Shown here: in pieces, positions 1-64,000 of the stretch | How positions within the stretch are numbered: position 1 is the stretch's first letter | Layout: every line of letters begins with the position of its first letter | Assembly (NCBI GenBank): GCA_965216635.1 | Contig: OZ244188.1 | Coordinates: forward strand, 136,001-200,000 | From: a bacterium | Lineage (GTDB): Bacteria; SAR324; XYD2-FULL-50-16; G965216635 | DNA length: 64,000 nt | Direction: 5' to 3' | Notes under the pieces: model-generated | The model's input: only the letters and a program-made list of their open reading frames with translations | The model's database searches: none | What the model was told of the DNA's origin: nothing | Program-made: the position numbers and the translations under genes

Positions 1-145
1 ATTTTTATCTTCTAAAAAACGGATGTACTTCCCTAATAGAAAAGAATCTTGCTCGTTATTCAATACAATTTTTGAAGCAAACAAACTTGGGCATAAAAAT
101 ACAAAGAATCCTAATATAAAGACTAGTTTTGAAAACAATTTCATT
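1..145 (-). CDS. Partial CDS (N-terminus only; continues beyond window start). Begins MKLFSKLVFILGFFVFLCPSLFASK, i.e. a signal peptide; function unknown
   Basis: Manual reverse-complement translation from ATG at 145; hydrophobic N-terminal signal-like segment; no stop before window edge. Confidence 0.3.
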
Positions 146-178
146 TTTAAGCGATGTAATAATTAATTAATAAAATTT

Positions 179-772
179 TTATTTTTTTTTGCTATTTTTA
201 TCTTTTTGTAGAGCAAACATAGGATTGTTTCTATCATCTGGATGCATCTTGTCTCTATCTTTTTTATCCAAATGCCAGAATGATTTAGAAATAGGAACAT
301 AGGAGTCTTTTTTATTGTGATGAAACGGACACCACCAAACTTCTACCACTTTTACTAGATAGCTACACCATTCTAGTAAAGCAATACTGATAGGACAATA
401 CCAAGTACAATTAAAAAGCCAAAATAATTTAGAATGATTCAAAGAAAAACGGCTTCCCATGACAATTTGAGTTTTGTAGGTATACCTATGAGATTTTGGA
501 TCTGGCATAAAATTTTTTAACTTTTTCAGAGTTTTACTAGCTCCCATTAATTTTAAATGCCAATAACAAGCGAGCCCAATAAGATATAAAAATATCCAAG
601 AACCTAGCAAAAAAGGAATATAAATTATAGGAATACCTAGAATTTTCAAAAAAATATTTCTTTTCTTAAAATCCTCACCAATAGAAACTCTATGGCATTC
701 CGAACAGCTCTTTGGTGAACTAAAAGGATTAGTTTCTTGAAAAGAGCTTTCTGAATCTTTATTTTTTTTCAT
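179..772 (-). CDS. Hypothetical integral membrane protein (197 aa), His/Cys/Trp-rich, immediately downstream of cfa
   Basis: ORF track; hydrophobic segments; co-oriented with the CFA synthase gene upstream. Confidence 0.4.
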   Translation of the reverse strand: MKKNKDSESSFQETNPFSSPKSCSECHRVSIGEDFKKRNIFLKILGIPIIYIPFLLGSWIFLYLIGLACYWHLKLMGASKTLKKLKNFMPDPKSHRYTYKTQIVMGSRFSLNHSKLFWLFNCTWYCPISIALLEWCSYLVKVVEVWWCPFHHNKKDSYVPISKSFWHLDKKDRDKMHPDDRNNPMFALQKDKNSKKK

Positions 773-951
773 AATTTTTTTATTTTATTATTTTTAAACC
801 AACAGATAAATCAACAAACCTTTGGAATATCCCAAAATTTTTTTTGTGAACAGGTATTACTAAAATCTACACAATTGAAAATGCCTGCCCCCAATAAAAG
901 GTAGCCAAGAATCGTTGGCTGATACCAAAAAAGAGCTAATTACTTCATTTT

Positions 952-2175
952 CTAACGACTAGTTCTCTCTCTGGTGAAATGAAATAATCTTTTTAAATTA
1001 CTAGGACGTATTCCTTTTTCTACACTTTTTTCTGCTATGATGTGGTAAGCTTGCATTGAGTTTGTCAGCATAGCATTATGTGTTCCCCATAAATACAAAT
1101 GAAATGTTCGCCAAGTTTTTTCCCCACAGATGCGAACTAATTTATCACGGTTGGCTTCAAACCGTTCTGCCCAGTGTTTTAAAGTCAAGGCATAATCCAT
1201 CCGTTCATCTATCACTTCTTTAATTTCCATACCGTGAAATAAAAACTCCCTAATTACATCTTGAAGGCACATAAGAGAATGTGCTCCTGGGTAAATAAGA
1301 ATGCGACCAAAATCCCCGAGATCATATTTTTCGTGTGAGGCTGATCCGTCTAAATATATTCTTCCACCCGGTTTTAAACAACTCCAGACCTTAGCAGCAA
1401 AACGCTGGTAATAGGGAATATGCTCAATCACACCATAGATCACAATCGCATCGTAAGGAGTTTTTGGTTTGTGGTTAAAAAAATCATCCAAATACACTCG
1501 GGCTTTCTGTTGCCAACCTTCTTCGTCAATCAATTTTTGGATACATTTTTTAGAATTATCAGCGATAGTGAGGCTGGTTACATCTATCCCGCGAGGCACA
1601 CAATAACGGGTAGCGCCACCCCAACCTCCGCCAATATCTAGCAGTCGCATACCTTTTTTGAGTTTGAGTCCACTATACATAGTCTCTAGTTTATGAACTG
1701 TAGCCTGCTCTAATGTTTCTGTGGGTTTTTTGTAGATGCACTGTGAATACATATGATATTTTTTATCAGTAAAAAGATAAAAAAATTCGTCATCAAAGCT
1801 ATAATGGTGCTGAATAGATTTTTTGTTGGATTTTATAACGGGACTGAAAAAAATTTTCCAGTTCAATTTCAAGCGAGGTATCAAAGTATTTTGCTTGATA
1901 AATTTTCGCAAAGCTAAAAACGCAGAAACCTCTCCTTTTATATCAAATTGACCTTCTATGTAGGCTCGTCCAATATTCAACTCCGTTATTCCTTTCCAGA
2001 GAAAAGCGGTAGAATGAAAAGTAACAGTAAACAGCGGTTTGCCTTTACCTATTTCAAGGCTTTCGTCTTGAGGAAATTTAAAACAACAAGAAATATCTAG
2101 TCTTTGAAGAAATTTAGCTATCTTGCTAGCGGCTGCGCCATCTTTGGTTTTAATTACAAGATTTTGTTTTGTCAT
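952..2175 (-). CDS. cfa: Cyclopropane-fatty-acyl-phospholipid synthase family SAM-dependent methyltransferase
   Basis: SAM-binding motif LLDIGGGWGG and overall CFA/mycolic acid cyclopropane synthase-like length (407 aa). Confidence 0.75.
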   Translation of the reverse strand: MTKQNLVIKTKDGAAASKIAKFLQRLDISCCFKFPQDESLEIGKGKPLFTVTFHSTAFLWKGITELNIGRAYIEGQFDIKGEVSAFLALRKFIKQNTLIPRLKLNWKIFFSPVIKSNKKSIQHHYSFDDEFFYLFTDKKYHMYSQCIYKKPTETLEQATVHKLETMYSGLKLKKGMRLLDIGGGWGGATRYCVPRGIDVTSLTIADNSKKCIQKLIDEEGWQQKARVYLDDFFNHKPKTPYDAIVIYGVIEHIPYYQRFAAKVWSCLKPGGRIYLDGSASHEKYDLGDFGRILIYPGAHSLMCLQDVIREFLFHGMEIKEVIDERMDYALTLKHWAERFEANRDKLVRICGEKTWRTFHLYLWGTHNAMLTNSMQAYHIIAEKSVEKGIRPSNLKRLFHFTRERTSR

Positions 2176-2303
2176 AACTGGTTTTTAGTAAATTATAGGG
2201 ATTTTTTAAAGATTCTAAAAAATAGAAATTCTCTATTAATAAAAATTCTCCGTTTATTTTTCAATAAAACTACACAAATTTTCAAAAAATAGCAAGTCTT
2301 TAT

Positions 2304-2398
2304 TATAGACCTTTGAATTTGTTTGTCTAGTTTAGCCAATAAGCTTATCAATATAGACCTTTGAATTTGCTTGTCTAGTTTAGCCAACAAGTCTATAT
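2304..2398. mobile_element. Two tandem mini-copies of the MITE-like element (5' end TATAGACCTTTGAATTTG, internal CTAGTTTAGCC palindrome half, second copy ends AAGTCTATA)
   Basis: Direct sequence comparison with other copies at 29446, 44027, 59556. Confidence 0.6.
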
Positions 2399-2414
2399 TA
2401 CTTGATTTAACCGT

Positions 2415-4697
2415 CTAGCGGCAAATAGCACTAAAAACCTCTACAGGCGTAGCAGGCGCATTCAGTTTGACTCTTTTATTTTTGGAAAAATAAGAAACTG
2501 CATCTTTGATTGCAAGCCAAACAGAATGAGCGAGCATCAAAGGAGGCTCTCCTACGGCTTTGGATTTAAAAATAGTATCTTCGGTATTAGAATAGGTTTT
2601 TAAATGAACTCTAAAGTCTTGCGGTAGATCGCTTACAGCTGGAATTTTGTAGGTATCAGGACCTGTCGCTAAAGCTCTACCATTTTCAGCCCACCCTAAT
2701 TCTTCACAAGTCAACCATCCCATACCCTGCACAAACCCTCCTTCTACTTGTCCTCTATCTACGGCTGGATTGATAGAATGCCCTATATCGTGCAAAATAT
2801 CTGTTCTTAAAACTTTGTATTCCCCCGTTAGAGCGTCTACTAAAACTTCAGATACCGAAGCTCCATAAGCAAAGTAGAAAAAAGGATGTCCCTTGTTGTT
2901 TTTTTTATCAAAATAAACTTTTGGTGTTTTGTAATAGCCCGTGCTAGATAGGGCTATTCTATTTTCATAAGCCAAAGCAATCAATTCTTCAAAAGTAATT
3001 TTTTTCTTTTTTTCTATCCAAACATTTCCTTGCTCAAAATGAATATTTTCTACTGGAGTTTTAAAATAAGCAGCTGCAAAGCGAATCAATCTTTCTTTTA
3101 TTTTTCTAGCTGCAATCTGAGCAGCCTTTCCATTTAAATCAGTTCCAGCAGAAGCAGCAGTAGGAGAAGTGTTAGGAACTTTATCGGTGCGGGTAGAAGT
3201 GATAGATATTTTATTTAAAGCAATTTGAAATTCTTCGGCTACAATTTGAGCTACTTTAATAAAAAGTCCTTGCCCCATTTCTGTGCCACCGTGATTGAGA
3301 TGCACACTGCCATCGCTATAGATATGAATCAAAGCCCCCGCTTGATTCATAAAGGTAACTGTGAAAGAAATACCAAACTTTACTGGAGAAATAGCGATCC
3401 CTTTTTTTAAAAAAGGGCTAGTTTGGTTAAATACAGCAACCTCTTGACGTCTTTTTTTATACTCCGAAGTTTGCACTAATTCTTCCACTAAACTAGAAAT
3501 TACTGGTTCCTCTATCTCCTGCTCGTAAGGAGTTATATTTCTACCATTTTTCTTTTCATAAAAATTGAGCCTCATAATATCTAAAGGATCTTTGTTTAGG
3601 TAACGTGCTATTTCATCTATAATATGCTCTATGTGGAGCATACCTTGAGGACCCCCAAATCCACGAAATGCAGTATTGGATACTGTATTTGTTTTACAAG
3701 GATAACCCTCTATTTTAACATTTTTGAAATAATAACAATTATCCGAATGCAACATAGCCCGATTTAAAATAGCTAAAGATAAATCCGCAGAATAACCACA
3801 TTGGGCGGCTAGTTTTATTTTAATAGCTTCAACCGCTCCCGCGTCATCAAATCCCACCTCGTAAGTATTATAAAAATTGTGTCTTTTGCCAGTAGTGATC
3901 ATATCGTCAAAACGGTTGAGTCTCATTTTCACTGGCAGCCGATTACGGTAAGCAAACAAGGCAGCAATACAAGCCGCTTGTGCAGCTTGAGTTTCTTTAC
4001 CCCCAAACCCTCCACCCATTCTTCTTGTATCTACTACTACTTGGGACATTTTTAGACCTAATACTTCGGCTACGAGTTTTTGAACTTCAGTAGGATTTTG
4101 AGTAGAGCAATAAAGAAAAATACCATCCTCCTGAGGCACAGCTAAAGAAATTTGTGTCTCTAAATAAAAATGATCCTGTCCTCCAATAAAAAGCTCCCCG
4201 CTCAAACGGTGTTTTGCTTTTTGCAAAGCAAGATTAGCGTTGCCCCGTTGTAGAGTTTGTGGCTCTAATACAAAAGATTTTTTCTGTAGTGCTTCTTTTA
4301 AATCCAAAATTGGCTCTAAAGGTTTATATTTTACTTTAATTTCTCGGACAGCCTTTCTTGCACTGTGCGTATCTTTAGCCGCCACTGCTACAATAGGCTG
4401 CCCGAAAAATTCTACTTTTTTATCTGCTAAAAGAGGGTCGCCATCAAACACTGGAGCAATATCTAATTTAGCTGGAACATCCTTCGCCTGCACAATATCT
4501 ACAACTCCTGCCATTTTTTGAGCTATAGAAATATCTACCTCTTGAATTTTAGCACAAGCCTGCTCACTACAAAAAAAACAGCAATGCAATGCCTCTGGAA
4601 AATCTAAAATATCATCTACATAAACAGCTTCACCGCTGACATGTTTTTCTGCACTATCGTGAGCGAATGGCTTTGTAATATAACTTAAATTTTTCAT
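2415..4697 (-). CDS. xdhB: Xanthine dehydrogenase, molybdopterin-binding subunit
   Basis: 760 aa; aldehyde oxidase/xanthine dehydrogenase a/b hammerhead and Mo-pterin binding regions (GFGGK, GQGL motifs). Confidence 0.85.
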   Translation of the reverse strand: MKNLSYITKPFAHDSAEKHVSGEAVYVDDILDFPEALHCCFFCSEQACAKIQEVDISIAQKMAGVVDIVQAKDVPAKLDIAPVFDGDPLLADKKVEFFGQPIVAVAAKDTHSARKAVREIKVKYKPLEPILDLKEALQKKSFVLEPQTLQRGNANLALQKAKHRLSGELFIGGQDHFYLETQISLAVPQEDGIFLYCSTQNPTEVQKLVAEVLGLKMSQVVVDTRRMGGGFGGKETQAAQAACIAALFAYRNRLPVKMRLNRFDDMITTGKRHNFYNTYEVGFDDAGAVEAIKIKLAAQCGYSADLSLAILNRAMLHSDNCYYFKNVKIEGYPCKTNTVSNTAFRGFGGPQGMLHIEHIIDEIARYLNKDPLDIMRLNFYEKKNGRNITPYEQEIEEPVISSLVEELVQTSEYKKRRQEVAVFNQTSPFLKKGIAISPVKFGISFTVTFMNQAGALIHIYSDGSVHLNHGGTEMGQGLFIKVAQIVAEEFQIALNKISITSTRTDKVPNTSPTAASAGTDLNGKAAQIAARKIKERLIRFAAAYFKTPVENIHFEQGNVWIEKKKKITFEELIALAYENRIALSSTGYYKTPKVYFDKKNNKGHPFFYFAYGASVSEVLVDALTGEYKVLRTDILHDIGHSINPAVDRGQVEGGFVQGMGWLTCEELGWAENGRALATGPDTYKIPAVSDLPQDFRVHLKTYSNTEDTIFKSKAVGEPPLMLAHSVWLAIKDAVSYFSKNKRVKLNAPATPVEVFSAICR

Positions 4698-4722
4698 CTT
4701 TAGAATTTTATGCCTCTAAGTT

Positions 4723-4824
4723 TACCAGCTAACCTGTTTTTATGCTTCATTGATTTTACCAGCTAACCTATCTTTATGCTTCATTGATTTTGCCAGCTAA
4801 TCTGTTTTTATGCTTCATTGATTT
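4723..4824. repeat. 34-bp tandem direct repeat x3 (TTACCAGCTAACCTGTTTTTATGCTTCATTGATT); the last copy overlaps and encodes the res C-terminus (…LAGKINEA*)
   Basis: Seen directly in sequence; each unit carries the same mini reading frame MKHKNRLAGKINEA* on the minus strand. Confidence 0.7.
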
Positions 4825-7800
4825 TGCCAGCTAATCTATCAAAATCATCCAACCAATATTTTCTATACTCTTCTGGAGCAAGAGTAGTGTCTCTCGTTTT
4901 GAAAAACAACTGAGTTTTTATTGTAAAGCCGTGAGACAAATATTTTTTTGCTTGGTTTTTATTTTCAATTTTTTCTTCAAATAGATTTTTATAGCCATCA
5001 ATTTTTCTTATCACATCGGTATGCTCTGTGCCTTTGGGATCTAAAAAAAGAATGGTATAATTCTTCTCTTTTTGCATCCAAAAAATAAAATCAGGGAAAA
5101 AATGGGATATAGAATTTGTCTTTGGGTTATAGTAAGGAATATGAATACTATCTAAAGTTTCGTCTAGTTTAGAAAACATCCACCAATCATAATTTTTAAA
5201 AACACTGTTATCTTTTTGCAAATATTCTTCTAAATTTTCAATAAACTTTATTTCGCTCGGCACATCAATAATATGGTTTAAGTAATCTACTTTTTCTTGC
5301 TCTGCTACAATTAGAGGATGGTAGTAATGGTTGGCTAAATATTTTATTTTAATTTTTTGATTGTTGAGCTCAAAAGTTTTTGCCGATTCGAATTTTTCAA
5401 ATAAAGTGAGTTGTTCGTCGTAATCTTTTCTTTTTCCCGTTTTGAATAATTCTTCTAATTCTAATTCTTTTGCTGCACTAGATTTATTTAGTTTTTGATT
5501 TTTTATAATTTCCAGTTTCTCTTTTAATTCTTCAATTTTATTTCCATCTTTGAATTTTATTTCTTTAAAATGCACAATTTCTGCTTCTAGTTTTTTAAAC
5601 CCATCAACCTCTTGGTTTTGAATGCTGAAATAATCTAAGATACTTTTGAGGTGTAAATCTGGTTTATCAATATTTCTTGTCTCGTCAAAATTGTAATATT
5701 TGCTTTGATTCTGCATACTTTCTGACACTTTTTTTAAGACTTTTATCTCGCATTCGTTTTTTAGCAAAACGATTTTATCTCCTAAATGTTCAAATAGTTT
5801 TTGAGTTTGGGTAAGGTCTTTTTTACTAACCGAATACTTTAAAACAGTGCTGGATTCTGCCAATATTTTATTGGATTTTTGATAAACAGGTACGAGTAAC
5901 AAACGATTTTTAATTTTTTCGTTTATTGCAAATAAGTCTCCCAAATTATGTTCTGGCTTTTGCTGTTCTTCTTGGAGTTTTTCTATTATATTTTTTAAAT
6001 TTTCTGCGTTGGTTCCAAAAACAAACAGACTTTCTAAGGCTAAAATATTTTGTTTTATTTTATCAAACAGCTCTTGCTCTGCTTCTTCAGCGGCTATTAA
6101 GTTTTGCAATCTTTTTCTTTTATTTTTTAGAGGCTCTATCCGCAACCCACGCCCTACCGATTGCAAAACAAATTTTTTAGAATCTTTTGCCATTCCTATA
6201 TTTACAAATAAAATAAGATTGGGTCTATTAGAATCCCACCCTTCGTAAAAAGAACGCGAGCCCATCAAAATATTTATATCCGAATCGTCTTGGTTGATTT
6301 TTTTGAATATACTTTCATTTTCCAAACTTTCTATGATTTGATAATCTGCCACTGTGTCTTTTAACCAGCCAGAAATATCTCCAATTTTTATCAAAGCAAA
6401 AGGTTTCTCCGAAGTCTGTAGTTTGAAAGCAATCTCTTTTTTATTTTTTGGAACCTTTAAAATTTCAATTTTGCCGAAATTATTTGCATTGAATACAGCT
6501 TGCAGAATTTTCTTGTAGCTTATTTTTGAAAGTATATTGCTATCTATTTCTATTTTTGTATTTTCAAATAGATATTTATTATTGTCCGAAAATTCAGCAA
6601 GCAATTCAGTTTTAGCTTCTTCCAGTAAATTTGGTTTAATTTGGTTGTTAGCTATTTTTTCTAGTTCTGCAAAGAAAAGTTTTAAGTCTGGTTCTTTAAT
6701 AATTTTATCCAAATCAGATTTTTTTGTATTGACGGAATTAACCAGTGTCAAGAGCAAGGGGCGGTGATAAAGACTGCCATTTGTTTTTCTTATTTTTTTA
6801 AAATGCTTGTAGCTATAGGTTTGTAAAAGCAGAGTTTTTAAAACAATTTTTTGTTTTTCTATTTCGGAGAAGTTATCTTGTTCCTTAAAAGCAGTTACTT
6901 TCTGTTTTGAAACATAGATATGCTTGCCGTATCCAGCTCCTATAAATTTGGCGAGATTAAAATCAAAAACGCAGCTAGCGTAGTCTCTAGCATCGGTAAA
7001 AGTAGCAGAGAAATTAAACAAAAAACCGTTCCTTGAAAGAATAGAATAAAAAATCTGCCGTTTGCTTTCTTCTTTGTCTCCTTTGTGGGCTTCGTCTAAA
7101 AGAATATACCATTTCCCAAAGTTATCGTAATTTTTAAAATTCACAATGTTTTGCTTGTGTTCATCAGAAATTAAATCAGAGCGGTAATAAAAAATAGTTA
7201 TCTCTTTTTTGGAATAGGGCAGAGCATTTTCGTGTTTTACGCTCTCGTATTCTTTCAAACTTTTTAAGAGGATCTTGGTCTCAAAATTATCTCTATTAAA
7301 CTCTGCTATATGCTCTTTGAACTGTTGTAAAAGATCTTCTCGGTGCGCCAAAAACAAAATATCGTTTTTAGGAATTTCTCCTTTTCTTATCAGCTCTCCT
7401 AAAAGATGAATAAGTTTTACAATCACAAGCGTTTTACCAGAGCCAGTTGCCATCCAAAAACTCATCCGATTGATAAAAGAAGCGAAAGAGATTTTGTCGC
7501 CTGAAACTGAGTATTCCTCACTGTATTCCAAAAGATATTTAGTCGTTTTGTTTTCTTTGCTTTTCTTTTTGCTGCCTTTTTGATTCAAGGTATAATCAAA
7601 ATTTTCATCGTAGTTATTGTTGCGGTATTTTTGAAAAAAATTATTTTTTCTAGTCTGGTAGTCTTTGTGATTTTCGCTGTAAAACAAGTGCAGTCCTTTC
7701 AGTGAATTTTCTAGTGCTTCTTTTTGAAAATCGTAAAGTCTTTTTTTTTGAGAAAAACTTTTTAAATCAAAATTTTGCCATTCTGCTGGCAAGTTGGCAA

Positions 7801-7849
7801 AAGAAATTTTTTTAACTATTTCCTGTAGATAATGCTCCATTATTCCCAC
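4808..7849 (-). CDS. res: Type III restriction endonuclease, Res subunit (SF2 helicase-nuclease)
   Basis: Walker A ATGSGKT, DEAH-box-like LLDEAHKG, 1013 aa, 10-nt overlap with upstream mod gene. Confidence 0.85.
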   Translation of the reverse strand: MGIMEHYLQEIVKKISFANLPAEWQNFDLKSFSQKKRLYDFQKEALENSLKGLHLFYSENHKDYQTRKNNFFQKYRNNNYDENFDYTLNQKGSKKKSKENKTTKYLLEYSEEYSVSGDKISFASFINRMSFWMATGSGKTLVIVKLIHLLGELIRKGEIPKNDILFLAHREDLLQQFKEHIAEFNRDNFETKILLKSLKEYESVKHENALPYSKKEITIFYYRSDLISDEHKQNIVNFKNYDNFGKWYILLDEAHKGDKEESKRQIFYSILSRNGFLFNFSATFTDARDYASCVFDFNLAKFIGAGYGKHIYVSKQKVTAFKEQDNFSEIEKQKIVLKTLLLQTYSYKHFKKIRKTNGSLYHRPLLLTLVNSVNTKKSDLDKIIKEPDLKLFFAELEKIANNQIKPNLLEEAKTELLAEFSDNNKYLFENTKIEIDSNILSKISYKKILQAVFNANNFGKIEILKVPKNKKEIAFKLQTSEKPFALIKIGDISGWLKDTVADYQIIESLENESIFKKINQDDSDINILMGSRSFYEGWDSNRPNLILFVNIGMAKDSKKFVLQSVGRGLRIEPLKNKRKRLQNLIAAEEAEQELFDKIKQNILALESLFVFGTNAENLKNIIEKLQEEQQKPEHNLGDLFAINEKIKNRLLLVPVYQKSNKILAESSTVLKYSVSKKDLTQTQKLFEHLGDKIVLLKNECEIKVLKKVSESMQNQSKYYNFDETRNIDKPDLHLKSILDYFSIQNQEVDGFKKLEAEIVHFKEIKFKDGNKIEELKEKLEIIKNQKLNKSSAAKELELEELFKTGKRKDYDEQLTLFEKFESAKTFELNNQKIKIKYLANHYYHPLIVAEQEKVDYLNHIIDVPSEIKFIENLEEYLQKDNSVFKNYDWWMFSKLDETLDSIHIPYYNPKTNSISHFFPDFIFWMQKEKNYTILFLDPKGTEHTDVIRKIDGYKNLFEEKIENKNQAKKYLSHGFTIKTQLFFKTRDTTLAPEEYRKYWLDDFDRLAGKINEA

Positions 7850-10308
7850 CAGATTAAAGGTTTAATTTTTTTGTAGTCTAGCTCTTTTGTGTTTTCTTTG
7901 CTTCCGTCTGTAAACAAAACTTCGTCTTCAGTGATCATTTTGATCCATTTGCCGTTTAGGCAAGATAGGGTTTCTGCTATATCAACATTGGGATAAAGTT
8001 TTTTTAAGTCTACAGTCGCTTTGTTTTTTTGGTAGTCAATTTCTAAACATTTTAGCATTTTTTCGTCCTTCATAAAAACATAGTCTTGGTAGGCTTTGTC
8101 ACTCGTTTGGTTAAATAAATTTGCATCGCCGTATTTTGTGTTTTCCAAAGTTTCTTCGTACTGCTCTAGCTCGTAGTACTTGAAAAACCCGCCTCCTTTG
8201 TAGTCTTTGGTATCCTTTGAAATACCGCTTTTATCGTAGGCTAAAACTTCTTTCATTCTCGGTAAAACTACGCTATAAAAATGCTCTCCCATTTCTACAC
8301 CGAGCCATTTTCTGCCGAGTTTATGTGCCACCGCTGTTGTAGTGCCAGAGCCGAGGAAATAGTCAAAAATTAAATCTTTTTCTTTTGAGCCTGTATTGAT
8401 TACTCTGGCTAATAATTTTTCTGAGTTTTCTGTTGTAAAACCCCAAGTTGAAGAATAGCCTACCCAATCAGTCCAATTATCTGTTAATTTTTGTGTTTCG
8501 GTTTCTTCTATTTGTGGTGTTTTATTATCTCCATTACTCCATTTTATTTTATTTTCTTTTTCTAACTCAAATATAAATTTTTGATTCAAAGCCCAATGTC
8601 TACCGTCTGGAGGCAATAACTCTGTATTAAGAATTATACGCGCCCTTGTTGTTGCTTTCCCATTTCTTTTTTCAGACTGGGCTCTTATATTTTTTTTTGA
8701 AAAAAGTTTGATATATTCATCAGGTATAGGAGACCATCTAATACCTGGTAAGTGCATAGCTCTCCATTTTGGATTATCTCTTTTTTTTGTAGCTGTAGAA
8801 AAAACAAATTGATTAGACTTTGAATAGAAAAAAAGAGAATCATGTCCACTATGATATTTATTAATTTGCTCTGTTAACTTTGCCGATTTACTAATAATAA
8901 TTTCATTTTGGTAGTTAAATATTTTATCCAACAAACACCTCACAATCCAGTTTCCGTGATAATCGCAGCGCACAAAAATACTTCCGCTATTATGCAAAAC
9001 TTCTTTGGCAAGTTTTAAGCGGTTTTCAAGGAGTGTAGCCCAGCTAGAATCCTTGTATTTGACTAGATAGTCGTAGTCTGCGTTGTTTTCTAAATTAAAA
9101 GGGGGGTCAATATAAATCGTTTGTATTTTTTCTTTGAATTTAGGCAGGATAGTATTGAGTGCTTGGTAGTTTTCACTTTTTATCAGCCAGCCGTCTAGTT
9201 GCTTATCCAAATCGTCAAATAAGCCTAAAATTTCTAGCTCCAAATCTTTAAAGTGTTTGGTATCTATAGGCAAATGCTTGTGTTTTTTGGTTAAACTATT
9301 GCCGTTTAAATCTGTTTCAAAAATAGTTTCTATCTTAAAATCACTCTCTACAATTCCGAGTTCTTGCCATTCTTGGATCTGCTCTTTTATTCCTCCGTGT
9401 TTGAGTATTTTTTGTAGCAGAATTTTATCTGCGATTCTATCTAGCGTCAAAACATAATTGCTATTTTTGGCAAACTTCGGTTTGTTCCAAATCTTGACTA
9501 GCTCGTTTTCAAACTGAGCGACAAAATCAATGATCTTAAAAGCAATGTTTTTCAGTATTTGTAATTGGTTTATTCTTATCGCAGACCATTCTTTAGCCCC
9601 TTCCCAAAGATATTGATAGCTCCAGAGTTTAAACTGCTCTTCCAAAAAAGCCTTAGCGTTTTTGTTAATGAAAAAATCTACCTCTGCTTGTCTATTGAAA
9701 ATACGAAAAGCTTTTTCTAATTCTTCTTCCTTGATAAAAACTCCTGCTTTTTTTATGGCTCTTAAGATATCTTCTGTTTTTGTTTTTGTACCATTATCGG
9801 AGTGAAGCGCAGCAAAGCAAATTGTTCTATCTTCCTTTACTTCCTTAAACTCAAAAACAAGAGATTTTTTCTCGTTCGCTTTTTTAGGTTTAATATTTTC
9901 TGCGTCAAAATAGAATTTGAAAACATCAAATTCTACGAGCGTGCTTCTAAAAATCCTATCGCTTTTGACATAGTAAAGCATCTGAGTTTTCCAAAACAAA
10001 ACTACATCTTTTTCGTCTGTATAGACCTTTTCATAAATGTTGTTATGAAAGGGAGTAGAGTTAAAATAGATAGAACCGCTTTCGCTAAAATAACGACTAA
10101 AAAAAGAATGGAGTTTGTCAAAAAGCTCCTCTCTAAAATTGGAATGTTCTTTTAGAGCTTTATAAATATCTTGTTTTAGCAAAATTTCTATCTGCTCGTA
10201 ATATTTTGATTTTATTTGCATCAAATTGATAAAACCACCTTTGCCGTCAATTTTTGCACCGATAAATATATCTTGCAGTGCTTGAAAAAATTTTTGTTCT
10301 TTCGTCAT
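7840..10308 (-). CDS. mod: Type III restriction-modification system Mod subunit (N6-adenine DNA methyltransferase)
   Basis: DPPF motif (IYIDPPFN) and downstream SAM-binding region (FDYFLGSGTT); 822 aa; operonic with res. Confidence 0.85.
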   Translation of the reverse strand: MTKEQKFFQALQDIFIGAKIDGKGGFINLMQIKSKYYEQIEILLKQDIYKALKEHSNFREELFDKLHSFFSRYFSESGSIYFNSTPFHNNIYEKVYTDEKDVVLFWKTQMLYYVKSDRIFRSTLVEFDVFKFYFDAENIKPKKANEKKSLVFEFKEVKEDRTICFAALHSDNGTKTKTEDILRAIKKAGVFIKEEELEKAFRIFNRQAEVDFFINKNAKAFLEEQFKLWSYQYLWEGAKEWSAIRINQLQILKNIAFKIIDFVAQFENELVKIWNKPKFAKNSNYVLTLDRIADKILLQKILKHGGIKEQIQEWQELGIVESDFKIETIFETDLNGNSLTKKHKHLPIDTKHFKDLELEILGLFDDLDKQLDGWLIKSENYQALNTILPKFKEKIQTIYIDPPFNLENNADYDYLVKYKDSSWATLLENRLKLAKEVLHNSGSIFVRCDYHGNWIVRCLLDKIFNYQNEIIISKSAKLTEQINKYHSGHDSLFFYSKSNQFVFSTATKKRDNPKWRAMHLPGIRWSPIPDEYIKLFSKKNIRAQSEKRNGKATTRARIILNTELLPPDGRHWALNQKFIFELEKENKIKWSNGDNKTPQIEETETQKLTDNWTDWVGYSSTWGFTTENSEKLLARVINTGSKEKDLIFDYFLGSGTTTAVAHKLGRKWLGVEMGEHFYSVVLPRMKEVLAYDKSGISKDTKDYKGGGFFKYYELEQYEETLENTKYGDANLFNQTSDKAYQDYVFMKDEKMLKCLEIDYQKNKATVDLKKLYPNVDIAETLSCLNGKWIKMITEDEVLFTDGSKENTKELDYKKIKPLIWWE

Positions 10309-10312
10309 AATT

Positions 10313-11812
10313 TTAAAATTCAGTAACTCTAGTTTTCACCTTAGTTTTTCCCTGCTCTGTTGTTTCCAAATAAAATTTATAAAGTAGATTTTGAGATACA
10401 GCACTGCGGTATTCTTTCGTTGCTCTCAAATCGCTAATAGGAGAGTAGTCTTTTTGCAAAGTTTTCATTGTAGCCATTATTGTCTCTTCTTCCCATAGTT
10501 TGCCTAGCAAAGCCTGTTCGGTTTTATAAGCTCTTTTGGGGAAGGCAGACATACCTGAAAAAGCGATGGCTATTTTTTGAATGCTGTTAGCATCATCTAG
10601 TTCAAGTTGGAAAGCTCCGCAAAGTGCAGATATATCATCGTCTATTCTTTTGGATATTTTGTAAATTCTAAAATACTGTTTTTCTGTGGGTTTTGGAATT
10701 TGAATCTGTTCTATAAACTCCCCTTTTTTCAGGGCTGTTTTTCTGTAGTCAAGAAAAAAATCTGTAGCTAGAATCACTCTAGTTTTTGCTGCGTGCCCAG
10801 TAGATACTTGGCAAGCTTGCCTTAAAACAAAACGCGCCCCCCAAACCAATAGAGCTGGTGGAGTGTCGGCTACTGCTGAAGCGTTGGCGAGGTTGCCGCC
10901 AATACTAGCTTGATTTCTAATTTGTGGAGAAGCAAATCTTGTCAACAGCAAGGCAAAGTCGGGGTAATATTTTTCAAAAATAAAAAAAAGTTTAGCAAGT
11001 GGCACAGCAGATCCTAAATGGAGTTCGGTTTTTGTTTCCTTGATAATATTTAATTCTGCCACTCTGTGTAAATCAATAATGGCATAAAATCTCTGATGCC
11101 TCTGGGTGATTGCTAGAGATAAATCCGTTCCTCCACAGCTAAGTTTGGCATCTGGATTTTGTAGTAGAAGGTGAATGAAATTTTTTAAGTTTGTAGGAAG
11201 ATAGTAATTTTTTATAAGAGTATCTCCGCCTAGCGCTGTTTTGGCTGGAGATTCTTTAAGGCTATGCAGTAGTTTTAAAGTTTTTTTCTCCTCGCACGGG
11301 TGGGCATCTGCTGGTGTATCTGCTGGTGTATCTATTGGGGCTTGAAGAGCAGCATCTATAATTGCTCTGTAACCAGTGCAGCGGCAAAGATTCCCAGTCA
11401 AACCTTCCAAGACCTGTTCACGAGTAGGTTTTATGTGGTTTTGAAACAGCGCAAATAAAGACATCACAAAACCAGGTGTGCAAAAACCACATTGGGAGCC
11501 GTGATAATCTACCAAAGCTTGTTGCACAGGGTGTAACCCTTTTTTATCTTTTAAACCCTCTACTGTTATCAACTGATTGCCTTCTAAATTGCCCAGCAAG
11601 GCTATGCAAGAGTTAATCGTCCGATATTTTAGTTTTGTATATTTAGAATCTGGCTCTGCGAGAACTACAGTGCAGGCTCCACAATCACCACTAGCGCAAC
11701 CTTCTTTAGTGCCACAAAAACCCTCTTTTCGTAAATACTCCAAAATCGTTGTATTGGCGTTTTCTTCTTGGATAGTGCGGATTTCATTTTTGTTAAGTAG
11801 GAATTGGAGCAT
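10313..11812 (-). CDS. xdhA: Xanthine dehydrogenase small subunit (2Fe-2S ferredoxin + FAD-binding domains). True start probably MLQFLLNK at 11812; the ORF-track N-terminal extension to 11908 is likely spurious
   Basis: Two [2Fe-2S] cysteine clusters (CGxGxCGAC…, CGFCTPG, CRCTGY) followed by a CO-dehydrogenase flavoprotein-like FAD domain. Confidence 0.85.
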   Translation of the reverse strand: MLQFLLNKNEIRTIQEENANTTILEYLRKEGFCGTKEGCASGDCGACTVVLAEPDSKYTKLKYRTINSCIALLGNLEGNQLITVEGLKDKKGLHPVQQALVDYHGSQCGFCTPGFVMSLFALFQNHIKPTREQVLEGLTGNLCRCTGYRAIIDAALQAPIDTPADTPADAHPCEEKKTLKLLHSLKESPAKTALGGDTLIKNYYLPTNLKNFIHLLLQNPDAKLSCGGTDLSLAITQRHQRFYAIIDLHRVAELNIIKETKTELHLGSAVPLAKLFFIFEKYYPDFALLLTRFASPQIRNQASIGGNLANASAVADTPPALLVWGARFVLRQACQVSTGHAAKTRVILATDFFLDYRKTALKKGEFIEQIQIPKPTEKQYFRIYKISKRIDDDISALCGAFQLELDDANSIQKIAIAFSGMSAFPKRAYKTEQALLGKLWEEETIMATMKTLQKDYSPISDLRATKEYRSAVSQNLLYKFYLETTEQGKTKVKTRVTEF

Positions 11813-11953
11813 AATAAAAAGTATAATTATTGTTTTTATTAAAAACACCCTAATAAACCAAAGCCTACTAATAGTAAAATAGATAATCAAGAAAAAAAAC
11901 GCTGGCAATACCTATTTGATGATTTTAAGAGCTCTTATCCTTTTAATGGATGA

Positions 11954-12040
11954 TTTTTATTTTTTTGGGGCGCGTCAGTCCAGTTAGCAGTTGGTGGGTT
12001 GGTTGTGACTATATTGCAACTTTTAAAAACTGCGAGTTAA
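11954..12040 (+). pseudogene. 3' remnant of a Bdr-like gene (encodes FLFFWGASVQLAVGGLVVTILQLLKTAS*) directly upstream of the OMP array
   Basis: Manual translation; matches the C-terminal TM cassette of the Bdr-like paralogs (…LLFWGVSVQLAVGGLVVTILQFLQN). Confidence 0.6.
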
Positions 12041-12237
12041 AATTTTTTTTTGCTTTTCGTGAAAACAAAAAAAACACAAAGCTCTCACTAAAAATAAACC
12101 CTTGCATTAAGTTATATTTTGGCTAAACTAGGAAAATGTTAAAAAAAAATAAAGAATTATTTTTTTTTGTTTGCTTTTAATTTTTTTTCAGTTATATTTC
12201 TATTTTTACCTTCTTCTAACCTTTATTAAATATTATT

Positions 12238-13491
12238 ATGCAAGAAGTAACAAAAAGGGCGTTAAATAGCTCTCTTAAAAATTGTGAGACAAAATTAGCT
12301 CAATTTAACCAACGGGCTGGTTTTCAACGGGCGAGTTTTCGTGGAGCGTTATTGCTAGGTGCGGTTTTGTTGAGTTTGCTATTTGTAGGTAATCTGCAAG
12401 CACAGAGCAGCGTTAGCACAAAACAGGGATTTTTCGCGGGTATTGTCTATCTACAAGGATTCGGAGTAGATACCACAAAAACTAGCACAAGCTCTGCTAC
12501 TGGCTATGAAATCACTGGCTATGGAGAGGCAACCACTGGAATAGATTTAACTGGTGGAAATCCTAACTGGCCTACTGCAACAGCAACTGGAATGAGAGCT
12601 TTACTAAAAGCAAACTGTGAAACAGGAATAACGAGGATTACACAAACAGATGGAAATTACTTTTTCCCCGTGAGTACCTTTAGCTCTTTTAATGAGATTA
12701 AGGATGCTACTGTAACATCCCTAGACAGTGTTACTGGAGTTCGATTTAGAAATGGAAAAGACCCAAGTGAAGACTCCCATTGTCGTAGGCATTTTTACGG
12801 TGATCTTTCCTCTGGAAGAACCGCTATTAATTTTTCTGCCTATGAGATAGCGACTCCAGATTCGCTTTCAAAATCCCCTCTCCCCAGCACAGAGAGCGAC
12901 GCACTCAACGGTGTCGGTCTGCAAGTCGGCTGGCGAGGAGAAAAATGGAGAGCCTCCTTGACTCACTTTACTGGCAAGGGTGGAGCTAACGAGCTCGTCA
13001 ATACAGTGGTGATGGCGGAGTATTTTTTTCACGAGGAGTTTTTTGCAGGAGGCGGTCTAGCGAGTATGAAGCTTACCAATGGCTCTACTAGTGCTTCGGC
13101 TACTAGTCCCGTGTTAACGGTAGGCTATAAGGAGAACTTAACTCCCAACCTATTCTTTAATATTAGCTTGACGAAGTATATCTCGGGGGTTTCTCTGAGC
13201 CGTTCTGCTCCAGCTTCTGCTCCGATTCCCACTGGCAGAACTTTTAGCGAAACACAGACTGCACGCGGTGATTCAGCCTTTCTTGGAGGCCTAGTTTATA
13301 TAAATGACAGGGGAAGTGCATTTAAATTCAGTTATGATGTTGGTGCTATTGTAGATAGCAGAATAGAAGTAACCCAAGTCCGCACAAGAGATGTGGAAAT
13401 ACAAGAAGTTGAAATTCCAGCAGCGGAGAAAATTGAAGCTGAAATCAAAGCCCCCGTAGTCGTCAGCATTTCCCTGCTTTGGCGCTTTTAA
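12238..13491 (+). CDS. Paralogous outer-membrane beta-barrel protein, copy 1 (conserved N-terminal MQEVTKRALNSSLKNCETK extension, hydrophobic signal-like segment, C-terminal …VVVSISLLWRF)
   Basis: C-terminal aromatic-X-Phe OMP signature, alternating beta-strand pattern, 5-member paralog family with shared upstream region. Confidence 0.6.
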   Translation: MQEVTKRALNSSLKNCETKLAQFNQRAGFQRASFRGALLLGAVLLSLLFVGNLQAQSSVSTKQGFFAGIVYLQGFGVDTTKTSTSSATGYEITGYGEATTGIDLTGGNPNWPTATATGMRALLKANCETGITRITQTDGNYFFPVSTFSSFNEIKDATVTSLDSVTGVRFRNGKDPSEDSHCRRHFYGDLSSGRTAINFSAYEIATPDSLSKSPLPSTESDALNGVGLQVGWRGEKWRASLTHFTGKGGANELVNTVVMAEYFFHEEFFAGGGLASMKLTNGSTSASATSPVLTVGYKENLTPNLFFNISLTKYISGVSLSRSAPASAPIPTGRTFSETQTARGDSAFLGGLVYINDRGSAFKFSYDVGAIVDSRIEVTQVRTRDVEIQEVEIPAAEKIEAEIKAPVVVSISLLWRF

Positions 13492-13597
13492 CAGAGTTGT
13501 TGAAAAAAATGCAAAATTCTTTTTTTTTGTTTGCTTTTAATTTTTTTTCAGTTATATTTCTAATTTTAATCTCTTCTAACTTTTATTAAATATTATT

Positions 13598-14902
13598 ATG
13601 CAAGAAGTAACAAAAAGAGCGTTAAAAACACCTCTTAAAAATTGTGAGACAAAAGTAGCCCAATTTAATCAACGGGCTGGTTTTCAATGGGCTGGTTTTC
13701 AATGGGCTGGTTTTCAATGGGCTGGCTTCAAATGGAATGGCGTTGTATTGCTAGGTGCGATTTTGTTGAGTTTGCTATTTGTAGGTAATCTGCAAGCACA
13801 GAGCAGCGTTAGCACAAAACAGGGATTTTTCGCGGGTATTGTTTATCTACAAGGATTCGGAGTAGATACCACAAAAACTAGCACAAGCTCTGCTACTGGC
13901 TATGAAATCACTGGCTATTCAAACGACGAAACTAGAATAGACGCAACAGGTGGGAATATTTATTTGAATAAGATAGTACTAACTAGCATCAGAGTTTTAT
14001 TCAAAGAAAACTGTGAAGCAGGAACAACGAGTATTACACAAACAGGTGGAGATGCAAATTCAAATGGAAATTACTATTTTGCCTCGAAGCACTTCAGCTC
14101 TTTTAATGAGATTAAGGATGCTACTGAAACAGCCAAGGGAGGCACTATTGTTGAAACTGGATTTAGAAATGGAACAGTGGCAACTCATGACTCCTATTGT
14201 CGCAGGTACTTTTACGGAGATCTTTCCTCTGGAAGAACCACTATTAGTTTTTCTGCCTATGAGATAGCGACTCCAGATTCGCCTTCAAAACCCCCCGTCA
14301 CCAGCACAGAGAGCGACGCACTCAACGGTGTCGGTCTGCAAGTCGGCTGGCGAGGAGAAAAATGGAGAGCCTCTCTGACTCACTTTACTGGCAAGGGTGG
14401 AGCTAACGAGCTCGTCAATACAGTGGTGATGGCGGAGTATTTTTTTCACGAGGAGTTTTTTGCAGGAGGCGGTCTAGCGAGTATGAAACTTACCAATGGA
14501 TCTACTAGCGCCTCGGCTACTAGTCCCGTGTTAACGGTAGGCTATAAGGAGAACTTAACTCCCAACCTATTCTTTAATATTAGCTTGACGAAGTATATCT
14601 CGGGTATTTCTCTGAGCCGTTCTACTAATCCAGCTCAGATTCCCACTGGCGCCCCTCTTATAAGAAAAACACAGACTAAAGATGGTGATACAGTGTACAT
14701 TGGAGGAATAGTTGAGAGGAATGAAGCACGGTTTCGATATAGCTCCGCATTAGAAAGTGTGTCAGATTCCAGAATAGAAGCAACCCAAGTCCGTAGCCGA
14801 GATGTGGAAATACAACAAGTCACAACTCCAGCAGCGCAGAAGATAGAAGCCGAAATCAAAGCCCCCGTAGTCGTCAGCATTTCCCTGCTGTGGCGCTTTT
14901 AA
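13598..14902 (+). CDS. Paralogous outer-membrane beta-barrel protein, copy 2 (4 copies of GFQWA pentapeptide repeat in N-terminal extension)
   Basis: As copy 1; 15-bp in-frame tandem repeat GCTGGTTTTCAATGG. Confidence 0.6.
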   Translation: MQEVTKRALKTPLKNCETKVAQFNQRAGFQWAGFQWAGFQWAGFKWNGVVLLGAILLSLLFVGNLQAQSSVSTKQGFFAGIVYLQGFGVDTTKTSTSSATGYEITGYSNDETRIDATGGNIYLNKIVLTSIRVLFKENCEAGTTSITQTGGDANSNGNYYFASKHFSSFNEIKDATETAKGGTIVETGFRNGTVATHDSYCRRYFYGDLSSGRTTISFSAYEIATPDSPSKPPVTSTESDALNGVGLQVGWRGEKWRASLTHFTGKGGANELVNTVVMAEYFFHEEFFAGGGLASMKLTNGSTSASATSPVLTVGYKENLTPNLFFNISLTKYISGISLSRSTNPAQIPTGAPLIRKTQTKDGDTVYIGGIVERNEARFRYSSALESVSDSRIEATQVRSRDVEIQQVTTPAAQKIEAEIKAPVVVSISLLWRF

Positions 14903-15009
14903 CAGAATTGTTGAAAAAAATGCAAAATTCTTTTTTTTTATTTTCTTTTTTATTTTTTTTCAGTTATATTTCTATTTTTACCTTCTTCTAACCTTTATTA
15001 AATATTATT

Positions 15010-16353
15010 ATGCAAGAAGTAACAAAAAGGGCGTTAAAAACACCTCTTAAAAATTGTGAGACAAAAGTAGCTCAGGCTGGTTTTCAATGGGCTAACCAAT
15101 GGGCTAATCAACGGGCTGGTTTTCAATGGGCTAATCAACGGGCTGGATTCCAATGGAATGGCGTTGTATTGCTAGGTGCGGTTTTGTTGAGTTTGCTATT
15201 TGTAGGTAATCTGCAAGCACAGAGCCCCAATGGAAACACAAAACAGGGATTTTTCGCGGGTATTGTTTATCTACAAGGATTCGGAGTAGATACCACAAAA
15301 ACTAGCACAAGCTCTGCTACTGGCTATGAAATCACTGGCTATTCAAATGACGAAACTAGAATAGACGCAACCTCTGGATTGTCTTATTGGGATACCCCAG
15401 CGGGGACGACAGCCGGAATTGGAGCTAGAGCTTTAATAGCGGCAAACTGTGAACGTGATGCAACAAATACTACATATCTAGGTGAAAATTATTATCTTCC
15501 AAGAAATTTCTATTTCTTCGATTCTTTTGATCCTGGTGCGAAACAGTCTTTAGCTGATATTAATAGTTCAATGAATGATGCTACTGTTACTTTTAATGAC
15601 GACACTATTTCTAGTAGAATCTTTCGTTCAGGATTGGTAGCTGGAGAAACATCCTATTGTAAAACTTACTTTGATAGCCTTCCCCAAATTAATTTTTCTG
15701 CCTATGATGTAACTCCAGATTCGCCTTCAAAACCCCCCGTCACCAGCACAGAGAGCAACGCACTCAACGGTGTTGGTCTGCAATTCGGCTGGCGAGGAGA
15801 AAAATGGAGAGCCTCCTTGACTCACTTTACTGGCAAAGGTGGAGCTAACGAGCTCGTCAATACAGTGGTGATGGCGGAGTATTTTTTTCACGAGGAGTTT
15901 TTTGTAGGAGGCGGTCTAGCGAGTATGAAGCTTACCAATGGCTCTACTAGCGCCTCGGCTACTAGTCCCGTGATCACGGTAGGCTATAAGGAGAACTTAA
16001 CTCCCAACCTATTCTTTAATATTAGCTTGACAAAGTATATCTCGGGTATTTCTCTGAGCCGTTCTACTAGTCCTACAGCTACTAACAAAACTTTTACCCG
16101 CACACAGACTGAACGCGGTAAAGATAGTCATAAAGCAACGATTGGTAGCAGAATCACAGTTCCTGCTAATCGGCAAAGCGGGGTAGGCGCTATTTTTCAA
16201 CAAGCAGCAGGTCCTGATAATAGAATAGAAGTAACCCAATTCCGCAGCAGAGATGTGGAAATAGAAGAAGTCACAACTCCAGCAACGCAGAAGATAGAAG
16301 CTGAAATCAAAGCCCCCGTAGTCGTCAGCATTTCCCTGCTGTGGCGCTTTTAA
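15010..16353 (+). CDS. Paralogous outer-membrane beta-barrel protein, copy 3 (mixed GFQWA/NQWA/NQRA repeats)
   Basis: As copy 1. Confidence 0.6.
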   Translation: MQEVTKRALKTPLKNCETKVAQAGFQWANQWANQRAGFQWANQRAGFQWNGVVLLGAVLLSLLFVGNLQAQSPNGNTKQGFFAGIVYLQGFGVDTTKTSTSSATGYEITGYSNDETRIDATSGLSYWDTPAGTTAGIGARALIAANCERDATNTTYLGENYYLPRNFYFFDSFDPGAKQSLADINSSMNDATVTFNDDTISSRIFRSGLVAGETSYCKTYFDSLPQINFSAYDVTPDSPSKPPVTSTESNALNGVGLQFGWRGEKWRASLTHFTGKGGANELVNTVVMAEYFFHEEFFVGGGLASMKLTNGSTSASATSPVITVGYKENLTPNLFFNISLTKYISGISLSRSTSPTATNKTFTRTQTERGKDSHKATIGSRITVPANRQSGVGAIFQQAAGPDNRIEVTQFRSRDVEIEEVTTPATQKIEAEIKAPVVVSISLLWRF

Positions 16354-16383
16354 TAGAGTTGTGTAGGCACCGAATCACCTAAA

Positions 16384-16521
16384 CTTTTGAATTTGCATTC
16401 TGTTTAGCCTATGCAGCGTTAAAAAAAAATTTTAACTCTTGAAATATTACATATATTCCTGCGAGCTAAAATTTTTTTTTGCCTTGCCTAGCCGTCACAT
16501 AACGCAAATTCAAAGGTCTAT
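16384..16521. mobile_element. MITE-like element inserted in the loop of the post-OMP3 hairpin (GGCACCGAATCACCTAAAC | element | ACCTAAACTCGGTGCC), with an apparent 8-bp duplication ACCTAAAC
   Basis: The uninterrupted version of the same hairpin exists on the other strand near 57005-57035; element body is >90% identical to the 59556-59699 copy. Confidence 0.65.
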
Positions 16522-16805
16522 TACCTAAACTCGGTGCCATTCAAAAAACCACCTCCCCGCCAAACCGCATCCCCTCCAAAAACACCTAAAAAAACAAAAT
16601 TGCAGGGACATTTTTTTTGCTTTTCGTGAAAACAAAAAAAACACAAAGCTCTCACTAAAAATAAACCCTTGCATTAAGTTATATTTTGGCTAAACTAGGA
16701 AAATTTTAAAAAAAGATAAAAAGTTATGTTTTTTTTGTTTGCTTTTAATTTTTTTTCAGTTATATTTCTATTTTTACCTTCTTCTAACCTTTATTAAATA
16801 TTATT

Positions 16806-18089
16806 ATGCAAGAAGTAACAAAAAGGGCGTTAAATAGCTCTCTTAAAAATTGTGAGACAAAAGTAGCTCAGGCTGGTTTTCAATGGGCTAATCAACGGGC
16901 TGGATTCCAATGGAATGGCGTTGTATTGCTAGGTGCGGTTTTGTTGAGTTTGCTATTTGTAGGTAATCTGAAAGCACAAACCCAAAATGGTTCCAATGGA
17001 AGCACAAAACAGGGATTTTTCGCTGGTATTGTCTATCTACAAGGATTCGGAGTAGATACCACAAAAAGCAGCACAAACTCTGCTACTGGCTATAGAATCA
17101 AATATTCAAACGATATTACTGGAATAGACGCAACAGGTGGGAATCATACGTTGAGCCCTTTACTTTTACTAACTAGCATCAGAGCTTTATTCAAAGAAAA
17201 CTGTGAAGAAGGAACAACGAATTTTACACAAACGGGTGGACAAGCAAATTCAAATGGAAATTACTATTTTACCAGGGATTACTTCGTATCTTTTAATGAG
17301 ATTAAGGATGCTACTGTAATAGAATTTGTAGACCCTATTGCTCGAACTAGATTTAACAATGGAAAAGTGGTAACTCATGACTCCTATTGTCGCAGGTACT
17401 TTTACGGTGATCTTTCCTCCACTAGAACCCCTATTAATCTTCCTGATCCTGATGTGACTGCAGATTCGCTTTCAAAACCCCCCGTCACCAGCACAGAGAG
17501 CGATGCACTCAACGGTATCGGTCTGCAAGTCGGCTGGCGAGGGGAAAAATGGAGAGCCTCTCTGACTCACTTCACTGGCAAAGGTGGAGCTAACGAGCTC
17601 GCCAATACAGTGGTAATGGCGGATTATTTTTTTCACGAGAAATTTTTTGCAGGAGGCGGTCTAGCGAGTATGAAGCTTACCAATGGTTCAACTAGCGCCT
17701 CGGCTACTAGCCCCGTGGTTCAAGTAGGCTATAAGGAAAACTTAACTCCCAACCTATTCTTTAATATTAGCTTGACAAAGTATATCTCGGGTATTTCTCT
17801 GAGCCGTTCTACTAATCCAGCTCCGATTCCCACTGGCGCCCCTCTTATTAGAAAAACACAGACTAAAGATGGTGATACAGTATTCATTGGAGGAACAGTT
17901 ACTAGAATTGACAGGTCGAATCAATATAACTCCTTATTTAGCAGTGTGTTAGATTCCAGAATAGAAGTAACCCAAGTCCGCAGCCGAGATGTGGAAATAC
18001 AACAAGTCACAACTCCAGCAGCGCAGAAGATAGAAGCCGAAATCAAAGCCCCCGTAGTCGTCAGCATTTCCCTGCTTTGGCGCTTTTAA
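16806..18089 (+). CDS. Paralogous outer-membrane beta-barrel protein, copy 4
   Basis: As copy 1; shares about 270-bp upstream region with copy 1. Confidence 0.6.
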   Translation: MQEVTKRALNSSLKNCETKVAQAGFQWANQRAGFQWNGVVLLGAVLLSLLFVGNLKAQTQNGSNGSTKQGFFAGIVYLQGFGVDTTKSSTNSATGYRIKYSNDITGIDATGGNHTLSPLLLLTSIRALFKENCEEGTTNFTQTGGQANSNGNYYFTRDYFVSFNEIKDATVIEFVDPIARTRFNNGKVVTHDSYCRRYFYGDLSSTRTPINLPDPDVTADSLSKPPVTSTESDALNGIGLQVGWRGEKWRASLTHFTGKGGANELANTVVMADYFFHEKFFAGGGLASMKLTNGSTSASATSPVVQVGYKENLTPNLFFNISLTKYISGISLSRSTNPAPIPTGAPLIRKTQTKDGDTVFIGGTVTRIDRSNQYNSLFSSVLDSRIEVTQVRSRDVEIQQVTTPAAQKIEAEIKAPVVVSISLLWRF

Positions 18090-18396
18090 CAGAAAAAAAC
18101 CTACAATGGATGTTGCAAAGCATAACATGTAGAGACGCCCTACACGGGCGTCTTATATGATGTGCATAAACCACAAAAAAAACTATTTTAATAAAAGTTC
18201 TGAATTTATGAGACGCTCGTATAGAGCGTCTCTACAGACCTACATAAAATAAAAAATAACGCCCCGCATTTCCCCAAACATCTTCTTAAGAACGGGGACA
18301 CATTTTTACCCAAAATGGTTGAATAAGCAAAAAATAACGTTCCCGCAAAAACACCTAAAAAACAAAATTGCAGTGGGCATTTTTTTAATTTTGCCC

Positions 18397-18402
18397 TATA
18401 AT
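18397..18402 (+). promoter_or_regulatory. Putative -10 box (TATAAT) of the Bdr-like array promoter, inside the conserved module CAAAATTGCAGNGGNCATTTTTTTAATTTTNCCCTATAATCTTTTTATTTT
   Basis: Module conserved (reverse-complemented) upstream of the two minus-strand Bdr-like transcription units at about 55625-55690 and 56890-56945. Confidence 0.35.
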
Positions 18403-18500
18403 CTTTTTATTTTTTGGGGCTTGACTTCACTAGAATAGTTTGCTAAAATAAAACAACCAAAATAAAATGTTAAGAAAAATAAAATGTTAAGAAAAATAAA

Positions 18501-19022
18501 ATGTTAAGAACAACTACCGCACAAAAATTTACTTCTACTAAAATCTACGATCTTTTGATTGGACTAGGTGCAGAAAAAAAGAGCGCAGAGATTGCTATTG
18601 GAGAGTTTGTAGAACTGGTCCCAAAAGCTTTGGCTTCTAGTACAACAGAAACTGGTTTGGATACCACTCTTCCTACGGACAAAGGGGATATCTGGAGATT
18701 AGAATCCATCATTTCAGACAACAAAAGCGATACAGACATAAAACTGAAAGAAATTGAGAAGGAAATAGTAAAAATCAAAAGCAACCTAAAAGAAACTATA
18801 GCAAAAACCAAAAGCGACCTAAAAGAAACTATAGCAAAAATCGAAAGCAACTTAAAAGAAACTATAGCAAAAAACAAAAGCGATACCGATTTAAAAATAG
18901 AAATGATGAGAACAGAAGCAGAAAAAAACAAAAACGCTCTATTGATTATAGGAATTTCAACACAGCTAGCAGTTGGTGGGCTGGTTGTGGCTGTATTACA
19001 GCTTTTAAAAGTTTTGACTTAA
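18501..19022 (+). CDS. Bdr-like / DUF1640-like small coiled-coil membrane protein (173 aa; C-terminal cassette …LQLLKVLT)
   Basis: Conserved N-domain MLRTTTAQKFTSTKIYDLLIGLGAEKK…, 11-aa (33-bp) tandem repeats KSDLKETIAKx, C-terminal TM helix; architecture parallels Borrelia Bdr proteins. Confidence 0.55.
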   Translation: MLRTTTAQKFTSTKIYDLLIGLGAEKKSAEIAIGEFVELVPKALASSTTETGLDTTLPTDKGDIWRLESIISDNKSDTDIKLKEIEKEIVKIKSNLKETIAKTKSDLKETIAKIESNLKETIAKNKSDTDLKIEMMRTEAEKNKNALLIIGISTQLAVGGLVVAVLQLLKVLT

Positions 19023-19110
19023 TAAAGTAGCAGAAAAGTTTAGCTTATCTGCAAAATGTATTTTGGCGAGGGGATATTTTTTGGGGGCATTGACTTTAAA
19101 AGGAGAATTT

Positions 19111-19180
19111 GCCAAAATAAGTTTGCCAAAATAAGTTTGCCAAAATAAGTTTGCCAAAATAAGTTTGCCAAAATAAGTTT
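19111..19180. repeat. 14-bp tandem repeat GCCAAAATAAGTTT x5 in the promoter region of the second Bdr-like transcription unit (downstream of TTGACT at 19090)
   Basis: Seen directly; the same repeat is present in 2 copies at 20439-20466 upstream of the next unit. Confidence 0.8.
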
Positions 19181-19251
19181 GATTGCTATGATCTTTTTAG
19201 GTAGAATTTATAAAAATAAAACAACCAGCTATAAAAACCTTTAAAAATAAA

Positions 19252-19788
19252 ATGTTAAGAACAACTACAGCACAAAAATTTACTTCTACTAAAATCTACG
19301 ATCTTTTGATTGGACTAGGTGCAGAAAAAAAGAGCGCAGAGATTGCTATTGGAGAGTTTGTAGAACTGGTCCCAAAAGCTTTGGCTTCTAGTACAACAGA
19401 AAATGGTTTGGATGTCACTCTTCCTACGGACAAAGGGGATATCTGGAGATTGGAATCCATCATTTCAGACAACAAGAACGATACAGACAGAATAATAACA
19501 GAGAACAGAAACGACCTAGAAAGAATAATAACAGACAATAAAAATGATACAGACCTAAAACTGAAAGATATTGAGAGTAAAATCGTAAAAACCAAAAGCG
19601 ACTTGATAAGAATAATAACAGACAATAAAAATGATACAGACCTGAAATTTAAGGATATAGATTTAAAAATAGAAAGGATGAGAACAGAAGTAGAAAAAAA
19701 CAAAAACGCTCTATTGATTATAGGAATTTCAACACAGCTAGCAGTTGGTGGGCTGGTTGTGGCTATTTTACAATTTTTACAAAACTAA
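19252..19788 (+). CDS. Bdr-like small coiled-coil membrane protein (178 aa; C-terminal cassette …AILQFLQN)
   Basis: Paralog family as above. Confidence 0.55.
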   Translation: MLRTTTAQKFTSTKIYDLLIGLGAEKKSAEIAIGEFVELVPKALASSTTENGLDVTLPTDKGDIWRLESIISDNKNDTDRIITENRNDLERIITDNKNDTDLKLKDIESKIVKTKSDLIRIITDNKNDTDLKFKDIDLKIERMRTEVEKNKNALLIIGISTQLAVGGLVVAILQFLQN

Positions 19789-19795
19789 AAATAAA

Positions 19796-20350
19796 ATGTT
19801 AAGAACAGCTACGACACAAAAATTTACTTCTACCAAAATCTACGATCTTTTGATTGGACTAGGTGCAGAAAAAAAGAAAGCAGAGATTGCTATTGGAGAG
19901 TTTGTAGAACTGAGACCAAAAGCTTTGGCTTCTAGTACAACAGAAACGGGTTTGGATACCACTCTTCCTACGGACAAAGGGGATATCTGGAGATTGGAAT
20001 CTATCATTTCAGAGAACAAGAACGATACAGATATAAAACTGAAAGATATTGAGAGTAAAATCGTAGAAACCAAAAGCGACCTAGAAAAAACTATAGCAAA
20101 AACCAAAAGCGACCTAGAAAAAACTATAGCAAAAATCGAAAGCAACCTAAAAGAAACTATAGCAAAAATCGAAAGCAACTTAAAAGAAACTATAGCAAAA
20201 AATAAAAGCGATACCGATTTAAAAATAGAAATGATGAGAACAGAAGTAGAAAAAAACAAAAACGCTTTATTGATTATAGGAATTTCAACACAGCTAGCAG
20301 TTGGTGGGCTGGTTGTGGCTGCATTACAGCTTTTAAAAGTTTTGACTTAA
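19796..20350 (+). CDS. Bdr-like small coiled-coil membrane protein (184 aa from MLRTATTQ; ORF-track start 19745 is an extension into the upstream gene). Separated by only 7 bp from the upstream paralog
   Basis: Paralog family as above. Confidence 0.55.
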   Translation: MLRTATTQKFTSTKIYDLLIGLGAEKKKAEIAIGEFVELRPKALASSTTETGLDTTLPTDKGDIWRLESIISENKNDTDIKLKDIESKIVETKSDLEKTIAKTKSDLEKTIAKIESNLKETIAKIESNLKETIAKNKSDTDLKIEMMRTEVEKNKNALLIIGISTQLAVGGLVVAALQLLKVLT

Positions 20351-20438
20351 TAAAGTAGCAGAAAAGTTTAGCTTATCTGCAAAATGTATTTTGGTGAGGG
20401 GATATTTTTTTGGGGCATTGACTTTAAAAGGAGAATTT

Positions 20439-20466
20439 GCCAAAATAAGTTTGCCAAAATAAGTTT
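20439..20466. repeat. 14-bp tandem repeat GCCAAAATAAGTTT x2 (same promoter context as 19111-19180)
   Basis: Seen directly. Confidence 0.8.
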
Positions 20467-20536
20467 GATTGCTATGATGTTTTTAGTAGAATTTATAAAA
20501 ATAAAACAACCAAAATAAAAACTTTTAAAAAATAAA

Positions 20537-21106
20537 ATGTTAAGAACAACTACAGCACAAAACTTTACTTCTACTAAAATCTACGATCTTTTGATTGGAC
20601 TAGGTGCAGAAAAAAAGAAAGCAGAGATTGCTATTGGAGAGTTTGTAGAACTGAGACCAAAAGCTTTGGCTTCTAGTACAACAGAAACTGGTTTGGATGT
20701 CACTCTTCCTACGGACAAAGGGGATATCTGGAGATTGGAATCTATCATTTCAGAGAACAAGAACGATACAGATATAAAACTGAAAGATATTGAGAGTAAA
20801 ATCGTAGAAACCAAAAGTAACCTAGAAAAAATAATAACAGAAAACAGAAACGACCTAGAAAAAATAATAACAAAAAACAGAAACGACCTAGAAAAAATAA
20901 TAACAGACAACAGAAACGACCTAGAAAGAATAATAACAGACAATAAAAATGATACAGACCTGAAATTTAAGGATATAGATTTAAAAATAGAAAGGATGAG
21001 AACAGAAGTAGAAAAAAACAAAAACGCTCTGTTATTCTGGGGTGTGACAGCCCAGCTGACTATTGGTGGGTTGGTTGTGACTATACTACAATTTTTACAA
21101 AACTAA
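20537..21106 (+). CDS. Bdr-like small coiled-coil membrane protein (189 aa; C-terminal cassette …LLFWGVTAQLTIGGLVVTILQFLQN)
   Basis: Paralog family as above. Confidence 0.55.
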   Translation: MLRTTTAQNFTSTKIYDLLIGLGAEKKKAEIAIGEFVELRPKALASSTTETGLDVTLPTDKGDIWRLESIISENKNDTDIKLKDIESKIVETKSNLEKIITENRNDLEKIITKNRNDLEKIITDNRNDLERIITDNKNDTDLKFKDIDLKIERMRTEVEKNKNALLFWGVTAQLTIGGLVVTILQFLQN

Positions 21107-21113
21107 AAATAAA

Positions 21114-21617
21114 ATGTTAAGAACAACTACAGCACAAAACTTTACTTCTACTAAAATCTACGATCTTTTGATTGGACTAGGTGCGGAAAAAAAGAAAGCA
21201 GAGATTGCTATTGGAGAGTTTGTAGAACTGAGACCAAAAGCTTTGGCTTCTAGTGCAGCAAAAACGGGTTTGGATACCACTCTTCCTACGGACAAAGGGG
21301 ATATCTGGAGATTGGAATCTATCATTTCAGAGAACAAGAACGATACAGATATAAAACTGAAAGATATTGAGAGTAAAATCGTAGAAACCAAAAGTAACCT
21401 AGAAAGAATAATAACAGACAACAGAAACGATCTAGAAAGAATAATAACAGACAATAAAAATGATACAGACCTGAAATTTAAGGATATAGATTTAAAAATA
21501 GAAAGGATGAGAACAGAAGTAGAAAAAAACAAAAACGCTCTATTGATTATAGGAATTTCAACACAGCTAGCAGTTGGTGGGCTGGTTGTGACTATACTAC
21601 AATTTTTACAAAACTAG
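21114..21617 (+). CDS. Bdr-like small coiled-coil membrane protein (167 aa)
   Basis: Paralog family as above. Confidence 0.55.
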   Translation: MLRTTTAQNFTSTKIYDLLIGLGAEKKKAEIAIGEFVELRPKALASSAAKTGLDTTLPTDKGDIWRLESIISENKNDTDIKLKDIESKIVETKSNLERIITDNRNDLERIITDNKNDTDLKFKDIDLKIERMRTEVEKNKNALLIIGISTQLAVGGLVVTILQFLQN

Positions 21618-22065
21618 AGACCTTTATTAGCGTTCTGTTTAGCCTATGCAGCGTTGAAAAATTTTTTTAACTCTTGAAATATCACACATATTCCAGCGAG
21701 CTAAAAAAATTTTTCGCCTTGCCTAGCCGTCACATAACACTAATACAAAACTCTCACTAAAAATAGGACCTTTATTAGCGTTCTGTTTAGCCAAAACAAG
21801 CTTATTGCTTGAAACTATTTATGGGCTATAGAAAAAGTGCCTTTTGGCACTTTTTCATTTCTTTTTTGGAGTATGCAAAGTTTGTAGTGCCCTGATCCCA
21901 TTATTGTGGCACTACGCCATTGAAAAATTTTTTTAACTCTTGAAATATCACACATATTCCAGCGAGCTAAAAAAATTTTTCGCACCTGTTCTAACCATTT
22001 GGCTAGCCGTCTTAAGAACAACTACAGCACAAACTCTCACTAAAAATAAGACCTTTGCGGGATTT
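21615..22065. mobile_element. Cluster of degenerate/partial MITE-like copies (two internal segments …AACTCTTGAAATATCACACATATTCCAGCGAGCTAAAAAAATTTTTCGC…), interleaved with a fragment of a Bdr-like gene start (CTTAAGAACAACTACAGCACAAA at about 22012-22034)
   Basis: Direct comparison with the full copies at 16384 and 59556 and with the Bdr-like 5' ends (ATGTTAAGAACAACTACAGCACAAAA). Confidence 0.5.
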
Positions 22066-24024
22066 TTATTTTTCGTTGGCACTTTTAACCAATGCAGCGT
22101 AACTTCCTTTTTTTCTTAGCAATTCTTGGTGTGTGCCTCTTTCTGTGATTTTTCCATTTTGTAAGAAAAGGATTATATCGGATTGTTGGATGGTGCTGAG
22201 TTGGTGGGCTATGGCTATCACTGTTTTTTGGGAAAATATTTTCTGTATTGCCTTGTTAATTTTGGTGGTGGTGATGCTATCTACTGTGCTGGTCACTTCG
22301 TCTAGTAAGAACAATTCTTTTTTTTGGGCTACAATTCTGGCTAGGCTGATTAGTTGCGCCTGCCCTGAAGATAAATTTTTTCCGTTATCTGTAATTTGAA
22401 AGTTGAGCCCTTTTTTCATTTTTTTGACAAAATCTAGAGCATCTACATAGTTTAAAGCTTCTAGAACATCTTTTTTTGTAATTTCTTTTTTGGCAAGATT
22501 GACATTAAATTCTACAGATTCATTAAATAGATAAGTATCTTGAAATTGAATAGAAGCAAAATCTAGCAATAATTTTTTGGGTATTTTTTTCAATTCTATT
22601 CCGTTGATTTGAATTTCGCCTTCGTAGTCTTCGTATTGCTTGCTTAAAACCCTTAGAATGCTGCTTTTTCCGCACCCAGTAGCTCCAACCAAAGCCAATT
22701 TTTGTTTTGAATGCAAAGTAAAGGAAATATTTTTTAACACATATTCTGAAGTATCAGGGTAGCGAAAGGAAACATTCTTAAAAGTAATTTTTTTCATTTT
22801 TTCTAGTGTTTTATTCTGATATATCGGCAAAACTGGCTCTGGTTCTATTTTTTGGCGGAAGAGGTTTTCAATTTGATCTAACGAAGAAAGAGCTCTTTGA
22901 ATAGTAGATATTTGTTGAAAAAGCTCGCGTATCGGCACAAAACATTTTTGTAAAGCGTTCATAAAGGCAATCACTACACTAATGCTAATGAGTTGCTTGA
23001 TGGAAAGATGGGCAGCATACCAAAGCACCACTAAAACACAAATAATAGAAATGCCTTCTATAAAAGCGGTTAGAAAGGATTCGTATTTGTTGACATTTTT
23101 TTGTTGTTTGAAAAATTCATTGTTTTTTTTTTGATAATTCCACAATACTTTTTCTTCGGCTAGATAGAGTTGGACGGTCTGCATTCCTTGAATACACTCG
23201 CTGAGGTAAGCAGCAGCCTTAGCAAGCACCGATCTGGCTATGAGATAGGCTTCTCTCATTAGACTGCGGACAACATGAGCTACTCCCCAAATGATGGGAA
23301 AAAATAAACTAACAATTACAGCCAGTTTCCAATTTAAGAAATAGAGCAGCGCAAAAAGAAAGATGGTTTTAATGAAATCTACTAAAAAGGTTAGCACTCC
23401 TATTGCTAAAGATTCTTGCACATTTTCAAAGTCGCTAGTAAGTCTGGAGAGTAGTCTTCCCAAAGGCTCTTTATCAAAAAATTTTTTAGGAAATTGCAAA
23501 ATTCTGGCAAATAAATCTTGCCTCATATTGACGATGGATCTTTGTGCTATATATTGTAAAGAAAAAGAATAGATGAATTCAAAAACGATACTCAGTAGTA
23601 AAGAAGCTAATAATGCTCCTACCCACAATTTCATTGTAGCCAAATTTTTATGAATGAGGATTTGATCGCTGATTTGCACTACAATCCAAGGCACAGCAAC
23701 AGAAAAAAAAACGAGTAGTGGAATAGCTAAAATAGCGAGGGATAAACTTTTTTTATACTTCAAACTGTAAGAGATAAATCTTTTTAGAATAGCCCAATCT
23801 TTTTTTCGCAGTTCTCCCCTTAGACCTTTGGTTTTGTTTTGAAGCTGGCTAAACTCGCCTTGAATGTTATCTATATGGGTGTGCTCTGTAGAGGAGTTTC
23901 CTAGTTGTGGTTTTACTGTAATGGAATTGTTGCTATATTTTTTTTTATTTATATAACCTATGGGGGGCTTATTTTGTTTCATCTTGTATTTTCCAAGTTT
24001 TGTATAAATAACCTTTCTTTTCAA
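22066..24024 (-). CDS. ABC transporter, fused permease/ATP-binding (MsbA/ABCB-type exporter half-transporter). The real start is probably downstream of the overlap with the upstream gene
   Basis: N-terminal 6-TM domain plus NBD with Walker A GATGCGKSS, signature LSSGQAQ, Walker B LFLLDE. Confidence 0.8.
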   Translation of the reverse strand: MKRKVIYTKLGKYKMKQNKPPIGYINKKKYSNNSITVKPQLGNSSTEHTHIDNIQGEFSQLQNKTKGLRGELRKKDWAILKRFISYSLKYKKSLSLAILAIPLLVFFSVAVPWIVVQISDQILIHKNLATMKLWVGALLASLLLSIVFEFIYSFSLQYIAQRSIVNMRQDLFARILQFPKKFFDKEPLGRLLSRLTSDFENVQESLAIGVLTFLVDFIKTIFLFALLYFLNWKLAVIVSLFFPIIWGVAHVVRSLMREAYLIARSVLAKAAAYLSECIQGMQTVQLYLAEEKVLWNYQKKNNEFFKQQKNVNKYESFLTAFIEGISIICVLVVLWYAAHLSIKQLISISVVIAFMNALQKCFVPIRELFQQISTIQRALSSLDQIENLFRQKIEPEPVLPIYQNKTLEKMKKITFKNVSFRYPDTSEYVLKNISFTLHSKQKLALVGATGCGKSSILRVLSKQYEDYEGEIQINGIELKKIPKKLLLDFASIQFQDTYLFNESVEFNVNLAKKEITKKDVLEALNYVDALDFVKKMKKGLNFQITDNGKNLSSGQAQLISLARIVAQKKELFLLDEVTSTVDSITTTKINKAIQKIFSQKTVIAIAHQLSTIQQSDIILFLQNGKITERGTHQELLRKKGSYAALVKSANEK

Positions 24025-25735
24025 GCAATTCTTTAAAAGTTCCTTTTTCTACTATTTTTCCTTGCTCTAAAACTAAAATATAATCCGCGTGTGATAACAC
24101 CCTTGCTCTGTGAGAAATAATAAGAACGCTACTGCTATGCTCTTTTTTTATAATTGTTTTTAGTAAAATATTTTCGGTTTCATAATCTAGGGCAGACATA
24201 ATATTATCCAAAATCAAGAGTTCACAATTTTCTAGCATTGAGCGAGCAAAAGAAATACGCTGCTTTTGTCCTCCGGAAAGCATAATTCCTTTTTCGCCTA
24301 TGAGGGTTTCTTTTTTCTTAGGAAAAATTTTGAGTTCGTTGGTAAGGGCTGATTTTTCAAAAATAGTCCGCCACTCTGCTTTAGTAAGGATTTGCTCTGT
24401 TCTCGCTCCGAAAAGAATGTTGTTTGCCACTGTATCGGAAAAAAGAAAGGAATCTTGAGTAACGCTACGGATTAGTTTTCTTAAAATGCGGTAATCAATA
24501 TCTTCTATATCTAAATTCCCTATAAAAATACTACCCCTAGGGGCAGAGACATATTTATTCAAGCATCTTGCAAGCGTAGTTTTACCAGAGCCGACAGAAC
24601 CTAACACTCCCACAACTTGCCCTTTTTTTATGGAGAAGTTTAAATTTTTTAGCACCGCAGATTCCTTGTCTTCGGGGTAGCAAAAATTCAAATTTTTAAA
24701 CCTAATACCTTTAGCTAACTCCTTTTTTACCTGTTCTAGTTTTTGTTTGTCCTTAGTGTTGTAAGCATTTTCTTGAGCGAAAATACTATAAACGCTTTGC
24801 AAACCTAATCTGCCTTGTAGTAAAACATTTAAAAACCATCCCATACTCGCCAAAGGTGGTGTCAGAAAAGCAGTATAGCTAATCATTGCAGTAATGTCTC
24901 CTATCGTAAAATTGCCTTCAAAAAAATAAATACCACCGACGAAAAAAATTAAGGCTTTGAGCAGACTATCTGTATTATTCAAAATGGGGGAAAACAGGGA
25001 CCTGATTCTGGAAGCCTTGATAGAATTTTGATAAAGTTCTTGATTTTGTTTTGCAAAGTGCTCCTTACTCCAATCTTGCAGATCACAAGAGCGGATCACC
25101 TCCAAACCGTTAAGACTAGAGAGGATACTATTAGATAGCTGTTGCAAACATTTAATCCTTTTGAGGTAAAATTTCATAGAGTAGATAATTCCAGTATGAA
25201 TACCTGAAAAAAGCACAATCAAAGTGATAATGGTGTAGATAGTAACAGTGGGAGAAATTTGCCACATTTTGTAAGGAATGATAGAGAAGGCGCTAAAAAT
25301 ATTAACTAATTGCATCAAACCAAACCCGCAGAGTAGACGTATCCAAATAGTATCGTTATTGATTTGGGAAATAATTTTTCCAGCAAGATTTTTCATAAAA
25401 TACTCACGGGGTAATCGGGTAATTTTTTCAAATAGTTGATTTTTTACCTCAAACTCTATTTTTCTAGCAGTATTAAAAAAAAAAATTCTGGAAAGAGTTC
25501 TGACTCCTACCACCGCCACAGTTAAAAATATAGCCCATCCTACTGCTTGCAAAAATACATTTTGAGATGGATTTACTCCTTGGTACATAAAATCTATAAT
25601 TTCTTTGATACGGATAGGAATAGACGCTAAAATATAGTTCGTAAGTAGGATGAAAACGATTCCTAAAAGATAACTATATTTGTATTTAAAAACATAGCTT
25701 AAAAGAAAACGAAAACTTGGATGGATTTTTAGCAT
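23969..25735 (-). CDS. ABC transporter, fused permease/ATP-binding (second half-transporter; likely heterodimer partner)
   Basis: TMD + NBD (GSVGSGKTT, LSGGQKQR, LLILDN). Confidence 0.8.
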   Translation of the reverse strand: MLKIHPSFRFLLSYVFKYKYSYLLGIVFILLTNYILASIPIRIKEIIDFMYQGVNPSQNVFLQAVGWAIFLTVAVVGVRTLSRIFFFNTARKIEFEVKNQLFEKITRLPREYFMKNLAGKIISQINNDTIWIRLLCGFGLMQLVNIFSAFSIIPYKMWQISPTVTIYTIITLIVLFSGIHTGIIYSMKFYLKRIKCLQQLSNSILSSLNGLEVIRSCDLQDWSKEHFAKQNQELYQNSIKASRIRSLFSPILNNTDSLLKALIFFVGGIYFFEGNFTIGDITAMISYTAFLTPPLASMGWFLNVLLQGRLGLQSVYSIFAQENAYNTKDKQKLEQVKKELAKGIRFKNLNFCYPEDKESAVLKNLNFSIKKGQVVGVLGSVGSGKTTLARCLNKYVSAPRGSIFIGNLDIEDIDYRILRKLIRSVTQDSFLFSDTVANNILFGARTEQILTKAEWRTIFEKSALTNELKIFPKKKETLIGEKGIMLSGGQKQRISFARSMLENCELLILDNIMSALDYETENILLKTIIKKEHSSSVLIISHRARVLSHADYILVLEQGKIVEKGTFKELLEKKGYLYKTWKIQDETK

Positions 25736-25831
25736 TGAATACTGTTATAGTGGTAGTAAAATTCTTGCATTAACATTACCAGTATAACAGATAAATTTTA
25801 TATTTTCAATTCCATCAAATATCTGCAGCTA

Positions 25832-26218
25832 ATGAAAAAAGAAAATTCCAACGATAAAAAACTCTTTCAAAAAAAAGAAACGGATCTTTATCAAAAAATA
25901 GTCCATTTAGCCCTAGATATTAAAGCCTTCAATGAACAGGTTTATGATTTACGCGAGGTGAGCGCAGAAATGGATTATGCTGTTTTAGTCAACAGTAATT
26001 CCATAATGCACGCTAAAGGTATTAGTGAAAATGTAGAACTACAACTAAAAAAACAAAATGTTTATGCATTAGGAATAGAAGGGAAAAAAGGTAGCGACTG
26101 GATTTTGATGGATTACAACGAAGTTATTTTGCATATTTTTACCGATGAAGCAAGAGAGCACTACGATTTAGATACTGTCTTCCAAAAATATTTCAAAGCT
26201 ACAAAAATAAATCTATGA
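25832..26218 (+). CDS. rsfS: Ribosomal silencing factor RsfS (Iojap family)
   Basis: 128 aa; conserved DWILMDYNEVILHIFTDEAREHYDLDTVF motif region. Confidence 0.75.
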   Translation: MKKENSNDKKLFQKKETDLYQKIVHLALDIKAFNEQVYDLREVSAEMDYAVLVNSNSIMHAKGISENVELQLKKQNVYALGIEGKKGSDWILMDYNEVILHIFTDEAREHYDLDTVFQKYFKATKINL

Positions 26219-27021
26219 AAAATTTTCATAAGTCTCTTGCTTTTGTCACACAAAAATACGCCTATAAAGAATCCAGTTTTGTGTGTAATATTTTCAGTCA
26301 AAAATTCGGTAAAGGAAAATTTATGCTTTACGGAGCTACAAAAAATCAGAAGCAATTAAGCAACTATCAAGTGGGCAGTATTATTTCCATAGAAGCAATC
26401 CAAAAAACAACGAGTGAGTGGTTAAGCATCTACGATAACCAGTTAGTTTTAGAAAAAAATCCTAAAGACTATAATGCTTTTTCTTTTCTTTCTTTTATTT
26501 TGGAGTGGGTTTTAAAATGCGAATTTAGTGACAATCTTTTTGAAAAAATTTTTGAAAAATACCACAGCTTGTATCAAAAAATAGATGAACCCTATCCAAG
26601 AATAGTCTATTCTTTTTTGAATTTTTTTTTTCAAGTACTGAGAATGAACGGGTTTGCTCTAAACTGGAAAAATTGTAAATATTGCCAACAGACGAGCTAT
26701 CAAAAAGACGAGCAGCGAGGGTATATTTTTAGAAAAGAAAACTACGATTTTGAGTTTTCCAGCGCTTCTATTGTTTGTAGCCAGTGTTGTAGCGATAAAA
26801 AATTTTCTTTGCAGGCGGCAAATATAAAAATTTTCTTTCATCTATTTTACGAAAATGAAATAACTGCAGAAAATATTCCTCCATCTCTGTTAGCACAGAA
26901 TCTGATTTTACTTTTACAAGCCTACCTTTATCACTACCCAATGAGGCTGAAGTCTGCAGAAAATTTGATGAATTGCTTGAAAGCTATTAGTGCTAATGTG
27001 GAGAGTAAACCTGTTTTATGA
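26215..27021 (+). CDS. recO: Probable DNA repair protein RecO (N-terminal OB-fold-like region, C-terminal CxxC…CxxCC zinc motif)
   Basis: 268 aa; four-Cys cluster CKYCQQ…CSQCC; N-terminal similarity in pattern to RecO. Weak call. Confidence 0.4.
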   Translation: MKNFHKSLAFVTQKYAYKESSFVCNIFSQKFGKGKFMLYGATKNQKQLSNYQVGSIISIEAIQKTTSEWLSIYDNQLVLEKNPKDYNAFSFLSFILEWVLKCEFSDNLFEKIFEKYHSLYQKIDEPYPRIVYSFLNFFFQVLRMNGFALNWKNCKYCQQTSYQKDEQRGYIFRKENYDFEFSSASIVCSQCCSDKKFSLQAANIKIFFHLFYENEITAENIPPSLLAQNLILLLQAYLYHYPMRLKSAENLMNCLKAISANVESKPVL

Positions 27022-27226
27022 AGGCATTCTAAAGTAATTAACACACAACAAATATATTTAAAAAATTAGTGGTTGCAATAATATTATTTTTATTATACAT
27101 TTAAGCAATGCAGTGTAAGTATGTTTGTGAAAGATAGAGAATTTATTAAAAAAAACTTATAAACAAAGAACGCACCAAGCAAGAAGCAAAAAACTCCCTT
27201 CTTGCCAAAGATAAAATACATAAAAA

Positions 27227-27712
27227 ATGAAAAATTGGTTTCGCTTAACTCATCCACCAGCCACTTTGCTCACTAGCTTGAAAGCAGGTATAGGAGCTGG
27301 TGTTGCCATAGGCTGCTTATTTTTAGTGAGTCAATTTTCTGGAGAATTATTGATTATGGCTCCTTTTGGTGCGAGTAGTGTCTTGCTTTTTGCAGTTCCT
27401 CAAAGTCCTTTAGCTCAACCTGCAAATCTTATAGGAGGACATCTTTTGAGTTCAGCTATAGCTTTAATCTGTGTCTATTTTATTAAAGAGCCTTTGCTAG
27501 CACTCCCTCTAGCTATGATGCTCTCTATCGGACTGATGGCATTTTTTAGACTTACTCATCCACCGGCAGGAGCAGATCCTATTGTAATTGTTTTGGGAGA
27601 ACATACTTGGGAATTCTTTTTTTTTCCTGTATTTATTGGTAGTGTGCTATTGCTTGTTTTAGCAGTATTATATCACCGATTAATTACTAAAATAAAATAT
27701 CCACTAATATAG
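27227..27712 (+). CDS. HPP-family integral membrane protein
   Basis: Two LTHPPA motifs and 4 predicted TM helices (161 aa). Confidence 0.6.
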   Translation: MKNWFRLTHPPATLLTSLKAGIGAGVAIGCLFLVSQFSGELLIMAPFGASSVLLFAVPQSPLAQPANLIGGHLLSSAIALICVYFIKEPLLALPLAMMLSIGLMAFFRLTHPPAGADPIVIVLGEHTWEFFFFPVFIGSVLLLVLAVLYHRLITKIKYPLI

Positions 27713-27715
27713 AAA

Positions 27716-28726
27716 ATGATAACCATAATTATAATCGGAATAATTGTACTTCTGCCGTTAGTTTATCTTTCTTTGCTAAAAGGCGAATACGAAGTAAAAA
27801 GAAATATCCTAATCCATAAAAAAGCAAAAGTAATTTTTGATAAAATTTGTGATTTTAAGACTTGGAATGAATGGAGTCCTTGGCTAATTCACGAACCAGA
27901 AACGAAAATCGTCTATAGCCGTGACTTCCAAAAAGAAGGTGGCAGTTATACTTGGGACGGTAAAACTATCGGGTCGGGTAAATTAACGCATACCCGTTTA
28001 GTTTCACCTAACAAAATTGAGCAAAGAATTGATTTCATCAAACCTTTTCGTGCTGTTTGTAGAGTTGCTTGGAAAATTGAAGAAGAAAAAGGGAGCAGCA
28101 AAGTTACTTGGATTATGCAAGGAAAAATGCCTTTCTTGTTTCGCTTTATGACTGCAAAAACAGTCTGTATGATAGAAAAAGACTACGATTTTGGTTTGGC
28201 TATGATCAACGGAATTTTGGATAGCAAGGCAGAAAGACCTGAACTTAGTTTTAATGGAAAAACAGTGTTGGCAGAACAAAACTGTTTAACTAAGTCTTAC
28301 ACTGGTTCTTTTGATAATTTAAAATCAGTAATGTCGCAAACATTTCCCGAGCTTTATCAATACATAGTGAAATCTGAAAACTTAGAAATTGCGGGAGTGC
28401 CTTTTACCGCTTATCGCAAAATGAGCCCAAAGAAAAACACGGTAAAACTGGATATATGCATTCCCATTAAAGGAAGTAGTAGCGCAAACACTTATGAAAT
28501 TAAAACTTTTCCAGCGGGTAAATATTTCAAAAGCACACTCAAAGGAAATTATAAATTTTTAGAGTTTGCTTGGCCCCAAAGTTTTAACCATCTTAAAATG
28601 CAGAAAAAAATACAAAAAATGAGATTTGATTGGCGAAGAGTTTGTTTAGAGTTTTATCCTAATGATCCTACAAAACTAAAACATACTAACGATACTCTTA
28701 CTGAGATCTATATTCCTATAAAATAA
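27716..28726 (+). CDS. Membrane-anchored protein with SRPBCC (polyketide cyclase/START-like) N-domain and GyrI-like effector-binding C-domain
   Basis: N-terminal TM helix; WNEWSPW motif typical of SRPBCC domains; C-terminal half resembles the AraC-effector/GyrI-like fold. Weak call. Confidence 0.35.
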   Translation: MITIIIIGIIVLLPLVYLSLLKGEYEVKRNILIHKKAKVIFDKICDFKTWNEWSPWLIHEPETKIVYSRDFQKEGGSYTWDGKTIGSGKLTHTRLVSPNKIEQRIDFIKPFRAVCRVAWKIEEEKGSSKVTWIMQGKMPFLFRFMTAKTVCMIEKDYDFGLAMINGILDSKAERPELSFNGKTVLAEQNCLTKSYTGSFDNLKSVMSQTFPELYQYIVKSENLEIAGVPFTAYRKMSPKKNTVKLDICIPIKGSSSANTYEIKTFPAGKYFKSTLKGNYKFLEFAWPQSFNHLKMQKKIQKMRFDWRRVCLEFYPNDPTKLKHTNDTLTEIYIPIK

Positions 28727-28733
28727 GAGACTG

Positions 28734-29264
28734 TTGAATCAAATTATGTTTAGATTTTTAAAAAAAGTTTTTAAAGCAAAGAGTGGTTTTAGCCATTTAG
28801 ACGTAAGCGGAAAAGCAAAAATGGTTAGCGTGGTAGAAAAAAAGAGAAGTCATAGAGTAGCCTGTGCAAGAGCAATAATCAAAGCAAGTAGTGAGTTAAT
28901 AGAAAAATTGAAACAGAACGATTTGAAAAAAGGAGATACTATTACAGTGGCTAAAGTTGCTGGAATCAGTGCTGCTAAAAAAACTTCTGATTTAATTCCT
29001 CTTTGTCACTCCCTGCCTTTAGAAAATGTTACCCTAGATATAGAATACAACGGTAATCAGATTCGTATTCAAAGCAAGGTAGAATGTTATGGCAAGACCG
29101 GCGTAGAAATGGAAGCCTTGACTGCAGTTTCAGTAGCTGCTTTGACTATTTACGATATGTGCAAATCCATAGACAAAAGCATTATTGTTGAAAAACAAGG
29201 ACTGTATTCCAAAACAGGAGGTAAGTCTGGTGATTTTTTAAATTCTGCAATGGAGTGGAATTAG
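28734..29264 (+). CDS. moaC: Cyclic pyranopterin monophosphate synthase accessory protein MoaC (molybdenum cofactor biosynthesis)
   Basis: Conserved MoaC motifs (…HLDVSGKAKMVSV…, TGVEMEALTAVSVAALTIYDMCKS). Confidence 0.8.
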   Translation: MNQIMFRFLKKVFKAKSGFSHLDVSGKAKMVSVVEKKRSHRVACARAIIKASSELIEKLKQNDLKKGDTITVAKVAGISAAKKTSDLIPLCHSLPLENVTLDIEYNGNQIRIQSKVECYGKTGVEMEALTAVSVAALTIYDMCKSIDKSIIVEKQGLYSKTGGKSGDFLNSAMEWN

Positions 29265-29445
29265 TCGGGGAAAATCAAATTTGGGAATTATCTTCTTGTT
29301 AGGAAGCAAGAATGAAAAAAAAATAAAGAAATTTTCTAAAATCACTAAAAGTGAAAAGTAAGAAATAGATAAATTATCATCAAATACATTTTTAAGAATG
29401 AACCTCAAAAACTTGCCTAGAAATTTTATTATTCTATATTACTCC

Positions 29446-29612
29446 TATAGACTTTTGAATTTGCGTTCTGTTTAGCCTATACATCGTTAAAAAAAATTGT
29501 CCCTTGAAATACTTGAGTATTGCTGCGAGCCAAATTTTTTTCGCACCTGTTCTAACCATTTGGCTAGCCTTCGCAGCTGGTTTTGTCCTATTTGGTAAAT
29601 TCAAAGGTCTAT
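29446..29612. mobile_element. Full-length MITE-like element (167 bp) with inverted termini TATAGACTTTTGAATTTG … AAATTCAAAGGTCTAT
   Basis: Terminal inverted repeats seen directly; related to copies at 16384, 59556, 61841. Confidence 0.7.
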
Positions 29613-29789
29613 CCTATTTTTTTGGATAATATTTTAGACAAATTTCTTTGTTTTTCTTTAAAAATCCCTATTTATAAGATATTTTTTGATTTTTAAAGCA
29701 ATTTACTCTTATAATTCTTAAAACAAACTTGACAAAAATTTTAAAATTCTTATGCTTTATTATAATTTCAAACTACTTATTTTTAAAAA

Positions 29790-30056
29790 ATGAAACCACA
29801 AGGTGAAGTAAGAATAGACAATGCGGTATTGGTAGCTAGTTTACTGGCTTATTACCGTAAATCTGTTTCTGACGAAAATAAGAATATACTAAAAAAAATC
29901 ATTAAAGATTTTAAAAATGATCCTAAAAATATTCCTCACGATATTGATAGATTTTGCAGATATTTGGAGATGGATAAAAACCTTATGGGTAGTTTGAAAA
30001 CAATGTCTCCTTTAGAAAGAATATTGACATTTCCTAGGAAAGGCAAAAAAAGCTAG
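29790..30056 (+). CDS. Hypothetical protein (88 aa)
   Basis: ORF track only. Confidence 0.3.
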   Translation: MKPQGEVRIDNAVLVASLLAYYRKSVSDENKNILKKIIKDFKNDPKNIPHDIDRFCRYLEMDKNLMGSLKTMSPLERILTFPRKGKKS

Positions 30057-30405
30057 AGAAATCGGATTAAGTGTATGTTTTCTAACATTATTTTCTTGTT
30101 TAAATTTATTTCTAACTCAATTAAAGCGCTATACTTGACAAATTATTTTCTTATGGTTATAATAAACCTAAATTTCAACTAAGAACTGCATTGTTTAAGA
30201 CAGTCGGCACCAGTTATCTTAATTTATTAAGGCTATCTTAATTTATTAAGGTAGAGGAAGGTTTAAAAATGCCTACCGAGACGATTTTCCAAATCATTGG
30301 ACAGGGATTAATTAAGATTGCTGAATTAGGGATTCTAGTTCAATAGTCTCTAATGCCTACCGTCTCACCTGCCTTTTACCTGCATTTCTACAACATTAAA
30401 AAACA

Positions 30406-30936
30406 TTGTTAACTAGGAAAAACAAAGAAGAACTGTTAACTGAATACAGTGAGATTTTTAATAATCTTTCTTCAGGTATTTTTATAGATTATAAAGGTCT
30501 GACTGTTTTAGAGATTACAGAATTTAGAAAAAAACTAGCAGTGAGTGGTTCTTACTTTAGAGTATTGAAAAATCGTATTGCAAAACGAGCGTTAGCTTCT
30601 TCTCCTTTAAAGGAAGTCGCGAAGGAATTAGTGGAAACTAAAGCACTTATCTACGGTAAAACCGATATGGTGACTTTGGCTAAATTGGTTTGCGGACAAC
30701 TAAGCAGACTGGATAAATGCCAATTAATTAGCGGTTTTACTCTTGAAAAGGAGCAGGTAGAACTTCTTGACGAAAAAAAAGTTGTGGTTATGAGCAAATT
30801 AGCTTCTAAAGAAGAGTTATTGAGTAAATTACTTTTCTTACTCAATGCTCCATTGACAAATTTGGCAAGAGTGCTCAATGAGGTTCCGGCTAAGTTTGTG
30901 CGTTTATTGTCGGCAGTCGCTGATAGTAAAAAATAA
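30406..30936 (+). CDS. rplJ: 50S ribosomal protein L10
   Basis: 176 aa; typical L10 N-terminal region; followed by rplL. Confidence 0.8.
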
Positions 30937-30968
30937 TAAAACCTTTAAATATAATTAAAAAAAAAAAT

Positions 30969-31355
30969 ATGACAACAATAACACAAGATCAGTTGATTGA
31001 GCATATTTCTAAAATGAGTGTTTTAGAAGTATCGGAGTTGGTTAAAGCATTAGAAGAAAAATTTGGTGTAAGCGCAGCCGCCATTGTATCTGCTCCAGCA
31101 GGTGGTGGACAGGTAGCAGAAGCTGTAGAAGAAAAAACAGAATTTGATATAATTCTTAAATCTGCAGGTCCTAATAAAATTGCTGTCATCAAAGCAGTTC
31201 GTGTTTTAAATTCTGCTTTAGGCTTGAAAGAGGCTAAAGATTTGGTAGAATCTGCTAGTGATAATACAAAAATTAAGGAAGCAGTAAAAAAAGAAGAAGC
31301 TGAGGAAATCGTCAAAAAAATTAATGCTACAGGAGCAGAAGCTATTTTGGTTTAA
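30969..31355 (+). CDS. rplL: 50S ribosomal protein L7/L12
   Basis: 128 aa; Ala-rich hinge; C-terminal domain …[22 protein letters not shown]…. Confidence 0.9.
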
Positions 31356-31420
31356 TTATTTCGGATATTTTTTAGCTTTAAAAATAGGACTTTTTGTCCA
31401 ATTTTCTACTTCCTATCTAA

Positions 31421-31504
31421 GCCGAGGTGGTGAAATTGGTAGACACGCTGGACTCAAAATTCAGTAGACGCAAGTCTGTGTCGGTTCAAGTCCGACCCTC
31501 GGCA
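31421..31504 (+). tRNA. tRNA-Leu (anticodon CAA), long variable arm
   Basis: Cloverleaf by hand: 7-bp acceptor GCCGAGG/CCTCGGC, anticodon stem CTGGA/TTCAG with loop CTCAAAA, variable arm, T-arm GTCGG TTCAAGT CCGAC; no encoded CCA. Confidence 0.8.
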
Positions 31505-31531
31505 CTTGCATTTTGTGAAAGAATCTATATT

Positions 31532-32710
31532 ATGATATCTTCTCAAATCTCAGAATTTATTCAAAACTCTTCTTGGATTCGCAGAATGTTTGAGGCGGGA
31601 GACGAGATGAGAAAGAGCCTCGGAGAAGAAAATGTTTTTGATTTTTCTTTAGGCAATCCTTGCTTAAAGCCTCCTATAGAAGTGGTGAATGCCTGGATAA
31701 AACATCTACAAAAAAAAAATAGCCATAGCTATACTTCTAATGCAGGGCTTTGGGAAACTAGAGAATTTATTGCACAAAGATTAAAATGCGAGACTTCTCT
31801 TGATTTTACAGCGGATTTAATTACTCTTTGCTGTGGTGCTGGTGGGGGGTTGAATGTTGTTCTACATTCGCTTTTAAACTCGGAAGAAGAGGTTTTAGTT
31901 TCACGACCCTATTTCCCCGAATATTTTTTTTATGCATTCAATCACAGTGGGGTTTTAAAAACAGTCTCAAGCAAACAAAATTTCCAGTTAGATTTAGATA
32001 GTATTGAAAAAAGCTTGTCTAAAAAAACAAAAGTTTTTTTAATCAATTCTCCCAACAATCCTACAGGTGTAGTTTATCAAAAAGAAGATATTCAAAAATT
32101 GGGTTTGCTTTTAGAAAATTATACGCAAAAAAATGGCACATTCATTTACCTTGTATCCGATGAGCCTTATGCAAAAATTATTTACGACGGTGTAAAAAAT
32201 CCGTCAGTTTTTGATTGTTATCAAAATTCTATACGGGTAACTTCTCACTCCAAAGACCTTTCTTTAGCTGGAGAAAGAATAGGATATATAGCCTTGCATC
32301 CAGAAATCCAAGAAAAAGAAAAATTGGTAGAAGCCTGTGGTTTTTCCAATCGCACACTAGGTTTTGTGAATGCTCCAGCTACAATGCAAGCAATTTTACC
32401 AAAAATTTTTGATTTAGCACTAGATTTAGACTACTACCTTGCTTTGAGAAATCTCTTATACGACAGATTGACAAAAATAGGTTACAAAATGCAAAAACCA
32501 CAGGGAGCCTTTTACCTATTCCCAGAATCTTTAGAAAAAGATGATTTGTCTTTTATAAAAAAAGCACTAGAGTTTGGTATTCTTTTAGTTCCGGGATCTG
32601 GATTTGGAATGCCTTCACACTTTCGTTTGTCTTACGCTGTAGATAAATCTATGGCAGAAAGATCACTTTGTGCTTTTGAAGAACTGTTTAACTATTATAA
32701 GAAAAGGTGA
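31532..32710 (+). CDS. Class I/II pyridoxal-phosphate-dependent aminotransferase (aspartate/aromatic or LL-DAP-type; subtype not resolved). ORF-track start 31427 is an artefact overlapping the tRNA
   Basis: 392 aa from MISSQ…; fold-type I aminotransferase features (…SHSKDLSLAGERIGY…). Confidence 0.65.
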   Translation: MISSQISEFIQNSSWIRRMFEAGDEMRKSLGEENVFDFSLGNPCLKPPIEVVNAWIKHLQKKNSHSYTSNAGLWETREFIAQRLKCETSLDFTADLITLCCGAGGGLNVVLHSLLNSEEEVLVSRPYFPEYFFYAFNHSGVLKTVSSKQNFQLDLDSIEKSLSKKTKVFLINSPNNPTGVVYQKEDIQKLGLLLENYTQKNGTFIYLVSDEPYAKIIYDGVKNPSVFDCYQNSIRVTSHSKDLSLAGERIGYIALHPEIQEKEKLVEACGFSNRTLGFVNAPATMQAILPKIFDLALDLDYYLALRNLLYDRLTKIGYKMQKPQGAFYLFPESLEKDDLSFIKKALEFGILLVPGSGFGMPSHFRLSYAVDKSMAERSLCAFEELFNYYKKR

Positions 32711-34272
32711 AAATATATCTATTTGATACTACTCTCAGGGATGGAACTCAAGGCGAGGATGTTTCTTTTAGTTTAGAAGACAAACTTAATATCGCAAAAG
32801 CCTTAGATAATTTTGGCATTCACTACATAGAAGCAGGTTGGCCCGGCTCTAATCCTAAAGATATTGAATTTTTTCAGAGAGCAAAAAAAATCAAATTTAA
32901 AAATGCTAAAATCACTGCTTTTGGCTCTACTAGAAAAGCGAATGTGGCTTGTGAAATGGATAACAATTTACAAGCTATTTTAGAAGTCCAACCAAAAGTA
33001 GCCTGTATTTTTGGGAAATCGTGGGATTTTCATGTCAAAACCGCACTCAGAACAAATTTAGAAGAAAATCTAAAAATGATTTCCAGTTCCATCCGCTATC
33101 TAAAGAAAAACCTCAAAGAAGTGATTTATGATGCAGAACATTTTTTTGATGGCTATAAAAATAATCCCGAATACGCTTTAAAAACGATCCAAGTAGCAGC
33201 TGATGCAGGTGCAGATTTTATCGTGCTTTGCGATACTAATGGAGGTGCTTTAAGTTGGGAAATAGAAAAAATTCTAAACGAAGCAAAAAACTATTGCAGT
33301 AAAAAAATAGGCATTCACGCCCACAACGATGGTGAAATGGCAGTAGCTAATAGTCTTGTAGCCTTGCGTAACGGGGCAGAGATGGTGCAAGGGACAATCA
33401 ACGGAATTGGAGAAAGATGCGGTAATGCAAACCTTATTAGTATTATAGCTAATTTACAACTGAAGATGGGATATAAAATTTTACCTGCGAAAAAAATAAC
33501 AACTTTAAGTAATTTAAGCCACTCTATAAGAGAATTTGCTAATTTGGACGAATGGAAAAATCAGCCTTTTGTCGGCAAAAGTGCTTTTGCCCATAAAGGA
33601 GGAATCCATGTTTCAGCTGTGCAAAAAAATGCAACAAGCTACGAGCATATAGAACCAGAACAAGTAGGCAATAGTAGACGCATTTTAGTGAGTGAGCTTA
33701 GTGGTATATCCAATATTCGTTGGAAAATTAAAGAACAAAATTTTAAAATAAACGAAAACGACCCCGAGCTAAAAAAAATTGTAAGCGAACTCAAAAAATC
33801 AGAAAATACAGGTTATTCTTATGAGGGAGCAGATGCTAGTTTGGAATTACTGACACTCCGTAGCAAAAAAATGCTTAAAGAATATTTTGTTTTGGAAGGC
33901 TACCAAGTTTATGACGGTAGGAGAAATCAAGAAAAAGATTCTTATACAGAAGCGAGTATAAAAATCAGTGTTAAAGAAAAAATTTTTCATACCGCAAGTA
34001 GTGGGGATGGACCTGTAGATGCCCTCAATAAATCTTTAAGAAAAGCTCTTAGCAATTTTTTTCCTCGTATACGCTCTGTTCATTTACAAGACTACAAGGT
34101 GCGGATTTTGGATAAAAATAAAGGCACTGCAGCACAGACTAGAGTTTTGATTACCTGTAGCGATGGCAAACAAAATTGGACAACAGTAGGCGTTGATAAA
34201 GATATTATCAGGGCTTCTTATATTGCTCTTACCGATTCTTACATCTACAAACTTTACAAAACAAAGGCTTAG
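32707..34272 (+). CDS. cimA: (R)-citramalate synthase / LeuA-family alpha-isopropylmalate-synthase homolog (CimA-type, short form)
   Basis: N-terminal DTTLRDGTQGE…GWPGSNPKD motif characteristic of the CimA branch; HxH metal site (IHAHND); 521 aa. Confidence 0.65.
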   Translation: MKIYLFDTTLRDGTQGEDVSFSLEDKLNIAKALDNFGIHYIEAGWPGSNPKDIEFFQRAKKIKFKNAKITAFGSTRKANVACEMDNNLQAILEVQPKVACIFGKSWDFHVKTALRTNLEENLKMISSSIRYLKKNLKEVIYDAEHFFDGYKNNPEYALKTIQVAADAGADFIVLCDTNGGALSWEIEKILNEAKNYCSKKIGIHAHNDGEMAVANSLVALRNGAEMVQGTINGIGERCGNANLISIIANLQLKMGYKILPAKKITTLSNLSHSIREFANLDEWKNQPFVGKSAFAHKGGIHVSAVQKNATSYEHIEPEQVGNSRRILVSELSGISNIRWKIKEQNFKINENDPELKKIVSELKKSENTGYSYEGADASLELLTLRSKKMLKEYFVLEGYQVYDGRRNQEKDSYTEASIKISVKEKIFHTASSGDGPVDALNKSLRKALSNFFPRIRSVHLQDYKVRILDKNKGTAAQTRVLITCSDGKQNWTTVGVDKDIIRASYIALTDSYIYKLYKTKA

Positions 34273-34306
34273 TTTTGTATAAAAAAAGTAGATAGAGCAA
34301 AGATTT

Positions 34307-34624
34307 TTACATTTGCATATCTTTAATTTGTGCTAATTCAATATTAGCGCTTTCGTCTAATGGACATTTTTTTGCTATTTCAATAGCTTCTTCCATACTG
34401 TCTGCCTTAATAATAGTATAACCATTAACTGGATTACTTCCACCATCGTCTACTACTGACTTGTCGCCTTTCACAGTTTTGGAAGGACCTACTGGAGCTC
34501 CCGTATCATGAATAGCTTCACCTATAGATATGAACCAATCTTTCCACTGTTTCATTATTTTATCTCCTTCTTCTTTACTTTCTGGTTTTTTACCTCCGTG
34601 GTAAACGAATAGATATTTTGACAT
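34307..34624 (-). CDS. Small alpha/beta-barrel protein, YciI/Dabb-like (105 aa)
   Basis: Weak pattern similarity only. Confidence 0.25.
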   Translation of the reverse strand: MSKYLFVYHGGKKPESKEEGDKIMKQWKDWFISIGEAIHDTGAPVGPSKTVKGDKSVVDDGGSNPVNGYTIIKADSMEEAIEIAKKCPLDESANIELAQIKDMQM

Positions 34625-34764
34625 TTTATTTTTTGTTTATAATTTTTGTGATATTTACAGAGATTTTTTGCATTGATTTTAGTTCAAACAAAAACACTCA
34701 CTTTTCAGTAAAAAAACTATCAAAAAAAAATCTATTTTGCAATAGTATTTTTAATAAGTTCAGA

Positions 34765-35226
34765 TTAAAACTGATTTGGGGTTGTTTGGCGGAGAGCTTC
34801 AAAAGCTACAATAGCTACAGCACTAGAGAGGTTATAACTGCGAAGTCCTTTATTAAAGATGGGAATAGTATAACAACGAGCCTTATGCTCGCCTAGTATT
34901 TGTTTGCCTAAACCTGTAATTTCGCTTCCAAAAATCAAAAAATCGTCTTTTTGAAACTTTATGCGGGTATAAGGTTTGTTACTTTTTGTTGTTAGTAGAT
35001 AGTAATTTTTTCCCTTTAGATTTTTAAGATAAGTTGCGCTATCTTCAAAATAGCTATAATCCACTAAATGCCAATAGTCTAAGCCTGCTCTTTTTAGGTG
35101 CTTGTCTGTCAGCTCAAAACCCAGCTTACCTACTAAATGTAGACGAATATTAGTGCCAGCGCAAAGACGGGCAATATTACCAGTATTGGGAGGGATTTGG
35201 GGATTGATTAGGGTAATAGTCAACAT
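34765..35226 (-). CDS. trmL: tRNA (cytidine(34)/5-carboxymethylaminomethyluridine(34)-2'-O)-methyltransferase TrmL (SpoU family)
   Basis: 153 aa; N-terminal IPPNTGNIARLCAGT motif and C-terminal SLNLSSAVAIVAFEALRQ. Confidence 0.8.
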   Translation of the reverse strand: MLTITLINPQIPPNTGNIARLCAGTNIRLHLVGKLGFELTDKHLKRAGLDYWHLVDYSYFEDSATYLKNLKGKNYYLLTTKSNKPYTRIKFQKDDFLIFGSEITGLGKQILGEHKARCYTIPIFNKGLRSYNLSSAVAIVAFEALRQTTPNQF

Positions 35227-35254
35227 TACTATTTTTGGGAGTGTTATAATTTAG

Positions 35255-35340
35255 TATAGACTTTTGAATTTGCCAAATAGGACAAAACCAGCTATGACGT
35301 TTTGCTTCAAGCAAAATTCCCTGAAATACCAGCTCGCACT
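35255..35340. mobile_element. Partial MITE-like element (5' terminus TATAGACTTTTGAATTTG only)
   Basis: Seen directly. Confidence 0.5.
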
Positions 35341-35419
35341 ATAGCTACAGTTCTAAATAGAGAAGAAAAAAAAGAAGTAGCATGAAGTTAAGGTGGATTT
35401 AAAATAAAATGTTCAAGGA

Positions 35420-35566
35420 GTGAAAAAGGATTTAAAAGAAGGGTTTGCAAAAATAGATAAAGAAATCCAAAAACTTAAAACGGAGATTATTCTTATAAAA
35501 TGGACACTGGTCCTGGTTCTTGTAGCGGTGGTTATTCCTATTTTACAAAATATTTTTAGATTTTAG
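35420..35566 (+). pseudogene. Orphan 48-codon reading frame (VKKDLKEGFAKIDKEIQKLKTEIILIKWTLVLVLVAVVIPILQNIFRF*) resembling the coiled-coil + C-terminal TM cassette of the Bdr-like family (XhlA-like architecture). No in-frame ATG
   Basis: Manual translation; resembles the …ESRVHIIKWVIATTLTSTGILIVIIFGLLQFLKVAA cassette of genes 52873-53451 and 55738-56238. Confidence 0.35.
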
Positions 35567-35671
35567 AGGCAGGTTTTTATTTTCTGATTTTTGAATTTGT
35601 CAATAAAAGGGCATCACAACAAACATATGCCCTATTATAATATCTAACTGCGAGGCACTTCTTTTTGTAAA

Positions 35672-36517
35672 TTATTCTTCACCCCTAATATGCAAAAATA
35701 CTGGAAAACGGGGTATTCCTTTTTTTGTAAAACCTTGATAACGAAAGGTCACGCGGCTTCCTAATGGCGGTGGATTTTTTCTTTGAGCATCACTCAAACC
35801 ACTGCCAATATAAAAAACAACACCATCGTCTCCTTGAACCTTGAGAGAGCCTACCATTTGGGAAAATTTTCCTTTTCCTTTTTTATAACCCAAAACTGTA
35901 GCTTCAGCGTCGTTATAAGGTTTCAGTTTTAGCAAATCTTGACTTCGTCCTTTTTTATAGAGTGCAGTTTTTTTGTGTAGCATCAAGCCTTCACCTCCTC
36001 TATCTATTGTATTTTTTAATTGCTGCATTAATTGAGCTTCATCTGCGACCTGATTTTGCTGGACGAGTTTCAAGTAGGCAGAGCTATTCGTTTTTACTAT
36101 TTTTCTCATTTGCTTTAGTCTTGTATCAAAAATCCCTGAATTTTTCGGCGAATCAAAAATCCAAAAAGCGATTTCTTGCCAGCCTTTGTGAGGTTTGTCT
36201 TGGCTAACGACAGAAAAAATGTCTTCGTATTTTTTATTTACTGCCCATAATTCTCCGTCTAGAGCTATTTTTGGAAATAATGCAGTGAACCAAATCGGTG
36301 CATCAAAAACTTTACCTCCTCGTGAAATAAGCTGTTTTCCATCCCAATGAGCCCTCACTCCATCTAGTTTTTCGCTGACCCAATATTGAGTAACATCAAT
36401 GTTCTCAGAATAGATTTTTGCTAACATTAAATCGGGAGATTTTTCTTTTTTACTAAAAGAAGAAAAAGTAAAAAAGAATAGTAGCAAGCAACTATAGAAA
36501 AAAATTTGTTTAATCAT
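35672..36517 (-). CDS. Minimal ATP-dependent DNA ligase with N-terminal signal peptide (Lig E-type, predicted periplasmic)
   Basis: KxDG adenylation motif (SEKLDGVRAHWDG), about 280 aa, cleavable-looking signal MIKQIFFYSCLLLFFFTFSSFS. Confidence 0.7.
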   Translation of the reverse strand: MIKQIFFYSCLLLFFFTFSSFSKKEKSPDLMLAKIYSENIDVTQYWVSEKLDGVRAHWDGKQLISRGGKVFDAPIWFTALFPKIALDGELWAVNKKYEDIFSVVSQDKPHKGWQEIAFWIFDSPKNSGIFDTRLKQMRKIVKTNSSAYLKLVQQNQVADEAQLMQQLKNTIDRGGEGLMLHKKTALYKKGRSQDLLKLKPYNDAEATVLGYKKGKGKFSQMVGSLKVQGDDGVVFYIGSGLSDAQRKNPPPLGSRVTFRYQGFTKKGIPRFPVFLHIRGEE

Positions 36518-36632
36518 TTTTTATGAAAGGTAATGTGAAAATTTTTATTTAAAATAATATTTCAACTCTGATAGTGGGATTTGCCCATTTACAAAGTTCA
36601 TTGAAGTTTGTTCTCGGGTGCTTAAGTCTTTA

Positions 36633-38285
36633 CTACTCTATTCGCCAAGTTTTGACTGCGATTTCAGCTAATTTTACTTGTCTAGAATTGATTTCTGCAA
36701 GTTTCCATTCTGTATAATTTTCAATATTACGATTGATAGAATATTTACTTTTAAGCAGGATCTTTTTTTTTTTTTCAAAGTCTTCTTGACCTGGATTTTC
36801 TTTGCTTGGTAATAAAGCCATATTGCCTAATCTTTGATTGCATTGCCCCCAATCATTTCCAAAATAATCTATCCATTCTTCTTGTGGGTTAAGAGGCAAA
36901 ATATGCTCTACTGTTAGATCTGTTTCACTAATGTTTTTTTTACTCTCAAATTCTTCTAATCTTGCCAATAGATAGCAAGCTCTCTTATTAGATTTTTTTG
37001 TAGGCATTACCTTTTCCTCAAAGTTCTGCTTAAAAATTTTATCGTTTGGATAAAGTGTTAATAATTTTTCTTTTACAGCATCAATTTTACAGCCTTTGGT
37101 AATAGCAACACAAATATCATTATAAAGAATTTCTTGTTCACCTGAATGTCCTCGACCAATTATATTGTAGCGTAAAGATAAAACACAAACCCATTCCAAG
37201 ATAATGTGAAAATCCTGTTTAAATTTCAAATAGCTTGCAAGTAATAGACTAATAGGCTTGCGAACACCAAATAAATGTAAGAATGAAATATTTTTTTTAA
37301 TCTTTCCAACTTGTTGATTAATCTTGTAGTCTTTCCAAAACTCACTATTTTCACTTACTAAAGCTCCATATAGATAACAGTCTGCAACAAGTTTATTGAG
37401 ATATTCATCCGACTGTTCTTTTTGCTGGATTTCTTGCCTGATGGCTCTAAATAGATGATTTTGACGCACCAGTTTATGATGATTATTCCAGTGAGCTAAT
37501 ATATATTCTGTATAGCTTTTTCCCGAAATATTTGCTCCTATTTTTTCCCATTTTTCATCCCATTCGTCCAAAATATTATCAGGGGTATCCCCCTCATCAT
37601 CAATTTTAGAAAATAGATAATTTTTTAATAAATCAGCAGAGGAAAGTTTTACCCCTCTTGCGTTGAGAGTTTCAAATATCTTGTAAGCATTAAGTTCATC
37701 TCCTATGTAAAGTGTTGTAAAAAACATTCTATTTGTCATTTTATTAACTAGACTGCTAATTTTTTCTCCTTCACTAATAGCAGCAAATTTTTCACTAAAA
37801 AAATCTATTGATTTTCTCATCAAACTCACAGTTTCTTTTACATTTCGTCTGGGGATTTCGTTTTCGTCTACTGCACTGCGGTAGTGATAATCATTATTAC
37901 GATTGAGCTTTAGTTTGTTTTCTACACGTAAATAGACTAAATCTTTCGTACCAATAAAGTTTTTTAGTAGCTCGTCTGCTCGTTCTTTGTCATCGATTTT
38001 TTTCAGTCTTTTAATGGCTGCTAAAATCAATAAAGAAAAGGTAGTTAATCGCTGTTGCCCATCAATCACTTTGTAGAAACGTTCTTCTGTTTCTTCTAAT
38101 ACAAGATAGCCCATATAATGATACTCTTCTTCAGAATTAACAAGCTCTATATCTTCCCATAAATCTCTCCAATGTTCATTTTCCCAAGAATAGTCTCTTT
38201 GAAATTTTGGAACTAAGTATTTTTTACCATTGCCAAATATATCTCTCAGACTCTCATCTTTAGGATTAACTATTACTTTTGGCAT
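36633..38285 (-). CDS. GmrSD-like Type IV restriction endonuclease (DUF262 ParB-like N-domain + DUF1524 His-Me finger C-domain)
   Basis: N-terminal FQRDYSWE…DGQQRLTT (DUF262 signature), C-terminal EHILP…N…H-type HNH-like motif (DUF1524); 550 aa. Confidence 0.7.
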   Translation of the reverse strand: MPKVIVNPKDESLRDIFGNGKKYLVPKFQRDYSWENEHWRDLWEDIELVNSEEEYHYMGYLVLEETEERFYKVIDGQQRLTTFSLLILAAIKRLKKIDDKERADELLKNFIGTKDLVYLRVENKLKLNRNNDYHYRSAVDENEIPRRNVKETVSLMRKSIDFFSEKFAAISEGEKISSLVNKMTNRMFFTTLYIGDELNAYKIFETLNARGVKLSSADLLKNYLFSKIDDEGDTPDNILDEWDEKWEKIGANISGKSYTEYILAHWNNHHKLVRQNHLFRAIRQEIQQKEQSDEYLNKLVADCYLYGALVSENSEFWKDYKINQQVGKIKKNISFLHLFGVRKPISLLLASYLKFKQDFHIILEWVCVLSLRYNIIGRGHSGEQEILYNDICVAITKGCKIDAVKEKLLTLYPNDKIFKQNFEEKVMPTKKSNKRACYLLARLEEFESKKNISETDLTVEHILPLNPQEEWIDYFGNDWGQCNQRLGNMALLPSKENPGQEDFEKKKKILLKSKYSINRNIENYTEWKLAEINSRQVKLAEIAVKTWRIE

Positions 38286-38354
38286 TTTAATTTTTAATAC
38301 TGTTTTTAGTTAAAAACTTTTTATTGTTAGATAATATCAATTTCACAATAATAC

Positions 38355-39728
38355 TCAAGAAAAATAATTTTCTAGTTTGGCGAGAGAGATTTGCCCATTT
38401 ACAAAATCTATTGAAGTTTGTTCTCGGGTGCTTAAGTCTTTAATGCTGATAGTTTTTTTTTGTTTTTCTTCTTCTCCATAAAGCAGAACCCAACGAATTT
38501 TTTTTTTTTCGGCGTAGCTAAGTTGGTTTTTTATTTTTTTATCTTCTAAATAGTGTTCTACAGCTATACCGATTTTTCTAATTTTTTCTGCTATTAAAAA
38601 GTTTTCGGCTAGGTAATCTTCTCCCATAAAAGTAATCAGCAATTTATTTTCTGCTTGTTCTTCTTTTGGGGTGTTTTTTTCAGCGTTCAGAACAGCATCA
38701 AAAAGACGTGATAAGCCTACTGATAAGCCTATACCCGGTAGTTTTTTGTTGATAAACTGGCTTGCTAAATTATCATATCTTCCTCCACTACAAACAGAAC
38801 CTAATTGAGAATAATTGTCTAATTCTGTCTCAAAAACAATTCCAGTGTAATAGTCTAGCCCTCTAGCTAATTGAGGATTAAACCAAAAAATATTTTTATA
38901 ACCTGGATTATCTTCTAATATTTGAAAGGTTTGCTTCATTTCTTGGATTGCATTTTGGTAATTTGGTCCGAATGGAAATTGTGTTGCGAACTTATCTAGA
39001 CGATCTATGCTCTTATCTCCTACTGTTTCATCTAAAAAATTTAAAAATTGAAAAAATTCTTCTTTTTTGATTCCACTAAAATATTGCTCTAGCCTAGCAT
39101 CAAAATTATTTCTAGGATTTGTCTGTAAACTGGTTAGGTATTTATCAATTCGGCGGACTAGTTCTGCTAGCTCTTGTTCGTTTCTACAATTACTATAATA
39201 CTTTAGATAACCTCGTAGAATTTCACGGTGGTTAATATAAATTCTAAATTCTCCTAAACCTAATGATTTAAAAATACTTGCCACTAAAAACAAAATTTCT
39301 ACGCTATGATAATGCGAAAGATTTTCTTGATTAATAATATCAAAATCGCACTGGTAAAATTGGCGGTATCTTCCTTTTTGAGCTCGTTCTCCTCTCCAAA
39401 CAGGTTGGATTTGATAGCGACGGAAAGGAAATGTTAAGTTATGAAAGTGGGTTGCGACATAGCGAGCTAAAGGCACAGTCAAATCAAATCGTAAGCCTAA
39501 ATCTTTGCTGCCTTCGTCTTCGGATTGCACTCGTCTTAAACCATAAATTTCTTTGGAGTTACCACCTTTTTGGAGTAAAGTTGTTAGTCTTTCTACAGCT
39601 GGAGTTTCTATAGGATCTGCTCCATAGGATGCAAAAATATTTTTTATTTTATCTATTATGTTTTGGAAAGCTTTCTGTTGTTGCGGTAAAAACTCGGGAA
39701 AGCCTGATATATTTTTGGAAGATACCAC
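38355..39728 (-). CDS. hisS: Histidine--tRNA ligase (class IIa; eukaryote/archaea-like sequence type)
   Basis: Class II motifs (…GLRFDLTVPLARY…, …RYQIQPVWRGERAQKGRYRQFYQCDFDI…, …GGGRYDNL…) and C-terminal anticodon-binding domain. Confidence 0.85.
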   Translation of the reverse strand: MVSSKNISGFPEFLPQQQKAFQNIIDKIKNIFASYGADPIETPAVERLTTLLQKGGNSKEIYGLRRVQSEDEGSKDLGLRFDLTVPLARYVATHFHNLTFPFRRYQIQPVWRGERAQKGRYRQFYQCDFDIINQENLSHYHSVEILFLVASIFKSLGLGEFRIYINHREILRGYLKYYSNCRNEQELAELVRRIDKYLTSLQTNPRNNFDARLEQYFSGIKKEEFFQFLNFLDETVGDKSIDRLDKFATQFPFGPNYQNAIQEMKQTFQILEDNPGYKNIFWFNPQLARGLDYYTGIVFETELDNYSQLGSVCSGGRYDNLASQFINKKLPGIGLSVGLSRLFDAVLNAEKNTPKEEQAENKLLITFMGEDYLAENFLIAEKIRKIGIAVEHYLEDKKIKNQLSYAEKKKIRWVLLYGEEEKQKKTISIKDLSTREQTSIDFVNGQISLAKLENYFS

Positions 39729-39731
39729 AGG

Positions 39732-40616
39732 TTAAGAGGTGATTCTTTTTTGGCGAAGATTTTCTATGAGAGCAGAAGTGTCCCATTTTTGCTTGCCGTC
39801 TTCTTCTAATAAAGCGTAATATTTATCTACAAGACTAGTGACAGGTAAAGCTATGTTTTTTTCTTGTGCTTCGTTTAAACAAATGGCTAAATCTTTTCTC
39901 ATCCATTTCAAAGCAAAACCAAAATCAAATTTTCCTTCTATCATAGTATCCGCTCTATTTTCCATTTGCCAAGAACTTGCAGCCCCTTTGTTAATAGTGG
40001 ACATGATTTTTTTTATATTGATACCAGATTTTTCGCCAAAGTAAATAGCTTCGGACAACCCTTGCAGTAATCCAGCAATGCAAATTTGGTTGACCATTTT
40101 TGCTAGCTGTCCGTGTCCAGCAGGACCTATAAGTTCTGCTTTTTGAGAATAACATTGAAAGCATGGTTTTGCTTTATTAAAAGCAGTTTCGTTTCCTCCC
40201 ACCATAATTGTAAGGATTCCTTTTTCAGCACCTAGTTGTCCCCCAGATACTGGAGCATCCAAAAAATCAATATTTTTTTCTTGGCAATTTTTTTCTAATT
40301 GTTGGGCTAATTTTGCAGAAGCAGTGGTGTGATCTATGAGTAAGCTTCCTTCTTTCATTGCGTTCAAAACTCCTGTTTCACCTCCCACGACAGAGAGAAC
40401 ATCATCATCGTTGCCGACACACAACATTACAAAATCTGCATCTTTAGCAGCTATAGCAGGAGTATCTTTTGCTTCGCCTGAGTGTTTTTTTAGCCATAAT
40501 TGGGATTTTTCTGCGGTGCGGTTAAAAACAGTGACTTCGTAGCCCGCGTCTGCTAAGTGTCCTGCCATAGAAAAACCCATTACACCTAAACCGATAAAAC
40601 AAACTTTTGCTTTCAT
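39732..40616 (-). CDS. NAD(P)-dependent 3-hydroxyisobutyrate/2-hydroxy-3-oxopropionate-reductase-family dehydrogenase
   Basis: N-terminal Rossmann FIGLGVMGFSMAGHL; 6PGDH-like C-domain; 294 aa. Confidence 0.75.
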   Translation of the reverse strand: MKAKVCFIGLGVMGFSMAGHLADAGYEVTVFNRTAEKSQLWLKKHSGEAKDTPAIAAKDADFVMLCVGNDDDVLSVVGGETGVLNAMKEGSLLIDHTTASAKLAQQLEKNCQEKNIDFLDAPVSGGQLGAEKGILTIMVGGNETAFNKAKPCFQCYSQKAELIGPAGHGQLAKMVNQICIAGLLQGLSEAIYFGEKSGINIKKIMSTINKGAASSWQMENRADTMIEGKFDFGFALKWMRKDLAICLNEAQEKNIALPVTSLVDKYYALLEEDGKQKWDTSALIENLRQKRITS

Positions 40617-40644
40617 TTTAGAGAATGTGAGGTTGAAAATAAAA

Positions 40645-40905
40645 TTAGGCTGATTGTTGAGGCAGTATATTTACTAATTTCTTATTATTGCTGCTGTGGA
40701 ATTTTACTACACCTTCTGATTTTGCAAAGAGAGTAAAATCTCTGCCTGTGCCGACATTGTCGCCTGCATAAAATTTATTACCTACTTGACGCACTAAAAT
40801 AGTTCCAGATGATACTAGTTGACCGTCAAATTTTTTTACACCTCTGAATTTAGGTTTAGAGTCCCTACCATTTCTGGTGCTGCCTTGTCCTTTTTTATGT
40901 GCCAT
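40645..40905 (-). CDS. rpmA: 50S ribosomal protein L27
   Basis: [16 protein letters not shown]… conserved L27 N-terminus. Confidence 0.9.
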
Positions 40906-40960
40906 AATTTTTTAATTTAAAAAATTTGGGAATTATACGCTTAAAAAACCATTGTCTATT

Positions 40961-41155
40961 TTATTTATAAACATTGATTTTTGAAAATGCGTGTTTTAAA
41001 ACTTTATCAATCTGTATAATTTTTTCTTTTCCTATCTCTTTTTCTGCTTTTTCTCTTTCCTTTGTAGTTAAGTGAGAACTGGCTTTTTCATAAGGGGACA
41101 TATTACAAATGTCCTTTATTTCAATCCCCTTATTTTTAACTTCTGTTTTTATCAT
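40961..41155 (-). CDS. Hypothetical protein (64 aa) between rplU and rpmA
   Basis: ORF track only. Confidence 0.3.
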   Translation of the reverse strand: MIKTEVKNKGIEIKDICNMSPYEKASSHLTTKEREKAEKEIGKEKIIQIDKVLKHAFSKINVYK

Positions 41156-41157
41156 TA

Positions 41158-41811
41158 TTAGTTAAAAATCCAATCTGCTAGTGATTTGTATTCTAATTCT
41201 GAACCTTCTATTTTAAAATAAGTTATATTAAAATTTTGTCCATCTTTATCTATTGTAAATTGAATTTTAGTCGGTTGTCCCTCTGCGATATAATATTTAT
41301 TTCTATAAGCAACTGCAGCAGAAAGTAATATAGAACTTGCATACTTACCCTCGGATTTAAAACTATTAGGTCTCTCCTCAGTACAAGTATTAAATAATAT
41401 AACGGTAAGATATTCCACTGGAGCGTCATAATCAAAATCATATCCCCGAACAATGCCTTTAGTATCACAACTACTAATATACTTCCCCAAAACAAGAACA
41501 TCATTCATATTTTTAAGGTTATATTTCTCTTTTTCTGTCTTACTGCTAATACTTATTTTTTCATCAAAATATCTTTTATCCAAATCTTTACCAACCTTCC
41601 CTTGAAATTCTACTATAGTTTTTTGTTTTTTGGTTTTGAATGTAGTCCATTTTCCATCAGTAAAACTAGATTCCAATGCATCACCAATAGCAACCGAAGG
41701 ATAAGACTCTAAAACACCAGTTTTGACTAATTTAATAGGACTTTCTTTACAACCAACTAACAGCAAAGCAAAACAAACCAGAGCAATAACTCTGTACATA
41801 ATTTTATTCAT
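41158..41811 (-). CDS. Putative lipoprotein (217 aa) between rplU and rpmA
   Basis: Lipobox LLVGC at residues 17-21. Confidence 0.45.
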   Translation of the reverse strand: MNKIMYRVIALVCFALLLVGCKESPIKLVKTGVLESYPSVAIGDALESSFTDGKWTTFKTKKQKTIVEFQGKVGKDLDKRYFDEKISISSKTEKEKYNLKNMNDVLVLGKYISSCDTKGIVRGYDFDYDAPVEYLTVILFNTCTEERPNSFKSEGKYASSILLSAAVAYRNKYYIAEGQPTKIQFTIDKDGQNFNITYFKIEGSELEYKSLADWIFN

Positions 41812-41866
41812 AAGTAATATAAGTTAAGTTAAGATTTTTAGTTTTTTTCATTTTTTTATGAATAAA

Positions 41867-42418
41867 TTATTTTGATTCTTTAGGTTTTGGACTAGTTGGT
41901 TTAGAATCGCTTGATTTTTTACTAGTTGGTTTAGAATCGCTTGATTTTTTACTAGTTGGTTTTGTCGCACCCGCTGTTTTAGCAGAATCTGTTTTGACTA
42001 CTTTAGTTACTTTAGCCGTTTTTGCTTGCTCTGCTGCTTGTTTTTTTTTTCTATGGGATGGTTTTACAACTTTTGTGGTTTTATCATCTTCCAATAGATC
42101 CTTGCCGTTCACCAAAATTTTTTCAATTAAAAGAGTGGTCTTATATTGCCGATGCCCTTGTTTTTTTTTATAACCTTTTCTTCTTTTCTTTTTAAAAACA
42201 ACAATTTTTTTATCTCTACCTTGCTCTAATACTTTTGCTTGCACCACAGCCTTAGCTACAAAAGGAGTACCTAAAATCACTTTGCTTTCTTGTCTTAGTA
42301 AAAGGACTTGATCCAAAGGAAAAGTTTCGTCTTTTTTGTAGGGTAGCTTATCTACAGAAATACGATTTTGAGGTTTTACTTTCCATTGCTTGCCTGAAAT
42401 TTTTACGATTGCATACAT
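41867..42418 (-). CDS. rplU: 50S ribosomal protein L21 with a long Lys/Ser/Pro-rich C-terminal tail (histone-H1-like) that contains 33-bp tandem repeats. True start likely MYAIVKISGKQWKV at 42418
   Basis: L21 core MYAIVKISGKQWKV…; tail …KPTSKKSSDSKPTSKKSSDSKPTSPKPKESK encoded by tandem repeat at about 41885-41950. Confidence 0.8.
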   Translation of the reverse strand: MYAIVKISGKQWKVKPQNRISVDKLPYKKDETFPLDQVLLLRQESKVILGTPFVAKAVVQAKVLEQGRDKKIVVFKKKRRKGYKKKQGHRQYKTTLLIEKILVNGKDLLEDDKTTKVVKPSHRKKKQAAEQAKTAKVTKVVKTDSAKTAGATKPTSKKSSDSKPTSKKSSDSKPTSPKPKESK

Positions 42419-42575
42419 AATATAAATAGTTAATATACTAATGAGATTAGAATTTTTTAAAACTTTTGTCAAACTTTTTAATATAATCTCTAGAAATTAT
42501 TTAATTTATCTTTTATTTAAGAAAAGAATGGAATTTTTTTTGCTTAATAGGTAGTTTATTGTTAACTTGAACTAA

Positions 42576-43880
42576 ATGATGAAAAAAATATATTTTCTTT
42601 TTGGGGCTCTTATTTTTTTTACTTTGAGTATTCATTCTACGCTAGCTTCTAGTAGGCTATATTATGAATTAGACCAGAGTATTTTACAATCTAATCTTGA
42701 AAAGAAACAAGCCTACCTATCTATTATTTTTGATTCTAAAATCAGAAATGAAAATATAGATAAAATCAGACTAAAAAAAGCTATTGCTACAAATTTAGCA
42801 GCCAACTACCGAGTTGCTAGTCCTATACAAACGCAGCAATTTTTTAAAAACCATTCTATTAGTCTGGATACATTGAGAAAGGATAAAAGTTTGTTGCAAC
42901 AATTTTTTTCAAAGACAAAAACGAATATTTTAGTTCATACAGCTTTGCAAGAAAAAGGTAATATTGTGGTTGCCGAATATAGAATTTTTGGGAAAAATAC
43001 TCACCAAATAGGAATAACAACGCAGTCTTTCCTTAAAACACAGTTTTATAAGCAGTCCCAGAATTCTGAACCGAAAATTCTGCCTAATCTATTGGTTTCT
43101 TCAGAAAATAATCTAGGCGGTCTCCTAGCCCAACAAAATTTAGAAGAGTTTTTTGAACAACCCACTAAGGCAATAGATAATTTTATAAACCAATCAGAAC
43201 CTGTTGCAGAAAATGGAAATTCTTGGTCTTTTTATTTACCTACCGCTTATTTTCCAGTAAGAACCCACAGCCTAGAAATCAATTTTGCTATAGAAGATTT
43301 GCGATTCGTAAAAATTCAAGGTGAATCTTATCGTTATCTTTTTGGTAATTCTCTTTTTGAGTTTTCTACGAATTTGCAAACCAGAAACTCTAGCCTTTAT
43401 CAAAGTTTTGTGGGTATTAAAGCGGGTATTTTTCAAAGAGATGACCTCCAATCTCCTTTTAGACTCGCACTGGGCGTGCGAACCCTCTTTCAAAAAAATG
43501 AATCATCAAGAAGTGATCCTTCAGAAGATACAAATAAGAAAGATGAAAGAAAAAAATTAAGAAGGCTATCTTTTTTTGCAGTGGCAAGTGGCAATATTTC
43601 CCCTCACAATATAATTTACAATATTTATTTGGATAACTATACTATTGGAGGAGGTATAAAATACAAATTGCCTCATAGAATTTTTCTATTTTTGGATAGC
43701 CGTTTGGATTATGAAAGCAAAGCCAAAGAATCTTTTTTAGCTCTAGGTTTTGAGCATTTTCCAGCGGATAGCGTTGGTTATACTTTGACTTATAAAACAG
43801 AAGAAAGAAAAATAGAAAATTCTAGCGATAAAAAAGAAAAAGTATCATTAGTAGTGTTTGGTATTAAAATTTCTTTTTAA
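42576..43880 (+). CDS. Hypothetical outer-membrane beta-barrel protein (signal peptide; C-terminal …VVFGIKISF)
   Basis: Signal peptide, alternating amphipathic strands, terminal Phe. Confidence 0.45.
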   Translation: MMKKIYFLFGALIFFTLSIHSTLASSRLYYELDQSILQSNLEKKQAYLSIIFDSKIRNENIDKIRLKKAIATNLAANYRVASPIQTQQFFKNHSISLDTLRKDKSLLQQFFSKTKTNILVHTALQEKGNIVVAEYRIFGKNTHQIGITTQSFLKTQFYKQSQNSEPKILPNLLVSSENNLGGLLAQQNLEEFFEQPTKAIDNFINQSEPVAENGNSWSFYLPTAYFPVRTHSLEINFAIEDLRFVKIQGESYRYLFGNSLFEFSTNLQTRNSSLYQSFVGIKAGIFQRDDLQSPFRLALGVRTLFQKNESSRSDPSEDTNKKDERKKLRRLSFFAVASGNISPHNIIYNIYLDNYTIGGGIKYKLPHRIFLFLDSRLDYESKAKESFLALGFEHFPADSVGYTLTYKTEERKIENSSDKKEKVSLVVFGIKISF

Positions 43881-44026
43881 GAAAAAATGAGTTGAGATAA
43901 ACATTCCTAAAAAGGAAGTTATACAAATATTCTTAGAACCAAATTTTGTAAATTAGCAGTATATCATTCTTCCTAAAGTTTTTGCTTTAATTATGTTTTT
44001 GTAGTAGTATAACCTTTTACTAATAA

Positions 44027-44089
44027 TATAGACCTTTGAATTTGTGTTCTGTGACGGCTAAACTAGATAAGCAAATTCAAAAGTCTATA
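44027..44089. mobile_element. Mini MITE-like element (63 bp): TATAGACCTTTGAATTTG…GGCTAAACTAG…CAAATTCAAAAGTCTATA
   Basis: Both inverted termini present. Confidence 0.65.
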
Positions 44090-44094
44090 ATACA

Positions 44095-44673
44095 ATGAAA
44101 AAATTTATAATCAGTATGTCAATTTTATTCTCTCTTTTAGCTGCCAACGAGGCTATGGCTGACGAATTTCCTAAAGTGGAAATAAAAACCAATCAAGGTA
44201 TAATTGTTTTAGAACTCAACTCTAAATTAACTCCTGTTACTGCAGAAAATTTTTTGAAATATGTAGGATCTAATTTTTATGATGGCACTATTTTTCATCG
44301 TGTGATTGGAAATTTTATGATTCAGGGTGGTGGTTATACTCAAGATTTTAAAGAAAAACCAACACTTGATGCCATAGAAAACGAATCTCGTCAGGGATTC
44401 CAAGCTGGTTTAAAAAACGATAGAGGCACTATTGCAATGGCAAGAACAAATGATCCTCATTCAGCAACATCGCAGTTTTTTATTAATGTTGTAGATAATG
44501 ATTTTTTAAACTATAGCTCTTCTAATGCGGGTTACGCAGTTTTTGGAAAGGTTATAGAGGGTATGGATGTTGTAGATAAAATCAGACTTATTCCAACAGG
44601 TGCTGCTGGCTTTTTTCCAACCGATGTCCCACAAACACCAGTAGTTATTGAATCTGTGAAAGTTTTGCGTTAG
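44095..44673 (+). CDS. ppiA: Periplasmic peptidyl-prolyl cis-trans isomerase, cyclophilin type
   Basis: Signal peptide + cyclophilin motifs ([13 protein letters not shown], …SQFFINV…). Confidence 0.85.
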
Positions 44674-44743
44674 ATATGACGCCCTCCAGTAATCTCTTTA
44701 GAGATATTCATTATAGTATAGACTTCATCCTGTTACGTCTTAA

Positions 44744-46423
44744 TTGGCTTTTTTTTATCATCAAACAATGCAAACAAACGAAAAAAAAAAACTGATCCAA
44801 GAAGCTGCTTTTGTTCCTTTTTGGGTGTTGAATAGTCGTCAATTATGCGACCTTGAATTACTTCTTAGCGGTAGTTTTGCACCTATGAATAGTTTTTTAG
44901 GGCAAAAAGATTACGAATCTGTATTAGCTAAAATGCGAATGGCAGATAACTCACTTATGCCTATCCCTGTTACCTTAGATGTTTCTGAAAAATTTATTGA
45001 ACCGCTTTCTGTAGGAGAAAAAATTGCTTTACGAACATCGGATATGACTCCGTTAGCTATTTTAACCATTTCTGAAATATGGAAACCTGATTTTGAAAAA
45101 GAAGCTCAAGCAGTTTATGGAACTTGTGATCAAACACACCCTGGAGTAGATTATCTGATGAGTTCTACAAATCCTTTTTATATTAGTGGAGAAATTCAAA
45201 AAATTAGCCTACCTCAATACCCTGATTATAAAGCATTAAGATATACCCCAGAGACTTTAAAAGCCTTCTTCAAGGAGCAAAAATGGGAGCAGATAGTAGC
45301 CTTTCAGACTCGCAACCCAATGCACAGAGCACATGTAGAATTGACACAGTATGCAATGCAAAAAAGTAATGCAAAACTATTACTACACCCTGTCGTAGGA
45401 GTCACAAAACCCGGTGATATAGACTATTACACGAGAGTGAAATGCTACTTAGAAATTTTGAAATACTACCCTAAGGACAGTGCAAAATTAGCACTATTGC
45501 CTCTCGCTATGAGGATGGCAGGACCTCGCGAAGCAATTTGGCACGGTTTAATTCGTAAAAATTATGGCTGTAATCACTTTATTATAGGTAGAGACCACGC
45601 AGGACCAGGTGTAGATAAACAAGGAAAACCATTTTATGAGGAATACGAAGCACAAGAATTATTCCAAAAGCACGAAAAAGAATTAGGTATTAAAATGATA
45701 GCTATAGAAAAAATAGGTTATTCTCCTTCACAAAAAAAATATATTTTTCAAAAAGATTTTACCGAAGAAACAAAGTTTATTTCAGGGACTAAAATGAGAA
45801 AGATGCAAGAAGAAGGAGAACAAATTCCAGAATGGTTCACTTATTCAGAAGTAGCAAAACAACTACAAGAATCTTATCCTCCATTGAAAAAAAGAGGTTT
45901 TACTGTTTTTTTTACAGGGCTTTCTGGATCAGGTAAGTCTACACTCGCTCAAGCCTTAATCGTAAAGATTAGAGAAAAAACCTATCGTGGCATTACGCTA
46001 CTAGATGGAGATATTGTCCGCAGTAACCTTTCCAGTGAATTAGGATTTTCTAAAGAACATCGTTCTATTAATATACGGCGTATAGGTTTTGTTGCTAGTG
46101 AAATCACAAAAAACAACGGTGTTGCTATTTGTGCTCCCATTGCTCCTTATGCAGAAGATCGTCTTTTCAATCGTAAGTTGATTTCAGAAGTCGGGGGTTA
46201 TATTGAGGTTTATGTGAATACACCTTTTTCAGTTTGTGCAGAACGTGATGTAAAAGGATTTTATTTGCGGGCTAGTAAAAAGCTAACCAAAAATTTTACC
46301 GGTGTAGATGATCCTTATGAAGAGCCCCGAAATCCTGATATAGTAGTAACTACAACAGTAGATTCTGTTGAAAAAAGCACTCTATCTATTGTAAAAAAAA
46401 TTGAAGAATTAGGTTATATCTAA
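44744..46423 (+). CDS. sat: Bifunctional sulfate adenylyltransferase (ATP sulfurylase) / adenylyl-sulfate kinase-like fusion protein. Start may be MQTNEKK at 44768
   Basis: QTRN and GRDHAG ATP-sulfurylase motifs; C-terminal APS-kinase P-loop GLSGSGKST. Confidence 0.8.
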   Translation: MAFFYHQTMQTNEKKKLIQEAAFVPFWVLNSRQLCDLELLLSGSFAPMNSFLGQKDYESVLAKMRMADNSLMPIPVTLDVSEKFIEPLSVGEKIALRTSDMTPLAILTISEIWKPDFEKEAQAVYGTCDQTHPGVDYLMSSTNPFYISGEIQKISLPQYPDYKALRYTPETLKAFFKEQKWEQIVAFQTRNPMHRAHVELTQYAMQKSNAKLLLHPVVGVTKPGDIDYYTRVKCYLEILKYYPKDSAKLALLPLAMRMAGPREAIWHGLIRKNYGCNHFIIGRDHAGPGVDKQGKPFYEEYEAQELFQKHEKELGIKMIAIEKIGYSPSQKKYIFQKDFTEETKFISGTKMRKMQEEGEQIPEWFTYSEVAKQLQESYPPLKKRGFTVFFTGLSGSGKSTLAQALIVKIREKTYRGITLLDGDIVRSNLSSELGFSKEHRSINIRRIGFVASEITKNNGVAICAPIAPYAEDRLFNRKLISEVGGYIEVYVNTPFSVCAERDVKGFYLRASKKLTKNFTGVDDPYEEPRNPDIVVTTTVDSVEKSTLSIVKKIEELGYI

Positions 46424-46507
46424 AATAAAAAAATCAAATATGTTATTATTTTTTTATTGACAATTAGTAGTTATTCGTTTAGTGGTATTAGTTTAAGTTA
46501 TTTTAAT

Positions 46508-47746
46508 ATGAAAAAAATAAAAGTAGATAATCCCATTGTAGAATTAGACGGCGATGAAATGACCCGTGTCATTTGGAAATTCATTAAGGACAAACTGATT
46601 TTACCTTACTTGGATTTGCCGATTGAATATTTTGATTTGGGAATCCAAAACAGAGATGCTACTGAAGATAAAGTCACTCTCGCAGCAGCAGAAGCAATTA
46701 AAAAATACAATGTAGGTATTAAGTGTGCCACGATCACACCTGATGAAGCGAGAATAAAAGAGTTTGGCTTAAAAAAAAAATGGAATAGTCCTAATGGGAC
46801 AATTAGAAATACTATTGGAGGCACAGTATTTCGTGAACCTATTATTTGTAAAAATATCCCCCGTCTAGTTTCTAACTGGACAAAACCAATAGTGATTGGA
46901 AGACATGCTTTTGGAGATCAGTATAGAGCAAAAAGTATGTTAATACCGGGTAAAGGAAGTTTAAGTTTAGTATTTACTCCAGCCGATGGCTCCAAAACTC
47001 TGACCAGAGAAATTTTTGATTTTCCTTCCGAAGGAGTAGCAATGGGAATGTCTAACCTCAAAGATTCAATTCAAGGTTTTGCTAGAGCTTCTCTCAGCTA
47101 TGGACTGCAGAAAAAATGGCCCGTCTATTTTTCTACTAAAAACACTATTCTCAATATTTACGACGGTTATTTTAAAAACATTTTTAGTGAAATTTTTGAA
47201 GCAGAATTTAAAGAACTTTTTGAAAAAGCAGGCATTACCTACGAACATCGTTTGATTGATGATATGGTAGCTGCCGCTCTCAAATGGTCTGGAGGTTTTG
47301 TTTGGGCTTGTAAAAATTACGACGGGGATGTGCAATCTGATACTGTGGCGCAAGGTTTTGGTTCTTTAGGCTTGATGACTTCGGTATTATTGGCATCCGA
47401 TGGCAAAACTATGGAATCAGAAGCTGCTCACGGCACGGTCACCCGCCATTTTCGCTTGCACCAAAAAGGAGAAGAGACTAGCACAAACCCTATCGCAAGT
47501 ATTTTTGCTTGGACGAGAGGGCTTATTCATAGAGGCAAACTGGATTCCAATCAACCTTTAGTGGATTTTGCTGTGCAGTTGGAGAAAGTTTGTATAGCCA
47601 CAGTAGAAGCAGGTTTTATGACAAAAGATTTGGCTGTTAACATTAAAGGCGACAAGACACAAAGAAGCGATTATCTCAATACGCAAGAATTTTTAGATAA
47701 ATTGGATATAGAGCTTTCTCAAGGAGCTCAAAGCCATCATAACTAA
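46508..47746 (+). CDS. icd: Isocitrate dehydrogenase [NADP], eukaryote-like homodimeric type
   Basis: 412 aa from [23 protein letters not shown]…; subfamily II IDH signature regions. Confidence 0.85.
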
Positions 47747-47788
47747 TGCAAAGATTTCTTTCAAACTTTAGATTGAAAAAATCTTTGA

Positions 47789-48334
47789 ATGGGCTATAGT
47801 TTTAGAAAATTATTAAAAAACAAAATGGATATTAAAAATTTGGTGCTTTTTATTTTGAATAACTGCAAGCCTAATATGGGAGTAAAAAAGCTTAACAAAT
47901 TAGCTTTTTTGTTGGAGTTCACTTATATTTTTGATCATTTTGATGGTGATTTTAGTAAACATAAAAAGCTAACAAAAACTAATTTTGTAGCTTTACCCAT
48001 GGGTCCCGTGATTCAGGATTACAAAGAATTATTCCAAGGGATGAAAAAAGAAAAATTGATTGTGCAAAATACAAAAGCAGATATAGGTAAAATTGATTAT
48101 CTTCCGCTAGTCAATAGAGATTTTGAAATTGACGAGAATAAGAAAAATTTTTTGTTACGAGTTTTGGATAAATACAAAAATCTCTCCGCAGCACAATTAC
48201 AAAACTATACTCATTCTTTGGATAGTTACGGTATTACTATGTCAGAAAACAACAACAAACCCGGTAAAATTATAGATAAAGAGCTGGCTCATTTGGACGC
48301 TATTTTATCTTTAGAAAATCTGATGGACGATTAA
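47789..48334 (+). CDS. Panacea-domain (DUF4065, SocA/PanA-like) putative antitoxin
   Basis: LNKLAFLLEF… and …FVALPMGPVIQDY… resemble the Panacea core (LxKLLYxAD… / …AxxYGPVxxxxY); 181 aa. Confidence 0.5.
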   Translation: MGYSFRKLLKNKMDIKNLVLFILNNCKPNMGVKKLNKLAFLLEFTYIFDHFDGDFSKHKKLTKTNFVALPMGPVIQDYKELFQGMKKEKLIVQNTKADIGKIDYLPLVNRDFEIDENKKNFLLRVLDKYKNLSAAQLQNYTHSLDSYGITMSENNNKPGKIIDKELAHLDAILSLENLMDD

Positions 48335-48339
48335 AATCT

Positions 48340-48618
48340 ATGCAGGTTATTCAGGTGATCTATGAACCAGATTTTGAAAAAAATTCTAAAAAAGAATTGC
48401 AAAAGAATTATTCTCAAGTAAAAAAAATTTTTGATAGAAAAGTCAATTTTCTTCTAAAGGAAGGACTTTTATACCCCTCTCTAAACACCAAAAAAACTGA
48501 ACCAAAATCAAGCAATATTTGGGAGTTTTACATCACAAGAAAAGAATATCGTTGTTTTTTTCGTTATGATAAGAAAGAAAAAACAACGACTAATATAAAA
48601 ATAGGCAAACACTTATAA
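48340..48618 (+). CDS. Small basic protein (92 aa), putative RelE/HigB (Gp49-like) family toxin partner of the upstream Panacea protein
   Basis: Size, pI, and C-terminal EFYITRKEYRCFFRYDKKEK pattern reminiscent of Gp49/HigB toxins; 5-bp spacing to upstream gene. Weak call. Confidence 0.35.
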   Translation: MQVIQVIYEPDFEKNSKKELQKNYSQVKKIFDRKVNFLLKEGLLYPSLNTKKTEPKSSNIWEFYITRKEYRCFFRYDKKEKTTTNIKIGKHL

Positions 48619-48650
48619 TTTGAATCTGCATAACTTAAAACTGCATAACT

Positions 48651-51116
48651 ATGAAATTATCTTTAAACTGGTTAAAAGACTATGTTACTTTACCAGAAAT
48701 TACCGCTGAAGAACTACTAAGCAAGGTGTCTCTTAGTGTTTGTGAAATGGAAAGTTGCGTGGTTGTTGGAGATTGCTTAAAAAAAATTGTAGTAAGTGAA
48801 GTTTTGGAAATTAATCCGCACCCTAATGCAGATAGATTGACTTTGGTGAAAGTAAGCACAGGCAAAGAAATGTTTGAGGTGGTCTGCGGAGCAAAAAATT
48901 TTTCTGTAGGCGACAAAGTGCCTTACGCTCCTTTAGGCACTGCTCTCATAGATTTTACGGTGAAAAAAGCAAAAATCAGAGGGGTTGAGAGTTGCGGTGT
49001 GCTTTGTGCGGAAGATGAAATAGGCTTTGGAGAGGATCATAGCGGATTGATGCTTTTGGATAAAAAAGAAAAATTAGGAAAGCCATTAGCAGAAATTTAT
49101 CCCGATCAATTAGATACAATTTTGGATTTGGATAATAAGTCTATCAATCACCGACCTGATCTTTGGGGGCATTATGGCTTTGCGAGGGAGCTTTCGGTTT
49201 TGTTTGGGGTGTCTTTTAAGGAATTTTCACCAACTCAAAATATAAAAGGCAAGACGAAAAGCAATTTTTCCATTTCTGTAGAATGCAAAGATTTAGTTCC
49301 AAGATTTTCTGCTTTAGATATAGAAGGCTTACAGATATGCCCCAGTCCCGATTGGCTAAAATTTCGTCTGCATAGAGTAGGTTTGCGAGCAATTAGTAAT
49401 CTTGTAGATGTTACAAACTATGTGATGCTGGATTTAGGACAGCCGATGCATATTTTTGATAAAGAGCGGTTGAGTTCCTCCCAGCTAGTAGTTCGCAAAG
49501 CCAAAGCCAAAGAAAAGCTGACTACTCTAAAAGAAAAAGAAATAGAATTATGCGAGGAAGATATTTGCATTTCCGATGGCAAAAAACCTGTTTCTTTAGC
49601 GGGGGTTATGGGTGGTTTAAATAGTGGCATTCAAGAAAACACCAAAAATACTTTGCTAGAGGCTGCTTGCTGGGATGCAAGCACTATCCGTAAAACTGCA
49701 GCGAGAACGAAACAGCGCACCGATGCTAGTCAAAGGTTTGAAAAATCATTAGACCCAACACTTACTTCTTTGGGAATTTATAAAGCAGTAGAAATTTTAA
49801 AAATTTCTAATCCCAATTTAGAAATAAAAGGAGAATTGATAGATATAGCCTCACCTGAAATTACCCCCCAACCTCAAGAGCAAACAATAGAATTTCAACC
49901 GAAAGATTGCGATAGAATTTTAGGAGTAAGTGTGCCCAAAGAAAAAATGAAAGAAATTCTTTTAGGACTGGGTTTTAAGATTGAAGAAAAAAACGAAAGA
50001 TGGCGAGTCAAAGTGCCTAGCTGGAGAGCGACTAGGGATGTTGCTATTGCAGAAGATTTAATTGAAGAAATAGGGAGATTTTACGGATACGATAAAATTA
50101 AGGCAGAAGCACCAGTCTTTCCAGTTTTGCATCCAGAAATAAACCAACAAAGAAAACTGGAAAGAAAAGCAAAACAAATTTTAGTGGATAGGGGGTATTT
50201 TGAAACCTTTAGTTATCCTTTGAGTAGTGAAGAGAGAGAAAAGGAGTGGAGTATTCCTAATTTAAAACAAGGTAAGATGCTTATCAATCCGACATCAGAA
50301 GAAGAAACTAGAATGAGATTAAGTTTATTGCCTCAAGTCTGTGACGCAGTTTCTTTGAATACGAAGGAATATTCTCATTTTCGTTTTTTTGAATTGGGTA
50401 GGATTTATACTTGGGATGACGCTATTTCATCCACTCGGCAACCACAAGAAGAAAATATATTTTTTTGGGCTGCTTACGATGAAAAGATTAGCCTTGGTGA
50501 ACTTTTTGAATCAGTAAAAACAGACCTTTTTATTTGGCTTGCCAAACTATTGCAAAAATCTTGTGTTCTAAAACCGCTAGCCCAAAAACCACTAAAGGCA
50601 GAACAGACAAATCTAAAGGCAGAAAGTGATTTTCACCCTTACGCTAACGCAGAAATTTTAATTGAGCCAAAAAACTATTTAAATAAAAACTATTCGCAAA
50701 AAATAGGTAGAATTTTTTCTTTTACTCCCCTTAAAAGAAAGCAGCTCGGTTGGGATGGGAATGCAGTTTTTATAGAATTGAATTTTGATTTAGTCTTTCA
50801 AAGAGTGAAAAGAAGCTCACAGAATATGTTTGTAGAACCAAATAAGTATCCACCCGCGAAATTTGAAATATCTTTGGTTGTGCCTATCCGCACTTATTTC
50901 TCTGAATTGGAAGTGATCGCAAAAAAAATTGAAATACTAGAAAAAATAGAATTTCAATACGATTATTTTCTACCCGAACAGCCTGATAAAAAATCTGTTA
51001 CCTTAGCTATGACTTTTCGTTCTAAAGAGCAAACTGTGGATAGCGAGCGTTTAACCAAAATACAAGATTCCATAGTAGCTTCTTTTGAAGAGAAAGGTTT
51101 TATGCTCCGTCGTTAG
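48651..51116 (+). CDS. pheT: Phenylalanine--tRNA ligase beta subunit
   Basis: N-terminal tRNA-binding (EMT/Myf) domain, B3/B4 and B5 domains, 821 aa; no pheS adjacent. Confidence 0.85.
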   Translation: MKLSLNWLKDYVTLPEITAEELLSKVSLSVCEMESCVVVGDCLKKIVVSEVLEINPHPNADRLTLVKVSTGKEMFEVVCGAKNFSVGDKVPYAPLGTALIDFTVKKAKIRGVESCGVLCAEDEIGFGEDHSGLMLLDKKEKLGKPLAEIYPDQLDTILDLDNKSINHRPDLWGHYGFARELSVLFGVSFKEFSPTQNIKGKTKSNFSISVECKDLVPRFSALDIEGLQICPSPDWLKFRLHRVGLRAISNLVDVTNYVMLDLGQPMHIFDKERLSSSQLVVRKAKAKEKLTTLKEKEIELCEEDICISDGKKPVSLAGVMGGLNSGIQENTKNTLLEAACWDASTIRKTAARTKQRTDASQRFEKSLDPTLTSLGIYKAVEILKISNPNLEIKGELIDIASPEITPQPQEQTIEFQPKDCDRILGVSVPKEKMKEILLGLGFKIEEKNERWRVKVPSWRATRDVAIAEDLIEEIGRFYGYDKIKAEAPVFPVLHPEINQQRKLERKAKQILVDRGYFETFSYPLSSEEREKEWSIPNLKQGKMLINPTSEEETRMRLSLLPQVCDAVSLNTKEYSHFRFFELGRIYTWDDAISSTRQPQEENIFFWAAYDEKISLGELFESVKTDLFIWLAKLLQKSCVLKPLAQKPLKAEQTNLKAESDFHPYANAEILIEPKNYLNKNYSQKIGRIFSFTPLKRKQLGWDGNAVFIELNFDLVFQRVKRSSQNMFVEPNKYPPAKFEISLVVPIRTYFSELEVIAKKIEILEKIEFQYDYFLPEQPDKKSVTLAMTFRSKEQTVDSERLTKIQDSIVASFEEKGFMLRR

Positions 51117-51288
51117 TTATTCTGGTGCCAATTATTTAGGTTGCCAATTATTTAGGTTGCCAGTAACAATAAAGGCATTATTCTAGTGCTAGTTATTGGA
51201 GTTTTTTTTGTAGATTTTGCCTGAATTTTGCAATAATCAGCTACAAGTTGTAATTTTTAACATTTTTAACAACCAACGAATACCAATT

Positions 51289-51609
51289 ATGGCAAAATAC
51301 ATTGTAAGATACGCACTCAAAAATAGAGACAGCGAAAACACAGATTTAGAAAAAATACTTCATAAAATATCTACTTCTTGCGAAAAAATTGCAAAGGCAA
51401 CCTTTGTGATTGATTCTGAGAAGACAGCTAGAAGAGTAATGGAAAGTCTCGCTTCGGAGATGAATATTAAAGACAACTTCATGGAGGAATTTTATACAGC
51501 GCTTCCAGCAGCACTTTATAATACTATTGGGGCAGATTCTGCTAATTACGCTACAGATAAAATCTTTATTGGAGAATTGAGAGGAAAGGCTGCGTGGTGT
51601 TGGAAGTAG
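51289..51609 (+). CDS. Hypothetical protein (about 107 aa from MAKYIVRY…)
   Basis: ORF track; start chosen at internal Met with plausible spacing. Confidence 0.3.
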   Translation: MAKYIVRYALKNRDSENTDLEKILHKISTSCEKIAKATFVIDSEKTARRVMESLASEMNIKDNFMEEFYTALPAALYNTIGADSANYATDKIFIGELRGKAAWCWK

Positions 51610-51652
51610 GTTTATTTTTTTAAACTCTTCAATTATCTCCCCAATAAAAAAA

Positions 51653-52672
51653 ATGGATTTCATCCAACAGATTCACAAAGCTGCACAAGGCACAAGCAAA
51701 AGGATTGTGTTACCTGAAACAAGCGATGAAAGGATTTTAAAAGCCGCTCACATAATTCAACAAAAAAATATTGCGGAAGTTTTGCTTTTAGGAGAAGCAG
51801 AAAATTTAAAGCAAAAATTTCAAAAACTTGGATTAGATAGTAGCGCTATAAAGTTTGTTTCTTTAGCAGAAAACAAAGAAAATTACGCTGATTTGATGCT
51901 AGAAATCAGAAAAGCCTATACTCAAAAAAAAACTCTCTTAAAATGCGAGGCGCTGAAGCAATTAGAAAATCCACTATATTATGGTTGCTTAATGGTAAAA
52001 AGCGGGGCAGCGGATGGTATGGTAGCAGGTGCTATCCATCCCACTGCAGATGTTCTGCGAGCTGCTTTGAGTTATATTAAATTTCCCTTCTCCTCCGAGC
52101 AAAACAGCAGTTTAGTTTCAGGTTTTTTTTTAGCAGTCTTGCCCCATAATCAATCAGAGGCAAATAATAGTCTCAGCCCTATTTTAGGTTTAGCAGATTG
52201 TGCTGTAAATCCTAACCCTAGCCCCCAACAACTCGCAGAGATTGCGATTAATTCTGCCTCTACTATGGAAAAACTTACCCAGCTAGAACCCAAAGTGGCG
52301 ATGCTTAGTTTTTCTACAAAAGGTAGTGCAACACACAAAATGGTAGAAAAAGTGAATGAAGCTACAAAAATAGCAAAAAAACTAGCCCCTTCTTTGGAGA
52401 TAGACGGAGAAATGCAGTTAGATGCAGCCTTGATAGAAGAGGTAGCCCAAAGCAAAGCACCGCAAAGTTCTGTCGCAGGATATGCGAATGTTTTGATTTT
52501 TCCAGACTTAAATTCTGGTAATATTGGGTATAAAATTATCCAAAGGCTGGGAAAAGCTCAAGTTATAGGACCCATTCTGCAGGGAATGGCAGCTCCAGTG
52601 AATGATCTTTCTCGCGGCTGTAGTATCAACGAAATTGTTAATCTTGTAGCTATTACTTCCCTACAAAGCTAA
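51653..52672 (+). CDS. pta: Phosphate acetyltransferase (short, Pta-II-less form)
   Basis: 339 aa; conserved …GMVAGAIHPTADVLRAAL… and …IGPILQGMAAPVNDLSRGCS… motifs. Confidence 0.8.
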   Translation: MDFIQQIHKAAQGTSKRIVLPETSDERILKAAHIIQQKNIAEVLLLGEAENLKQKFQKLGLDSSAIKFVSLAENKENYADLMLEIRKAYTQKKTLLKCEALKQLENPLYYGCLMVKSGAADGMVAGAIHPTADVLRAALSYIKFPFSSEQNSSLVSGFFLAVLPHNQSEANNSLSPILGLADCAVNPNPSPQQLAEIAINSASTMEKLTQLEPKVAMLSFSTKGSATHKMVEKVNEATKIAKKLAPSLEIDGEMQLDAALIEEVAQSKAPQSSVAGYANVLIFPDLNSGNIGYKIIQRLGKAQVIGPILQGMAAPVNDLSRGCSINEIVNLVAITSLQS

Positions 52673-52701
52673 CTGTAATTTGCTGAATTAGACATTCTAT
52701 T

Positions 52702-52775
52702 TATAGATTTTTGAATTTGCTTATCTAGTGTAGCCTATGCAGCGTTGAATTTTTTTTGTCTTGCCTAGCCTTCCA
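52702..52775. mobile_element. Partial MITE-like element (5' terminus TATAGATTTTTGAATTTG + internal segment)
   Basis: Seen directly. Confidence 0.5.
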
Positions 52776-52872
52776 ATGCCTGATTTTATTTGTGGGAGGG
52801 GATGCAGTTTTTAGGTGGTTTTTGGTGGGGATACGGTTTTTTGATGGGTTTTGACGCGGAGGTATTTTATGT

Positions 52873-53451
52873 TTATGCTGCCACTTTTAAAAATTGTAAC
52901 AATCCAAATATTATAACAATCAATATACCCGTGCTGGTTAGAGTAGTCGCAATAACCCATTTGATTATATGAACTCTACTTTCTGATATTTTTAACTCAA
53001 GGTCGCTTTTGATTTTTGCTATAGTTTCTTTTAGGTTGCTTTTGGTTTCTACGATTTTACTCTCAATATCTTTCAGTTTTAGGTCTGTATCATTTTTATT
53101 GTCTGTTATTATTTTTTCTAGGTCGTTTCTGTTTTTTGTTATTATTTTTTCTAGGTCGTTTCTGTTTTTTGTTATTATTTTTTCTGTATCGTTTTTGTTG
53201 TCTGCTATTATTCTTATCAAGTCGTTTTTGTTCTCTGAAATGATGGATTCCAATCTCCAGATATCGCCTTTGTCCGTAGGAAGAGTGGTATCCAAACCCG
53301 TTTCTGTTGTACTAGAAGCCAAAGCTTTTGGGACCAGTTCTACAAACTCTCCAATAGCAATCTCTGCGCTCTTTTTTTCTGCACCTAGTCCAATCAAAAG
53401 ATCGTAGATTTTAGTAGAAGTAAATTTTTGTGCTGTAGTTGTTCTTAACAT
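52873..53451 (-). CDS. Bdr-like small coiled-coil membrane protein (192 aa; third C-terminal cassette …ESRVHIIKWVIATTLTSTGILIVIIFGLLQFLKVAA)
   Basis: Paralog family; N-domain identical to cluster-1 genes. Confidence 0.55.
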   Translation of the reverse strand: MLRTTTAQKFTSTKIYDLLIGLGAEKKSAEIAIGEFVELVPKALASSTTETGLDTTLPTDKGDIWRLESIISENKNDLIRIIADNKNDTEKIITKNRNDLEKIITKNRNDLEKIITDNKNDTDLKLKDIESKIVETKSNLKETIAKIKSDLELKISESRVHIIKWVIATTLTSTGILIVIIFGLLQFLKVAA

Positions 53452-53458
53452 TTTATTT

Positions 53459-53962
53459 TTAGTTTTGTAAAAATTGCAGTATAGTCACAACCAACCCACC
53501 AACTGCTAACTGGACTGACACACCCCAAAATAATAAAGAGTTTTTATTTTTTTCTGCTTCTGTTCTCATCCTTTCTATTTTTAAATCTATATCCTTAAAT
53601 TTCAGGTCTGTATCGCTTTTGATTTTTGCTATAGTTTCTTTTAGGTCGCTTTTGTTTTTTTCTGCTTCTGTTCTCATCTTTTCTATTTTCAAATCGGTAT
53701 CGTTTTTGTTGTCTGCTATTATTCTTATCAAGTCGTTTTTGTTCTCTGAAATGATGGATTCCAATCTCCAGATATCGCCTTTGTCCGTAGGAAGAGTGGT
53801 ATCCAAACCAGTTTCTGTTGTACTAGAAGCCAAAGCTTTTGGGACCAGTTCTACAAACTCTCCAATAGCAATCTCTGCGCTCTTTTTCTCCGCACCTAGT
53901 CCAATCAAAAGATCGTAGATTTTAGTAGAAGTAAATTTTTGTGCTGTAGTTGTTCTTAACAT
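53459..53962 (-). CDS. Bdr-like small coiled-coil membrane protein (167 aa)
   Basis: Paralog family; identical protein to 54502-55005. Confidence 0.55.
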   Translation of the reverse strand: MLRTTTAQKFTSTKIYDLLIGLGAEKKSAEIAIGEFVELVPKALASSTTETGLDTTLPTDKGDIWRLESIISENKNDLIRIIADNKNDTDLKIEKMRTEAEKNKSDLKETIAKIKSDTDLKFKDIDLKIERMRTEAEKNKNSLLFWGVSVQLAVGGLVVTILQFLQN

Positions 53963-53969
53963 TTTATTT

Positions 53970-54494
53970 TTAGTTTTGTAAAAATTGCAATATAGTCACA
54001 ACCAACCCACCAACTGCTAACTGGACTGACACACCCCAAAATAATAAAGAGTTTTTATTTTTTTCTGCTTCTGTTCTCATCCTTTCTATTTTTAAATCTA
54101 TATCCTTAAATTTCAGGTCTGTATCGCTTTTGATTTTTGCTATAGTTTCTTTTAGTTCGCTTTTGTTTTTTTCTGCTTCTGTTCTCATCTTTTCTATTTT
54201 CAAATCGGTATCGCTTTTGCTTTCTATTATTTTTCCCTCAATTTCTTTCAGTTTTATGTCTGTATCGTTTTTGTTCTCTGAAATGATGGATTCCAATCTC
54301 CAGATATCGCCTTTGTCCGTAGGAAGAGTGGTATCCAAACCAGTTTCTGTTGTACTAGAAGCCAAAGCTTTTGGGACCAGTTCTACAAACTCTCCAATAG
54401 CAATCTCTGCGCTCTTTTTTTCTGCACCTAGTCCAATCAAAAGATCGTAGATTTTAGTAGAAGTAAATTTTTGTGCTGTAGTTGTTCTTAACAT
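53970..54494 (-). CDS. Bdr-like small coiled-coil membrane protein (174 aa)
   Basis: Paralog family; 1-aa difference from 55013-55537. Confidence 0.55.
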   Translation of the reverse strand: MLRTTTAQKFTSTKIYDLLIGLGAEKKSAEIAIGEFVELVPKALASSTTETGLDTTLPTDKGDIWRLESIISENKNDTDIKLKEIEGKIIESKSDTDLKIEKMRTEAEKNKSELKETIAKIKSDTDLKFKDIDLKIERMRTEAEKNKNSLLFWGVSVQLAVGGLVVTILQFLQN

Positions 54495-54501
54495 TTTATT
54501 T

Positions 54502-55005
54502 TTAGTTTTGTAAAAATTGCAGTATAGTCACAACCAACCCACCAACTGCTAACTGGACTGACACACCCCAAAATAATAAAGAGTTTTTATTTTTTTCTGC
54601 TTCTGTTCTCATCCTTTCTATTTTTAAATCTATATCCTTAAATTTCAGGTCTGTATCGCTTTTGATTTTTGCTATAGTTTCTTTTAGGTCGCTTTTGTTT
54701 TTTTCTGCTTCTGTTCTCATCTTTTCTATTTTCAAATCGGTATCGTTTTTGTTGTCTGCTATTATTCTTATCAAGTCGTTTTTGTTCTCTGAAATGATGG
54801 ATTCCAATCTCCAGATATCGCCTTTGTCCGTAGGAAGAGTGGTATCCAAACCAGTTTCTGTTGTACTAGAAGCCAAAGCTTTTGGGACCAGTTCTACAAA
54901 CTCTCCAATAGCAATCTCTGCGCTCTTTTTTTCTGCACCTAGTCCAATCAAAAGATCGTAGATTTTAGTAGAAGTAAATTTTTGTGCTGTAGTTGTTCTT
55001 AACAT
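54502..55005 (-). CDS. Bdr-like small coiled-coil membrane protein (167 aa)
   Basis: Paralog family. Confidence 0.55.
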   Translation of the reverse strand: MLRTTTAQKFTSTKIYDLLIGLGAEKKSAEIAIGEFVELVPKALASSTTETGLDTTLPTDKGDIWRLESIISENKNDLIRIIADNKNDTDLKIEKMRTEAEKNKSDLKETIAKIKSDTDLKFKDIDLKIERMRTEAEKNKNSLLFWGVSVQLAVGGLVVTILQFLQN

Positions 55006-55012
55006 TTTATTT

Positions 55013-55537
55013 TTAGTTTTGTAAAAATTGCAGTATAGTCACAACCAACCCACCAACTGCTAACTGGACTGACACACCCCAAAATAATAAAGAGTTTTTA
55101 TTTTTTTCTGCTTCTGTTCTCATCCTTTCTATTTTTAAATCTATATCCTTAAATTTCAGGTCTGTATCGCTTTTGATTTTTGCTATAGTTTCTTTTAGTT
55201 CGCTTTTGTTTTTTTCTGCTTCTGTTCTCATTTTTTCTATTTTCAAATCGGTATCGCTTTTGCTTTCTATTATTTTTCCCTCAATTTCTTTCAGTTTTAT
55301 GTCTGTATCGTTTTTGTTCTCTGAAATGATGGATTCCAATCTCCAGATATCCCCTTTGTCCGTAGGAAGAGTGGTATCCAAACCAGTTTCTGTTGTACTA
55401 GAAGCCAAAGCTTTTGGGACCAGTTCTACAAACTCTCCAATAGCAATCTCTGCGCTCTTTTTTTCTGCACCTAGTCCAATCAAAAGATCGTAGATTTTAG
55501 TAGAAGTAAATTTTTGTGCTGTAGCTGTTCTTAACAT
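55013..55537 (-). CDS. Bdr-like small coiled-coil membrane protein (174 aa)
   Basis: Paralog family. Confidence 0.55.
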   Translation of the reverse strand: MLRTATAQKFTSTKIYDLLIGLGAEKKSAEIAIGEFVELVPKALASSTTETGLDTTLPTDKGDIWRLESIISENKNDTDIKLKEIEGKIIESKSDTDLKIEKMRTEAEKNKSELKETIAKIKSDTDLKFKDIDLKIERMRTEAEKNKNSLLFWGVSVQLAVGGLVVTILQFLQN

Positions 55538-55631
55538 TTTACTTTTATAAGGTTTTTATTTTGGTTATTTTATTTGGTTGTTTTATTTTAGCAAACTATT
55601 CTACTAAAGTCAAGCCCAAAAAAATAAAAAG

Positions 55632-55637
55632 ATTATA
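55632..55637 (-). promoter_or_regulatory. Putative -10 box (TATAAT on minus strand) of the 5-gene Bdr-like transcription unit, inside the conserved promoter module
   Basis: Reverse complement of 55625-55690 matches the 18360-18410 module upstream of array 1. Confidence 0.35.
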
Positions 55638-55737
55638 GGGAAAAAATTAAAAAAATGTCCCCTGCAATTTTGTTTTTTAGTGGGTTTTGAGGGGGACGCA
55701 GTTTTTAGGTGGGTTTTGACGGGGAGGTATTTTATGT

Positions 55738-56238
55738 TTATGCTACCACTTTTAAGAATTGTAACAATCCAAATATTATAACAATCAATATACCCGTACT
55801 GGTTAGAGTAGTCGCAATAACCCATTTGATTATATGAACTCTACTTTCTGATATTTTTAACTCAAGGTCGCTTTTGATTTTTGCTATAGTTTCTTTTAGG
55901 TCGCTTTTGTTTTTTTCTGCTTCTGTTCTCATCTTTTCTATTTTCAAATCGGTATCGCTTTTGCTTTCTATTATTTTTCCCTCAATTTCTTTCAGTTTTA
56001 TGTCTGTATCGTTTTTGTTCTCTGAAATGATGGATTCCAATCTCCAGATATCCCCTTTGTCCGTAGGAAGAGTGGTATCCAAACCAGTTTCTGTTGTACT
56101 AGAAGCCAAAGCTTTTGGGACCAGTTCTACAAACTCTCCAATAGCAATCTCTGCGCTCTTTTTTTCTGCACCTAGTCCAATCAAAAGATCGTAGATTTTA
56201 GTAGAAGTAAAGTTTTGTGCTGTAGTTGTTCTTAACAT
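55738..56238 (-). CDS. Bdr-like small coiled-coil membrane protein (166 aa; third C-terminal cassette)
   Basis: Paralog family. Confidence 0.55.
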   Translation of the reverse strand: MLRTTTAQNFTSTKIYDLLIGLGAEKKSAEIAIGEFVELVPKALASSTTETGLDTTLPTDKGDIWRLESIISENKNDTDIKLKEIEGKIIESKSDTDLKIEKMRTEAEKNKSDLKETIAKIKSDLELKISESRVHIIKWVIATTLTSTGILIVIIFGLLQFLKVVA

Positions 56239-56245
56239 TTTACTT

Positions 56246-56803
56246 TTAGTTTTGTAAAAATTGCAATATAGTCACAACCAACCCACCAACTGCTAACTGG
56301 ACTGACACACCCCAAAATAATAAAGAGTTTTTATTTTTTTCTGCTTCTGTTCTCATCCTTTCTATTTTTAAATCTATATCCTTAAATTTCAGGTCTGTAT
56401 CGCTTTTGATTTTTGCTATAGTTTCTTTTAGGTTGCTTTCGATTTTTGCTATAGTTTCTTTTAGTTCGCTTTTGTTTTTTTCTGCTTCTGTTCTCATCTT
56501 TTCTATTTTCAAATCGGTATCGCTTTTGCTTTCTATTATTTTTCCCTCAATTTCTTTCAGTTTTATGTCTGTATCGCTTTTGTTGTCTGAAATGATGGCT
56601 TCCAATCTCCAGATATCCCCTTTGTCCGTAGGAAGAGTGGTATCCAAACCAGTTTCTGTTGTACTAGAAGCCAAAGCTTTTGGGACCAGTTCTACAAACT
56701 CTCCAATAGCGATCTCTGCTTTCTTTTTTTCTGCACCTAGTCCAATCAAAAGATCGTAGATTTTAGTAGAAGTAAATTTTTGTGCTGTAGTTGTTCTTAA
56801 CAT
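56246..56803 (-). CDS. Bdr-like small coiled-coil membrane protein (185 aa)
   Basis: Paralog family. Confidence 0.55.
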   Translation of the reverse strand: MLRTTTAQKFTSTKIYDLLIGLGAEKKKAEIAIGEFVELVPKALASSTTETGLDTTLPTDKGDIWRLEAIISDNKSDTDIKLKEIEGKIIESKSDTDLKIEKMRTEAEKNKSELKETIAKIESNLKETIAKIKSDTDLKFKDIDLKIERMRTEAEKNKNSLLFWGVSVQLAVGGLVVTILQFLQN

Positions 56804-56897
56804 TTTACTTTTATAAGGTTTTTATTTTGGTTATTTTATTTGGTTGTTTTATTTTAGCAAATTGTCCTATTAAAGTCAAGTTCTAAAAAATAAAAAG

Positions 56898-56903
56898 ATT
56901 ATA
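56898..56903 (-). promoter_or_regulatory. Putative -10 box (TATAAT on minus strand) of the 2-gene Bdr-like transcription unit, same conserved module
   Basis: Sequence conservation with 18360-18410 and 55625-55690. Confidence 0.35.
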
Positions 56904-57087
56904 GGGAAAAAATTAAAAAAATGTCCCCTGCAATTTTGTTTTTTTAGTGGGTTTTGGTGGGGAGGTGGTTTTTTGAGGGGCACCGAATTTAGGTGATTCG
57001 GTGCCTCTGCAGAATGTTATCAGTTTTTTGAGGGGCACCGAGAGTTCACTTCTTTTTTAGTGGATTTCTCGGTGCCTCTAAATTCTG

Positions 57088-58344
57088 TTAAAAGCGCCAC
57101 AGCAGGGAAATGCTGACGACTACGGGGGCTTTGATTTCGGCTTCTATCTTCTCCGTTGCTGGAGTTTCAACTTCTTGTATTTCCACATCTCTTGTGCCGA
57201 CTTGGGTTGCTTGTATTCTATTATCGTTTTCCTCGCTGAGGTACAGCAGACCTAATGTATTATATGTGCCACACGGCGAAATATTGCAAATACGCGTTCC
57301 TATCGTGACTGAATCACCACCTTCTCCGGACTGTGTTTCGCTAAAAGTTCTGCCAGTGGGAATCGGAGCAGAAACTGTACGGTTTAGAGAAATACCCGAG
57401 ATATACTTTGTCAAGCTAATATTAAAGAATAGGTTGGGAGTTAAGTTCTCCTTATAGCCTACCGTTAACACGGGACTAGTAGCCGAGGCGCTAGTTGAGC
57501 CATTGGTAAGCTTCATACTCGCTAGACCGCCTCCTGCAAAAAACTCCTCGTGAAAAAAATACTCCGCCATCACCACTGTATTGACGAGCTCGTTAGCTCC
57601 ACCCTTGCCAGTAAAGTGAGTCAGAGAGGCTCTCCATTTTTCTCCTCGCCAGCCGAATTGCAGACCGACACCGTTGAGTGCGTCGCTCTCTGTGCTAGTG
57701 ACGGGGGATTTTGAAAGCGAATCTGGAGTCGCTATCTCATAGGCAGAAAAACTAATAGTGGTTCTGTTGGAGGAATCATCACCGAAAAAATAGCTAAAAC
57801 AAACGGATGTTTTTTCGTCTTTACCATTATATATGTTACCTGGAGAGTCTGTAGTTCCTTCATTAGACGACTTTGTGCCTTCATTAAAGGATTGGAAACT
57901 ATCACTTCTAAAATAATAGTCTGTTCCCTTTGAATCAACAGATGCTTTGCCTTCTTTACAGGTTGCGGTCATTAAAGCGCTTATTCCAGCCATTACTGCT
58001 GGACTGTGAGACGATCTTATTTTAGTAATTTCTATTCCAATGGTTTCGTTTGAATAGGTTACTCCATAGCTAGTAGAAGAGCTTGTGCTAGTTTTTGTGG
58101 TATCTACTCCGAAACCTTGTAGATAGACAATACCAGCAAAAAATCCCTGTTTCGTGCTAGCGCTGCTCTGTGCTTGCAGATTACCTACAAATAACAAACT
58201 CAACAAAACCGCACCTAGCAATACAACGCCATTCCATTGGAAGCTAGCCCGTTGAAAACTCGCCCGTTGAAAACCTGCCTGAGCTACTTTTGTCTCACAA
58301 TTTTTAAGAGGTGTTTTTAACGTTCTTTTTGTTACTTCTTGCAT
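57088..58344 (-). CDS. Paralogous outer-membrane beta-barrel protein, copy 5 (minus-strand counterpart of the 12238-18089 family)
   Basis: Same N-terminal MQEVTKRTLKTPLKNCETKVAQ… extension with GFQRA/SFQRA repeats and C-terminal …VVVSISLLWRF; shares upstream region (58345-58460) with copies 1 and 4. Confidence 0.6.
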   Translation of the reverse strand: MQEVTKRTLKTPLKNCETKVAQAGFQRASFQRASFQWNGVVLLGAVLLSLLFVGNLQAQSSASTKQGFFAGIVYLQGFGVDTTKTSTSSSTSYGVTYSNETIGIEITKIRSSHSPAVMAGISALMTATCKEGKASVDSKGTDYYFRSDSFQSFNEGTKSSNEGTTDSPGNIYNGKDEKTSVCFSYFFGDDSSNRTTISFSAYEIATPDSLSKSPVTSTESDALNGVGLQFGWRGEKWRASLTHFTGKGGANELVNTVVMAEYFFHEEFFAGGGLASMKLTNGSTSASATSPVLTVGYKENLTPNLFFNISLTKYISGISLNRTVSAPIPTGRTFSETQSGEGGDSVTIGTRICNISPCGTYNTLGLLYLSEENDNRIQATQVGTRDVEIQEVETPATEKIEAEIKAPVVVSISLLWRF

Positions 58345-58561
58345 AATAATATTTAATAAAGATTAGAAGAGATTAAAATTAGAAATATAACTGAAAAAAA
58401 ATTAAAAGCAAACAAAAAAAACATAACTTTTTATCTTTTTTTAAAATTTTCCTAGTTTAGCCAAAATATAGCAGAAAAAAAATTTAAAAGCAAATAAAAA
58501 AAAAAGAATTTTTAAAATTGGCTTTTTGGGGCTGTTTTTTGGTTTTATTTGGGATTTTTTG

Positions 58562-59527
58562 CTATAGCAGGGTAAAATTTTCTGGTGGAATTACTTTTAT
58601 TTGTTCTAAATCGGATAGTTCTGGACAAGATTCTTTTAGTGTTTCTAAGGCAGTGATGATTTTTTCTTGTTTTTCTATTTCTAAGGGTAGATAGGGAAGT
58701 CTGCTTACTGGTTTGCATAAACCCATCATAGCTAAAACCGTATTGAGCACGATGGGGTTGGGCTCTATAAATAACGAGACAGTAAAGGGTAAAATTTTTT
58801 TCTGTAGTTCTTCGTTGTTTTCATCCATTAAAATCCGAAAAAGAGCGGGGATCACATTGGCTGTTACAGAAATGACTCCGTGTGATCTGCTGGCTTTAGA
58901 TTTGCTGTCTTTAGATTTTTTGGCTTTGACTATTGGGGCGTGTCTGGATTCAAACGCTTGGTCGTCGTTTCCAGACCAGCAGGCAATGGATTTTTTTTCG
59001 TAGTAGTCAATTCTATCACAGCCAGCACATTCTTTGACTCCTATAAAATTGGGGTGTTTTTGTAGTTTTTCTATAATAGTTGGAGTTATATCTTGGGCGG
59101 TTCTACTGGGAACATTATAGATAAAACAGGGGGCAATGTTTAGCGAAGTTTCTAAATGCAATAAAATACCTGCTTCGTTGGTTTTTCCGTAGTAAGGATT
59201 GATCTGTAGACAGGCGTGGCAACCGTTGTCCGTAGCTTCTTGGGTGGCTTGTTTTGCTTCTTTGGTAGAGTTGCTGCCTGTATTGCCAATAATAAGCAAA
59301 TCTTTACCAAAAAACTCTACTGCATAACGAATGAGTGAAATATTTTCTTTCCAACTCATCAAATGCCCCTCTCCAGTAGTTCCGCAGATTACGAGCCCAT
59401 CTGTGCCTGCTTTGATTTGCCTCACTACTAGCTTATCAAAGGCTGCAAAATCTATTTCTCCTGTTTTTTGATAAGGAGTTTTTATAGCAGTTATTAGCGA
59501 GGCTTGTTTGATTTGTGTTATACTCAT
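58562..59527 (-). CDS. dapA: 4-hydroxy-tetrahydrodipicolinate synthase (plant-like sequence type) with a unique Lys/Ser-rich insertion (…PIVKAKKSKDSKSKASRSHG…)
   Basis: …LITAIKTPY…GTTGEG…IGNTGSNSTKEA…INPYYGKT…YNVPSRTAQDI… conserved DHDPS blocks. Confidence 0.8.
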   Translation of the reverse strand: MSITQIKQASLITAIKTPYQKTGEIDFAAFDKLVVRQIKAGTDGLVICGTTGEGHLMSWKENISLIRYAVEFFGKDLLIIGNTGSNSTKEAKQATQEATDNGCHACLQINPYYGKTNEAGILLHLETSLNIAPCFIYNVPSRTAQDITPTIIEKLQKHPNFIGVKECAGCDRIDYYEKKSIACWSGNDDQAFESRHAPIVKAKKSKDSKSKASRSHGVISVTANVIPALFRILMDENNEELQKKILPFTVSLFIEPNPIVLNTVLAMMGLCKPVSRLPYLPLEIEKQEKIITALETLKESCPELSDLEQIKVIPPENFTLL

Positions 59528-59555
59528 ATCTATGTTATAGTTTTTTTAAATATTT

Positions 59556-59699
59556 TATAGACTTTTGAATTTGCGTTCTGTTTAGCCTATACAGCGTTGA
59601 AAAAATTTTTTAACTCTTGAAATACTTCAGTATTCCAGCGAGCTAAAAAATTTTTTCGCCTTGCCTAGCCGTCACATAACGCAAATTCAAAAGGTCTAT
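59556..59699. mobile_element. Full-length MITE-like element (144 bp), TATAGACTTTTGAATTTG … CAAATTCAAAAGGTCTAT
   Basis: Both inverted termini; body >90% identical to 16384-16521 copy. Confidence 0.7.
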
Positions 59700-59746
59700 T
59701 TTATTTAATAGTTTTTTTAAAGAATTTTATCTATAATATAGAAATA

Positions 59747-60490
59747 ATGATAGAGTTTGTCAATGTTTATAAATCTTTTGGGGATTTTAAAATTTTACAG
59801 GGAATGAGTCTTGTCTTTCCTAAAAAAAAAACAACGGTTTTATTAGGTCGTTCTGGCACTGGAAAATCTGTTACGATAAAACATATACTTGGCTTTTTAG
59901 CTCCTGATAGTGGAAAGGTACTGATTGATCAAAAGGACACTTCTAAGTATTCCAAAAAGGAGTGGAGAAAGGTGAGGAAAAACATTGGGATTTCTTTTCA
60001 GGGCTCGGCTTTGTTTGATTCTATGAGTGTTTTGGAAAATGTGGCTTTTCCCATTCGTGAGCATAGCAAGATGAGTAATGCAAATATTATAGAAAAAGCT
60101 ATGGAAAAATTAGAAATAGTGGGCTTGAAAGAGCATGTTAAGAAAATGCCTAGTGAACTTTCAGGGGGTATGCAAAAAAGGGCTGCTTTAGCAAGGGCTA
60201 TTGCGTTAGATCCTGAGGTGGTTCTTTTTGATGAGCCTACTTCGGGGCTGGATCCTATAGTAACATCTGTAATAGATGAGCTGGTAAAACAAACTCAAGA
60301 AAAAACGGAGTGCACTTTTATTATTATCAGTCATGATATGACGTCTACTTTCCGTGTTGCTGATAAAGTGGCAATGCTTTATCAGGGTAAAATTTTAGAG
60401 GAAGGCACGGTGGAAGAATTTAAAAATACAACAAATTCTTTAGTGTTGCAGTTTATTCATGGGTCTTTGGATGGTGATTTCAAAATCTAA
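59747..60490 (+). CDS. ABC transporter ATP-binding protein, MlaF/Mkl-type (Mce-associated)
   Basis: Walker A GRSGTGKS, signature LSGGMQKR, Walker B VVLFDEPTSGLD; followed by MCE gene. Confidence 0.8.
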   Translation: MIEFVNVYKSFGDFKILQGMSLVFPKKKTTVLLGRSGTGKSVTIKHILGFLAPDSGKVLIDQKDTSKYSKKEWRKVRKNIGISFQGSALFDSMSVLENVAFPIREHSKMSNANIIEKAMEKLEIVGLKEHVKKMPSELSGGMQKRAALARAIALDPEVVLFDEPTSGLDPIVTSVIDELVKQTQEKTECTFIIISHDMTSTFRVADKVAMLYQGKILEEGTVEEFKNTTNSLVLQFIHGSLDGDFKI

Positions 60491-60495
60491 TTATT

Positions 60496-61842
60496 ATGTG
60501 GTCTTTTTTAGCAAAAATCAAAGCAGAAACTTTAGTAGGTATTTTGATAATATCAGGGGTGGGTTTAGTGATTTACAGCTCTATTAAGGTGACTGGTTTC
60601 AAAGATTTTCAGGGTGAGGGGAATATAGTTTATGCTTATTTTGATAATGCCGCTGGATTGTCTCCAAAAACTGCCGTACGTATTGCCGGCATCAAAGTAG
60701 GTCGTATAGAAAATATTAGTTTGGATGAGAGAAAGGCTAAAGTCTCTATACTTGTTTTTTCAGGTTATGCGATTCCAGTGGATTCTATTGCTACTATTAA
60801 AAGTTTAGGGATTCTGGGGGATAAATATGTGGAAATTGCAACAGGTGTAGCAAGCATTCAATTACAAGATGGAGAGATTATTGCTACACAGAACGCTAAA
60901 GGATTGGAGACTGCTATTGAAAATTTGACGGATCTTAGTTTTTCTTTAAAAAGAATTGCTGAGAAAAATGAAGGTGATATTAGAGAACTTATTGCTAATC
61001 TTAAAGTATTTAGTGCAGAATTAAAAACTATTGCGACTAGAGGTGATTTGGGTGATAGTCTTGCTAATCTTAAAGTATTTAGTGCAGAATTAAAAACTAT
61101 TGCGACTAAAGGTGATTTGGGTGATAGTCTTGCTAATCTTGAGTCTATCACGGCTAAAATTGATAAAGGCGAGGGAACTTTGGGACAACTCATCAACGAC
61201 AGCGACACTGTTGAAAAACTTAATGTTGCTTTAGATGATATTGGTAATCTTCTCGGCTCTGCTTCTCGGTGGCAGTATGATGTGGCTTTTGAAGGAGATT
61301 ATCTGGGAAAACAAGGAGTTCTTAAATCAAATTTTGGAGTTAAAATTAGAACCCAAAAGGATAGATTTTATCAGTTTAAGTTAACAAACCATCCTTTTGG
61401 GAAAATAGAAAATAAAACTACTACCCAAACTATCACAGATGCTAGTGGCAATGTGGCAACTAGCACTACCGAAGAAATAATAAAAACAGAAGATTATCTG
61501 CTTTCGTTACAGATTGCAAAAAGGTTTTACGACACGCAATTTAAAATAGGTATTTTTGAAGATACTTTTGGAGTTGGAGTAGAGCAGTTTTTTGGTTTAA
61601 AAGATAGGTTGAGAGTTTATACAGAGGCTTGGAATTTTGGTCGCGAAGACTTGCCTCCACAATCGGTGCTTGGGGGCTCCTACCGCGTGGCAGGTGGATT
61701 ATACTTGAATTTTGGAGTACACGATGTATTTCACAAGGATCCTAAACAAAGAGACTATTTTTTAGGCTTGAAGCTAGAGTTTAAAGAGGACGATCTGAAT
61801 ATTTTAGGGGCTGGGGCTGTGACAGGCGCTATTGCTAGGTAG
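60496..61842 (+). CDS. MCE-family (MlaD-like) substrate-binding protein with long C-terminal extension; contains an internal 69-bp (23-aa) exact duplication
   Basis: N-terminal TM + MCE domain (…YAYFDNAAGLSPKTAVRIAGIKVGRI…); 448 aa. Confidence 0.7.
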   Translation: MWSFLAKIKAETLVGILIISGVGLVIYSSIKVTGFKDFQGEGNIVYAYFDNAAGLSPKTAVRIAGIKVGRIENISLDERKAKVSILVFSGYAIPVDSIATIKSLGILGDKYVEIATGVASIQLQDGEIIATQNAKGLETAIENLTDLSFSLKRIAEKNEGDIRELIANLKVFSAELKTIATRGDLGDSLANLKVFSAELKTIATKGDLGDSLANLESITAKIDKGEGTLGQLINDSDTVEKLNVALDDIGNLLGSASRWQYDVAFEGDYLGKQGVLKSNFGVKIRTQKDRFYQFKLTNHPFGKIENKTTTQTITDASGNVATSTTEEIIKTEDYLLSLQIAKRFYDTQFKIGIFEDTFGVGVEQFFGLKDRLRVYTEAWNFGREDLPPQSVLGGSYRVAGGLYLNFGVHDVFHKDPKQRDYFLGLKLEFKEDDLNILGAGAVTGAIAR

Positions 61843-62140
61843 ATTTTTGAATTTGTGTTCTGTTTAGCCAGAGCAAGCGTTAAATTTTTTTTTTTGCACT
61901 TTTCTAACCATTTGGCTAGCCTCAATAGTGGGGTAAGCATCAGCGAAATCCTTAAAGATTTATTGAGGTTTAATAAGTAGTGAGAAACTGCTATTTTAAT
62001 GTTTTTTGAAAAAATTTTTGATTTTTTTTAAAAAACTTGAATTTTTTGTTTTAAAAGGGTATTCTATAGAGAAAGCTTGAATTTTTAAGGAGGATTTTAT
62101 TTGCTGAAAGTACAAAATAGACGAAATTCAAAGGTCTATA
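61841..62140. mobile_element. MITE-like element, longer/composite variant: 5' terminus AGATTTTTGAATTTGTGTTCTGTTTAGCC at 61841, 3' terminus AAATTCAAAGGTCTATA at about 62124-62140
   Basis: Terminal sequences match family; interior differs (may be two partial copies). Confidence 0.4.
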
Positions 62141-62313
62141 ATAGCACCATTGGCTCTTTTGTATTGCATTTTTGCTAGAAAACATTCATAGCTCTAATTT
62201 GAAATATTAATTTTTTTACTATTTTTACCTGATTCTATTATTTTCTTGACAGAAATATTTTTTTCGGCTAGGATGTTGTAGAATTTAACTTTGACTAACC
62301 AAACATAACAAAA

Positions 62314-64000
62314 AATGACTAGTTCAACAATTCATGGACCGGATGTTGTACATCCAGAGAAAGCTAGTGCTGTAGGCTCTAGAAATAGTTTGAATCGTAA
62401 CGCCAGAGACGAGTATAAAGAATCTAAATATGTTGTTGATGAAGAAGTAGATAAGGTTCTCAATCATATCAATTCAAAGTTGCCTCCGGAAGTTCTTAGT
62501 AAACTCCATATCAGCTCTTCTATAAAAGAATTGCTTCATAGTTATTTTAACCAGGGGTTACATAACATGACAAACCGCTATCTTACAACAGTGGAAGATG
62601 AGATGGCTAAGAAATTTAGGGACTTTGTAGATAGTGCCGAACAGCATGGGTTGAATAAATATACTCCTGGTGAGGTGCCTAAGTTGTTAAATCAAATCGG
62701 CGGAGAAGGTAAATTTAATACTACAGAGGTAGAAAAATCTGTAGTTAATATTTATGGCCATCTTCAAGGGCACGTACAAAGAGGGCAGTTTGAATTAGAA
62801 CAAGAAACGAATAGCTTGCTTAGACAAAAGGTAGATATAGGCGCTTTTATTCGTGGGGAAAATGTTCATTCTATTATTAAATGTGTTTTTAAGGATTCCC
62901 TTATTAAACCAGAAACAGTCACAGACATTTCTTTGGCTATTAATATTTTAGATGAGGATATGTTTAGTCCAATCTATCACTACCGAAGACCAGTCCATAC
63001 TATTTTGTCGCATGTTATCTCAGACGCTATATTCACCTATGTGGACAACCATGTGAAGAAAAAAAATGTAGATGTGGTGGATAAAGGAGGGGAAGACTTC
63101 TCGGCTCACGATATTTTCTTTGAAAAGGTTAAGTCCGTGGAGAATTTATTTTCGTCGGTAAAAACAGAGAAAGGTGAACAGATTAGCCATGCAACAGAAT
63201 TAAAAGAGATGAGTGAAGGATATGTATCTCTTGTTAAAGGTATACCAGCTGAGTTGAGTAAGTTGTATTCAGATCCTTTGTCTGTTAAAGAAAATATTGT
63301 TAAATTGTTGGATGCGGATTCTGTTAGAAACAGAGGTTTTAATACCGCAGTGAATACTATCACCGCCATCTTAGATACTTCTAGAATGGGTTATCAATTT
63401 ATTGAGAATAATAAAAATGCCAGACAACTTTTAATTAGGGAGTATGAAGATGAGAATAAGGAAAACTTACCAGATGAAAATTATGAGATTAGTATGAAGT
63501 ATTTAGATGCTGAACAGCTAAGAGAATTTCGTATTTCCTATGTTCAGACATTTAGTGATTTTGAAATTCAAACGAAAATGGTCTGGGATGTTTGTAAGGA
63601 GATCTATAATGAAACCAAGAGGGATTTTAATAGAATAGATTATGACGATGTCAAACAGGAATACTTAGGCAAAAGAAAAAAAGGCTTGTTTGCTAGAATT
63701 TTTTCCTCCCTAGGAGCCAGTGACACTGAGGATGATTTTGAAGAAAATGAAAAAATATGGGATGAAATTTTGTTCATCCATCCAGATGAAACGGAAATTG
63801 AAAAAGCGAATGCCACTTTTAGAGATTCTTTTAACAGAACAACTAAACTCTTTGAGTTGATAAGAACAGAAATGGAATCTGTTTTTCAGAGAATCTATCC
63901 TGTAGAAAGAGTTTACGTAGAAGAAAGGGTGGATGCTTTAGAAGAAAGTTTAAATGAGTTTTATAAGATGTACAATCCCTTTCACTGTCAACCTGGTTTG
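62314..64000 (+). CDS. Partial CDS (N-terminal >560 aa of a large acidic/Lys-rich protein; runs off window end). Hypothetical, possibly secreted/effector-like
   Basis: Uninterrupted frame from ATG at 62314 (MTSSTIHGPDVVHPEK…) to window end; not in ORF track because no stop inside the window. Confidence 0.5.

Follow-up and report, generated by a model that had tools for sequence, protein, structure and literature searches.

The window analysed here, a stretch of 64,000 nucleotides of bacterial DNA, carries two tandem arrays of paralogous genes whose products, we believe on balance, are a lineage-restricted family of inner-membrane proteins with a tail anchor. Each protein would consist of a small helical head (residues ~1–40), a flexible linker, a long stalk and a C-terminal transmembrane helix, with head and stalk lying in the cytoplasm and the stalk keeping the head a fixed distance away from the inner membrane. 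The proteins may form homo- or hetero-oligomeric membrane scaffolds, acting together with a neighbouring family of outer-membrane barrels. The family is restricted to one lineage and is new as a sequence family, although its build is already known from other proteins.

Gene set and protein anatomy

Array 1 comprises five co-directional paralogs on the plus strand (18501–21617), and the ORF coordinates agree with the first-pass annotation, which had described five such genes of 167–189 aa. Array 2 holds seven further copies on the minus strand (52873–56803). The 12 copies that had been counted in the window are therefore all present, and the copy number is indeed high; at least 24 family copies occur genome-wide, 12 of them within the window.

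18501–19022, plus strand: A1, 173 aa, single-gene unit, cassette ...LQLLKVLT
19252–19788, plus strand: A2, 178 aa, cassette ...LQFLQN, followed by A3 after 7 nt
19796–20350, plus strand: A3, 184 aa, cassette ...LQLLKVLT, closing unit A2-A3
20537–21106, plus strand: A4, 189 aa, cassette ...LQFLQN, followed by A5 after 7 nt
21114–21617, plus strand: A5, 167 aa, cassette ...LQFLQN, final gene of array 1
22010–22032, plus strand: remnant of the family 5' end (CTTAAGAACAACTACAGCACAAA) lacking a start codon, downstream of array 1
56246–56803 (B1) and 55738–56238 (B2), minus strand: array 2 unit B1-B2
55013–55537, 54502–55005, 53970–54494, 53459–53962 and 52873–53451, minus strand: array 2 unit B3-B7

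The start of A3 (ATG 19796) was picked by paralogy, the mechanical ORF opening at TTG 19745. Both arrays sit among housekeeping genes, namely pheT, pta, hisS, icd and those of an ABC transporter. Long antisense ORFs (106–146 aa) lie over every copy and, though they recur in relatives, were treated as composition shadows because it is the sense frame that has the conserved start, encodes the anchor and is under purifying selection.

The head is strongly conserved. The nearly invariant 75-aa N-domain noted earlier is confirmed, with 67 of the first 77 residues invariant in all 12 window copies. The linker ends in an invariant [K/R]GD-IWRLE segment, and all family members have KGD or RGD. In the AlphaFold2 monomer model, helices at residues 13–21 and 26–38 are followed by disorder (39–60) and one helix (61–172), and confidence in the head is low (pLDDT 41–65). 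A fold search with this model gave no significant structural match (none at E<=0.001), as would be expected for a single long helix carrying a low-confidence head.

The stalk is built of 11-aa units, and Tandem Repeats Finder detected 33-bp arrays in three of the five array-1 genes (18765–18881, 20067–20211 and 20820–20940, with 3.5–4.4 copies at 89–95% match), so that the earlier claim of 11-aa repeats encoded by 33-bp units holds. An 11-residue register runs from residue 73 to the anchor in the five array-1 copies and in B7; the six array-2 copies other than B7 carry an 18-residue (11+7) segment, DTDLKIEKMRTEAEKNKS. Hydrophobicity along the stalk has a period of 3.60–3.66 in 11 of the 12 copies, and hardly any power is seen at 3.5. 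The stalk is predicted to be a hendecad coiled coil (11/3, ~3.6-residue period) of 82–105 residues, about 12–16 nm, and paralogs encoded outside the window have stalks as long as ~160 residues.

At the other end, the best 19-residue hydrophobic window stops 0–9 residues short of the C-terminus and is preceded by basic residues. Three alternative C-terminal cassettes had been assigned to array 1. All three exist, but just two are seen in array 1, ...LQLLKVLT (genes 1 and 3) and ...LQFLQN (genes 2, 4 and 5), the third, ...LQFLKVAA/VVA, being confined to array 2, where B2 and B7 carry ...LQFLKV(V/A)A.

Relation to DUF1640, Bdr and other coiled-coil families

A head-only profile retrieved 16 proteins among 1.84 billion representatives, all from one lineage except two spurious repeat-protein matches, and the family was absent from the GTDB representative genomes, plasmids, phages, IMG/VR and JGI metagenomes searched. 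The first-pass annotation had likened the proteins to Bdr, DUF1640 and XhlA. As regards build, the likeness is sound, since an N-domain, variable 11-aa repeats and a C-terminal anchor are also found in a real Bdr protein (B31 cp32-1) and in bacterial DUF1640 proteins. Membership in any of the three families is another matter and is not supported by the PF07798 score, which is below threshold, by the lack of a KID or XhlA match, or by the insignificant hhalign results. The Pfam search that the annotation had proposed as a check, which we ran with five window proteins at E up to 1 and with 25 family members at E<0.01, gave the sub-threshold PF07798 match over stalk and anchor and, in the five window proteins, no match to XhlA PF10779.

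PF07798 was the most consistent Pfam match (10 of the 25 members at E<0.01, best E 6.7e-6), and three paralogs have precomputed matches to it. The best score is 20.9 bits in the window and 26.5 among paralogs versus a gathering threshold of 33.5, and the matches span only the compositionally biased stalk and anchor. It is possible, though doubtful, that the family is a highly diverged true member of the DUF1640/CCDC90-like group, sharing ancestry with MCUR1, CCDC90B and bacterial DUF1640 proteins and probably a trimeric head/beta-layer/stalk/anchor mechanism. Besides the recurrent PF07798 matches, such ancestry would agree with the shared plan of head, coiled-coil stalk and single C-terminal transmembrane helix, and with the variable 11-aa ATKRDIKELEx repeats and C-terminal ...ALVKLL of real bacterial DUF1640 proteins. 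The sole hhalign alignments, too, pair anchor with anchor and TKIYDLLIGLGAEKKSAE with HKFVKxLxxAGxPExQAE, but their probabilities are 14.6% and 0.95% (the latter with E 0.058, in the head comparison). When the N-domain was scored with the DUF1640 head HMM, 31–42% of shuffles scored as high or higher, and with the head-plus-beta-layer HMM 1.4–45% of shuffles equalled or beat the family. A by-eye ungapped register with the DUF1640 head (F10, L19, G23, A29, E30) also failed the shuffle test.

The DUF1640 head motif FDT...G.....QAE and the beta-layer ATKxD are unrecognisable in the family. The beta-layer motif, located where the stalk begins, is given as [aliphatic]-A-T-K-[polar]-[DE] (PMC4786415), and at this position the family has L/V/A-P-x-[SD]-[KR]-G-D-I-W, for example L-P-T-D-K-G-D. 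The bacterial DUF1640 genes sampled differ in length as well, being mostly 76–156 aa. A PDB profile search did not find MCUR1 or CCDC90B and returned only generic coiled coils at E>0.05.

Like the family, Bdr proteins begin with a conserved N-domain and end in a hydrophobic C-terminal anchor, and the number of 11-residue repeats in the block between the two differs from paralog to paralog. Both families are multi-copy, homologous recombination reshuffles both (PMC3303823), and both adjoin outer-surface protein genes (PMC10016077). However, Bdr genes are single and located on cp32 prophage-plasmids and linear plasmids, whereas the present family forms chromosomal tandem arrays of close-packed units and had no tblastn match in plasmid or phage collections; the Bdr neighbour is a lipoprotein, while that of the family is a beta-barrel protein. 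The KID repeat (PF02524) matched neither the five window proteins (E up to 1) nor the 25 members (E<0.01), the B31 cp32-1 Bdr protein serving as positive control at 70.6 bits. In hhalign comparisons with a single Bdr sequence, which are of low power, the family profile reached a probability of 1.4% and the head profile, against the Bdr N-terminus, one of 0.1%.

XhlA, a lysis-associated membrane protein of PBSX-type prophages, is a small coiled coil that ends in a membrane segment, and only this general idea is common to it and the family. A prophage-derived XhlA- or holin-accessory-like membrane protein is largely refuted, and we give this origin hardly any credence: at E up to 1 no XhlA (PF10779) match was obtained in the five window proteins, no phage genes flank either array, and tblastn found no match in 50,697 phage records or IMG/VR. 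What speaks for it are matches over stalk and anchor, at E 1e-8 to 1e-5, to two entries of unknown function, phrog_9415 and phrog_6701.

The ElaB, YqjD and YgaM proteins of E. coli (DUF883) have no signal peptide, a helical cytoplasmic part and one C-terminal inner-membrane transmembrane helix, as predicted for the family. Unlike the family, to our knowledge, they have neither an 11-residue repeat stalk nor amplified genes. The comparison was confined to Pfam, and the scans of the family proteins gave no DUF883 match.

Duplication, transcription units and short repeats

The arrays are mosaics that arose by duplication and gene conversion. In head DNA (first 225 nt), any two of the 12 copies differ at 0–16 positions, and that of A1 is nearer to array 2 than to its own array-1 neighbours. 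Nearly half of the in-frame 33-mers (180 of 379) are common to more than one gene, and the module orders differ. These observations support the recombinational shuffling of copies that had been suggested earlier. The most similar units, the two-gene units B3-B4 and B5-B6, represent 1043 bp duplicated with 7 differences; with even these two distinguishable, the possibility that the copies are an assembly artefact of a single gene is not borne out. Values of dS are <=0.14 within the window versus 0.4–0.9 to relatives, and dN/dS of the head against relatives is 0.24–0.54. The head is thus under purifying selection, as befits a real gene that is conserved rather than diversified.

In the ancestral unit a single barrel gene precedes a single coiled-coil gene, and both have promoters of their own. 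The coiled-coil gene was amplified in this genome by unequal crossing-over into translationally close-packed units, with gene conversion both keeping the copies alike and reshuffling them, and with stalk length altered by slippage or recombination among the 33-bp units.

In array 1, a 7-nt spacer (AAATAAA or AAGTAAA) joins genes 2–3 and 4–5, as in the earlier description of genes paired at 7 bp; this description does not extend to gene 1, which stands alone, or to array 2, where the same spacing joins two genes in one unit and five in the other. Sites resembling promoters are confined to the long spacers, all remaining junctions being 7-nt spacers.

18421–18449, plus strand: sigma-70-like promoter TTGACT-17-TAAAAT (TG-extended) upstream of A1, consensus match only
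56879–56851 and 55613–55585: TTGACT-17-TAAAAT motif upstream of B1 and B3, respectively, consensus match only
18459–18510, plus strand: perfect tandem repeat of 17 bp, three copies of AAAATAAAATGTTAAGA, with the A1 start codon inside
19108–19181, plus strand: 14-bp repeat TTTGCCAAAATAAG, 5.3 copies, in the promoter region of unit A2-A3
20436–20467, plus strand: 14-bp repeat TTTGCCAAAATAAG, 2.3 copies, in the promoter region of unit A4-A5, with a promoter-like site at 20451–20478

The 17-bp repeat yields two upstream out-of-frame ATGs, each of which starts a 7-codon mini-ORF. Ahead of A2-A3, the last copy of TTTGCCAAAATAAG provides the -35 element TTGCCA, 16 nt ahead of TATGAT (19165–19192). 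This last copy keeps its 16-nt distance to the -10 element at any copy number, so there is no spacing switch, and phase variation by way of the 14-bp repeat was rejected. A Bacteroidota-type promoter had also been considered, given TAAGTTTG at the 14-bp repeat junctions and the absence of a Shine-Dalgarno motif (in 39 ORFs, GGAG/GAGG/AGGA matched loosely twice, in neither case ahead of a family gene). The window shows no enrichment of TAnnTTTG (113 versus 99.5 +/- 9.9 expected), and the sigma-70-like sites fit better.

The first-pass annotation had taken the shuffling and the repeat-count differences as signs of a surface- or envelope-associated variable protein. An exposed family in which cassettes are shuffled and repeat numbers change for antigenic or phase variation would account for the mosaic copies, for the variable short repeats in promoters and at one start codon, and for the position next to a much-amplified putative outer-membrane family. 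We nevertheless regard it as improbable, since the proteins have neither signal peptide nor lipobox and are anchored solely at the C-terminus, their head is nearly invariant and under purifying selection, and a few modules are reused with no hypervariability. The copy number of the 14-bp repeat leaves the -35/-10 spacing unchanged, and the analogous Bdr proteins are inner-membrane-associated (PMC10016077).

Barrel neighbours and membrane topology

The putative outer-membrane proteins are encoded next to both arrays.

12238–13491, 13598–14902, 15010–16353 and 16806–18089, plus strand: four tandem partner paralogs (417–447 aa), directly upstream of array 1
57088–58344, minus strand: partner gene (418 aa) immediately upstream of array 2, as at array 1

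Each of the four paralogs upstream of array 1 has a signal-peptide-like segment and ends in ...SISLLWRF. The partner was modeled with moderate confidence (pLDDT 68) as an 8-stranded outer-membrane barrel, and the barrel fold, signal peptide and C-terminal aromatic residue are those of OmpA/OmpW/NspA-like proteins. It differs from the small 8-stranded barrels (NspA/Opa, OmpA N-domain, OmpW, OprF N-domain) in its length of ~420 aa, with a large extra region, and had no Pfam or NCBIfam match. At least 30 paralogs of this family are present in the 2.4-Mb genome. A ~420-aa partner also lies upstream of single-copy family homologs in several relatives' loci, and no barrel gene was found near the family gene in loci L001, L003, L010 and L013. 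These context counts are weakened by the partly palindromic contigs of the relatives, which point to chimeric assembly. Barrel and predicted cytoplasmic stalk would lie on opposite sides of the envelope, and their linkage could be purely genetic, that is, one of co-amplified neighbours. We infer a diderm envelope solely from the barrel model, an MlaD match in the window and a lipid A acyltransferase (PF03279) match on the relatives' locus L001.

The family proteins have no N-terminal hydrophobic segment, signal peptide or Cys, and with no Cys there can be no lipobox. Because the signal peptide is missing and the anchor sits at the extreme C-terminus, an inner-membrane tail anchor is predicted, with the bulk of the protein, head and stalk, probably cytoplasmic. 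An N-out topology, in which the head touches the neighbouring outer-membrane barrel and the stalk, a spacer or tether, spans the periplasm, would suit the conserved gene pairing, barrel then coiled coil, and a stalk length of 12–25 nm, the width of the periplasm being of the same order. We hold it to be unlikely, however: some 145 hydrophilic residues would have to be exported in the absence of a signal peptide, and basic residues are commoner before the anchor than after it.

The cytoplasmic placement of the stalk that we prefer would parallel both Bdr, reported to be inner-membrane-associated and of unknown function (PMC10016077), and the coiled coil of MCUR1, which faces the matrix (bioRxiv 10.1101/2025.10.14.682030). 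MCUR1-CCDC90B was described as a transmembrane scaffold with paralogs in one coiled-coil complex (bioRxiv 10.1101/2025.10.14.682030). The mixed-cassette units of the present family resemble this arrangement, and their combination of different anchor cassettes suggests mixed oligomers; a scaffold role would be in keeping with it.

Could the proteins instead act on a host? If a host-associated bacterium secreted them as tail-anchored effectors aimed at its host, [K/R]GD might be an integrin-type motif; this would explain why KGD or RGD is kept family-wide, and large lineage-specific paralog families together with database rarity fit a specialised symbiont or pathogen. Yet the tripeptide carries little information, the window contains ordinary biosynthetic genes, and no secretion system or signal was identified in it, all of which makes this role very improbable. 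There is also a slender chance that barrel and coiled-coil genes constitute a two-part module of the envelope, not described before, in an obscure lineage that is probably host-associated. In that case the coiled-coil protein would be exported or exposed, its [K/R]GD head would act on the barrel or on a eukaryotic host, and paired amplification with gene conversion would amount to a programmed variation system.

Bdr and DUF1640 proteins, widespread or of medical relevance, still have no known function. The family described here is a third one of the same build (small head, adjustable hendecad stalk, tail anchor) with no detectable sequence relationship to either, and it, too, is multi-copy, recombining and adjacent to outer-surface protein genes. 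This points to the build itself as a recurrent means of keeping a small head at a fixed distance from the inner membrane. A concrete candidate partner is supplied by the amplified barrel family, whose pairing with the coiled-coil genes is conserved, and the arrays offer a clean natural case, in bacteria, of tandem genes that evolve in concert and shuffle their modules. Judged roughly by copy numbers and gene lengths, the two families appear to take up about 2% of this small genome, and both are therefore likely to matter for the biology of the organism.

Organization and mosaicism of the arrays

The five co-directional genes of array 1 (18501-21617) described in the first-pass annotation were all found as ORFs on the + strand, each encoding an N-terminal head (N-domain), a stalk of 11-residue units and a hydrophobic C-terminal cassette, the anchor.

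Family genes of array 1
18501-19022, + strand, A1, ORF of 173 aa
19252-19788, + strand, A2, ORF of 178 aa
19796-20350, + strand, A3, ORF of 184 aa, starting at the ATG common to all paralogs
20537-21106, + strand, A4, ORF of 189 aa
21114-21617, + strand, A5, ORF of 167 aa

A motif scan and the ORF list located seven further copies at 52873-56803 on the - strand (array 2, B1-B7), which brings the number in the window to the 12 claimed earlier. The head is indeed nearly invariant, with 67 of residues 1-77 unchanged in an alignment of all 12 copies and 0-16 differences in the first 225 nt for any pair. Tandem Repeats Finder detected arrays of the proposed 33-bp units within three of the five array-1 genes. 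When 11-residue blocks are cut from residue 73, the stalk stays in register down to the anchor in the five array-1 copies and B7; in the other six array-2 copies the register is shifted by an 18-residue (11+7) segment, DTDLKIEKMRTEAEKNKS. All three C-terminal cassettes previously described for array 1 exist; array 1 itself has two, whereas the third, ...LQFLKVAA/VVA, is found in array 2. This array pattern cannot be explained by chance.

The reported 7-bp spacing was confirmed (AAATAAA or AAGTAAA). Sigma-70-like promoter matches are confined to the long spacers and every other junction is a 7-nt spacer, so that the arrays resolve into five units: A1, A2-A3, A4-A5, B1-B2 and B3-B7.

Sigma-70-like promoter matches
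TTGACT-17-TAAAAT, before A1, B1 and B3
TTGCCA-16-TATGAT, before A2 and A4

The gene following one that ends in ...LQFLQN is always a family gene, with the sole exception of A5, and genes ending in ...LKVLT or ...LKVAA are the last of their unit. Shine-Dalgarno sequences are essentially absent, with two loose GGAG/GAGG/AGGA matches upstream of 39 window ORFs, neither at a family gene; the starts have A/T-rich sequence upstream, and the window shows no enrichment of the Bacteroidota -7 box TAnnTTTG.

The earlier suggestion of recombinational variation is borne out, as the copies are mosaics. Of the 379 different in-frame 33-mers in the stalks, 180 are common to more than one gene, module order varies from copy to copy, and hybrid anchors are present (for example, ALLIIGISTQLAVGGLVV followed by TILQFLQN). 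The head DNA of A1 has 4-6 differences from array 2 versus 13-16 from A3-A5, and unit B3-B4 recurs as B5-B6 with 7 differences over 1043 bp. The sequence comparisons indicate amplification via unequal crossing-over, gene conversion both within and between arrays, and alteration of stalk length by recombination among the 33-bp units. Head dS is at most 0.14 among window copies versus 0.4-0.9 to relatives, which implies that the copies originated or were homogenised after the lineage split. Head dN/dS values of 0.24-0.54 show that the family gene is real and subject to purifying selection.

Several smaller repeats accompany the arrays. A perfect 17-bp repeat in three tandem copies, AAAATAAAATGTTAAGA (18459-18510), spans the start codon of A1 and of no other family copy. 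It adds two out-of-frame ATGs upstream (18467 and 18484), each beginning a 7-codon mini-ORF (MLRKIKC*), and could allow translation modulation or slippage variation. A 14-bp repeat, TTTGCCAAAATAAG, occurs in two paralogous promoter regions as 5.3 copies (19108-19181) and 2.3 copies (20436-20467) and is thus a variable-number repeat; since its last copy supplies the -35 box, promoter spacing is independent of copy number. Downstream of array 1, a ~70-bp element occurs twice (21655-21720 and 21923-21990), and beyond it lies a 23-nt vestige of the family 5' end that lacks a start codon (22010-22032), probably the scar of a past recombination. Hydrophobic antisense ORFs of 106-146 aa (18545-21532, - strand; 53009-56759, + strand) overlie all five genes of array 1 and every gene of array 2 except B6 (53459-53962), which has no antisense ORF reaching 100 aa. 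Long antisense ORFs are found in relatives too, and they are best read as probable shadows of a codon composition rich in K/E/D/I/N, not as genes.

Elsewhere in the window, two ORFs lie between the xanthine dehydrogenase genes and look like a restriction-modification-type insertion in the operon.

The xanthine dehydrogenase region
2415-4697, - strand, xdhB
4808-10308, - strand, 822-aa N6/N4 DNA-methyltransferase-like ORF and 1013-aa ORF without a family match
10313-11908, - strand, xdhA

Protein architecture and comparison with known families

By Fourier analysis, the stalk has a hydrophobic period of 3.60-3.66 residues in 11 of the 12 copies and hardly any power at 3.5, and positions 2, 6 and 9 of the 11-residue unit are hydrophobic, which is a hendecad (11/3) coiled-coil pattern. 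Stalk length ranges from 82 to 105 residues among window copies, and paralogs outside the window in the same genome reach 249 aa. An AlphaFold2 monomer model, computed from a 25-sequence family alignment, has short helices at 13-21 and 26-38, a disordered linker at 39-60 and an unbroken helix at 61-172, with pLDDT of ~90 for the stalk versus only 41-65 for the head. A [K/R]-G-D tripeptide is invariant at residues 61-63 (e.g. 18681-18689), immediately ahead of the stalk, as KGD in window copies and RGD or KGD in relatives, and possibly acts as a structural hinge. The tripeptide is likewise the one recognised by integrins, which would be relevant only for a protein that encounters a eukaryotic host.

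Strong hydrophobicity is confined to one 19-residue segment, which stops 0-9 residues short of the C-terminus and follows a K/R-rich stretch. As there is neither an N-terminal hydrophobic segment nor a cysteine, the proteins have no signal peptide and no lipobox. We infer that they are C-tail-anchored membrane proteins that keep head and stalk cytoplasmic. The first-pass annotation had linked their variation to a surface- or envelope-associated protein; such a surface-antigen role is disfavoured, because the proteins have no export signals and the head is conserved.

The same annotation had called the genes Bdr-, DUF1640- or XhlA-like. The build is identical to that of Bdr, here a real bdr gene of B. 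burgdorferi B31 cp32-1, but family members have no match to the Pfam KID repeat, for which B31 Bdr scores 70.6 bits, and hhalign of the family against one Bdr sequence gave probabilities of 1.4% at full length and 0.1% for the heads. XhlA has no Pfam match among the window proteins, and in PHROGs only two families of unknown function were found, over stalk and anchor (E 1e-8 to 1e-5).

Bacterial DUF1640 proteins (fetched with a made-up bait; all matches used carry a precomputed PF07798) share this build down to variable ATKRDIKELEx 11-mers, and PF07798 was the most recurrent Pfam match, reached at E<0.01 by 10 of the 25 members. However, its best score was 26.5 bits versus a gathering score of 33.5, and the aligned part is stalk and anchor only. 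The hhalign probability against bacterial DUF1640 was 14.6% (anchor only) and 0.95% (head). An ungapped register of the two heads by eye pairs F, L, G and A-E, but 31-42% of shuffles scored at least as well as the N-domain against a DUF1640 head HMM and 1.4-45% against a head plus beta-layer HMM, so this alignment is not counted as evidence. The DUF1640 beta-layer motif (PMC4786415) is not present as such in the family. We regard true remote homology to DUF1640 as possible, though less likely than not. Thus the family has the Bdr/DUF1640 build, and its sequences do not support membership of Bdr, DUF1640 or XhlA.

The putative barrel-family neighbor and distribution

Same-strand genes of one 417-447-aa family precede both arrays.

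Barrel-family genes
12238-18089, + strand, four tandem copies, upstream of array 1
57088-58344, - strand, one copy, upstream of array 2

Both loci therefore share one layout, barrel gene(s) and then a coiled-coil array, in opposite orientations and ~31 kb apart. The mutually inverted stretches (16806-21617 and 52873-58344) include segments of >200 nt that are 93-100% identical, and homologous recombination between the two could flip the 22-52.8 kb segment that separates them. The barrel family is a second, larger amplified family, of putative 8-stranded outer-membrane barrels; this 2.39-Mb genome carries at least 30 of its clusters, and variants are numerous in the related metagenome. Its paralogs have no Pfam or NCBIfam match. 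Variable repeats of 15 bp (AGFQW-type, 5-aa) lie within barrel genes at 12310-12340, 13669-13735 and 15084-15156, in the N-terminal region immediately ahead of a signal-peptide-like hydrophobic segment.

In relatives the coiled-coil gene is single-copy. It comes after a barrel homolog in loci L002, L005, L007, L011 and L012 and is without one in L001, L003, L010 and L013, counts that need care since several of the ERZ26869290 contigs (L004-L007, L010, L011) are internally palindromic with mirrored genes, which suggests chimeric long-read assembly. One relative has genes for a TP_0789/LolA-like protein, a 554-aa protein and an MMPL transporter after the pair.

A search of 5.8 billion clusters retrieved 38 relatives. 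Of these clusters, 21 lie on the window's own 2,394,643-bp contig, and as 12 of the contig sequences lie outside the window, the genome holds at least 24 family genes. One paralog elsewhere in the genome (P0009) has a precomputed match to PF28068.1 that the local Pfam copy did not report. The remaining relatives, ~46-61% identical, trace to a single ENA metagenome, ERZ26869290, and a single NCBI assembly, GCA_014238815.1. A head-only profile found 16 proteins among 1.84 billion representatives, two of them spurious repeat proteins. The family was not found in 185,579 GTDB species representatives, plasmid or phage records, IMG/VR or JGI metagenomes; by these searches it is lineage-restricted. 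The nearest PheT, 55% identical, is in a MAG (L008).

Proposed working and significance

The data show a real gene family under selection that evolves in concert, is arranged in close-packed operon-like units beside a conserved outer-membrane-barrel neighbor, and encodes proteins with a variable-length hendecad stalk and an anchor at the C-terminus. We propose that the proteins would insert into the inner membrane as tail anchors, head and stalk staying cytoplasmic, and would oligomerise via the stalk, perhaps as mixed oligomers since genes with different cassettes share a unit, in the way that MCUR1 and CCDC90B join in a single scaffold complex (bioRxiv 10.1101/2025.10.14.682030). Such a scaffold would keep the conserved head 12-25 nm off the membrane. 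The closest analogs are the Bdr proteins, which are inner-membrane-associated, are encoded beside surface-protein genes and have a function that is still unknown (PMC10016077). A functional link with the barrel family is the least secure part of this proposal.

In summary, the sequence family is new and lineage-restricted, its build is already known, and its amplification together with a neighbor is of an unusual degree. It offers a third example of an unsolved protein class, without detectable sequence relationship to Bdr or DUF1640, and the barrel neighbor offers a testable partner for it.

Follow-up and report, generated by a model that had tools for sequence, protein, structure and literature searches.

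A 14-bp tandem repeat duplicating the −10 segment of a conserved promoter ahead of putative coiled-coil protein genes

In a 64-kb stretch of bacterial DNA (64,000 nucleotides, called the window below) we found that a perfect 14-bp tandem array duplicates the −10 segment of a conserved promoter. Five head-to-tail copies of the unit GCCAAAATAAGTTT occupy 19111-19180 (site A) and two occupy 20439-20466 (site B). All seven are perfect, and the number of copies has changed between the two sites, which are paralogous and almost identical in other respects. Adding or removing units leaves the −35/−10 spacing as it was, since in each candidate promoter one of the two hexamers comes from the array and stays in register. 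Judging from the alignment with array-free paralogues, what the repeat probably does is make the mRNA leader longer, and not turn the promoter ON and OFF. The explanation that we favour, in which slippage duplicated a −10 box and gave rise to a leader repeat of the hmw type, possibly with a graded effect on expression, is in our judgement about evenly balanced between right and wrong when taken as a whole.

The two arrays and the family promoter

Tandem Repeats Finder placed the site A array at 19108-19181 on the plus strand (period 14, 5.3 copies, 100% matches, score 148) and the site B array at 20436-20467, also on the plus strand (2.3 perfect copies, 100% matches). The unit, TTTGCCAAAATAAG, reads GCCAAAATAAGTTT in the phase used in a preliminary description of this DNA. 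The observed number of unit matches was reached in none of 100 dinucleotide-preserving shuffles. The repeat and its five and two copies, as given in that description, were thus confirmed by the sequence, by Tandem Repeats Finder and by the shuffles. Sites A and B are paralogous intergenic regions. Upstream of the array they differ in 3 of 148 aligned columns (98% identical, the ends of the upstream genes included), which bears out the conservation of the upstream regions noted earlier, and downstream of it in 11 of 111 columns (90% identical). The sole large difference between them is a gap of 42 bp, that is, exactly three units.

Every unit holds the motif CAAAAT, as had been pointed out, and in addition the motif is preceded by TGc, so that each unit carries an extended-−10-like box. 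A TTGACT hexamer was said to lie directly upstream of both arrays. The one at site A is at 19090-19095 as described; the second occupies 20418-20423 and not 20419-20424, an error of one position.

The sequences upstream of five operons of the downstream gene family were aligned, and they share the core (T-rich)GGGC-TTGACT-N14-TGc-[T/C]AAAAT-AA. The strict motif TTGACT-N14-TGn-[TC]AAAAT matched five times in the 64 kb when both strands were searched, at 18421, 19090, 20418, 55613(−) and 56879(−), in every case at the head of a family operon and nowhere else, and the site was found at none of the seven internal gene junctions of the family clusters. A looser promoter pattern was not enriched in the window (12 found, 13.8 in shuffles), so the case for a promoter rests on its conserved position and on paralogous homology and not on motif counts. 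The best reading of these alignments is that a conserved sigma-70-type promoter heads every operon of the family. This agrees with the earlier view that the arrays lie in a promoter region, each ahead of a gene pair.

Three of the paralogous promoters are free of an array and have the form TTGACT-17-TGcTAAAAT. The first, at 18421-18449 on the plus strand, heads the gene 18501-19022 and served as homology reference; the other two, on the minus strand, head a five-gene block (55585-55613) and a gene pair (56851-56879). At site A the −35 hexamer TTGACT (19090-19095, plus strand) is homologous to the TTGACT at 18421, 20418, 55613(−) and 56879(−), and it is followed at a distance of 17 bp by the extended −10 TGcCAAAAT of unit 1 (19110-19118, plus strand; hexamer 19113-19118). 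Site B has the same arrangement, TTGACT-17-TGcCAAAAT, at 20418-20446 on the plus strand. Unit 1 aligns on the TGcTAAAAT of the paralogues, and the repeat unit covers −17 to −4 of the promoter TTGACT-N17-TGn[T/C]AAAAT. The CAAAAT of unit 1, with C at −12, is a weaker −10 than the TAAAAT of the paralogues. Counted by eye on the alignment, 15 of the 17 spacer positions of site A are identical to those of the 56879(−) promoter. From the −35 to the ATG there are 76-80 nt in the array-free copies of the window; where an array is present the distance is 119 and 162 nt. A segment of about 37 nt after the array is specific to sites A and B, and homology to the other leaders restarts at AAATAAAACAACC. 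Three groups of metagenomic relatives with at most 59% protein identity (L001 and L033, two loci forming one group; L040; L055) have TTGAC[TA]-17/18-TAnnAT with the −35 at 86-107 nt before the ATG.

An inverted copy of the unit with 12 of 14 positions matching was also seen at 19054-19067 on the minus strand, and again at 20382-20395. It lies 23 nt upstream of the −35 within a small palindrome, CAAAATGTATTTTG. It may be a coincidence, since the number of near-matches to the unit outside the arrays, three in the window, equals the chance expectation (2.8).

The downstream gene family and other tandem duplications in the window

The five-copy array is followed by the gene pair 19252-19788 and 19796-20350 and the two-copy array by the pair 20537-21106 and 21114-21617, all on the plus strand. 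Together with the gene 18501-19022 they make up a plus-strand cluster of five tandem paralogues. A second cluster of seven paralogues lies on the minus strand at 52873-56803, giving 12 copies in the window in total. The proteins have in common a conserved N-terminal domain of about 75 residues, then 11-residue (33-bp) repeats in variable number, and at the C-terminus a hydrophobic tail. We found 67 relatives in about 5.8 billion proteins; approximately 24 of them are encoded on the 2,394,643-bp source contig and the rest come from ENA metagenome assemblies, and the best reading of this distribution is that the family is lineage-restricted. Against the Pfam model PF07798 (CCDC90-like, formerly DUF1640), 21 of 35 members gave matches at E ≤ 0.01 that stayed below the threshold, the best with E = 6.7e-6. 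The best protein of the window scored 20.9 bits (E = 3.4e-4), the Pfam gathering threshold being 33.5 bits, and precomputed PF07798 matches are on record for several paralogues. From these profile matches and their layout, the downstream genes look like divergent members of the DUF1640/CCDC90-like tail-anchored coiled-coil proteins.

The 33-bp coding repeats vary in number and type over the 12 paralogues (18765-18881, 20067-20211, 20820-20940, 53104-53232 and 56400-56480), with the alternative types TIAKxKSDLKE and IITDNRNDLEK, and there are two alternative C-terminal anchors in the family. We also noticed direct repeats of about 150 bp, 98% identical, at 18960-19107 and 20288-20435. They are separated by 1.33 kb and enclose the gene pair 19252-20350. 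Homologous recombination between the two copies would remove this pair or double it, and the cluster may expand and contract in this way. Within single contigs of the metagenomic relatives L030-L054 (ENA sample ERZ26869290), the same gene blocks are present in repeated and inverted copies, which are either genuine multi-copy palindromic arrays or artefacts of long-read assembly.

Both family clusters are flanked by paralogous proteins of about 420-450 amino acids, five in all (12238-18089 and 57088-58344), and the same order, a protein of the flanking type followed by a family gene, is seen on the relative contig L001. These proteins have no Pfam or NCBIfam match, end in …SISLLWRF and look like outer-membrane proteins. 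In their N-termini, variable 15-bp repeats encoding (A)GFQWANQR precede the hydrophobic core of a signal peptide (12310, 13669, 15084-15156). The window also encodes citramalate synthase, DapA, IDH, Pta, sulfate adenylyltransferase/APS kinase and xanthine dehydrogenase. The arrays had been compared with repeats in other host-associated bacteria; given these ordinary biosynthetic enzymes, it is not established that the organism lives with a host. A scan of genome contigs for HisS, seeded on exact 8-mers of the query, had 48% identity to a MAG as its best outcome, which does not amount to a phylogenetic placement.

Short tandem duplications are frequent in this DNA. About 12 intergenic arrays with a period of at least 10 were counted in roughly 11.7 kb of non-ORF DNA, for example at 30215-30251, at 48615-48650 just before pheT and at 51126-51162 just after it, and there are many in-frame coding repeats as well, so the genome as a whole seems to acquire short tandem duplications readily. 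The leader of the gene 18501-19022 contains a perfect 17-bp repeat, AAAATAAAATGTTAAGA, in 3.1 copies (18459-18510) which includes the ATG, so that the start region is triplicated. Two further ATGs, at 18467 and 18484, are not in frame with the gene and start overlapping upstream ORFs of seven codons (MLRKIKC*); the stop of the second overlaps the true start codon, and a change in copy number would alter the number of these upstream ORFs. On the minus strand, the stretch from the −10 to the ATG contains, in both operons, imperfect 13-bp repeats of 2.6 copies, TAACCAAAATAAAA in coding-strand orientation (55554-55589 and 56820-56855). Taking the 17-bp, 14-bp and 13-bp repeats together, all five family leaders in the window carry a tandem duplication. 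Away from the family, a 34-bp repeat of 3.4 copies (4721-4834, minus strand) duplicates the last codons (…RLAGKINEA) and the stop of the ORF 4808-7849, with the extra copies located between this ORF and the xanthine dehydrogenase gene (2415-4697), and a 69-bp repeat of 2.2 copies with 98% identity is found at 60992-61140 inside a gene of the MlaD/MCE family (60496-61842).

Promoter geometry and the meaning of copy number

We then compared the spacing of the promoter elements at the two sites. The promoter TTGACT-17-CAAAAT formed with unit 1 has the same spacing at two and at five copies, which is also that of the array-free promoters. A second promoter-like site is formed by TTGCCA from the last unit and, 16 bp further on, TGcTATGAT from the unique flank (19165-19192, plus strand, and again 20451-20478). 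It has the best consensus score in the region (10 of 12 positions, compared with 9 of 12 for the unit-1 promoter), and its spacing is likewise independent of copy number. A third and weaker site, TTGATT-17-TAGAAT, is present at 19179-19207 on the plus strand; a 1-nt deletion shortens its spacer to 16 bp at site B. The units are thus inserted between the first two promoter-like sites and inside neither spacer. What copy number does alter is the distance between these sites, how many extended-−10-like boxes there are and, should transcription use the homologous promoter, the predicted length of the leader.

We propose that the array arose by recent tandem duplication of 14 bp of the promoter, namely the TG, the −10 hexamer and three further bases. 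Unit 1 would have kept the ancestral position 17 bp after TTGACT, leaving the geometry unchanged. Transcription would be expected to start about 7 nt after the hexamer, near G19125, placing units 2 to n at +1 to +56 of the transcript, and the last unit together with the unique flank would form the second promoter-like site, also indifferent to copy number. With such a start the predicted leader measures about 127 nt (site A) and about 84 nt (site B), compared with about 45-50 nt in the array-free copies. The repeat would lie between the transcription start and the ATG if the −10 at 19113-19118 is used, and not if the promoter made by the last unit and the flank is used. With each extra unit the leader would grow by 14 nt and gain a further TGcCAAAAT box, so any effect on expression should be graded, as it is for the hmw leader repeat. 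Possible routes are the leader length itself, extra start sites, or re-binding of sigma-70 and promoter-proximal pausing at the −10-like boxes. By analogy with known repeats, a graded effect of copy number on expression is possible.

Gain and loss of units would come about through replication slippage or template switching, both independent of RecA; by comparison with other short repeats this is the most likely mutational mechanism. Direct repeats of less than 200 bp are known to rearrange without RecA by these routes (PMC7145654), and a recombinational mechanism, which the preliminary description had preferred to slipped-strand mispairing, is therefore not required. Its reason for this preference, that a 14-bp unit is longer than classic SSRs, is not supported either, because the 7-bp hmw repeats show that longer units act as contingency repeats (PMC8262952).

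A bolder form of this proposal, which we regard as a long shot, is that the array is a copy-number-tunable stack of extended −10 boxes. Such a stack would give rise to a ladder of start sites or to serial pausing through recapture of sigma-70, and thereby to heritable, reversible and graded expression states in individual operons of an envelope-protein family with roughly 24 members. If this were true, a contingency mechanism would be built from an iterated core promoter element and not from a spacer tract. More generally, if copy number is mutable and tunes expression, the array would be a natural test bed for iterated −10-like boxes in initiation and early elongation, and the multi-copy tail-anchored coiled-coil proteins would be individually adjustable, as expected of variable envelope components.

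An RNA-structure mechanism was rejected. In predicted folds, the accessibility of the start codon did not depend on copy number, staying flat at 0.65-0.70 for one to eight units. The intergenic RNAs folded no better than shuffled sequences (z = −0.31 and −1.28), the leaders being weakly structured, and an Rfam scan of the window gave nothing but a tRNA, with no match at the leaders. A sigma-54 promoter on the minus strand (TTGGCA...) was discarded because the −12 TTGC element is missing at the required spacing. A small ORF runs through the array (19056-19148 and 20384-20518); it starts upstream of the −35 and is 30 aa long with five units, where it stops in unit 3, and 44 aa long with two. It has neither a ribosome-binding site nor homologues and is probably not a gene. 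In addition, we looked for variants of the array in other DNA. The exact two-unit pattern was absent from JGI metagenomes and viral contigs, and scans of genome and metagenome contig collections with the family profile gave no relatives.

The most serious rival to a duplicated −10 box with an effect in the leader is neutral origin, that is, one recent slippage duplication among many in A-rich intergenic DNA, which lies on a promoter by chance and makes no meaningful difference to expression. We consider this possible, if rather less than probable. It is a serious rival because short tandem duplications are so common in the intergenic DNA of the window, as the dozen or so arrays show, and all five family leaders contain a duplication of some kind. 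The 34-bp array merely duplicates the 3' end of a gene. Among 27 related metagenomic loci, Tandem Repeats Finder detected no array at the −10, one group alone having an imperfect leader repeat (17 nt in 2.1 copies; L040, 2640-2674), and the predicted accessibility of the start site is indifferent to copy number. On the other hand, an entire extended-−10-like box lies in the unit and each unit junction creates a −35-like TTGCCA, which makes total silence in RNA polymerase binding unlikely. The array also has the highest copy number of all intergenic arrays in the window, and the identical unit sequence has been retained at two loci. Were the array neutral, it would still document a genome unusually loaded with young short tandem duplications in leaders and at gene ends.

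Alternatively, the working promoter may lie downstream, at TTGCCA/TGcTATGAT or at TTGATT/TAGAAT, with the units acting as an A-rich UP-like tract, a direct-repeat operator for some DNA-binding protein or a competing polymerase sink. If TTGCCA-16-TGcTATGAT works, the array stands upstream of the promoter and not in the leader. Five direct repeats at a fixed spacing resemble operator or iteron-like arrays. The high consensus score with its TG extension argues for this site, and the distance from its −35 to the ATG, 87 nt at site A and 86 nt at site B, falls within the 76-107 nt of the family. However, TATGAT lies in the insertion of about 37 nt that is unique to sites A and B and is without a counterpart in the paralogues and relatives, no candidate regulator gene is adjacent, and a 14-bp spacing is out of helical phase. 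We think this alternative unlikely.

The preliminary description had proposed a phase-variable promoter in which copy number sets the −35/−10 spacing and so turns expression ON or OFF. It is true that the array adjoins TTGACT, that every unit has a CAAAAT and that copy number differs between the paralogous sites. Both candidate promoters nevertheless keep their spacing at any copy number. When TTGACT is paired with the TATGAT of the flank, the spacers measure 21, 35, 49 and 91 bp for 0, 1, 2 and 5 units, none of which is functional. Each CAAAAT within the array has TAAGTT as the hexamer 17 bp upstream, with one of six positions in common with TTGACA, so the internal boxes are without a −35 partner. 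Spacer-length ON/OFF switching is thus unsupported and contradicted by the geometry, and we consider the proposal very improbable. It is scarcely conceivable that the array is a collapsed or expanded repeat due to assembly or sequencing, even though there is a single assembly with one 2,394,643-bp contig, since the 70-bp array is shorter than any modern read, all seven units of the two sites are perfect, both junctions are clean, and the unit is shared by two loci whose flanks differ in point substitutions.

Comparison with known systems

The downstream genes had been called Bdr-like after the Borrelia family, and what remains of this likeness is one of architecture. As in Bdr proteins, there is an N-terminal domain, followed by variable short repeats (here of 11 residues, or 33 bp) and a C-terminal hydrophobic anchor, and the family is a large one whose paralogues differ in repeat number. 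In contrast, no KID repeat (Pfam PF02524) was detected at E ≤ 0.1 in five proteins of the window or at E ≤ 0.01 in 35 members, while a control Bdr protein of B31 cp32-1 scored 70.6 bits on the same model. Comparison of the family with Bdr by hhalign gave a probability of 17% over 11 columns, and a tblastn search of 72,556 plasmids returned no match at E ≤ 1; a search of phages was also negative, and the intergenic region had no homology to plasmids. In place of the KID repeat or detectable homology, the family has the sub-threshold matches to PF07798, and its genes are carried by a 2.39-Mb contig and not by plasmids of the cp32 type.

A repeat in a promoter-proximal region is a kind of feature that is already known. 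Among intergenic bacterial VNTR or minisatellite loci are the MIRU-VNTR loci of mycobacteria. Tandem repeat tracts of Borrelia are a further example (PMC3303823). Such loci have units of about 10 to 100 bp in head-to-tail order, and the present arrays, with a period of 14 and 100% identity, share this layout and differ in copy number between related sequences; the variation here is between paralogous sites of one genome. In spacer-tract phase-variable promoters, homopolymer or dinucleotide tracts stand between the −35 and the −10, as in Neisseria porA and opc, H. influenzae hif and Bordetella fim. There too the repeat is in the promoter of a multi-copy gene family for envelope proteins, but the tract lies inside the spacer and each unit shifts the hexamer spacing, whereas at sites A and B no tract lies within or overlaps the −35/−10 spacer and the spacing is fixed.

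The boxes downstream of unit 1 are reminiscent of sigma-70 pause elements. In E. coli, sigma-70-dependent pauses at +16 to +20 are brought about by a −10-like box that follows the −10 at a distance of roughly one helical turn; in lambda PR' and the E. coli 'G1d' promoters this box lies, similarly, within the first 25 transcribed nucleotides (PMC7876045). The CAAAAT at 19127-19132, preceded by TGc and 14 bp after the −10, has the A at position 2 and the T at position 6 of such an element, a resemblance in geometry only; this CAAAAT of unit 2 is predicted to be at +3 to +8. Pausing at the boxes of sites A and B would be in keeping with this arrangement. In the known cases there is a single box, here an iterated series that varies in copy number.

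The closest analogue is the 7-bp leader repeat of H. influenzae hmw. The repeats of hmw1A and hmw2A belong to the 5' UTR of P2, the promoter that is functional there, and expression decreases in a graded manner as copies are added (PMC8262952). In both systems a heteropolymeric repeat stands between the promoter and the start codon (here if the family promoter is used), two paralogous loci per genome have different copy numbers (5.3 and 2.3 at sites A and B), and the spacing of the promoter hexamers is untouched, with copy number changing how long the 5' UTR is. The systems differ in the unit, 14 bp here and 7 bp in hmw, and in copy number, 2 to 5 here and about 13 to 28 in hmw. The unit described here is a copy of an extended −10 box, and the organism and the gene family are unrelated. 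If copy number is mutable here and tunes expression, the hmw-type rheostat would be extended to a longer unit that is itself a core promoter element.

Follow-up and report, generated by a model that had tools for sequence, protein, structure and literature searches.

Probable non-autonomous foldback MITEs in the intergenic DNA of a SAR324 bacterium

Gene content of the window

The window, that is, the whole stretch of 64,000 nucleotides analysed here, carries two inverted arrays of paralogous genes, designated S and P, at 12238-21617 (plus strand) and 52873-58344 (minus strand). The S genes encode proteins of 166-201 aa that contain 11-aa/33-bp repeats (KNxNDLEKIIT) and a coiled coil and end in a membrane anchor at the C-terminus; in this architecture they are reminiscent of the Bdr proteins of Borrelia. 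The P genes encode proteins of 417-447 aa with a signal peptide and the C-terminal sequence ...LLWRF; they had no match in Pfam or NCBIfam and look like outer-membrane beta-barrels. The arms of the two arrays are 88-96% identical and lie about 31 kb apart. Since they are inverted and so similar, an inversion of the ~31-kb segment between them is possible. In L074 and L085, two contigs of related bacteria, pta and DHDPS are adjacent and the window's segment 52673-58572 is missing. A further ORF of 48 aa (35420-35566, plus strand), which lies between two termini of the repeats described below (35255 and 35585), resembles the C-terminal part of an S protein, with its coiled coil and membrane anchor.

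Genes for a type III restriction-modification system (res, 4808-7849; mod, 7840-10308) are located between xanthine-dehydrogenase genes (2415-4697 and 10313-11908) and look like an insertion into the xanthine-dehydrogenase operon. A gene for a GmrSD-type restriction enzyme (36633-38285) lies between hisS and the gene for an ATP-dependent DNA ligase. In the relatives L152 and L154 hisS is directly followed by the ligase gene, which indicates that the GmrSD gene was inserted in the window's lineage. The gene for tRNA-Leu(CAA) (31421-31505) overlaps the mechanical GTG start of an aminotransferase ORF at 31427; as the Pfam domain does not begin before residue 69, the ORF probably has its true start further downstream. 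Just upstream of pheT, a SocA/Panacea-type antitoxin-like gene is followed by an ORF of 92 aa (47789-48618), a possible toxin-antitoxin pair that is also present in L074. The gene after mlaD (62315-64000) encodes a homologue of the cytoplasmic filament protein CfpA. The closest named homologues of CfpA and PheT come from SAR324/Lambdaproteobacteria MAGs (42-48% identity, versus 36-45% for spirochetes), and with the nearest homologues at such a distance the host belongs to a poorly described lineage.

The repeat copies and their structure

The initial annotation had proposed that a family of MITE-like elements of 60-170 bp with inverted termini is dispersed over ten or more intergenic sites of the window, and both parts of this proposal were borne out. 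The 18-nt terminus TATAGACYTTTGAATTTG was found 13 times (up to three mismatches, both strands), against 0.57 ± 0.82 times in shuffled sequences, and none of 100 shuffles reached 13; the matches are at 2304, 2352, 16378/16505, 29446/29596, 35255, 44027/44072, 52702, 59556, 61838 and 62123, and 3-bp duplications flank the intact copies (see below). Altogether, about 16 copies and fragments occupy 11 intergenic regions across 60 kb of the window. All of them are intergenic, though intergenic DNA makes up about 12% (~7.6 kb) of the window. The pieces recognised are listed below by coordinates and strand.

2305-2351, plus strand: first mini unit of a tandem pair, a terminus with the module CTAGTTTAGCC; exact 18-mer at 2304.
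2352-2396, plus strand: second mini unit of the pair, with a shortened right arm ...CAAGTCTAT; exact 18-mer at 2352. The pair as a whole is flanked by ATT/ATT.
12082-12131, plus strand: degenerate remnant upstream of P1, made up of a right-end stub, CTAAAAATA and a decayed left end with GGCTAAACTAG, found by alignment; the motif GTTTAGCC lies at 12121-12128.
16379-16521, plus strand: full-length 143-bp copy with a decayed left terminus; nhmmer E = 1e-45, fold -39.1 kcal/mol, z -7.0.
16649-16698, plus strand: degenerate remnant upstream of P4, a duplicate of the remnant at 12082-12131; alignment and motif match.
21617-21756, plus strand: full-length copy of a variant subfamily with the termini GAGACCTTTATTAGCG ... 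CACTAATACAAAACTCTCA; nhmmer E = 4e-46, fold z -6.7, flanks CTA/CTA; the insertion point is the stop codon of the last S gene.
21766-21811, plus strand: fragment from the left end of a second variant copy, with 100% identity between 21767-21792 and 21619-21644.
21916-22011, plus strand: internal fragment, the central module with CACCTGTTCTAACCATTTGGCTAGCC; nhmmer E = 3e-19, with 100% identity of 21920-21983 to 21654-21717 and of 21976-22008 to 29537-29569.
29447-29612, plus strand: 166-bp type II copy with an alternative right half, the copy that prompted the study; E = 2e-21, flanks CCT/CCT, fold -43.5 kcal/mol, z -4.1.
35256-35345, minus strand: inverted right end of type II (35256-35293, 95% identity with 29612-29575) and then internal pieces that are scrambled.
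35585-35600, plus strand: solo partial terminus GATTTTTGAATTTG, found by segment comparison.
44028-44088, minus strand: 61-bp mini with both termini and a deleted centre; flanks AAT/AAT, fold -20.9 kcal/mol, z -5.1; it ends 6 bp before the ATG of the PPIase gene.
52703-52775, plus strand: copy at the border of S/P array 2, 30 bp behind the stop codon of pta, with hairpin tip and right terminus missing; terminus match, profile match and alignment.
58450-58480, minus strand: short remnant (the GGCTAAACTAG module) upstream of P5; alignment and motif match.
59557-59699, plus strand: the best preserved of the full-length copies (143 bp), located between the divergently oriented DHDPS and ABC genes; E = 3e-46, flanks TTT/TTT, fold -50.7 and -62.3 kcal/mol, z -9.0 and -10.4.
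61839-61921, plus strand: left half of a type II copy with a deleted tip, its terminus overlapping the mlaD stop codon (61840-61842); terminus match, compared with L074 and L084.
62123-62139, plus strand: solo right terminus GAAATTCAAAGGTCTAT; match to TATAGACYTTTGAATTTG with one mismatch.

The terminus matches coincide with the places named in the initial annotation, except that 61841-62140 is two pieces and not one element. A single 301-bp element at 61838-62140 was rejected: its interior is native DNA kept in relatives (~61990-62100 is the native region upstream of cfpA, conserved in L074 and L084), and the flanks, TAG and AAT, differ. Degenerate pieces at 12082-12131, 16649-16698, ~58450-58480 and 35585-35600 were added to the earlier list. 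The statement that copies mark nearly every operon boundary proved too strong, as 9 of the 29 intergenic gaps of at least 60 bp hold one. Likewise, the palindrome ascribed to the minis does not lie inside one mini: CTAGTTTAGCC and GGCTAAACTAG represent one module, read in opposite orientations in different copies (2304/2352 versus 44027).

The internal segment that the longer copies had been said to share was confirmed, since 59561-59700 and 16383-16522 are 90% identical over 141 nt and 59573-59680 and 21630-21738 are 92.7% identical. An nhmmer profile built from the three 145-bp copies of the window scored these copies at E-values of the order of 1e-46 and 29447-29612 at 2e-21; it also recovered 21916-22012, 44029-44068, 52704-52749, 61840-61884 and 21768-21798. 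The internal motif GTTTAGCC occurred 13 times in the window versus 2.06 expected, and 12 of these occurrences were within copies or remnants, including three remnants upstream of P paralog genes. Window copies range from 61 to 166 bp, and the ORFs inside 29446-29613 are mechanical only and do not exceed 56 aa.

The loop of a hairpin that resembles a terminator, GGCACCGA/TCGGTGCC, holds the copy at 16379-16521; at the 3' end of the paralog P5 this hairpin has no interruption. The left terminus of the copy reads CCTAAAC instead of TATAGAC, and where a clean 3-bp duplication would be expected its flanks (window 16365-16545) carry an 8-bp direct repeat, ACCTAAAC, which may reflect a small deletion or a microhomology event. 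The S/P arrays were also considered as composite transposons bounded by element termini. This was rejected, since an intact right terminus is missing from array 2 and the remnants in front of the P genes go back to a junction of S end and element that was duplicated together with the unit.

The intact element is non-coding, about 143-147 bp long and an imperfect palindrome over its whole length. Its terminal inverted repeats of 18-26 bp read (N)TAGAYYTTTGAATTTG(CGTTMTGT). The modules follow one another in the order 18-nt terminus T, CGTTCTGTTTAGCC, TATRCAGCGTT, a centre of ~60 nt, CCTTGCCTAGCCGTCACATAACG and the inverted terminus. In type II (29447-29612) the right inner part is swapped for CACCTGTTCTAACCATTTGGCTAGCC and TTCGCAGCTGGTTTTGTCCTATTTGG; type II pieces recur at 21976-22008, 61902-61922 and, inverted, 35256-35293. 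Alignment of all copies to 59556-59700 revealed a nested series of central deletions, i.e., deletions of the hairpin tip, with ~45-50 nt of the centre missing in 52702 and 61838 and ~85 nt in 44027.

RNA folding of the copies, a check proposed by the initial annotation, gave long stable hairpins with z from -4.1 to -10.4. The minimum free energy of the 145-nt form was -50.7 kcal/mol on the plus strand and -62.3 kcal/mol on the minus strand, versus -21 and -26 for shuffled sequences (z -9.0 and -10.4). For the other copies z was -7.0 (16378), -6.7 (21613), -5.1 (the 63-nt mini) and -4.1 (type II).

The two arms of the hairpin change together. In the three window copies 8 of the 58 predicted pairs were changed on both sides, and after addition of the copies from the relatives L085 and L087 there were 11 compensatory pairs out of 49, with 91% of cells paired, in a small sample of about four independent sequences. 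None of 500 shuffles reached the observed number of paired cells, the double-sided changes (counted as pairs or as cells) or the covariation score, and slid controls gave 1-4 compensatory pairs. The A/T runs are complementary in each copy: A6T6...A6T6 in 59556, A9T4...A4T9 in 16378, A5T7...A7T5 in 21613 and A7T5...A5T7 in L085. In the 21617 subfamily both termini have changed together, TTATTAG and CTAATA replacing GAATTTG and CAAATTC. Conserved asymmetries between the arms argue against wholesale copying of one arm from the other. Template switching or repair within a quasi-palindrome is an established mutational process, and most likely the complementarity of the arms comes from this process or from selection on the hairpin. 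The A/T runs provide a natural example of arm co-evolution in a quasi-palindrome and leave the knowledge of the MITE mechanism as it was.

Insertion sites and distribution of the family

With ATAGAY...RTCTAT taken as the element bounds, every intact copy is flanked by a 3-bp direct repeat: CCT at 29447-29612, AAT at 44028-44088, TTT at 59557-59699 and ATT at the pair 2305-2396; the variant copy at 21617-21756 is flanked by CTA. In the intergenic DNA of the window two 3-mers match by chance with a probability of 0.032 per site, which gives ~3e-5 for three sites. The duplication at 21617 can be read as 2, 3 or 4 bp, and the ATT/ATT of the dimer at 2305-2396 may come in part from a third, decayed unit upstream. 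Older copies have imperfect duplications (CAC/TAC at 16379-16521, CAA/TAA in L085 and ACT/AAT in L084).

Empty sites were found both among paralogs and among orthologs. The other S-gene ends of the window read ACAAAACTAAAAATAAAATG, uninterrupted; the filled site at 21600 reads ACAAAACTA, then the 140 bp of the element, then CTAAAAATA, with CTA duplicated. In L152 and L154, whose HisS is 75% identical to that of the window, a 96-bp copy lies between a dehydrogenase gene and hisS: ...CAAAATAAAAT(CTAGACC...96 bp...GATCTAG)AATCACATCTTAA..., or ...CGCCAAAATAAAAT(CTAGACCTTTAAATTTG...CAAATTCAAAAGATCTAG)AATCACATCTTAAACTATGG, the element being given in parentheses. At this place the window contains no element and has a single AAT (...CAAAAAAGAATCACCTCTTAA..., or ...CGCCAAAAAAGAATCACCTCTTAACCTGTGG). 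We regard it as a clean empty site, since the copy of the relatives has AAT on both sides. The DHDPS-ABC spacer is 57-66 bp long in relatives versus 219 bp in the window, a comparison of length only, as the intergenic DNA is too diverged to align. It is worth adding that at three gene ends a copy supplies or overlaps the stop codon: at 21615-21617, in mlaD (61840-61842) and at 4980-4982 of L152, where the TAG of the element is the stop codon of the dehydrogenase gene; the stop at 21615-21617 is likewise provided by the element.

Contigs of related metagenomic species, fetched via homologues of PheT, CfpA and HisS, hold the family with diverged termini. L085, L086 and L087 have a 147-bp member, TGAGACTGTTGAATTAGG, which was found at E = 2e-13 with the nhmmer model made from window copies only. 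The mini of L084 is 59 bp long, has a perfect 17-bp inverted repeat, GAGACCTTTGAATTAGC, and is located 11 bp after the mlaD stop, in the same spacer as 61839 of the window. Members with CTAGAC termini are present in L152, L153 and L154, a weak remnant follows mlaD in L074 and L085-L088, and the relatives also hold copies at other loci. No copy was found in 45 kb of the more distant relatives L082 and L083 (PheT 56-59% identical). The density of the pieces, about one per 4 kb in the window versus about one per 10-19 kb in close relatives, suggests that the family has expanded in the window's lineage, as far as these contigs tell.

A search for the exact 18-mer in GTDB representative genomes, JGI metagenomes and IMG/VR gave single matches only, at chance level since none extends past ~22 nt; the source genome is apparently outside these collections. 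The variant terminus GAGACYKTTGAATTAG had 63 single matches in IMG/VR, and none fits the element model. BLAST of the 145-bp copy against plasmids and phages gave no match. In Rfam, searched at gathering and permissive thresholds, the only match at gathering level was a tRNA and there was nothing for the element; the sub-threshold matches were long-hairpin miRNA precursors (25 bits versus a gathering score of 195). A literature search for the terminus sequences found no description of the family.

Two observations concern the contigs of the relatives. Those of sample ERZ26869290 (L084 as a whole, L152 and L153) are inverted concatemers of one unit, and L153 folds back exactly at a MITE copy; the concatemers are probably long-read foldback chimeras caused by the palindromes. 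In L075 an 18-bp tandem repeat, TAGTTTTGCCAGAGACCT, of about four copies (7447-7536) starts at the pheT stop of this relative, and its part AGAGACCT resembles the variant element terminus.

Nature, mobility and effects of the elements

Bacterial MITEs are defined as elements of 50-800 bp with inverted termini of at least 10-15 bp and target duplications of 2-10 bp (PMC11602168). The repeats of the window are small and have no transposase gene, they possess inverted termini and target duplications, and filled and empty sites can be compared. The duplications, the paralogous and orthologous empty sites and the diverged members in relatives support the dispersed, non-autonomous, MITE-like nature that had been proposed. 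We consider it highly probable that the repeats are a lineage-specific family of non-autonomous foldback MITEs that insert into intergenic DNA with a 3-bp target duplication. The MITE family is new, and the kind of element is well known.

The initial annotation had stated that the window encodes no transposase, and neither a transposase nor an integrase domain was found in the scanned ORFs, which were those of at least 90 aa other than shadow ORFs and most array paralogs. The suggested search for a cognate IS with matching termini found none in the window or in ~160 kb of the relatives' contigs, so that we can only infer mobilisation in trans and the family of the transposase. In the proposed mechanism, a transposase encoded elsewhere in the genome, presumably of the DDE type and acting in trans, would bind both termini. 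The cut it makes in the target would be staggered by 3 bp, and the 3-bp direct repeat would arise when this cut is repaired. Insertions survive only in intergenic DNA or at the very ends of genes, where the terminal TAG can serve as a stop codon. The copies then decay by internal deletion, which removes the hairpin tip and gives the minis of 61-96 bp, by loss of termini, by recombination into mosaics and by duplication along with the surrounding gene arrays.

Insertion sequences of the IS1031 group (IS5 family) make 3-bp duplications and have ends beginning with GAG; the IS3 and IS30 families also make 3-bp duplications. The variant copies (window 21617, L084 and L085) resemble the IS1031 group in that they begin with GAGAC and have 3-bp duplications, whereas the main subfamily of the window begins with ATAGAC and the L152 copy with CTAGAC. 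By this analogy, the IS1031 group is a possible parent and only a lead.

Several known families of short repeats are similar in kind. ERIC/IRU elements of Enterobacteriaceae are intergenic imperfect palindromes of ~127 bp that end in inverted repeats and duplicate their target; co-transcription is frequent, a change of mRNA cleavage has been reported, and TA flanks the copies (PMC3184786). The window family matches them in size, in foldback over the whole length and in intergenic habit, but has no sequence similarity to them, duplicates a variable 3-mer instead of TA and belongs to another host lineage. Correia elements (NEMIS/CREE) of Neisseria are MITEs of 104-157 bp with long inverted termini and size variants due to internal deletions, located next to genes (PMC3184786). 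These features too are shared by the window family, whose duplications (CCT, AAT, TTT, ATT, CTA) and otherwise unrelated sequence set it apart, as does the fact that no consistent promoter was found. Correia termini begin with TATAG, which is a further match; at the insertion sites of Correia elements TA is duplicated, and the elements contain an IHF site as well as promoters that point outward. Membership in the Correia/ERIC type of TA-targeting MITEs was rejected, as the flanking repeats of the window copies are not TA. RUP of Streptococcus pneumoniae has been linked to an IS630-type element with TA as the target, and BOX of the same species is not known to make a target duplication. Both are short intergenic repeats, RUP being a 107-bp MITE and BOX being modular (PMC3184786). 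The window family is modular and mosaic like BOX and has no sequence similarity to either.

Other origins of the repeats fit the data less well. Palindromes of the REP/REPIN type, spread by a RAYT (an IS200/IS605-like HUH enzyme) through single-stranded hairpin intermediates, would agree with the intergenic copies, the long hairpins and the lack of a DDE transposase nearby. HUH-type elements, however, insert without duplication, unlike the variable 3-bp duplications and the clean filled/empty site seen here; moreover, the termini are not self-palindromic REP units and have no GTAG head, and the window yielded no Y1 or RAYT domain, which makes this origin extremely unlikely. We also find it very improbable that the repeats are decayed solo ends of a full-length insertion sequence. 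Many copies are indeed fragments or solo termini, but the 143-147 bp form is found again at unlinked sites and in other species, its internal parts arranged in the same order, and its palindromic interior has no coding remnant. There is similarly little probability that the copies are site-specific recombination or boundary sites (attC-like or invertase sites) which build and rearrange the paralogous surface-protein arrays. It is true that both S/P arrays have copies or remnants at their ends and each P unit has one upstream, that relatives lack array 2 together with its flanking copy, and that the two arrays are inverted repeats ~31 kb apart. However, most intact copies are among unrelated housekeeping genes (moaC/rplJ, DHDPS/ABC, upstream of the PPIase gene), and neither an integrase nor a recombinase turned up in the window. 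An intact right terminus is missing at the outer side of array 2, and a unit that already carried insertions and was then duplicated in tandem accounts for the remnants in front of the P genes. Integron attC sites, imperfect palindromes that follow every cassette of a one-directional array beside intI, were rejected in particular, given copies among housekeeping genes, in both orientations and with no integrase.

A different question is whether the host keeps the copies. The initial annotation had suggested that they provide promoters or terminators, which was not supported: consensus scans of the copies revealed no recurrent sigma-70 promoter or intrinsic terminator inside them. The terminator at 21831-21856 is native, because it is conserved in L074. 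The orientation of the copies relative to the flanking genes is mixed, with 2304 and 44027 antisense to their neighbours. It is conceivable, though we think it unlikely, that the elements spread by transposition and are retained as structured RNA modules that, transcribed along with adjacent genes, serve as an RNase III/RNase E target, a 3' stabiliser or an attenuator; in that case the copies would be regulatory parts with a function and more than passengers. The hairpins are very stable on both strands, the stem is kept by compensatory changes across copies and species, most copies are 0-30 bp from a gene end, three supply or overlap the stop of the upstream gene, and effects on mRNA processing have been reported for ERIC and Correia elements (PMC3184786). 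Such strong conservation of the foldback could mean that a host-level function, beyond selfish spread, keeps the copies. On the other hand, orientation is mixed, neither a U-tract terminator nor a promoter is seen consistently in the copies, truncation and scrambling are common among them as neutral decay predicts, the orthologous sites of relatives are empty with no visible replacement, and template switching in a quasi-palindrome gives arm co-variation without selection. Less probable still is the idea that the foldback is under selection and the copies act as portable 3'-end or boundary modules (a TAG stop plus a hairpin) that seed duplication and inversion of the P/S arrays. If true, this poorly known lineage would have domesticated the family as a tool to remodel gene ends and vary its surface.

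The best-supported interpretation is that of a non-autonomous transposon which behaves selfishly and affects its neighbouring genes only incidentally. The effects are the donation of stop codons at three gene ends, a long hairpin in read-through transcripts and extra homology for recombination. By analogy with ERIC and Correia elements, a regulatory role is possible.

The results thus describe a well-supported MITE family in an uncultured or little-studied lineage. The copies account for oddly long spacers and altered gene ends, and their palindromes appear to break long-read assemblies, the relatives' contigs folding back at or near copies. As marks of recent insertions, the copies are usable for strain typing.

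Follow-up and report, generated by a model that had tools for sequence, protein, structure and literature searches.

Gene content and layout of the locus

On the plus strand of the window (the whole 64-kb stretch of DNA that was analysed), a fused ATP-sulfurylase/APS-kinase gene and icd are followed by two small open reading frames, ORF1 and ORF2, and then by pheT (Table 1). We denote these two frames panA and panT, for a putative Panacea-domain antitoxin and its putative toxin partner. The preliminary description of this DNA had located two ORFs at 47789-48334 and 48340-48618, with a 5-nt spacer, between icd and pheT; these coordinates are borne out, the frames being on the plus strand and of 181 and 92 aa, and PF00180 and the pheT domains confirm the two neighbours. 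The true start of icd is probably ATG 46508. No second copy of panA or panT was found within the 64-kb window.

Directly downstream of icd lies an inverted repeat which overlaps the −35 hexamer of a promoter candidate. The RNA fold of this hairpin was −12.6 kcal/mol with z = −1.9, 9 of 200 shuffled sequences folding equally well, and one apparent compensatory change was seen in relatives when the alignment was read by eye. It could be a terminator-like hairpin of icd or an operator. The promoter candidate is conserved in L001 and L003, two loci of a close relative, and the −10 hexamer there is TATAAT. On the plus strand between panT and pheT no terminator-like site was found, and hence pheT is likely co-transcribed with panA and panT.

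Table 1. Features of the panA-panT locus, in positions of the window
Feature	Start	End	Strand	Evidence and remarks
icd (NADP isocitrate dehydrogenase)	46457	47746	+	PF00180, E = 7.5e-61; upstream neighbour
Inverted repeat/hairpin, 15-bp stem	47749	47788	+	Repeat search; directly 3′ of the icd stop, overlaps the −35 hexamer
Sigma-70-like promoter candidate, TTGAAA-N16-TATAGT	47773	47800	+	Consensus match only, 10/12 positions
panA	47825	48334	+	169 aa; stand-alone Panacea-domain antitoxin (putative)
panA-panT spacer, AATCT, 5 nt	48335	48339	+	Relatives have a TGATG stop/start overlap instead
panT	48340	48618	+	92-aa basic putative toxin of the RelE/ParE superfamily, YoeB/RelE-like
panT-pheT spacer	48619	48650	+	About 36 nt absent from relatives, among them a tandem duplication of 15 nt (48615-48644)
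pheT (phenylalanyl-tRNA synthetase beta subunit)	48651	51116	+	Pfam B3_4, B5, tRNA_bind, FDX-ACB

Assignment of ORF1 to the Panacea family

A DUF4065/Panacea core had been proposed for ORF1 from the segments LNKLAFLLEF and ALPMGPVIQDY. Both are present, and the protein scored 46.5 bits against Pfam PF13274 (SocA_Panacea, formerly DUF4065), above the gathering cutoff of 25.7 (E = 7.9e-12, residues 57-144 of the 181-aa form), so that this proposal stands. A second match was to phrog_1281, with E = 1.3e-12 over residues 11-163. The segment ALPMGPVIQDY contains the GPV signature of Panacea, which is reported to be critical for neutralisation (Kurata et al. 2022, PMC8832971), and across 24 homologues V62 varies little and G60 and P61 not at all. 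By contrast, ORF1 reached 19.2 bits against the NCBIfam SocA_antitoxin equivalog NF047745, whose cutoff is 190, at a weak E of 7.9e-4. Since this score is far under the equivalog cutoff, panA is, by its profile matches, a Panacea protein and not a SocA orthologue.

The AlphaFold (AF2) model of panA, made with 24 homologues, has a pLDDT of 87.6 and a pTM of 0.86, and consists of a single compact domain and a disordered acidic tail; no additional HTH, zinc-binding (ZBD), PAD1 or Phd-C domain appears in it. No solved structure resembling this model was returned by a structure search of the PDB. The sole matches, of MarR/ORC type, reached probabilities of at most about 0.5 at E ≥ 0.24 and are not meaningful; a winged-helix DNA-binding role for panA was rejected. 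The model does resemble predicted viral proteins in BFVD (TM 0.6-0.7), one of which is named a SocA-like Panacea.

As for the extent of ORF1, the frame and the stop given in the preliminary description were upheld and the start was not. Translation from ATG 47789 yields 181 aa; relatives encode 169 aa, and the protein database lists a 152-aa form, which starts at ATG 47876 and appears to be the NCBI call, rather than the 181-aa translation. In the DNA alignment with an 84-91% identical relative, TAA or TAG stands in place of ATG 47789, which moreover sits between the promoter-like hexamers, and this start was discarded. The N-terminal helix encoded after ATG 47825 is conserved even in homologues of 32-35% identity, and thus the conserved ATG 47825, giving 169 aa, is most likely the start of panA.

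Placement of ORF2 in the RelE/ParE superfamily

The panT product is basic, as had been noted before, with a pI of 9.74 and 21 K+R against 11 D+E; panA is near neutral. When panT alone was compared with the models of Pfam, NCBIfam and PADLOC no match was obtained, and a weak match was found to phrog_1213, ‘RelE-like toxin’ (E = 6.8e-4). Searches of PDB sequences with phmmer and with a 3-sequence profile gave only seryl-tRNA synthetases at E of 0.2-1, which we regarded as spurious. A word-indexed search yielded just five relatives of panT. An exhaustive HMM search at E ≤ 1e-3, covering 1.84 billion representative proteins of 50% identity clusters, yielded about 49.

Among the 44 near-full-length members of this family, Pfam matches were to HigB-like (19), ParE_toxin (PF05016; 16), YoeB (15), ParE_like (PF24732; 12), YafQ (10, the best at 5e-12) and Gp49 (7). 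The family profile aligned over its full length with Sa2YoeB, the YoeB of Staphylococcus aureus, at E = 2.7e-9, using a broad alignment which includes genuine YafQ/YoeB-like proteins, and with Thermus RelE at E = 7.5e-4. With the profile confined to the 16 Panacea-linked sequences, the full-length match to Sa2YoeB was marginal (E = 1.3e-3), and hhalign of the clade alignment against single E. coli YoeB, RelE and YafQ sequences was not significant (E 0.025-0.63) and served as a check of the register only. Even weak Pfam matches occur in just five of these 16 members, Gp49 being weakly matched by three and HigB-like by one. Hence, on the evidence of model scores, the Panacea-linked toxins form a subfamily that is missed by curated models.

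The AlphaFold model of panT was built from a 3-sequence alignment and reached a pLDDT of 77.6, the other four of the five models lying at 38-64. Strands at residues 5-8, 50-53, 60-66, 70-77 and 82-90 and helical residues 12-41 give it a strand-helix-four-strand topology. At this confidence and with so shallow an alignment, the model fits a microbial-RNase-like fold, i.e. an N-terminal strand, a helical hairpin and an antiparallel sheet of three to four strands. The top Foldseek matches were aRelE (1wmi), Sa2YoeB (7v6w/7v5y), HP0892, Thermus and E. coli RelE, RelBE2 and YafQ. Matches to these RelE-family mRNases had a probability of 1.0, TM of 0.52-0.69 and E of 7e-5 to 1e-2, 1wmi (E = 7e-5, TM 0.66) and 7v6w (TM 0.69) being the best; HigB structures came low in the list (E ≥ 0.007, mostly ≥ 0.2). 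From the Pfam matches of its relatives, the profile alignment to Sa2YoeB and these fold matches, we place panT in the RelE/ParE superfamily, and it appears closest to the YoeB/RelE/YafQ mRNases. A RelE/HigB-like protein with a Gp49/HigB-like pattern had been expected; the superfamily was thus right, and within it panT lies nearer YoeB/RelE/YafQ than HigB/Gp49. Gyrase poisons, too, are found within the RelE/ParE fold.

Pairing, co-divergence and selection

In every close-clade context that was checked, a Panacea gene lies directly upstream of the toxin-clade homologue, usually overlapping it. Such pairs were found at L001-L005 (the close relative, whose toxin is 84% identical to panT), L006/7, L008 (a Candidatus Nealsonbacteria MAG), L009 (another MAG), L010/11 (between ahpC and dctPQM), L012 and L022; homologous pairs occupy at least eight other loci, in different contexts. 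The pairwise identities of PanA and PanT co-vary, with a Spearman coefficient of 0.84 over 28 non-independent locus pairs from eight loci. Against the 84-91% identical relative, dN/dS was 0.20 for panA, 0.25 for panT and 0.13 for pheT; thus panA and panT are under purifying selection and both are maintained. Because homologous pairs occur at these other loci and dN/dS is low, we take ORF1 and ORF2 as genuine genes rather than chance ORFs.

The nearest outside homologues of PanA, which are 50-59% identical, belong to Patescibacteria/CPR. In Ca. Abawacabacteria a toxin truncated to 51 aa stands beside an intact PanA, which is a typical decay pattern, and fragments of the panT family (P0003 and P0004) occur in the sample of the close relative. 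More distant toxin relatives (P0014, and P0025, a Pfam YafQ_toxin) have small non-Panacea partners, and these partners fit the partner swapping described for toxin–antitoxin networks (Ernits et al. 2023, PMC10440598).

Insertion of the pair at pheT

In the identity profile of the window against the relative, the icd stop codon (about 47732) marks the onset of homology, which then runs through the promoter, the panA-panT pair, pheT and the genes that follow it. On the upstream side, icd is replaced in the relative by TraB-like and peptidase S66 genes. At the loci whose PheT proteins come next in identity (59 and 56%), pheT lies beside or near pheS without a toxin–antitoxin pair, and from this synteny we conclude that panA-panT is a lineage-specific insertion at pheT. 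No pheS is present anywhere in the 64-kb window. Named MAG proteins of Deltaproteobacteria, SAR324 and Lambdaproteobacteria share only about 40-43% identity with the PheT of the window.

In relatives, the stop of panA overlaps the start of panT in TGATG, and the stop of panT overlaps the ATG of pheT in ATGA. The window carries small insertions at both junctions: one of 6 nt separates panA from panT, and one of about 36 nt, which includes the 15-nt tandem duplication, separates panT from pheT. The GC content of the pair (0.27-0.30) is below that of its neighbours (0.35-0.39). We do not read this as a sign of recent transfer, as GC3 is the same as in the neighbours and the difference stems from amino-acid composition. 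An origin from a mobile element was likewise set aside: tblastn with panT found no match in the phage and plasmid collections, and PanA had none in the phage collection.

Predicted active site and mode of action

Six residues of panT, S47, K51, F63, R71, C72 and H91, are invariant in the clade, and the window copy keeps them all. The clade motifs are PSLNTKK, which includes K51, WEFYI, YRC and G-x-H. In the profile alignments to Sa2YoeB, R71 falls on the Arg of ...HQHRVVY and H91 on the C-terminal His of ...WSHY; in the register of E. coli YoeB, R71, H91 and K51 correspond to Arg65, His83 and Glu46, respectively. In YoeB, Glu46 acts as the general base, Arg65 stabilises the transition state and His83 is the general acid, and the position of His83 in space is occupied by Arg81 in RelE and by His87 in YafQ (PMC3814384, PMC5027501). 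From this catalytic set, panT keeps the Arg and the His, with the invariant K51 in place of Glu46 and L92 in place of Tyr84; the short subclade to which it belongs ends in ...NHL, compared with ...HY in YoeB, one residue after the His. These residues lead us to predict for panT a Lys/Arg/His site and ribosome-dependent mRNase activity, the roles of the residues and the catalytic chemistry being predictions for a site in which Glu46 and Tyr84 of YoeB are not conserved.

In our model, to which we give a probability of roughly two-thirds, the locus is a chromosomal type II PanA-PanT operon with an mRNase toxin and direct neutralisation. The promoter just downstream of icd would drive panA and then panT, with read-through into pheT being probable. 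PanT, with its RelE/ParE microbial-RNase fold, would be a ribosome-dependent mRNA endonuclease cutting mRNA in the A site like YoeB, RelE and YafQ. In such a reaction H91, the penultimate residue, would serve as the general acid and R71 as the transition-state stabiliser, with K51 at the position of the general base Glu46. PanA would neutralise PanT by direct binding through its globular Panacea domain, since HTH, ZBD, PAD1 and Phd-C additions are all absent from it; upon loss or triggering of the antitoxin, PanT would be freed and translation would stop. A stand-alone Panacea can neutralise directly (Ernits et al. 2023, PMC10440598), and those PanAT pairs that Kurata et al. (PMC8832971) assayed neutralise by direct binding or complex formation, independently of ClpXP and Lon. 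By analogy with these pairs, a direct type II mode is likely for PanA, which is itself stand-alone. In the same study, eight of the PanTs assayed were not toxic in E. coli. Altogether, we regard the pair as a real and probably active type II PanAT module, as predicted here.

A role in abortive infection had been suggested for this module. As an anti-phage role, in which Panacea would be a sensor freeing the toxin on infection, it is compatible with the mechanism above. Sensing by Panacea has been hypothesised by Ernits et al. (PMC10440598), who tie toxin–antitoxin networks to defence systems, and Panacea-like folds and PHROG families do occur in phages. However, no family of PADLOC-DB 2.0 matched panA or panT at E ≤ 1, the neighbourhood holds no defence or mobile-element genes, its flanks being housekeeping genes, and homologues were lacking in the phage collection for both proteins and in the plasmid collection for the toxin. 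Such a role was therefore not sustained by our searches and we consider it unlikely.

PanT could also be a ParE-like gyrase poison rather than an mRNase, with PanA still its direct antitoxin, which we judge improbable. The fold is common to ParE, ParDE structures are found in the Foldseek list, and both ParE_toxin and ParE_like were matched by members of the family, as counted above. PF05016 also takes in RelE-type RNases, and its matches thus do not discriminate between ParE and an RNase. ParE is, moreover, among the CDD domains of the PanTs of Kurata et al. (PMC8832971). On the other hand, the ParE chains rank 27th or lower among the Foldseek matches of panT (E 0.19-0.5, TM 0.43-0.58), well below RelE, YoeB and YafQ. 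Throughout the clade, the catalytic positions of the RNases keep an invariant Arg and an invariant C-terminal His, and panT stops right after its last strand like YoeB, without an extended C-terminal region. We therefore prefer an mRNase.

Similarly low is our estimate for a domesticated or inactive remnant, which would be kept since its promoter and translational coupling serve pheT and whose toxin would no longer arrest growth. The overlap of the panT stop with the pheT start in relatives, with no terminator between, would agree with such a remnant, as would a pheT that is no longer next to pheS, its usual operon partner, and the decayed toxins elsewhere (the 51-aa copy and the fragments P0003/P0004). 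Yet panT of the window is full length, with its six clade-invariant residues and an omega of 0.25, and its ORF is still intact after the 36-bp insertion uncoupled it from pheT, all of which speaks for a maintained toxin. That PanA is instead a SocA-like (type VI) proteolytic adaptor which delivers the toxin to ClpXP, with no inhibition by binding, is very improbable: the Panacea domain is shared with SocA and the SocA_antitoxin model gave its weak match, but that match fell far below the equivalog cutoff, the partner has a RelE fold and is not SocB-like, and PanA in tested pairs formed complexes and needed neither ClpXP nor Lon (PMC8832971).

Comparison with known systems

The toxin domains that accompany Panacea antitoxins number in the dozens, mRNases and ParE among them (Kurata et al. 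2022, PNAS, PMC8832971). In Dataset S1 of that study, the untested clusters pT15/T14, pT31/T28 and pT70/T59 have toxins which match RelE/YoeB/YafQ/HigB by HHpred, and its clusters include HigB-2 and YoeB/ParE toxin matches and PanA partners without an N-terminal domain (PMC8832971). The partner had been thought to be perhaps an uncharacterised toxin type; with a classical fold, and with Panacea paired to RelE/YoeB/HigB-like toxins in this dataset already, the idea has to be given up. Like these PanAT systems, the pair of the window is a bicistron in which the antitoxin comes first, with a Panacea domain, the GPV signature and no N-terminal accessory domain (‘noNTD’), a small partner of RelE/ParE fold, and a very short spacer or overlap between the genes. 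It differs from the known clusters in that panT is a member of a rare subfamily missed by curated models, with about 49 representatives at 50% identity in a set of 1.8 billion proteins, and in that the pair sits as the leader of pheT. The subfamily seems to lie outside the RefSeq-based clusters of Kurata et al.

YefM-YoeB of E. coli and Sa2YoeB (2a6q, 7v5y, 7v6w, 4v8x) is the best sequence-profile match and a near-best structural match to panT. The toxins are alike in size (84-92 aa), in R65/R71 and H83/H91, which are in register, and in ending one residue past the His. Unlike YoeB, panT has the invariant Lys for Glu46 and Leu for Tyr84 and does not match Pfam YoeB_toxin (PF06769), and the antitoxin is a Panacea protein and not Phd/YefM. 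Among RelBE systems (E. coli RelE, aRelE PHS013 1wmi, Thermus RelE 2khe), aRelE gave the top Foldseek match; RelE is likewise a small basic toxin, an Arg of panT stands at the position of R61, and the lysine near the active site resembles Lys52/54 of RelE. In contrast to RelE, panT has a His at the position of Arg81 and no Tyr87-bearing helix at its C-terminus, and its partner is not of RelB type.

With HigBA/Gp49 (PF05015, PF05973) the pair has the superfamily in common, and a few clade members give weak matches; panT itself gives none, and the HigB set His54/Asp90/Tyr91/His92 has no evident counterpart in it. Canonical higBA is toxin-first, unlike the antitoxin-first order of the window. Lacking the Glu and the Tyr of YoeB and having another antitoxin, and with neither the model match nor the gene order of HigB/Gp49, the pair therefore belongs to neither. 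Judged by sequence and predicted structure, panA-panT falls within the Panacea family and the RelE/ParE superfamily, and outside YoeB, HigB/Gp49 and SocA as these are defined.

Significance of the pair

The architecture of Panacea with a RelE-fold toxin is already catalogued (Kurata et al. 2022), and current understanding of toxin–antitoxin biology is unchanged by the panA-panT pair. What is new here is the toxin subfamily, the predicted variant of the active site and the placement as the leader of pheT. More speculatively, the Panacea-linked clade might be a distinct subfamily of RelE-fold RNases with a Lys/Arg/His site, neutralised directly by a stand-alone globular Panacea domain, whose member here forms the leader of pheT, so that autoregulation by the toxin–antitoxin pair or the activity of the toxin modulates the supply of PheRS beta and the pair is costly to lose; as a whole, we hold this extended proposal to be rather unlikely.

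If confirmed, the pair would offer a well-defined and experimentally accessible case in which a toxin of classical RelE fold is neutralised by a Panacea domain standing alone, a combination which has been catalogued and never assayed. Because this small clade of the RelE superfamily is missed by curated models, similar toxins are left unannotated, mainly in metagenomes of Patescibacteria. The Lys-for-Glu swap at the position of the general base would bear on how varied the active sites of ribosome-dependent mRNases are known to be. Finally, with its place in the pheT operon the pair would nicely illustrate how a selfish module can embed itself beside an essential gene.

Divergence of the toxin–antitoxin genes and their borders

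We compared panA–panT, the antitoxin and toxin genes (47825-48618), and the adjacent pheT (48651-51116) separately with L001 and L003, two of the close relative's loci that carry the same three genes. Against these loci, dS was 0.21 and 0.33 for the toxin–antitoxin genes, well under the 0.72 of pheT, and DNA identity was 91-95% for panA as compared with roughly 75-89% for the genes around it. At the panT–pheT junction, ∼36 nt (48615-48650) are present in the window and missing from the relatives, in which the start of pheT overlaps the stop of panT as ATGA; this segment includes a 15-nt tandem duplication (ATAATTTGAATCTGC / ATAACTTAAAACTGC). On the other side of the pair, an inverted repeat (see table below) has a folding energy of -12.6 kcal/mol (z = -1.9), and what seems to be a single compensatory change keeps it paired in the relatives. 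This repeat may be an icd terminator hairpin or an operator.

Features in and near the window
Feature	Location	Remarks
Inverted repeat, 15-bp stem	47749-47788	directly 3′ of icd stop; overlaps -35 of the panA promoter candidate
Fused ATP-sulfurylase/APS-kinase, 559 aa	44744-46423	domains PUA_2, ATP-sulfurylase and APS_kinase
130-aa ORF	51217-51609	between pheT and pta
Paralogous ORFs (n = 5), 417-447 aa	12238-18089 (+), four in tandem; 57088-58344 (-), one distant	
Truncated toxin homologue, 51 aa	L019/L020/L021, 2989-3144	Candidatus Abawacabacteria, GCA_001773455.1

Other genes of the window

The fused ATP-sulfurylase/APS-kinase gene adjoins icd (46457-47746). The TTG starts listed for these two genes are probably too far upstream, and ATG 46508 is the more likely start of icd; no obvious Shine–Dalgarno sequence was seen at any gene start inspected. 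The 130-aa ORF gave no significant Pfam match (best E = 0.0021, below cutoff), and a 106-aa ORF occupies the equivalent position in L001. The five paralogous ORFs, with a mutual identity of 68-76% and no Pfam match at E ≤ 1e-3, share a signal-like hydrophobic segment close to the N terminus and a consensus C-terminal end, ...SLLWRF, and from this end their sequences suggest an outer-membrane beta-barrel family, presumably with variable loops.

Toxin decay and possible exchange of the module

Four contigs of sample ERZ26869290 (L003, L004, L005 and L013) are palindromic, with the panA–panT–pheT fragment or DUF3800 genes repeated in inverted orientation; this is probably an artefact of assembly. 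Also present in this sample are broken toxin copies (P0003 and P0004) and PanA fragments (P0056, P0057 and P0087). In Candidatus Abawacabacteria, the beta-sheet bearing Arg and His is gone from the toxin homologue because of its truncation, and an intact PanA gene adjoins it; here the antitoxin is retained and the toxin has decayed. As for the window's own pair, its low dS and the high DNA identity of panA may mean that the two lineages exchanged the module more recently, or that synonymous sites are under constraint.
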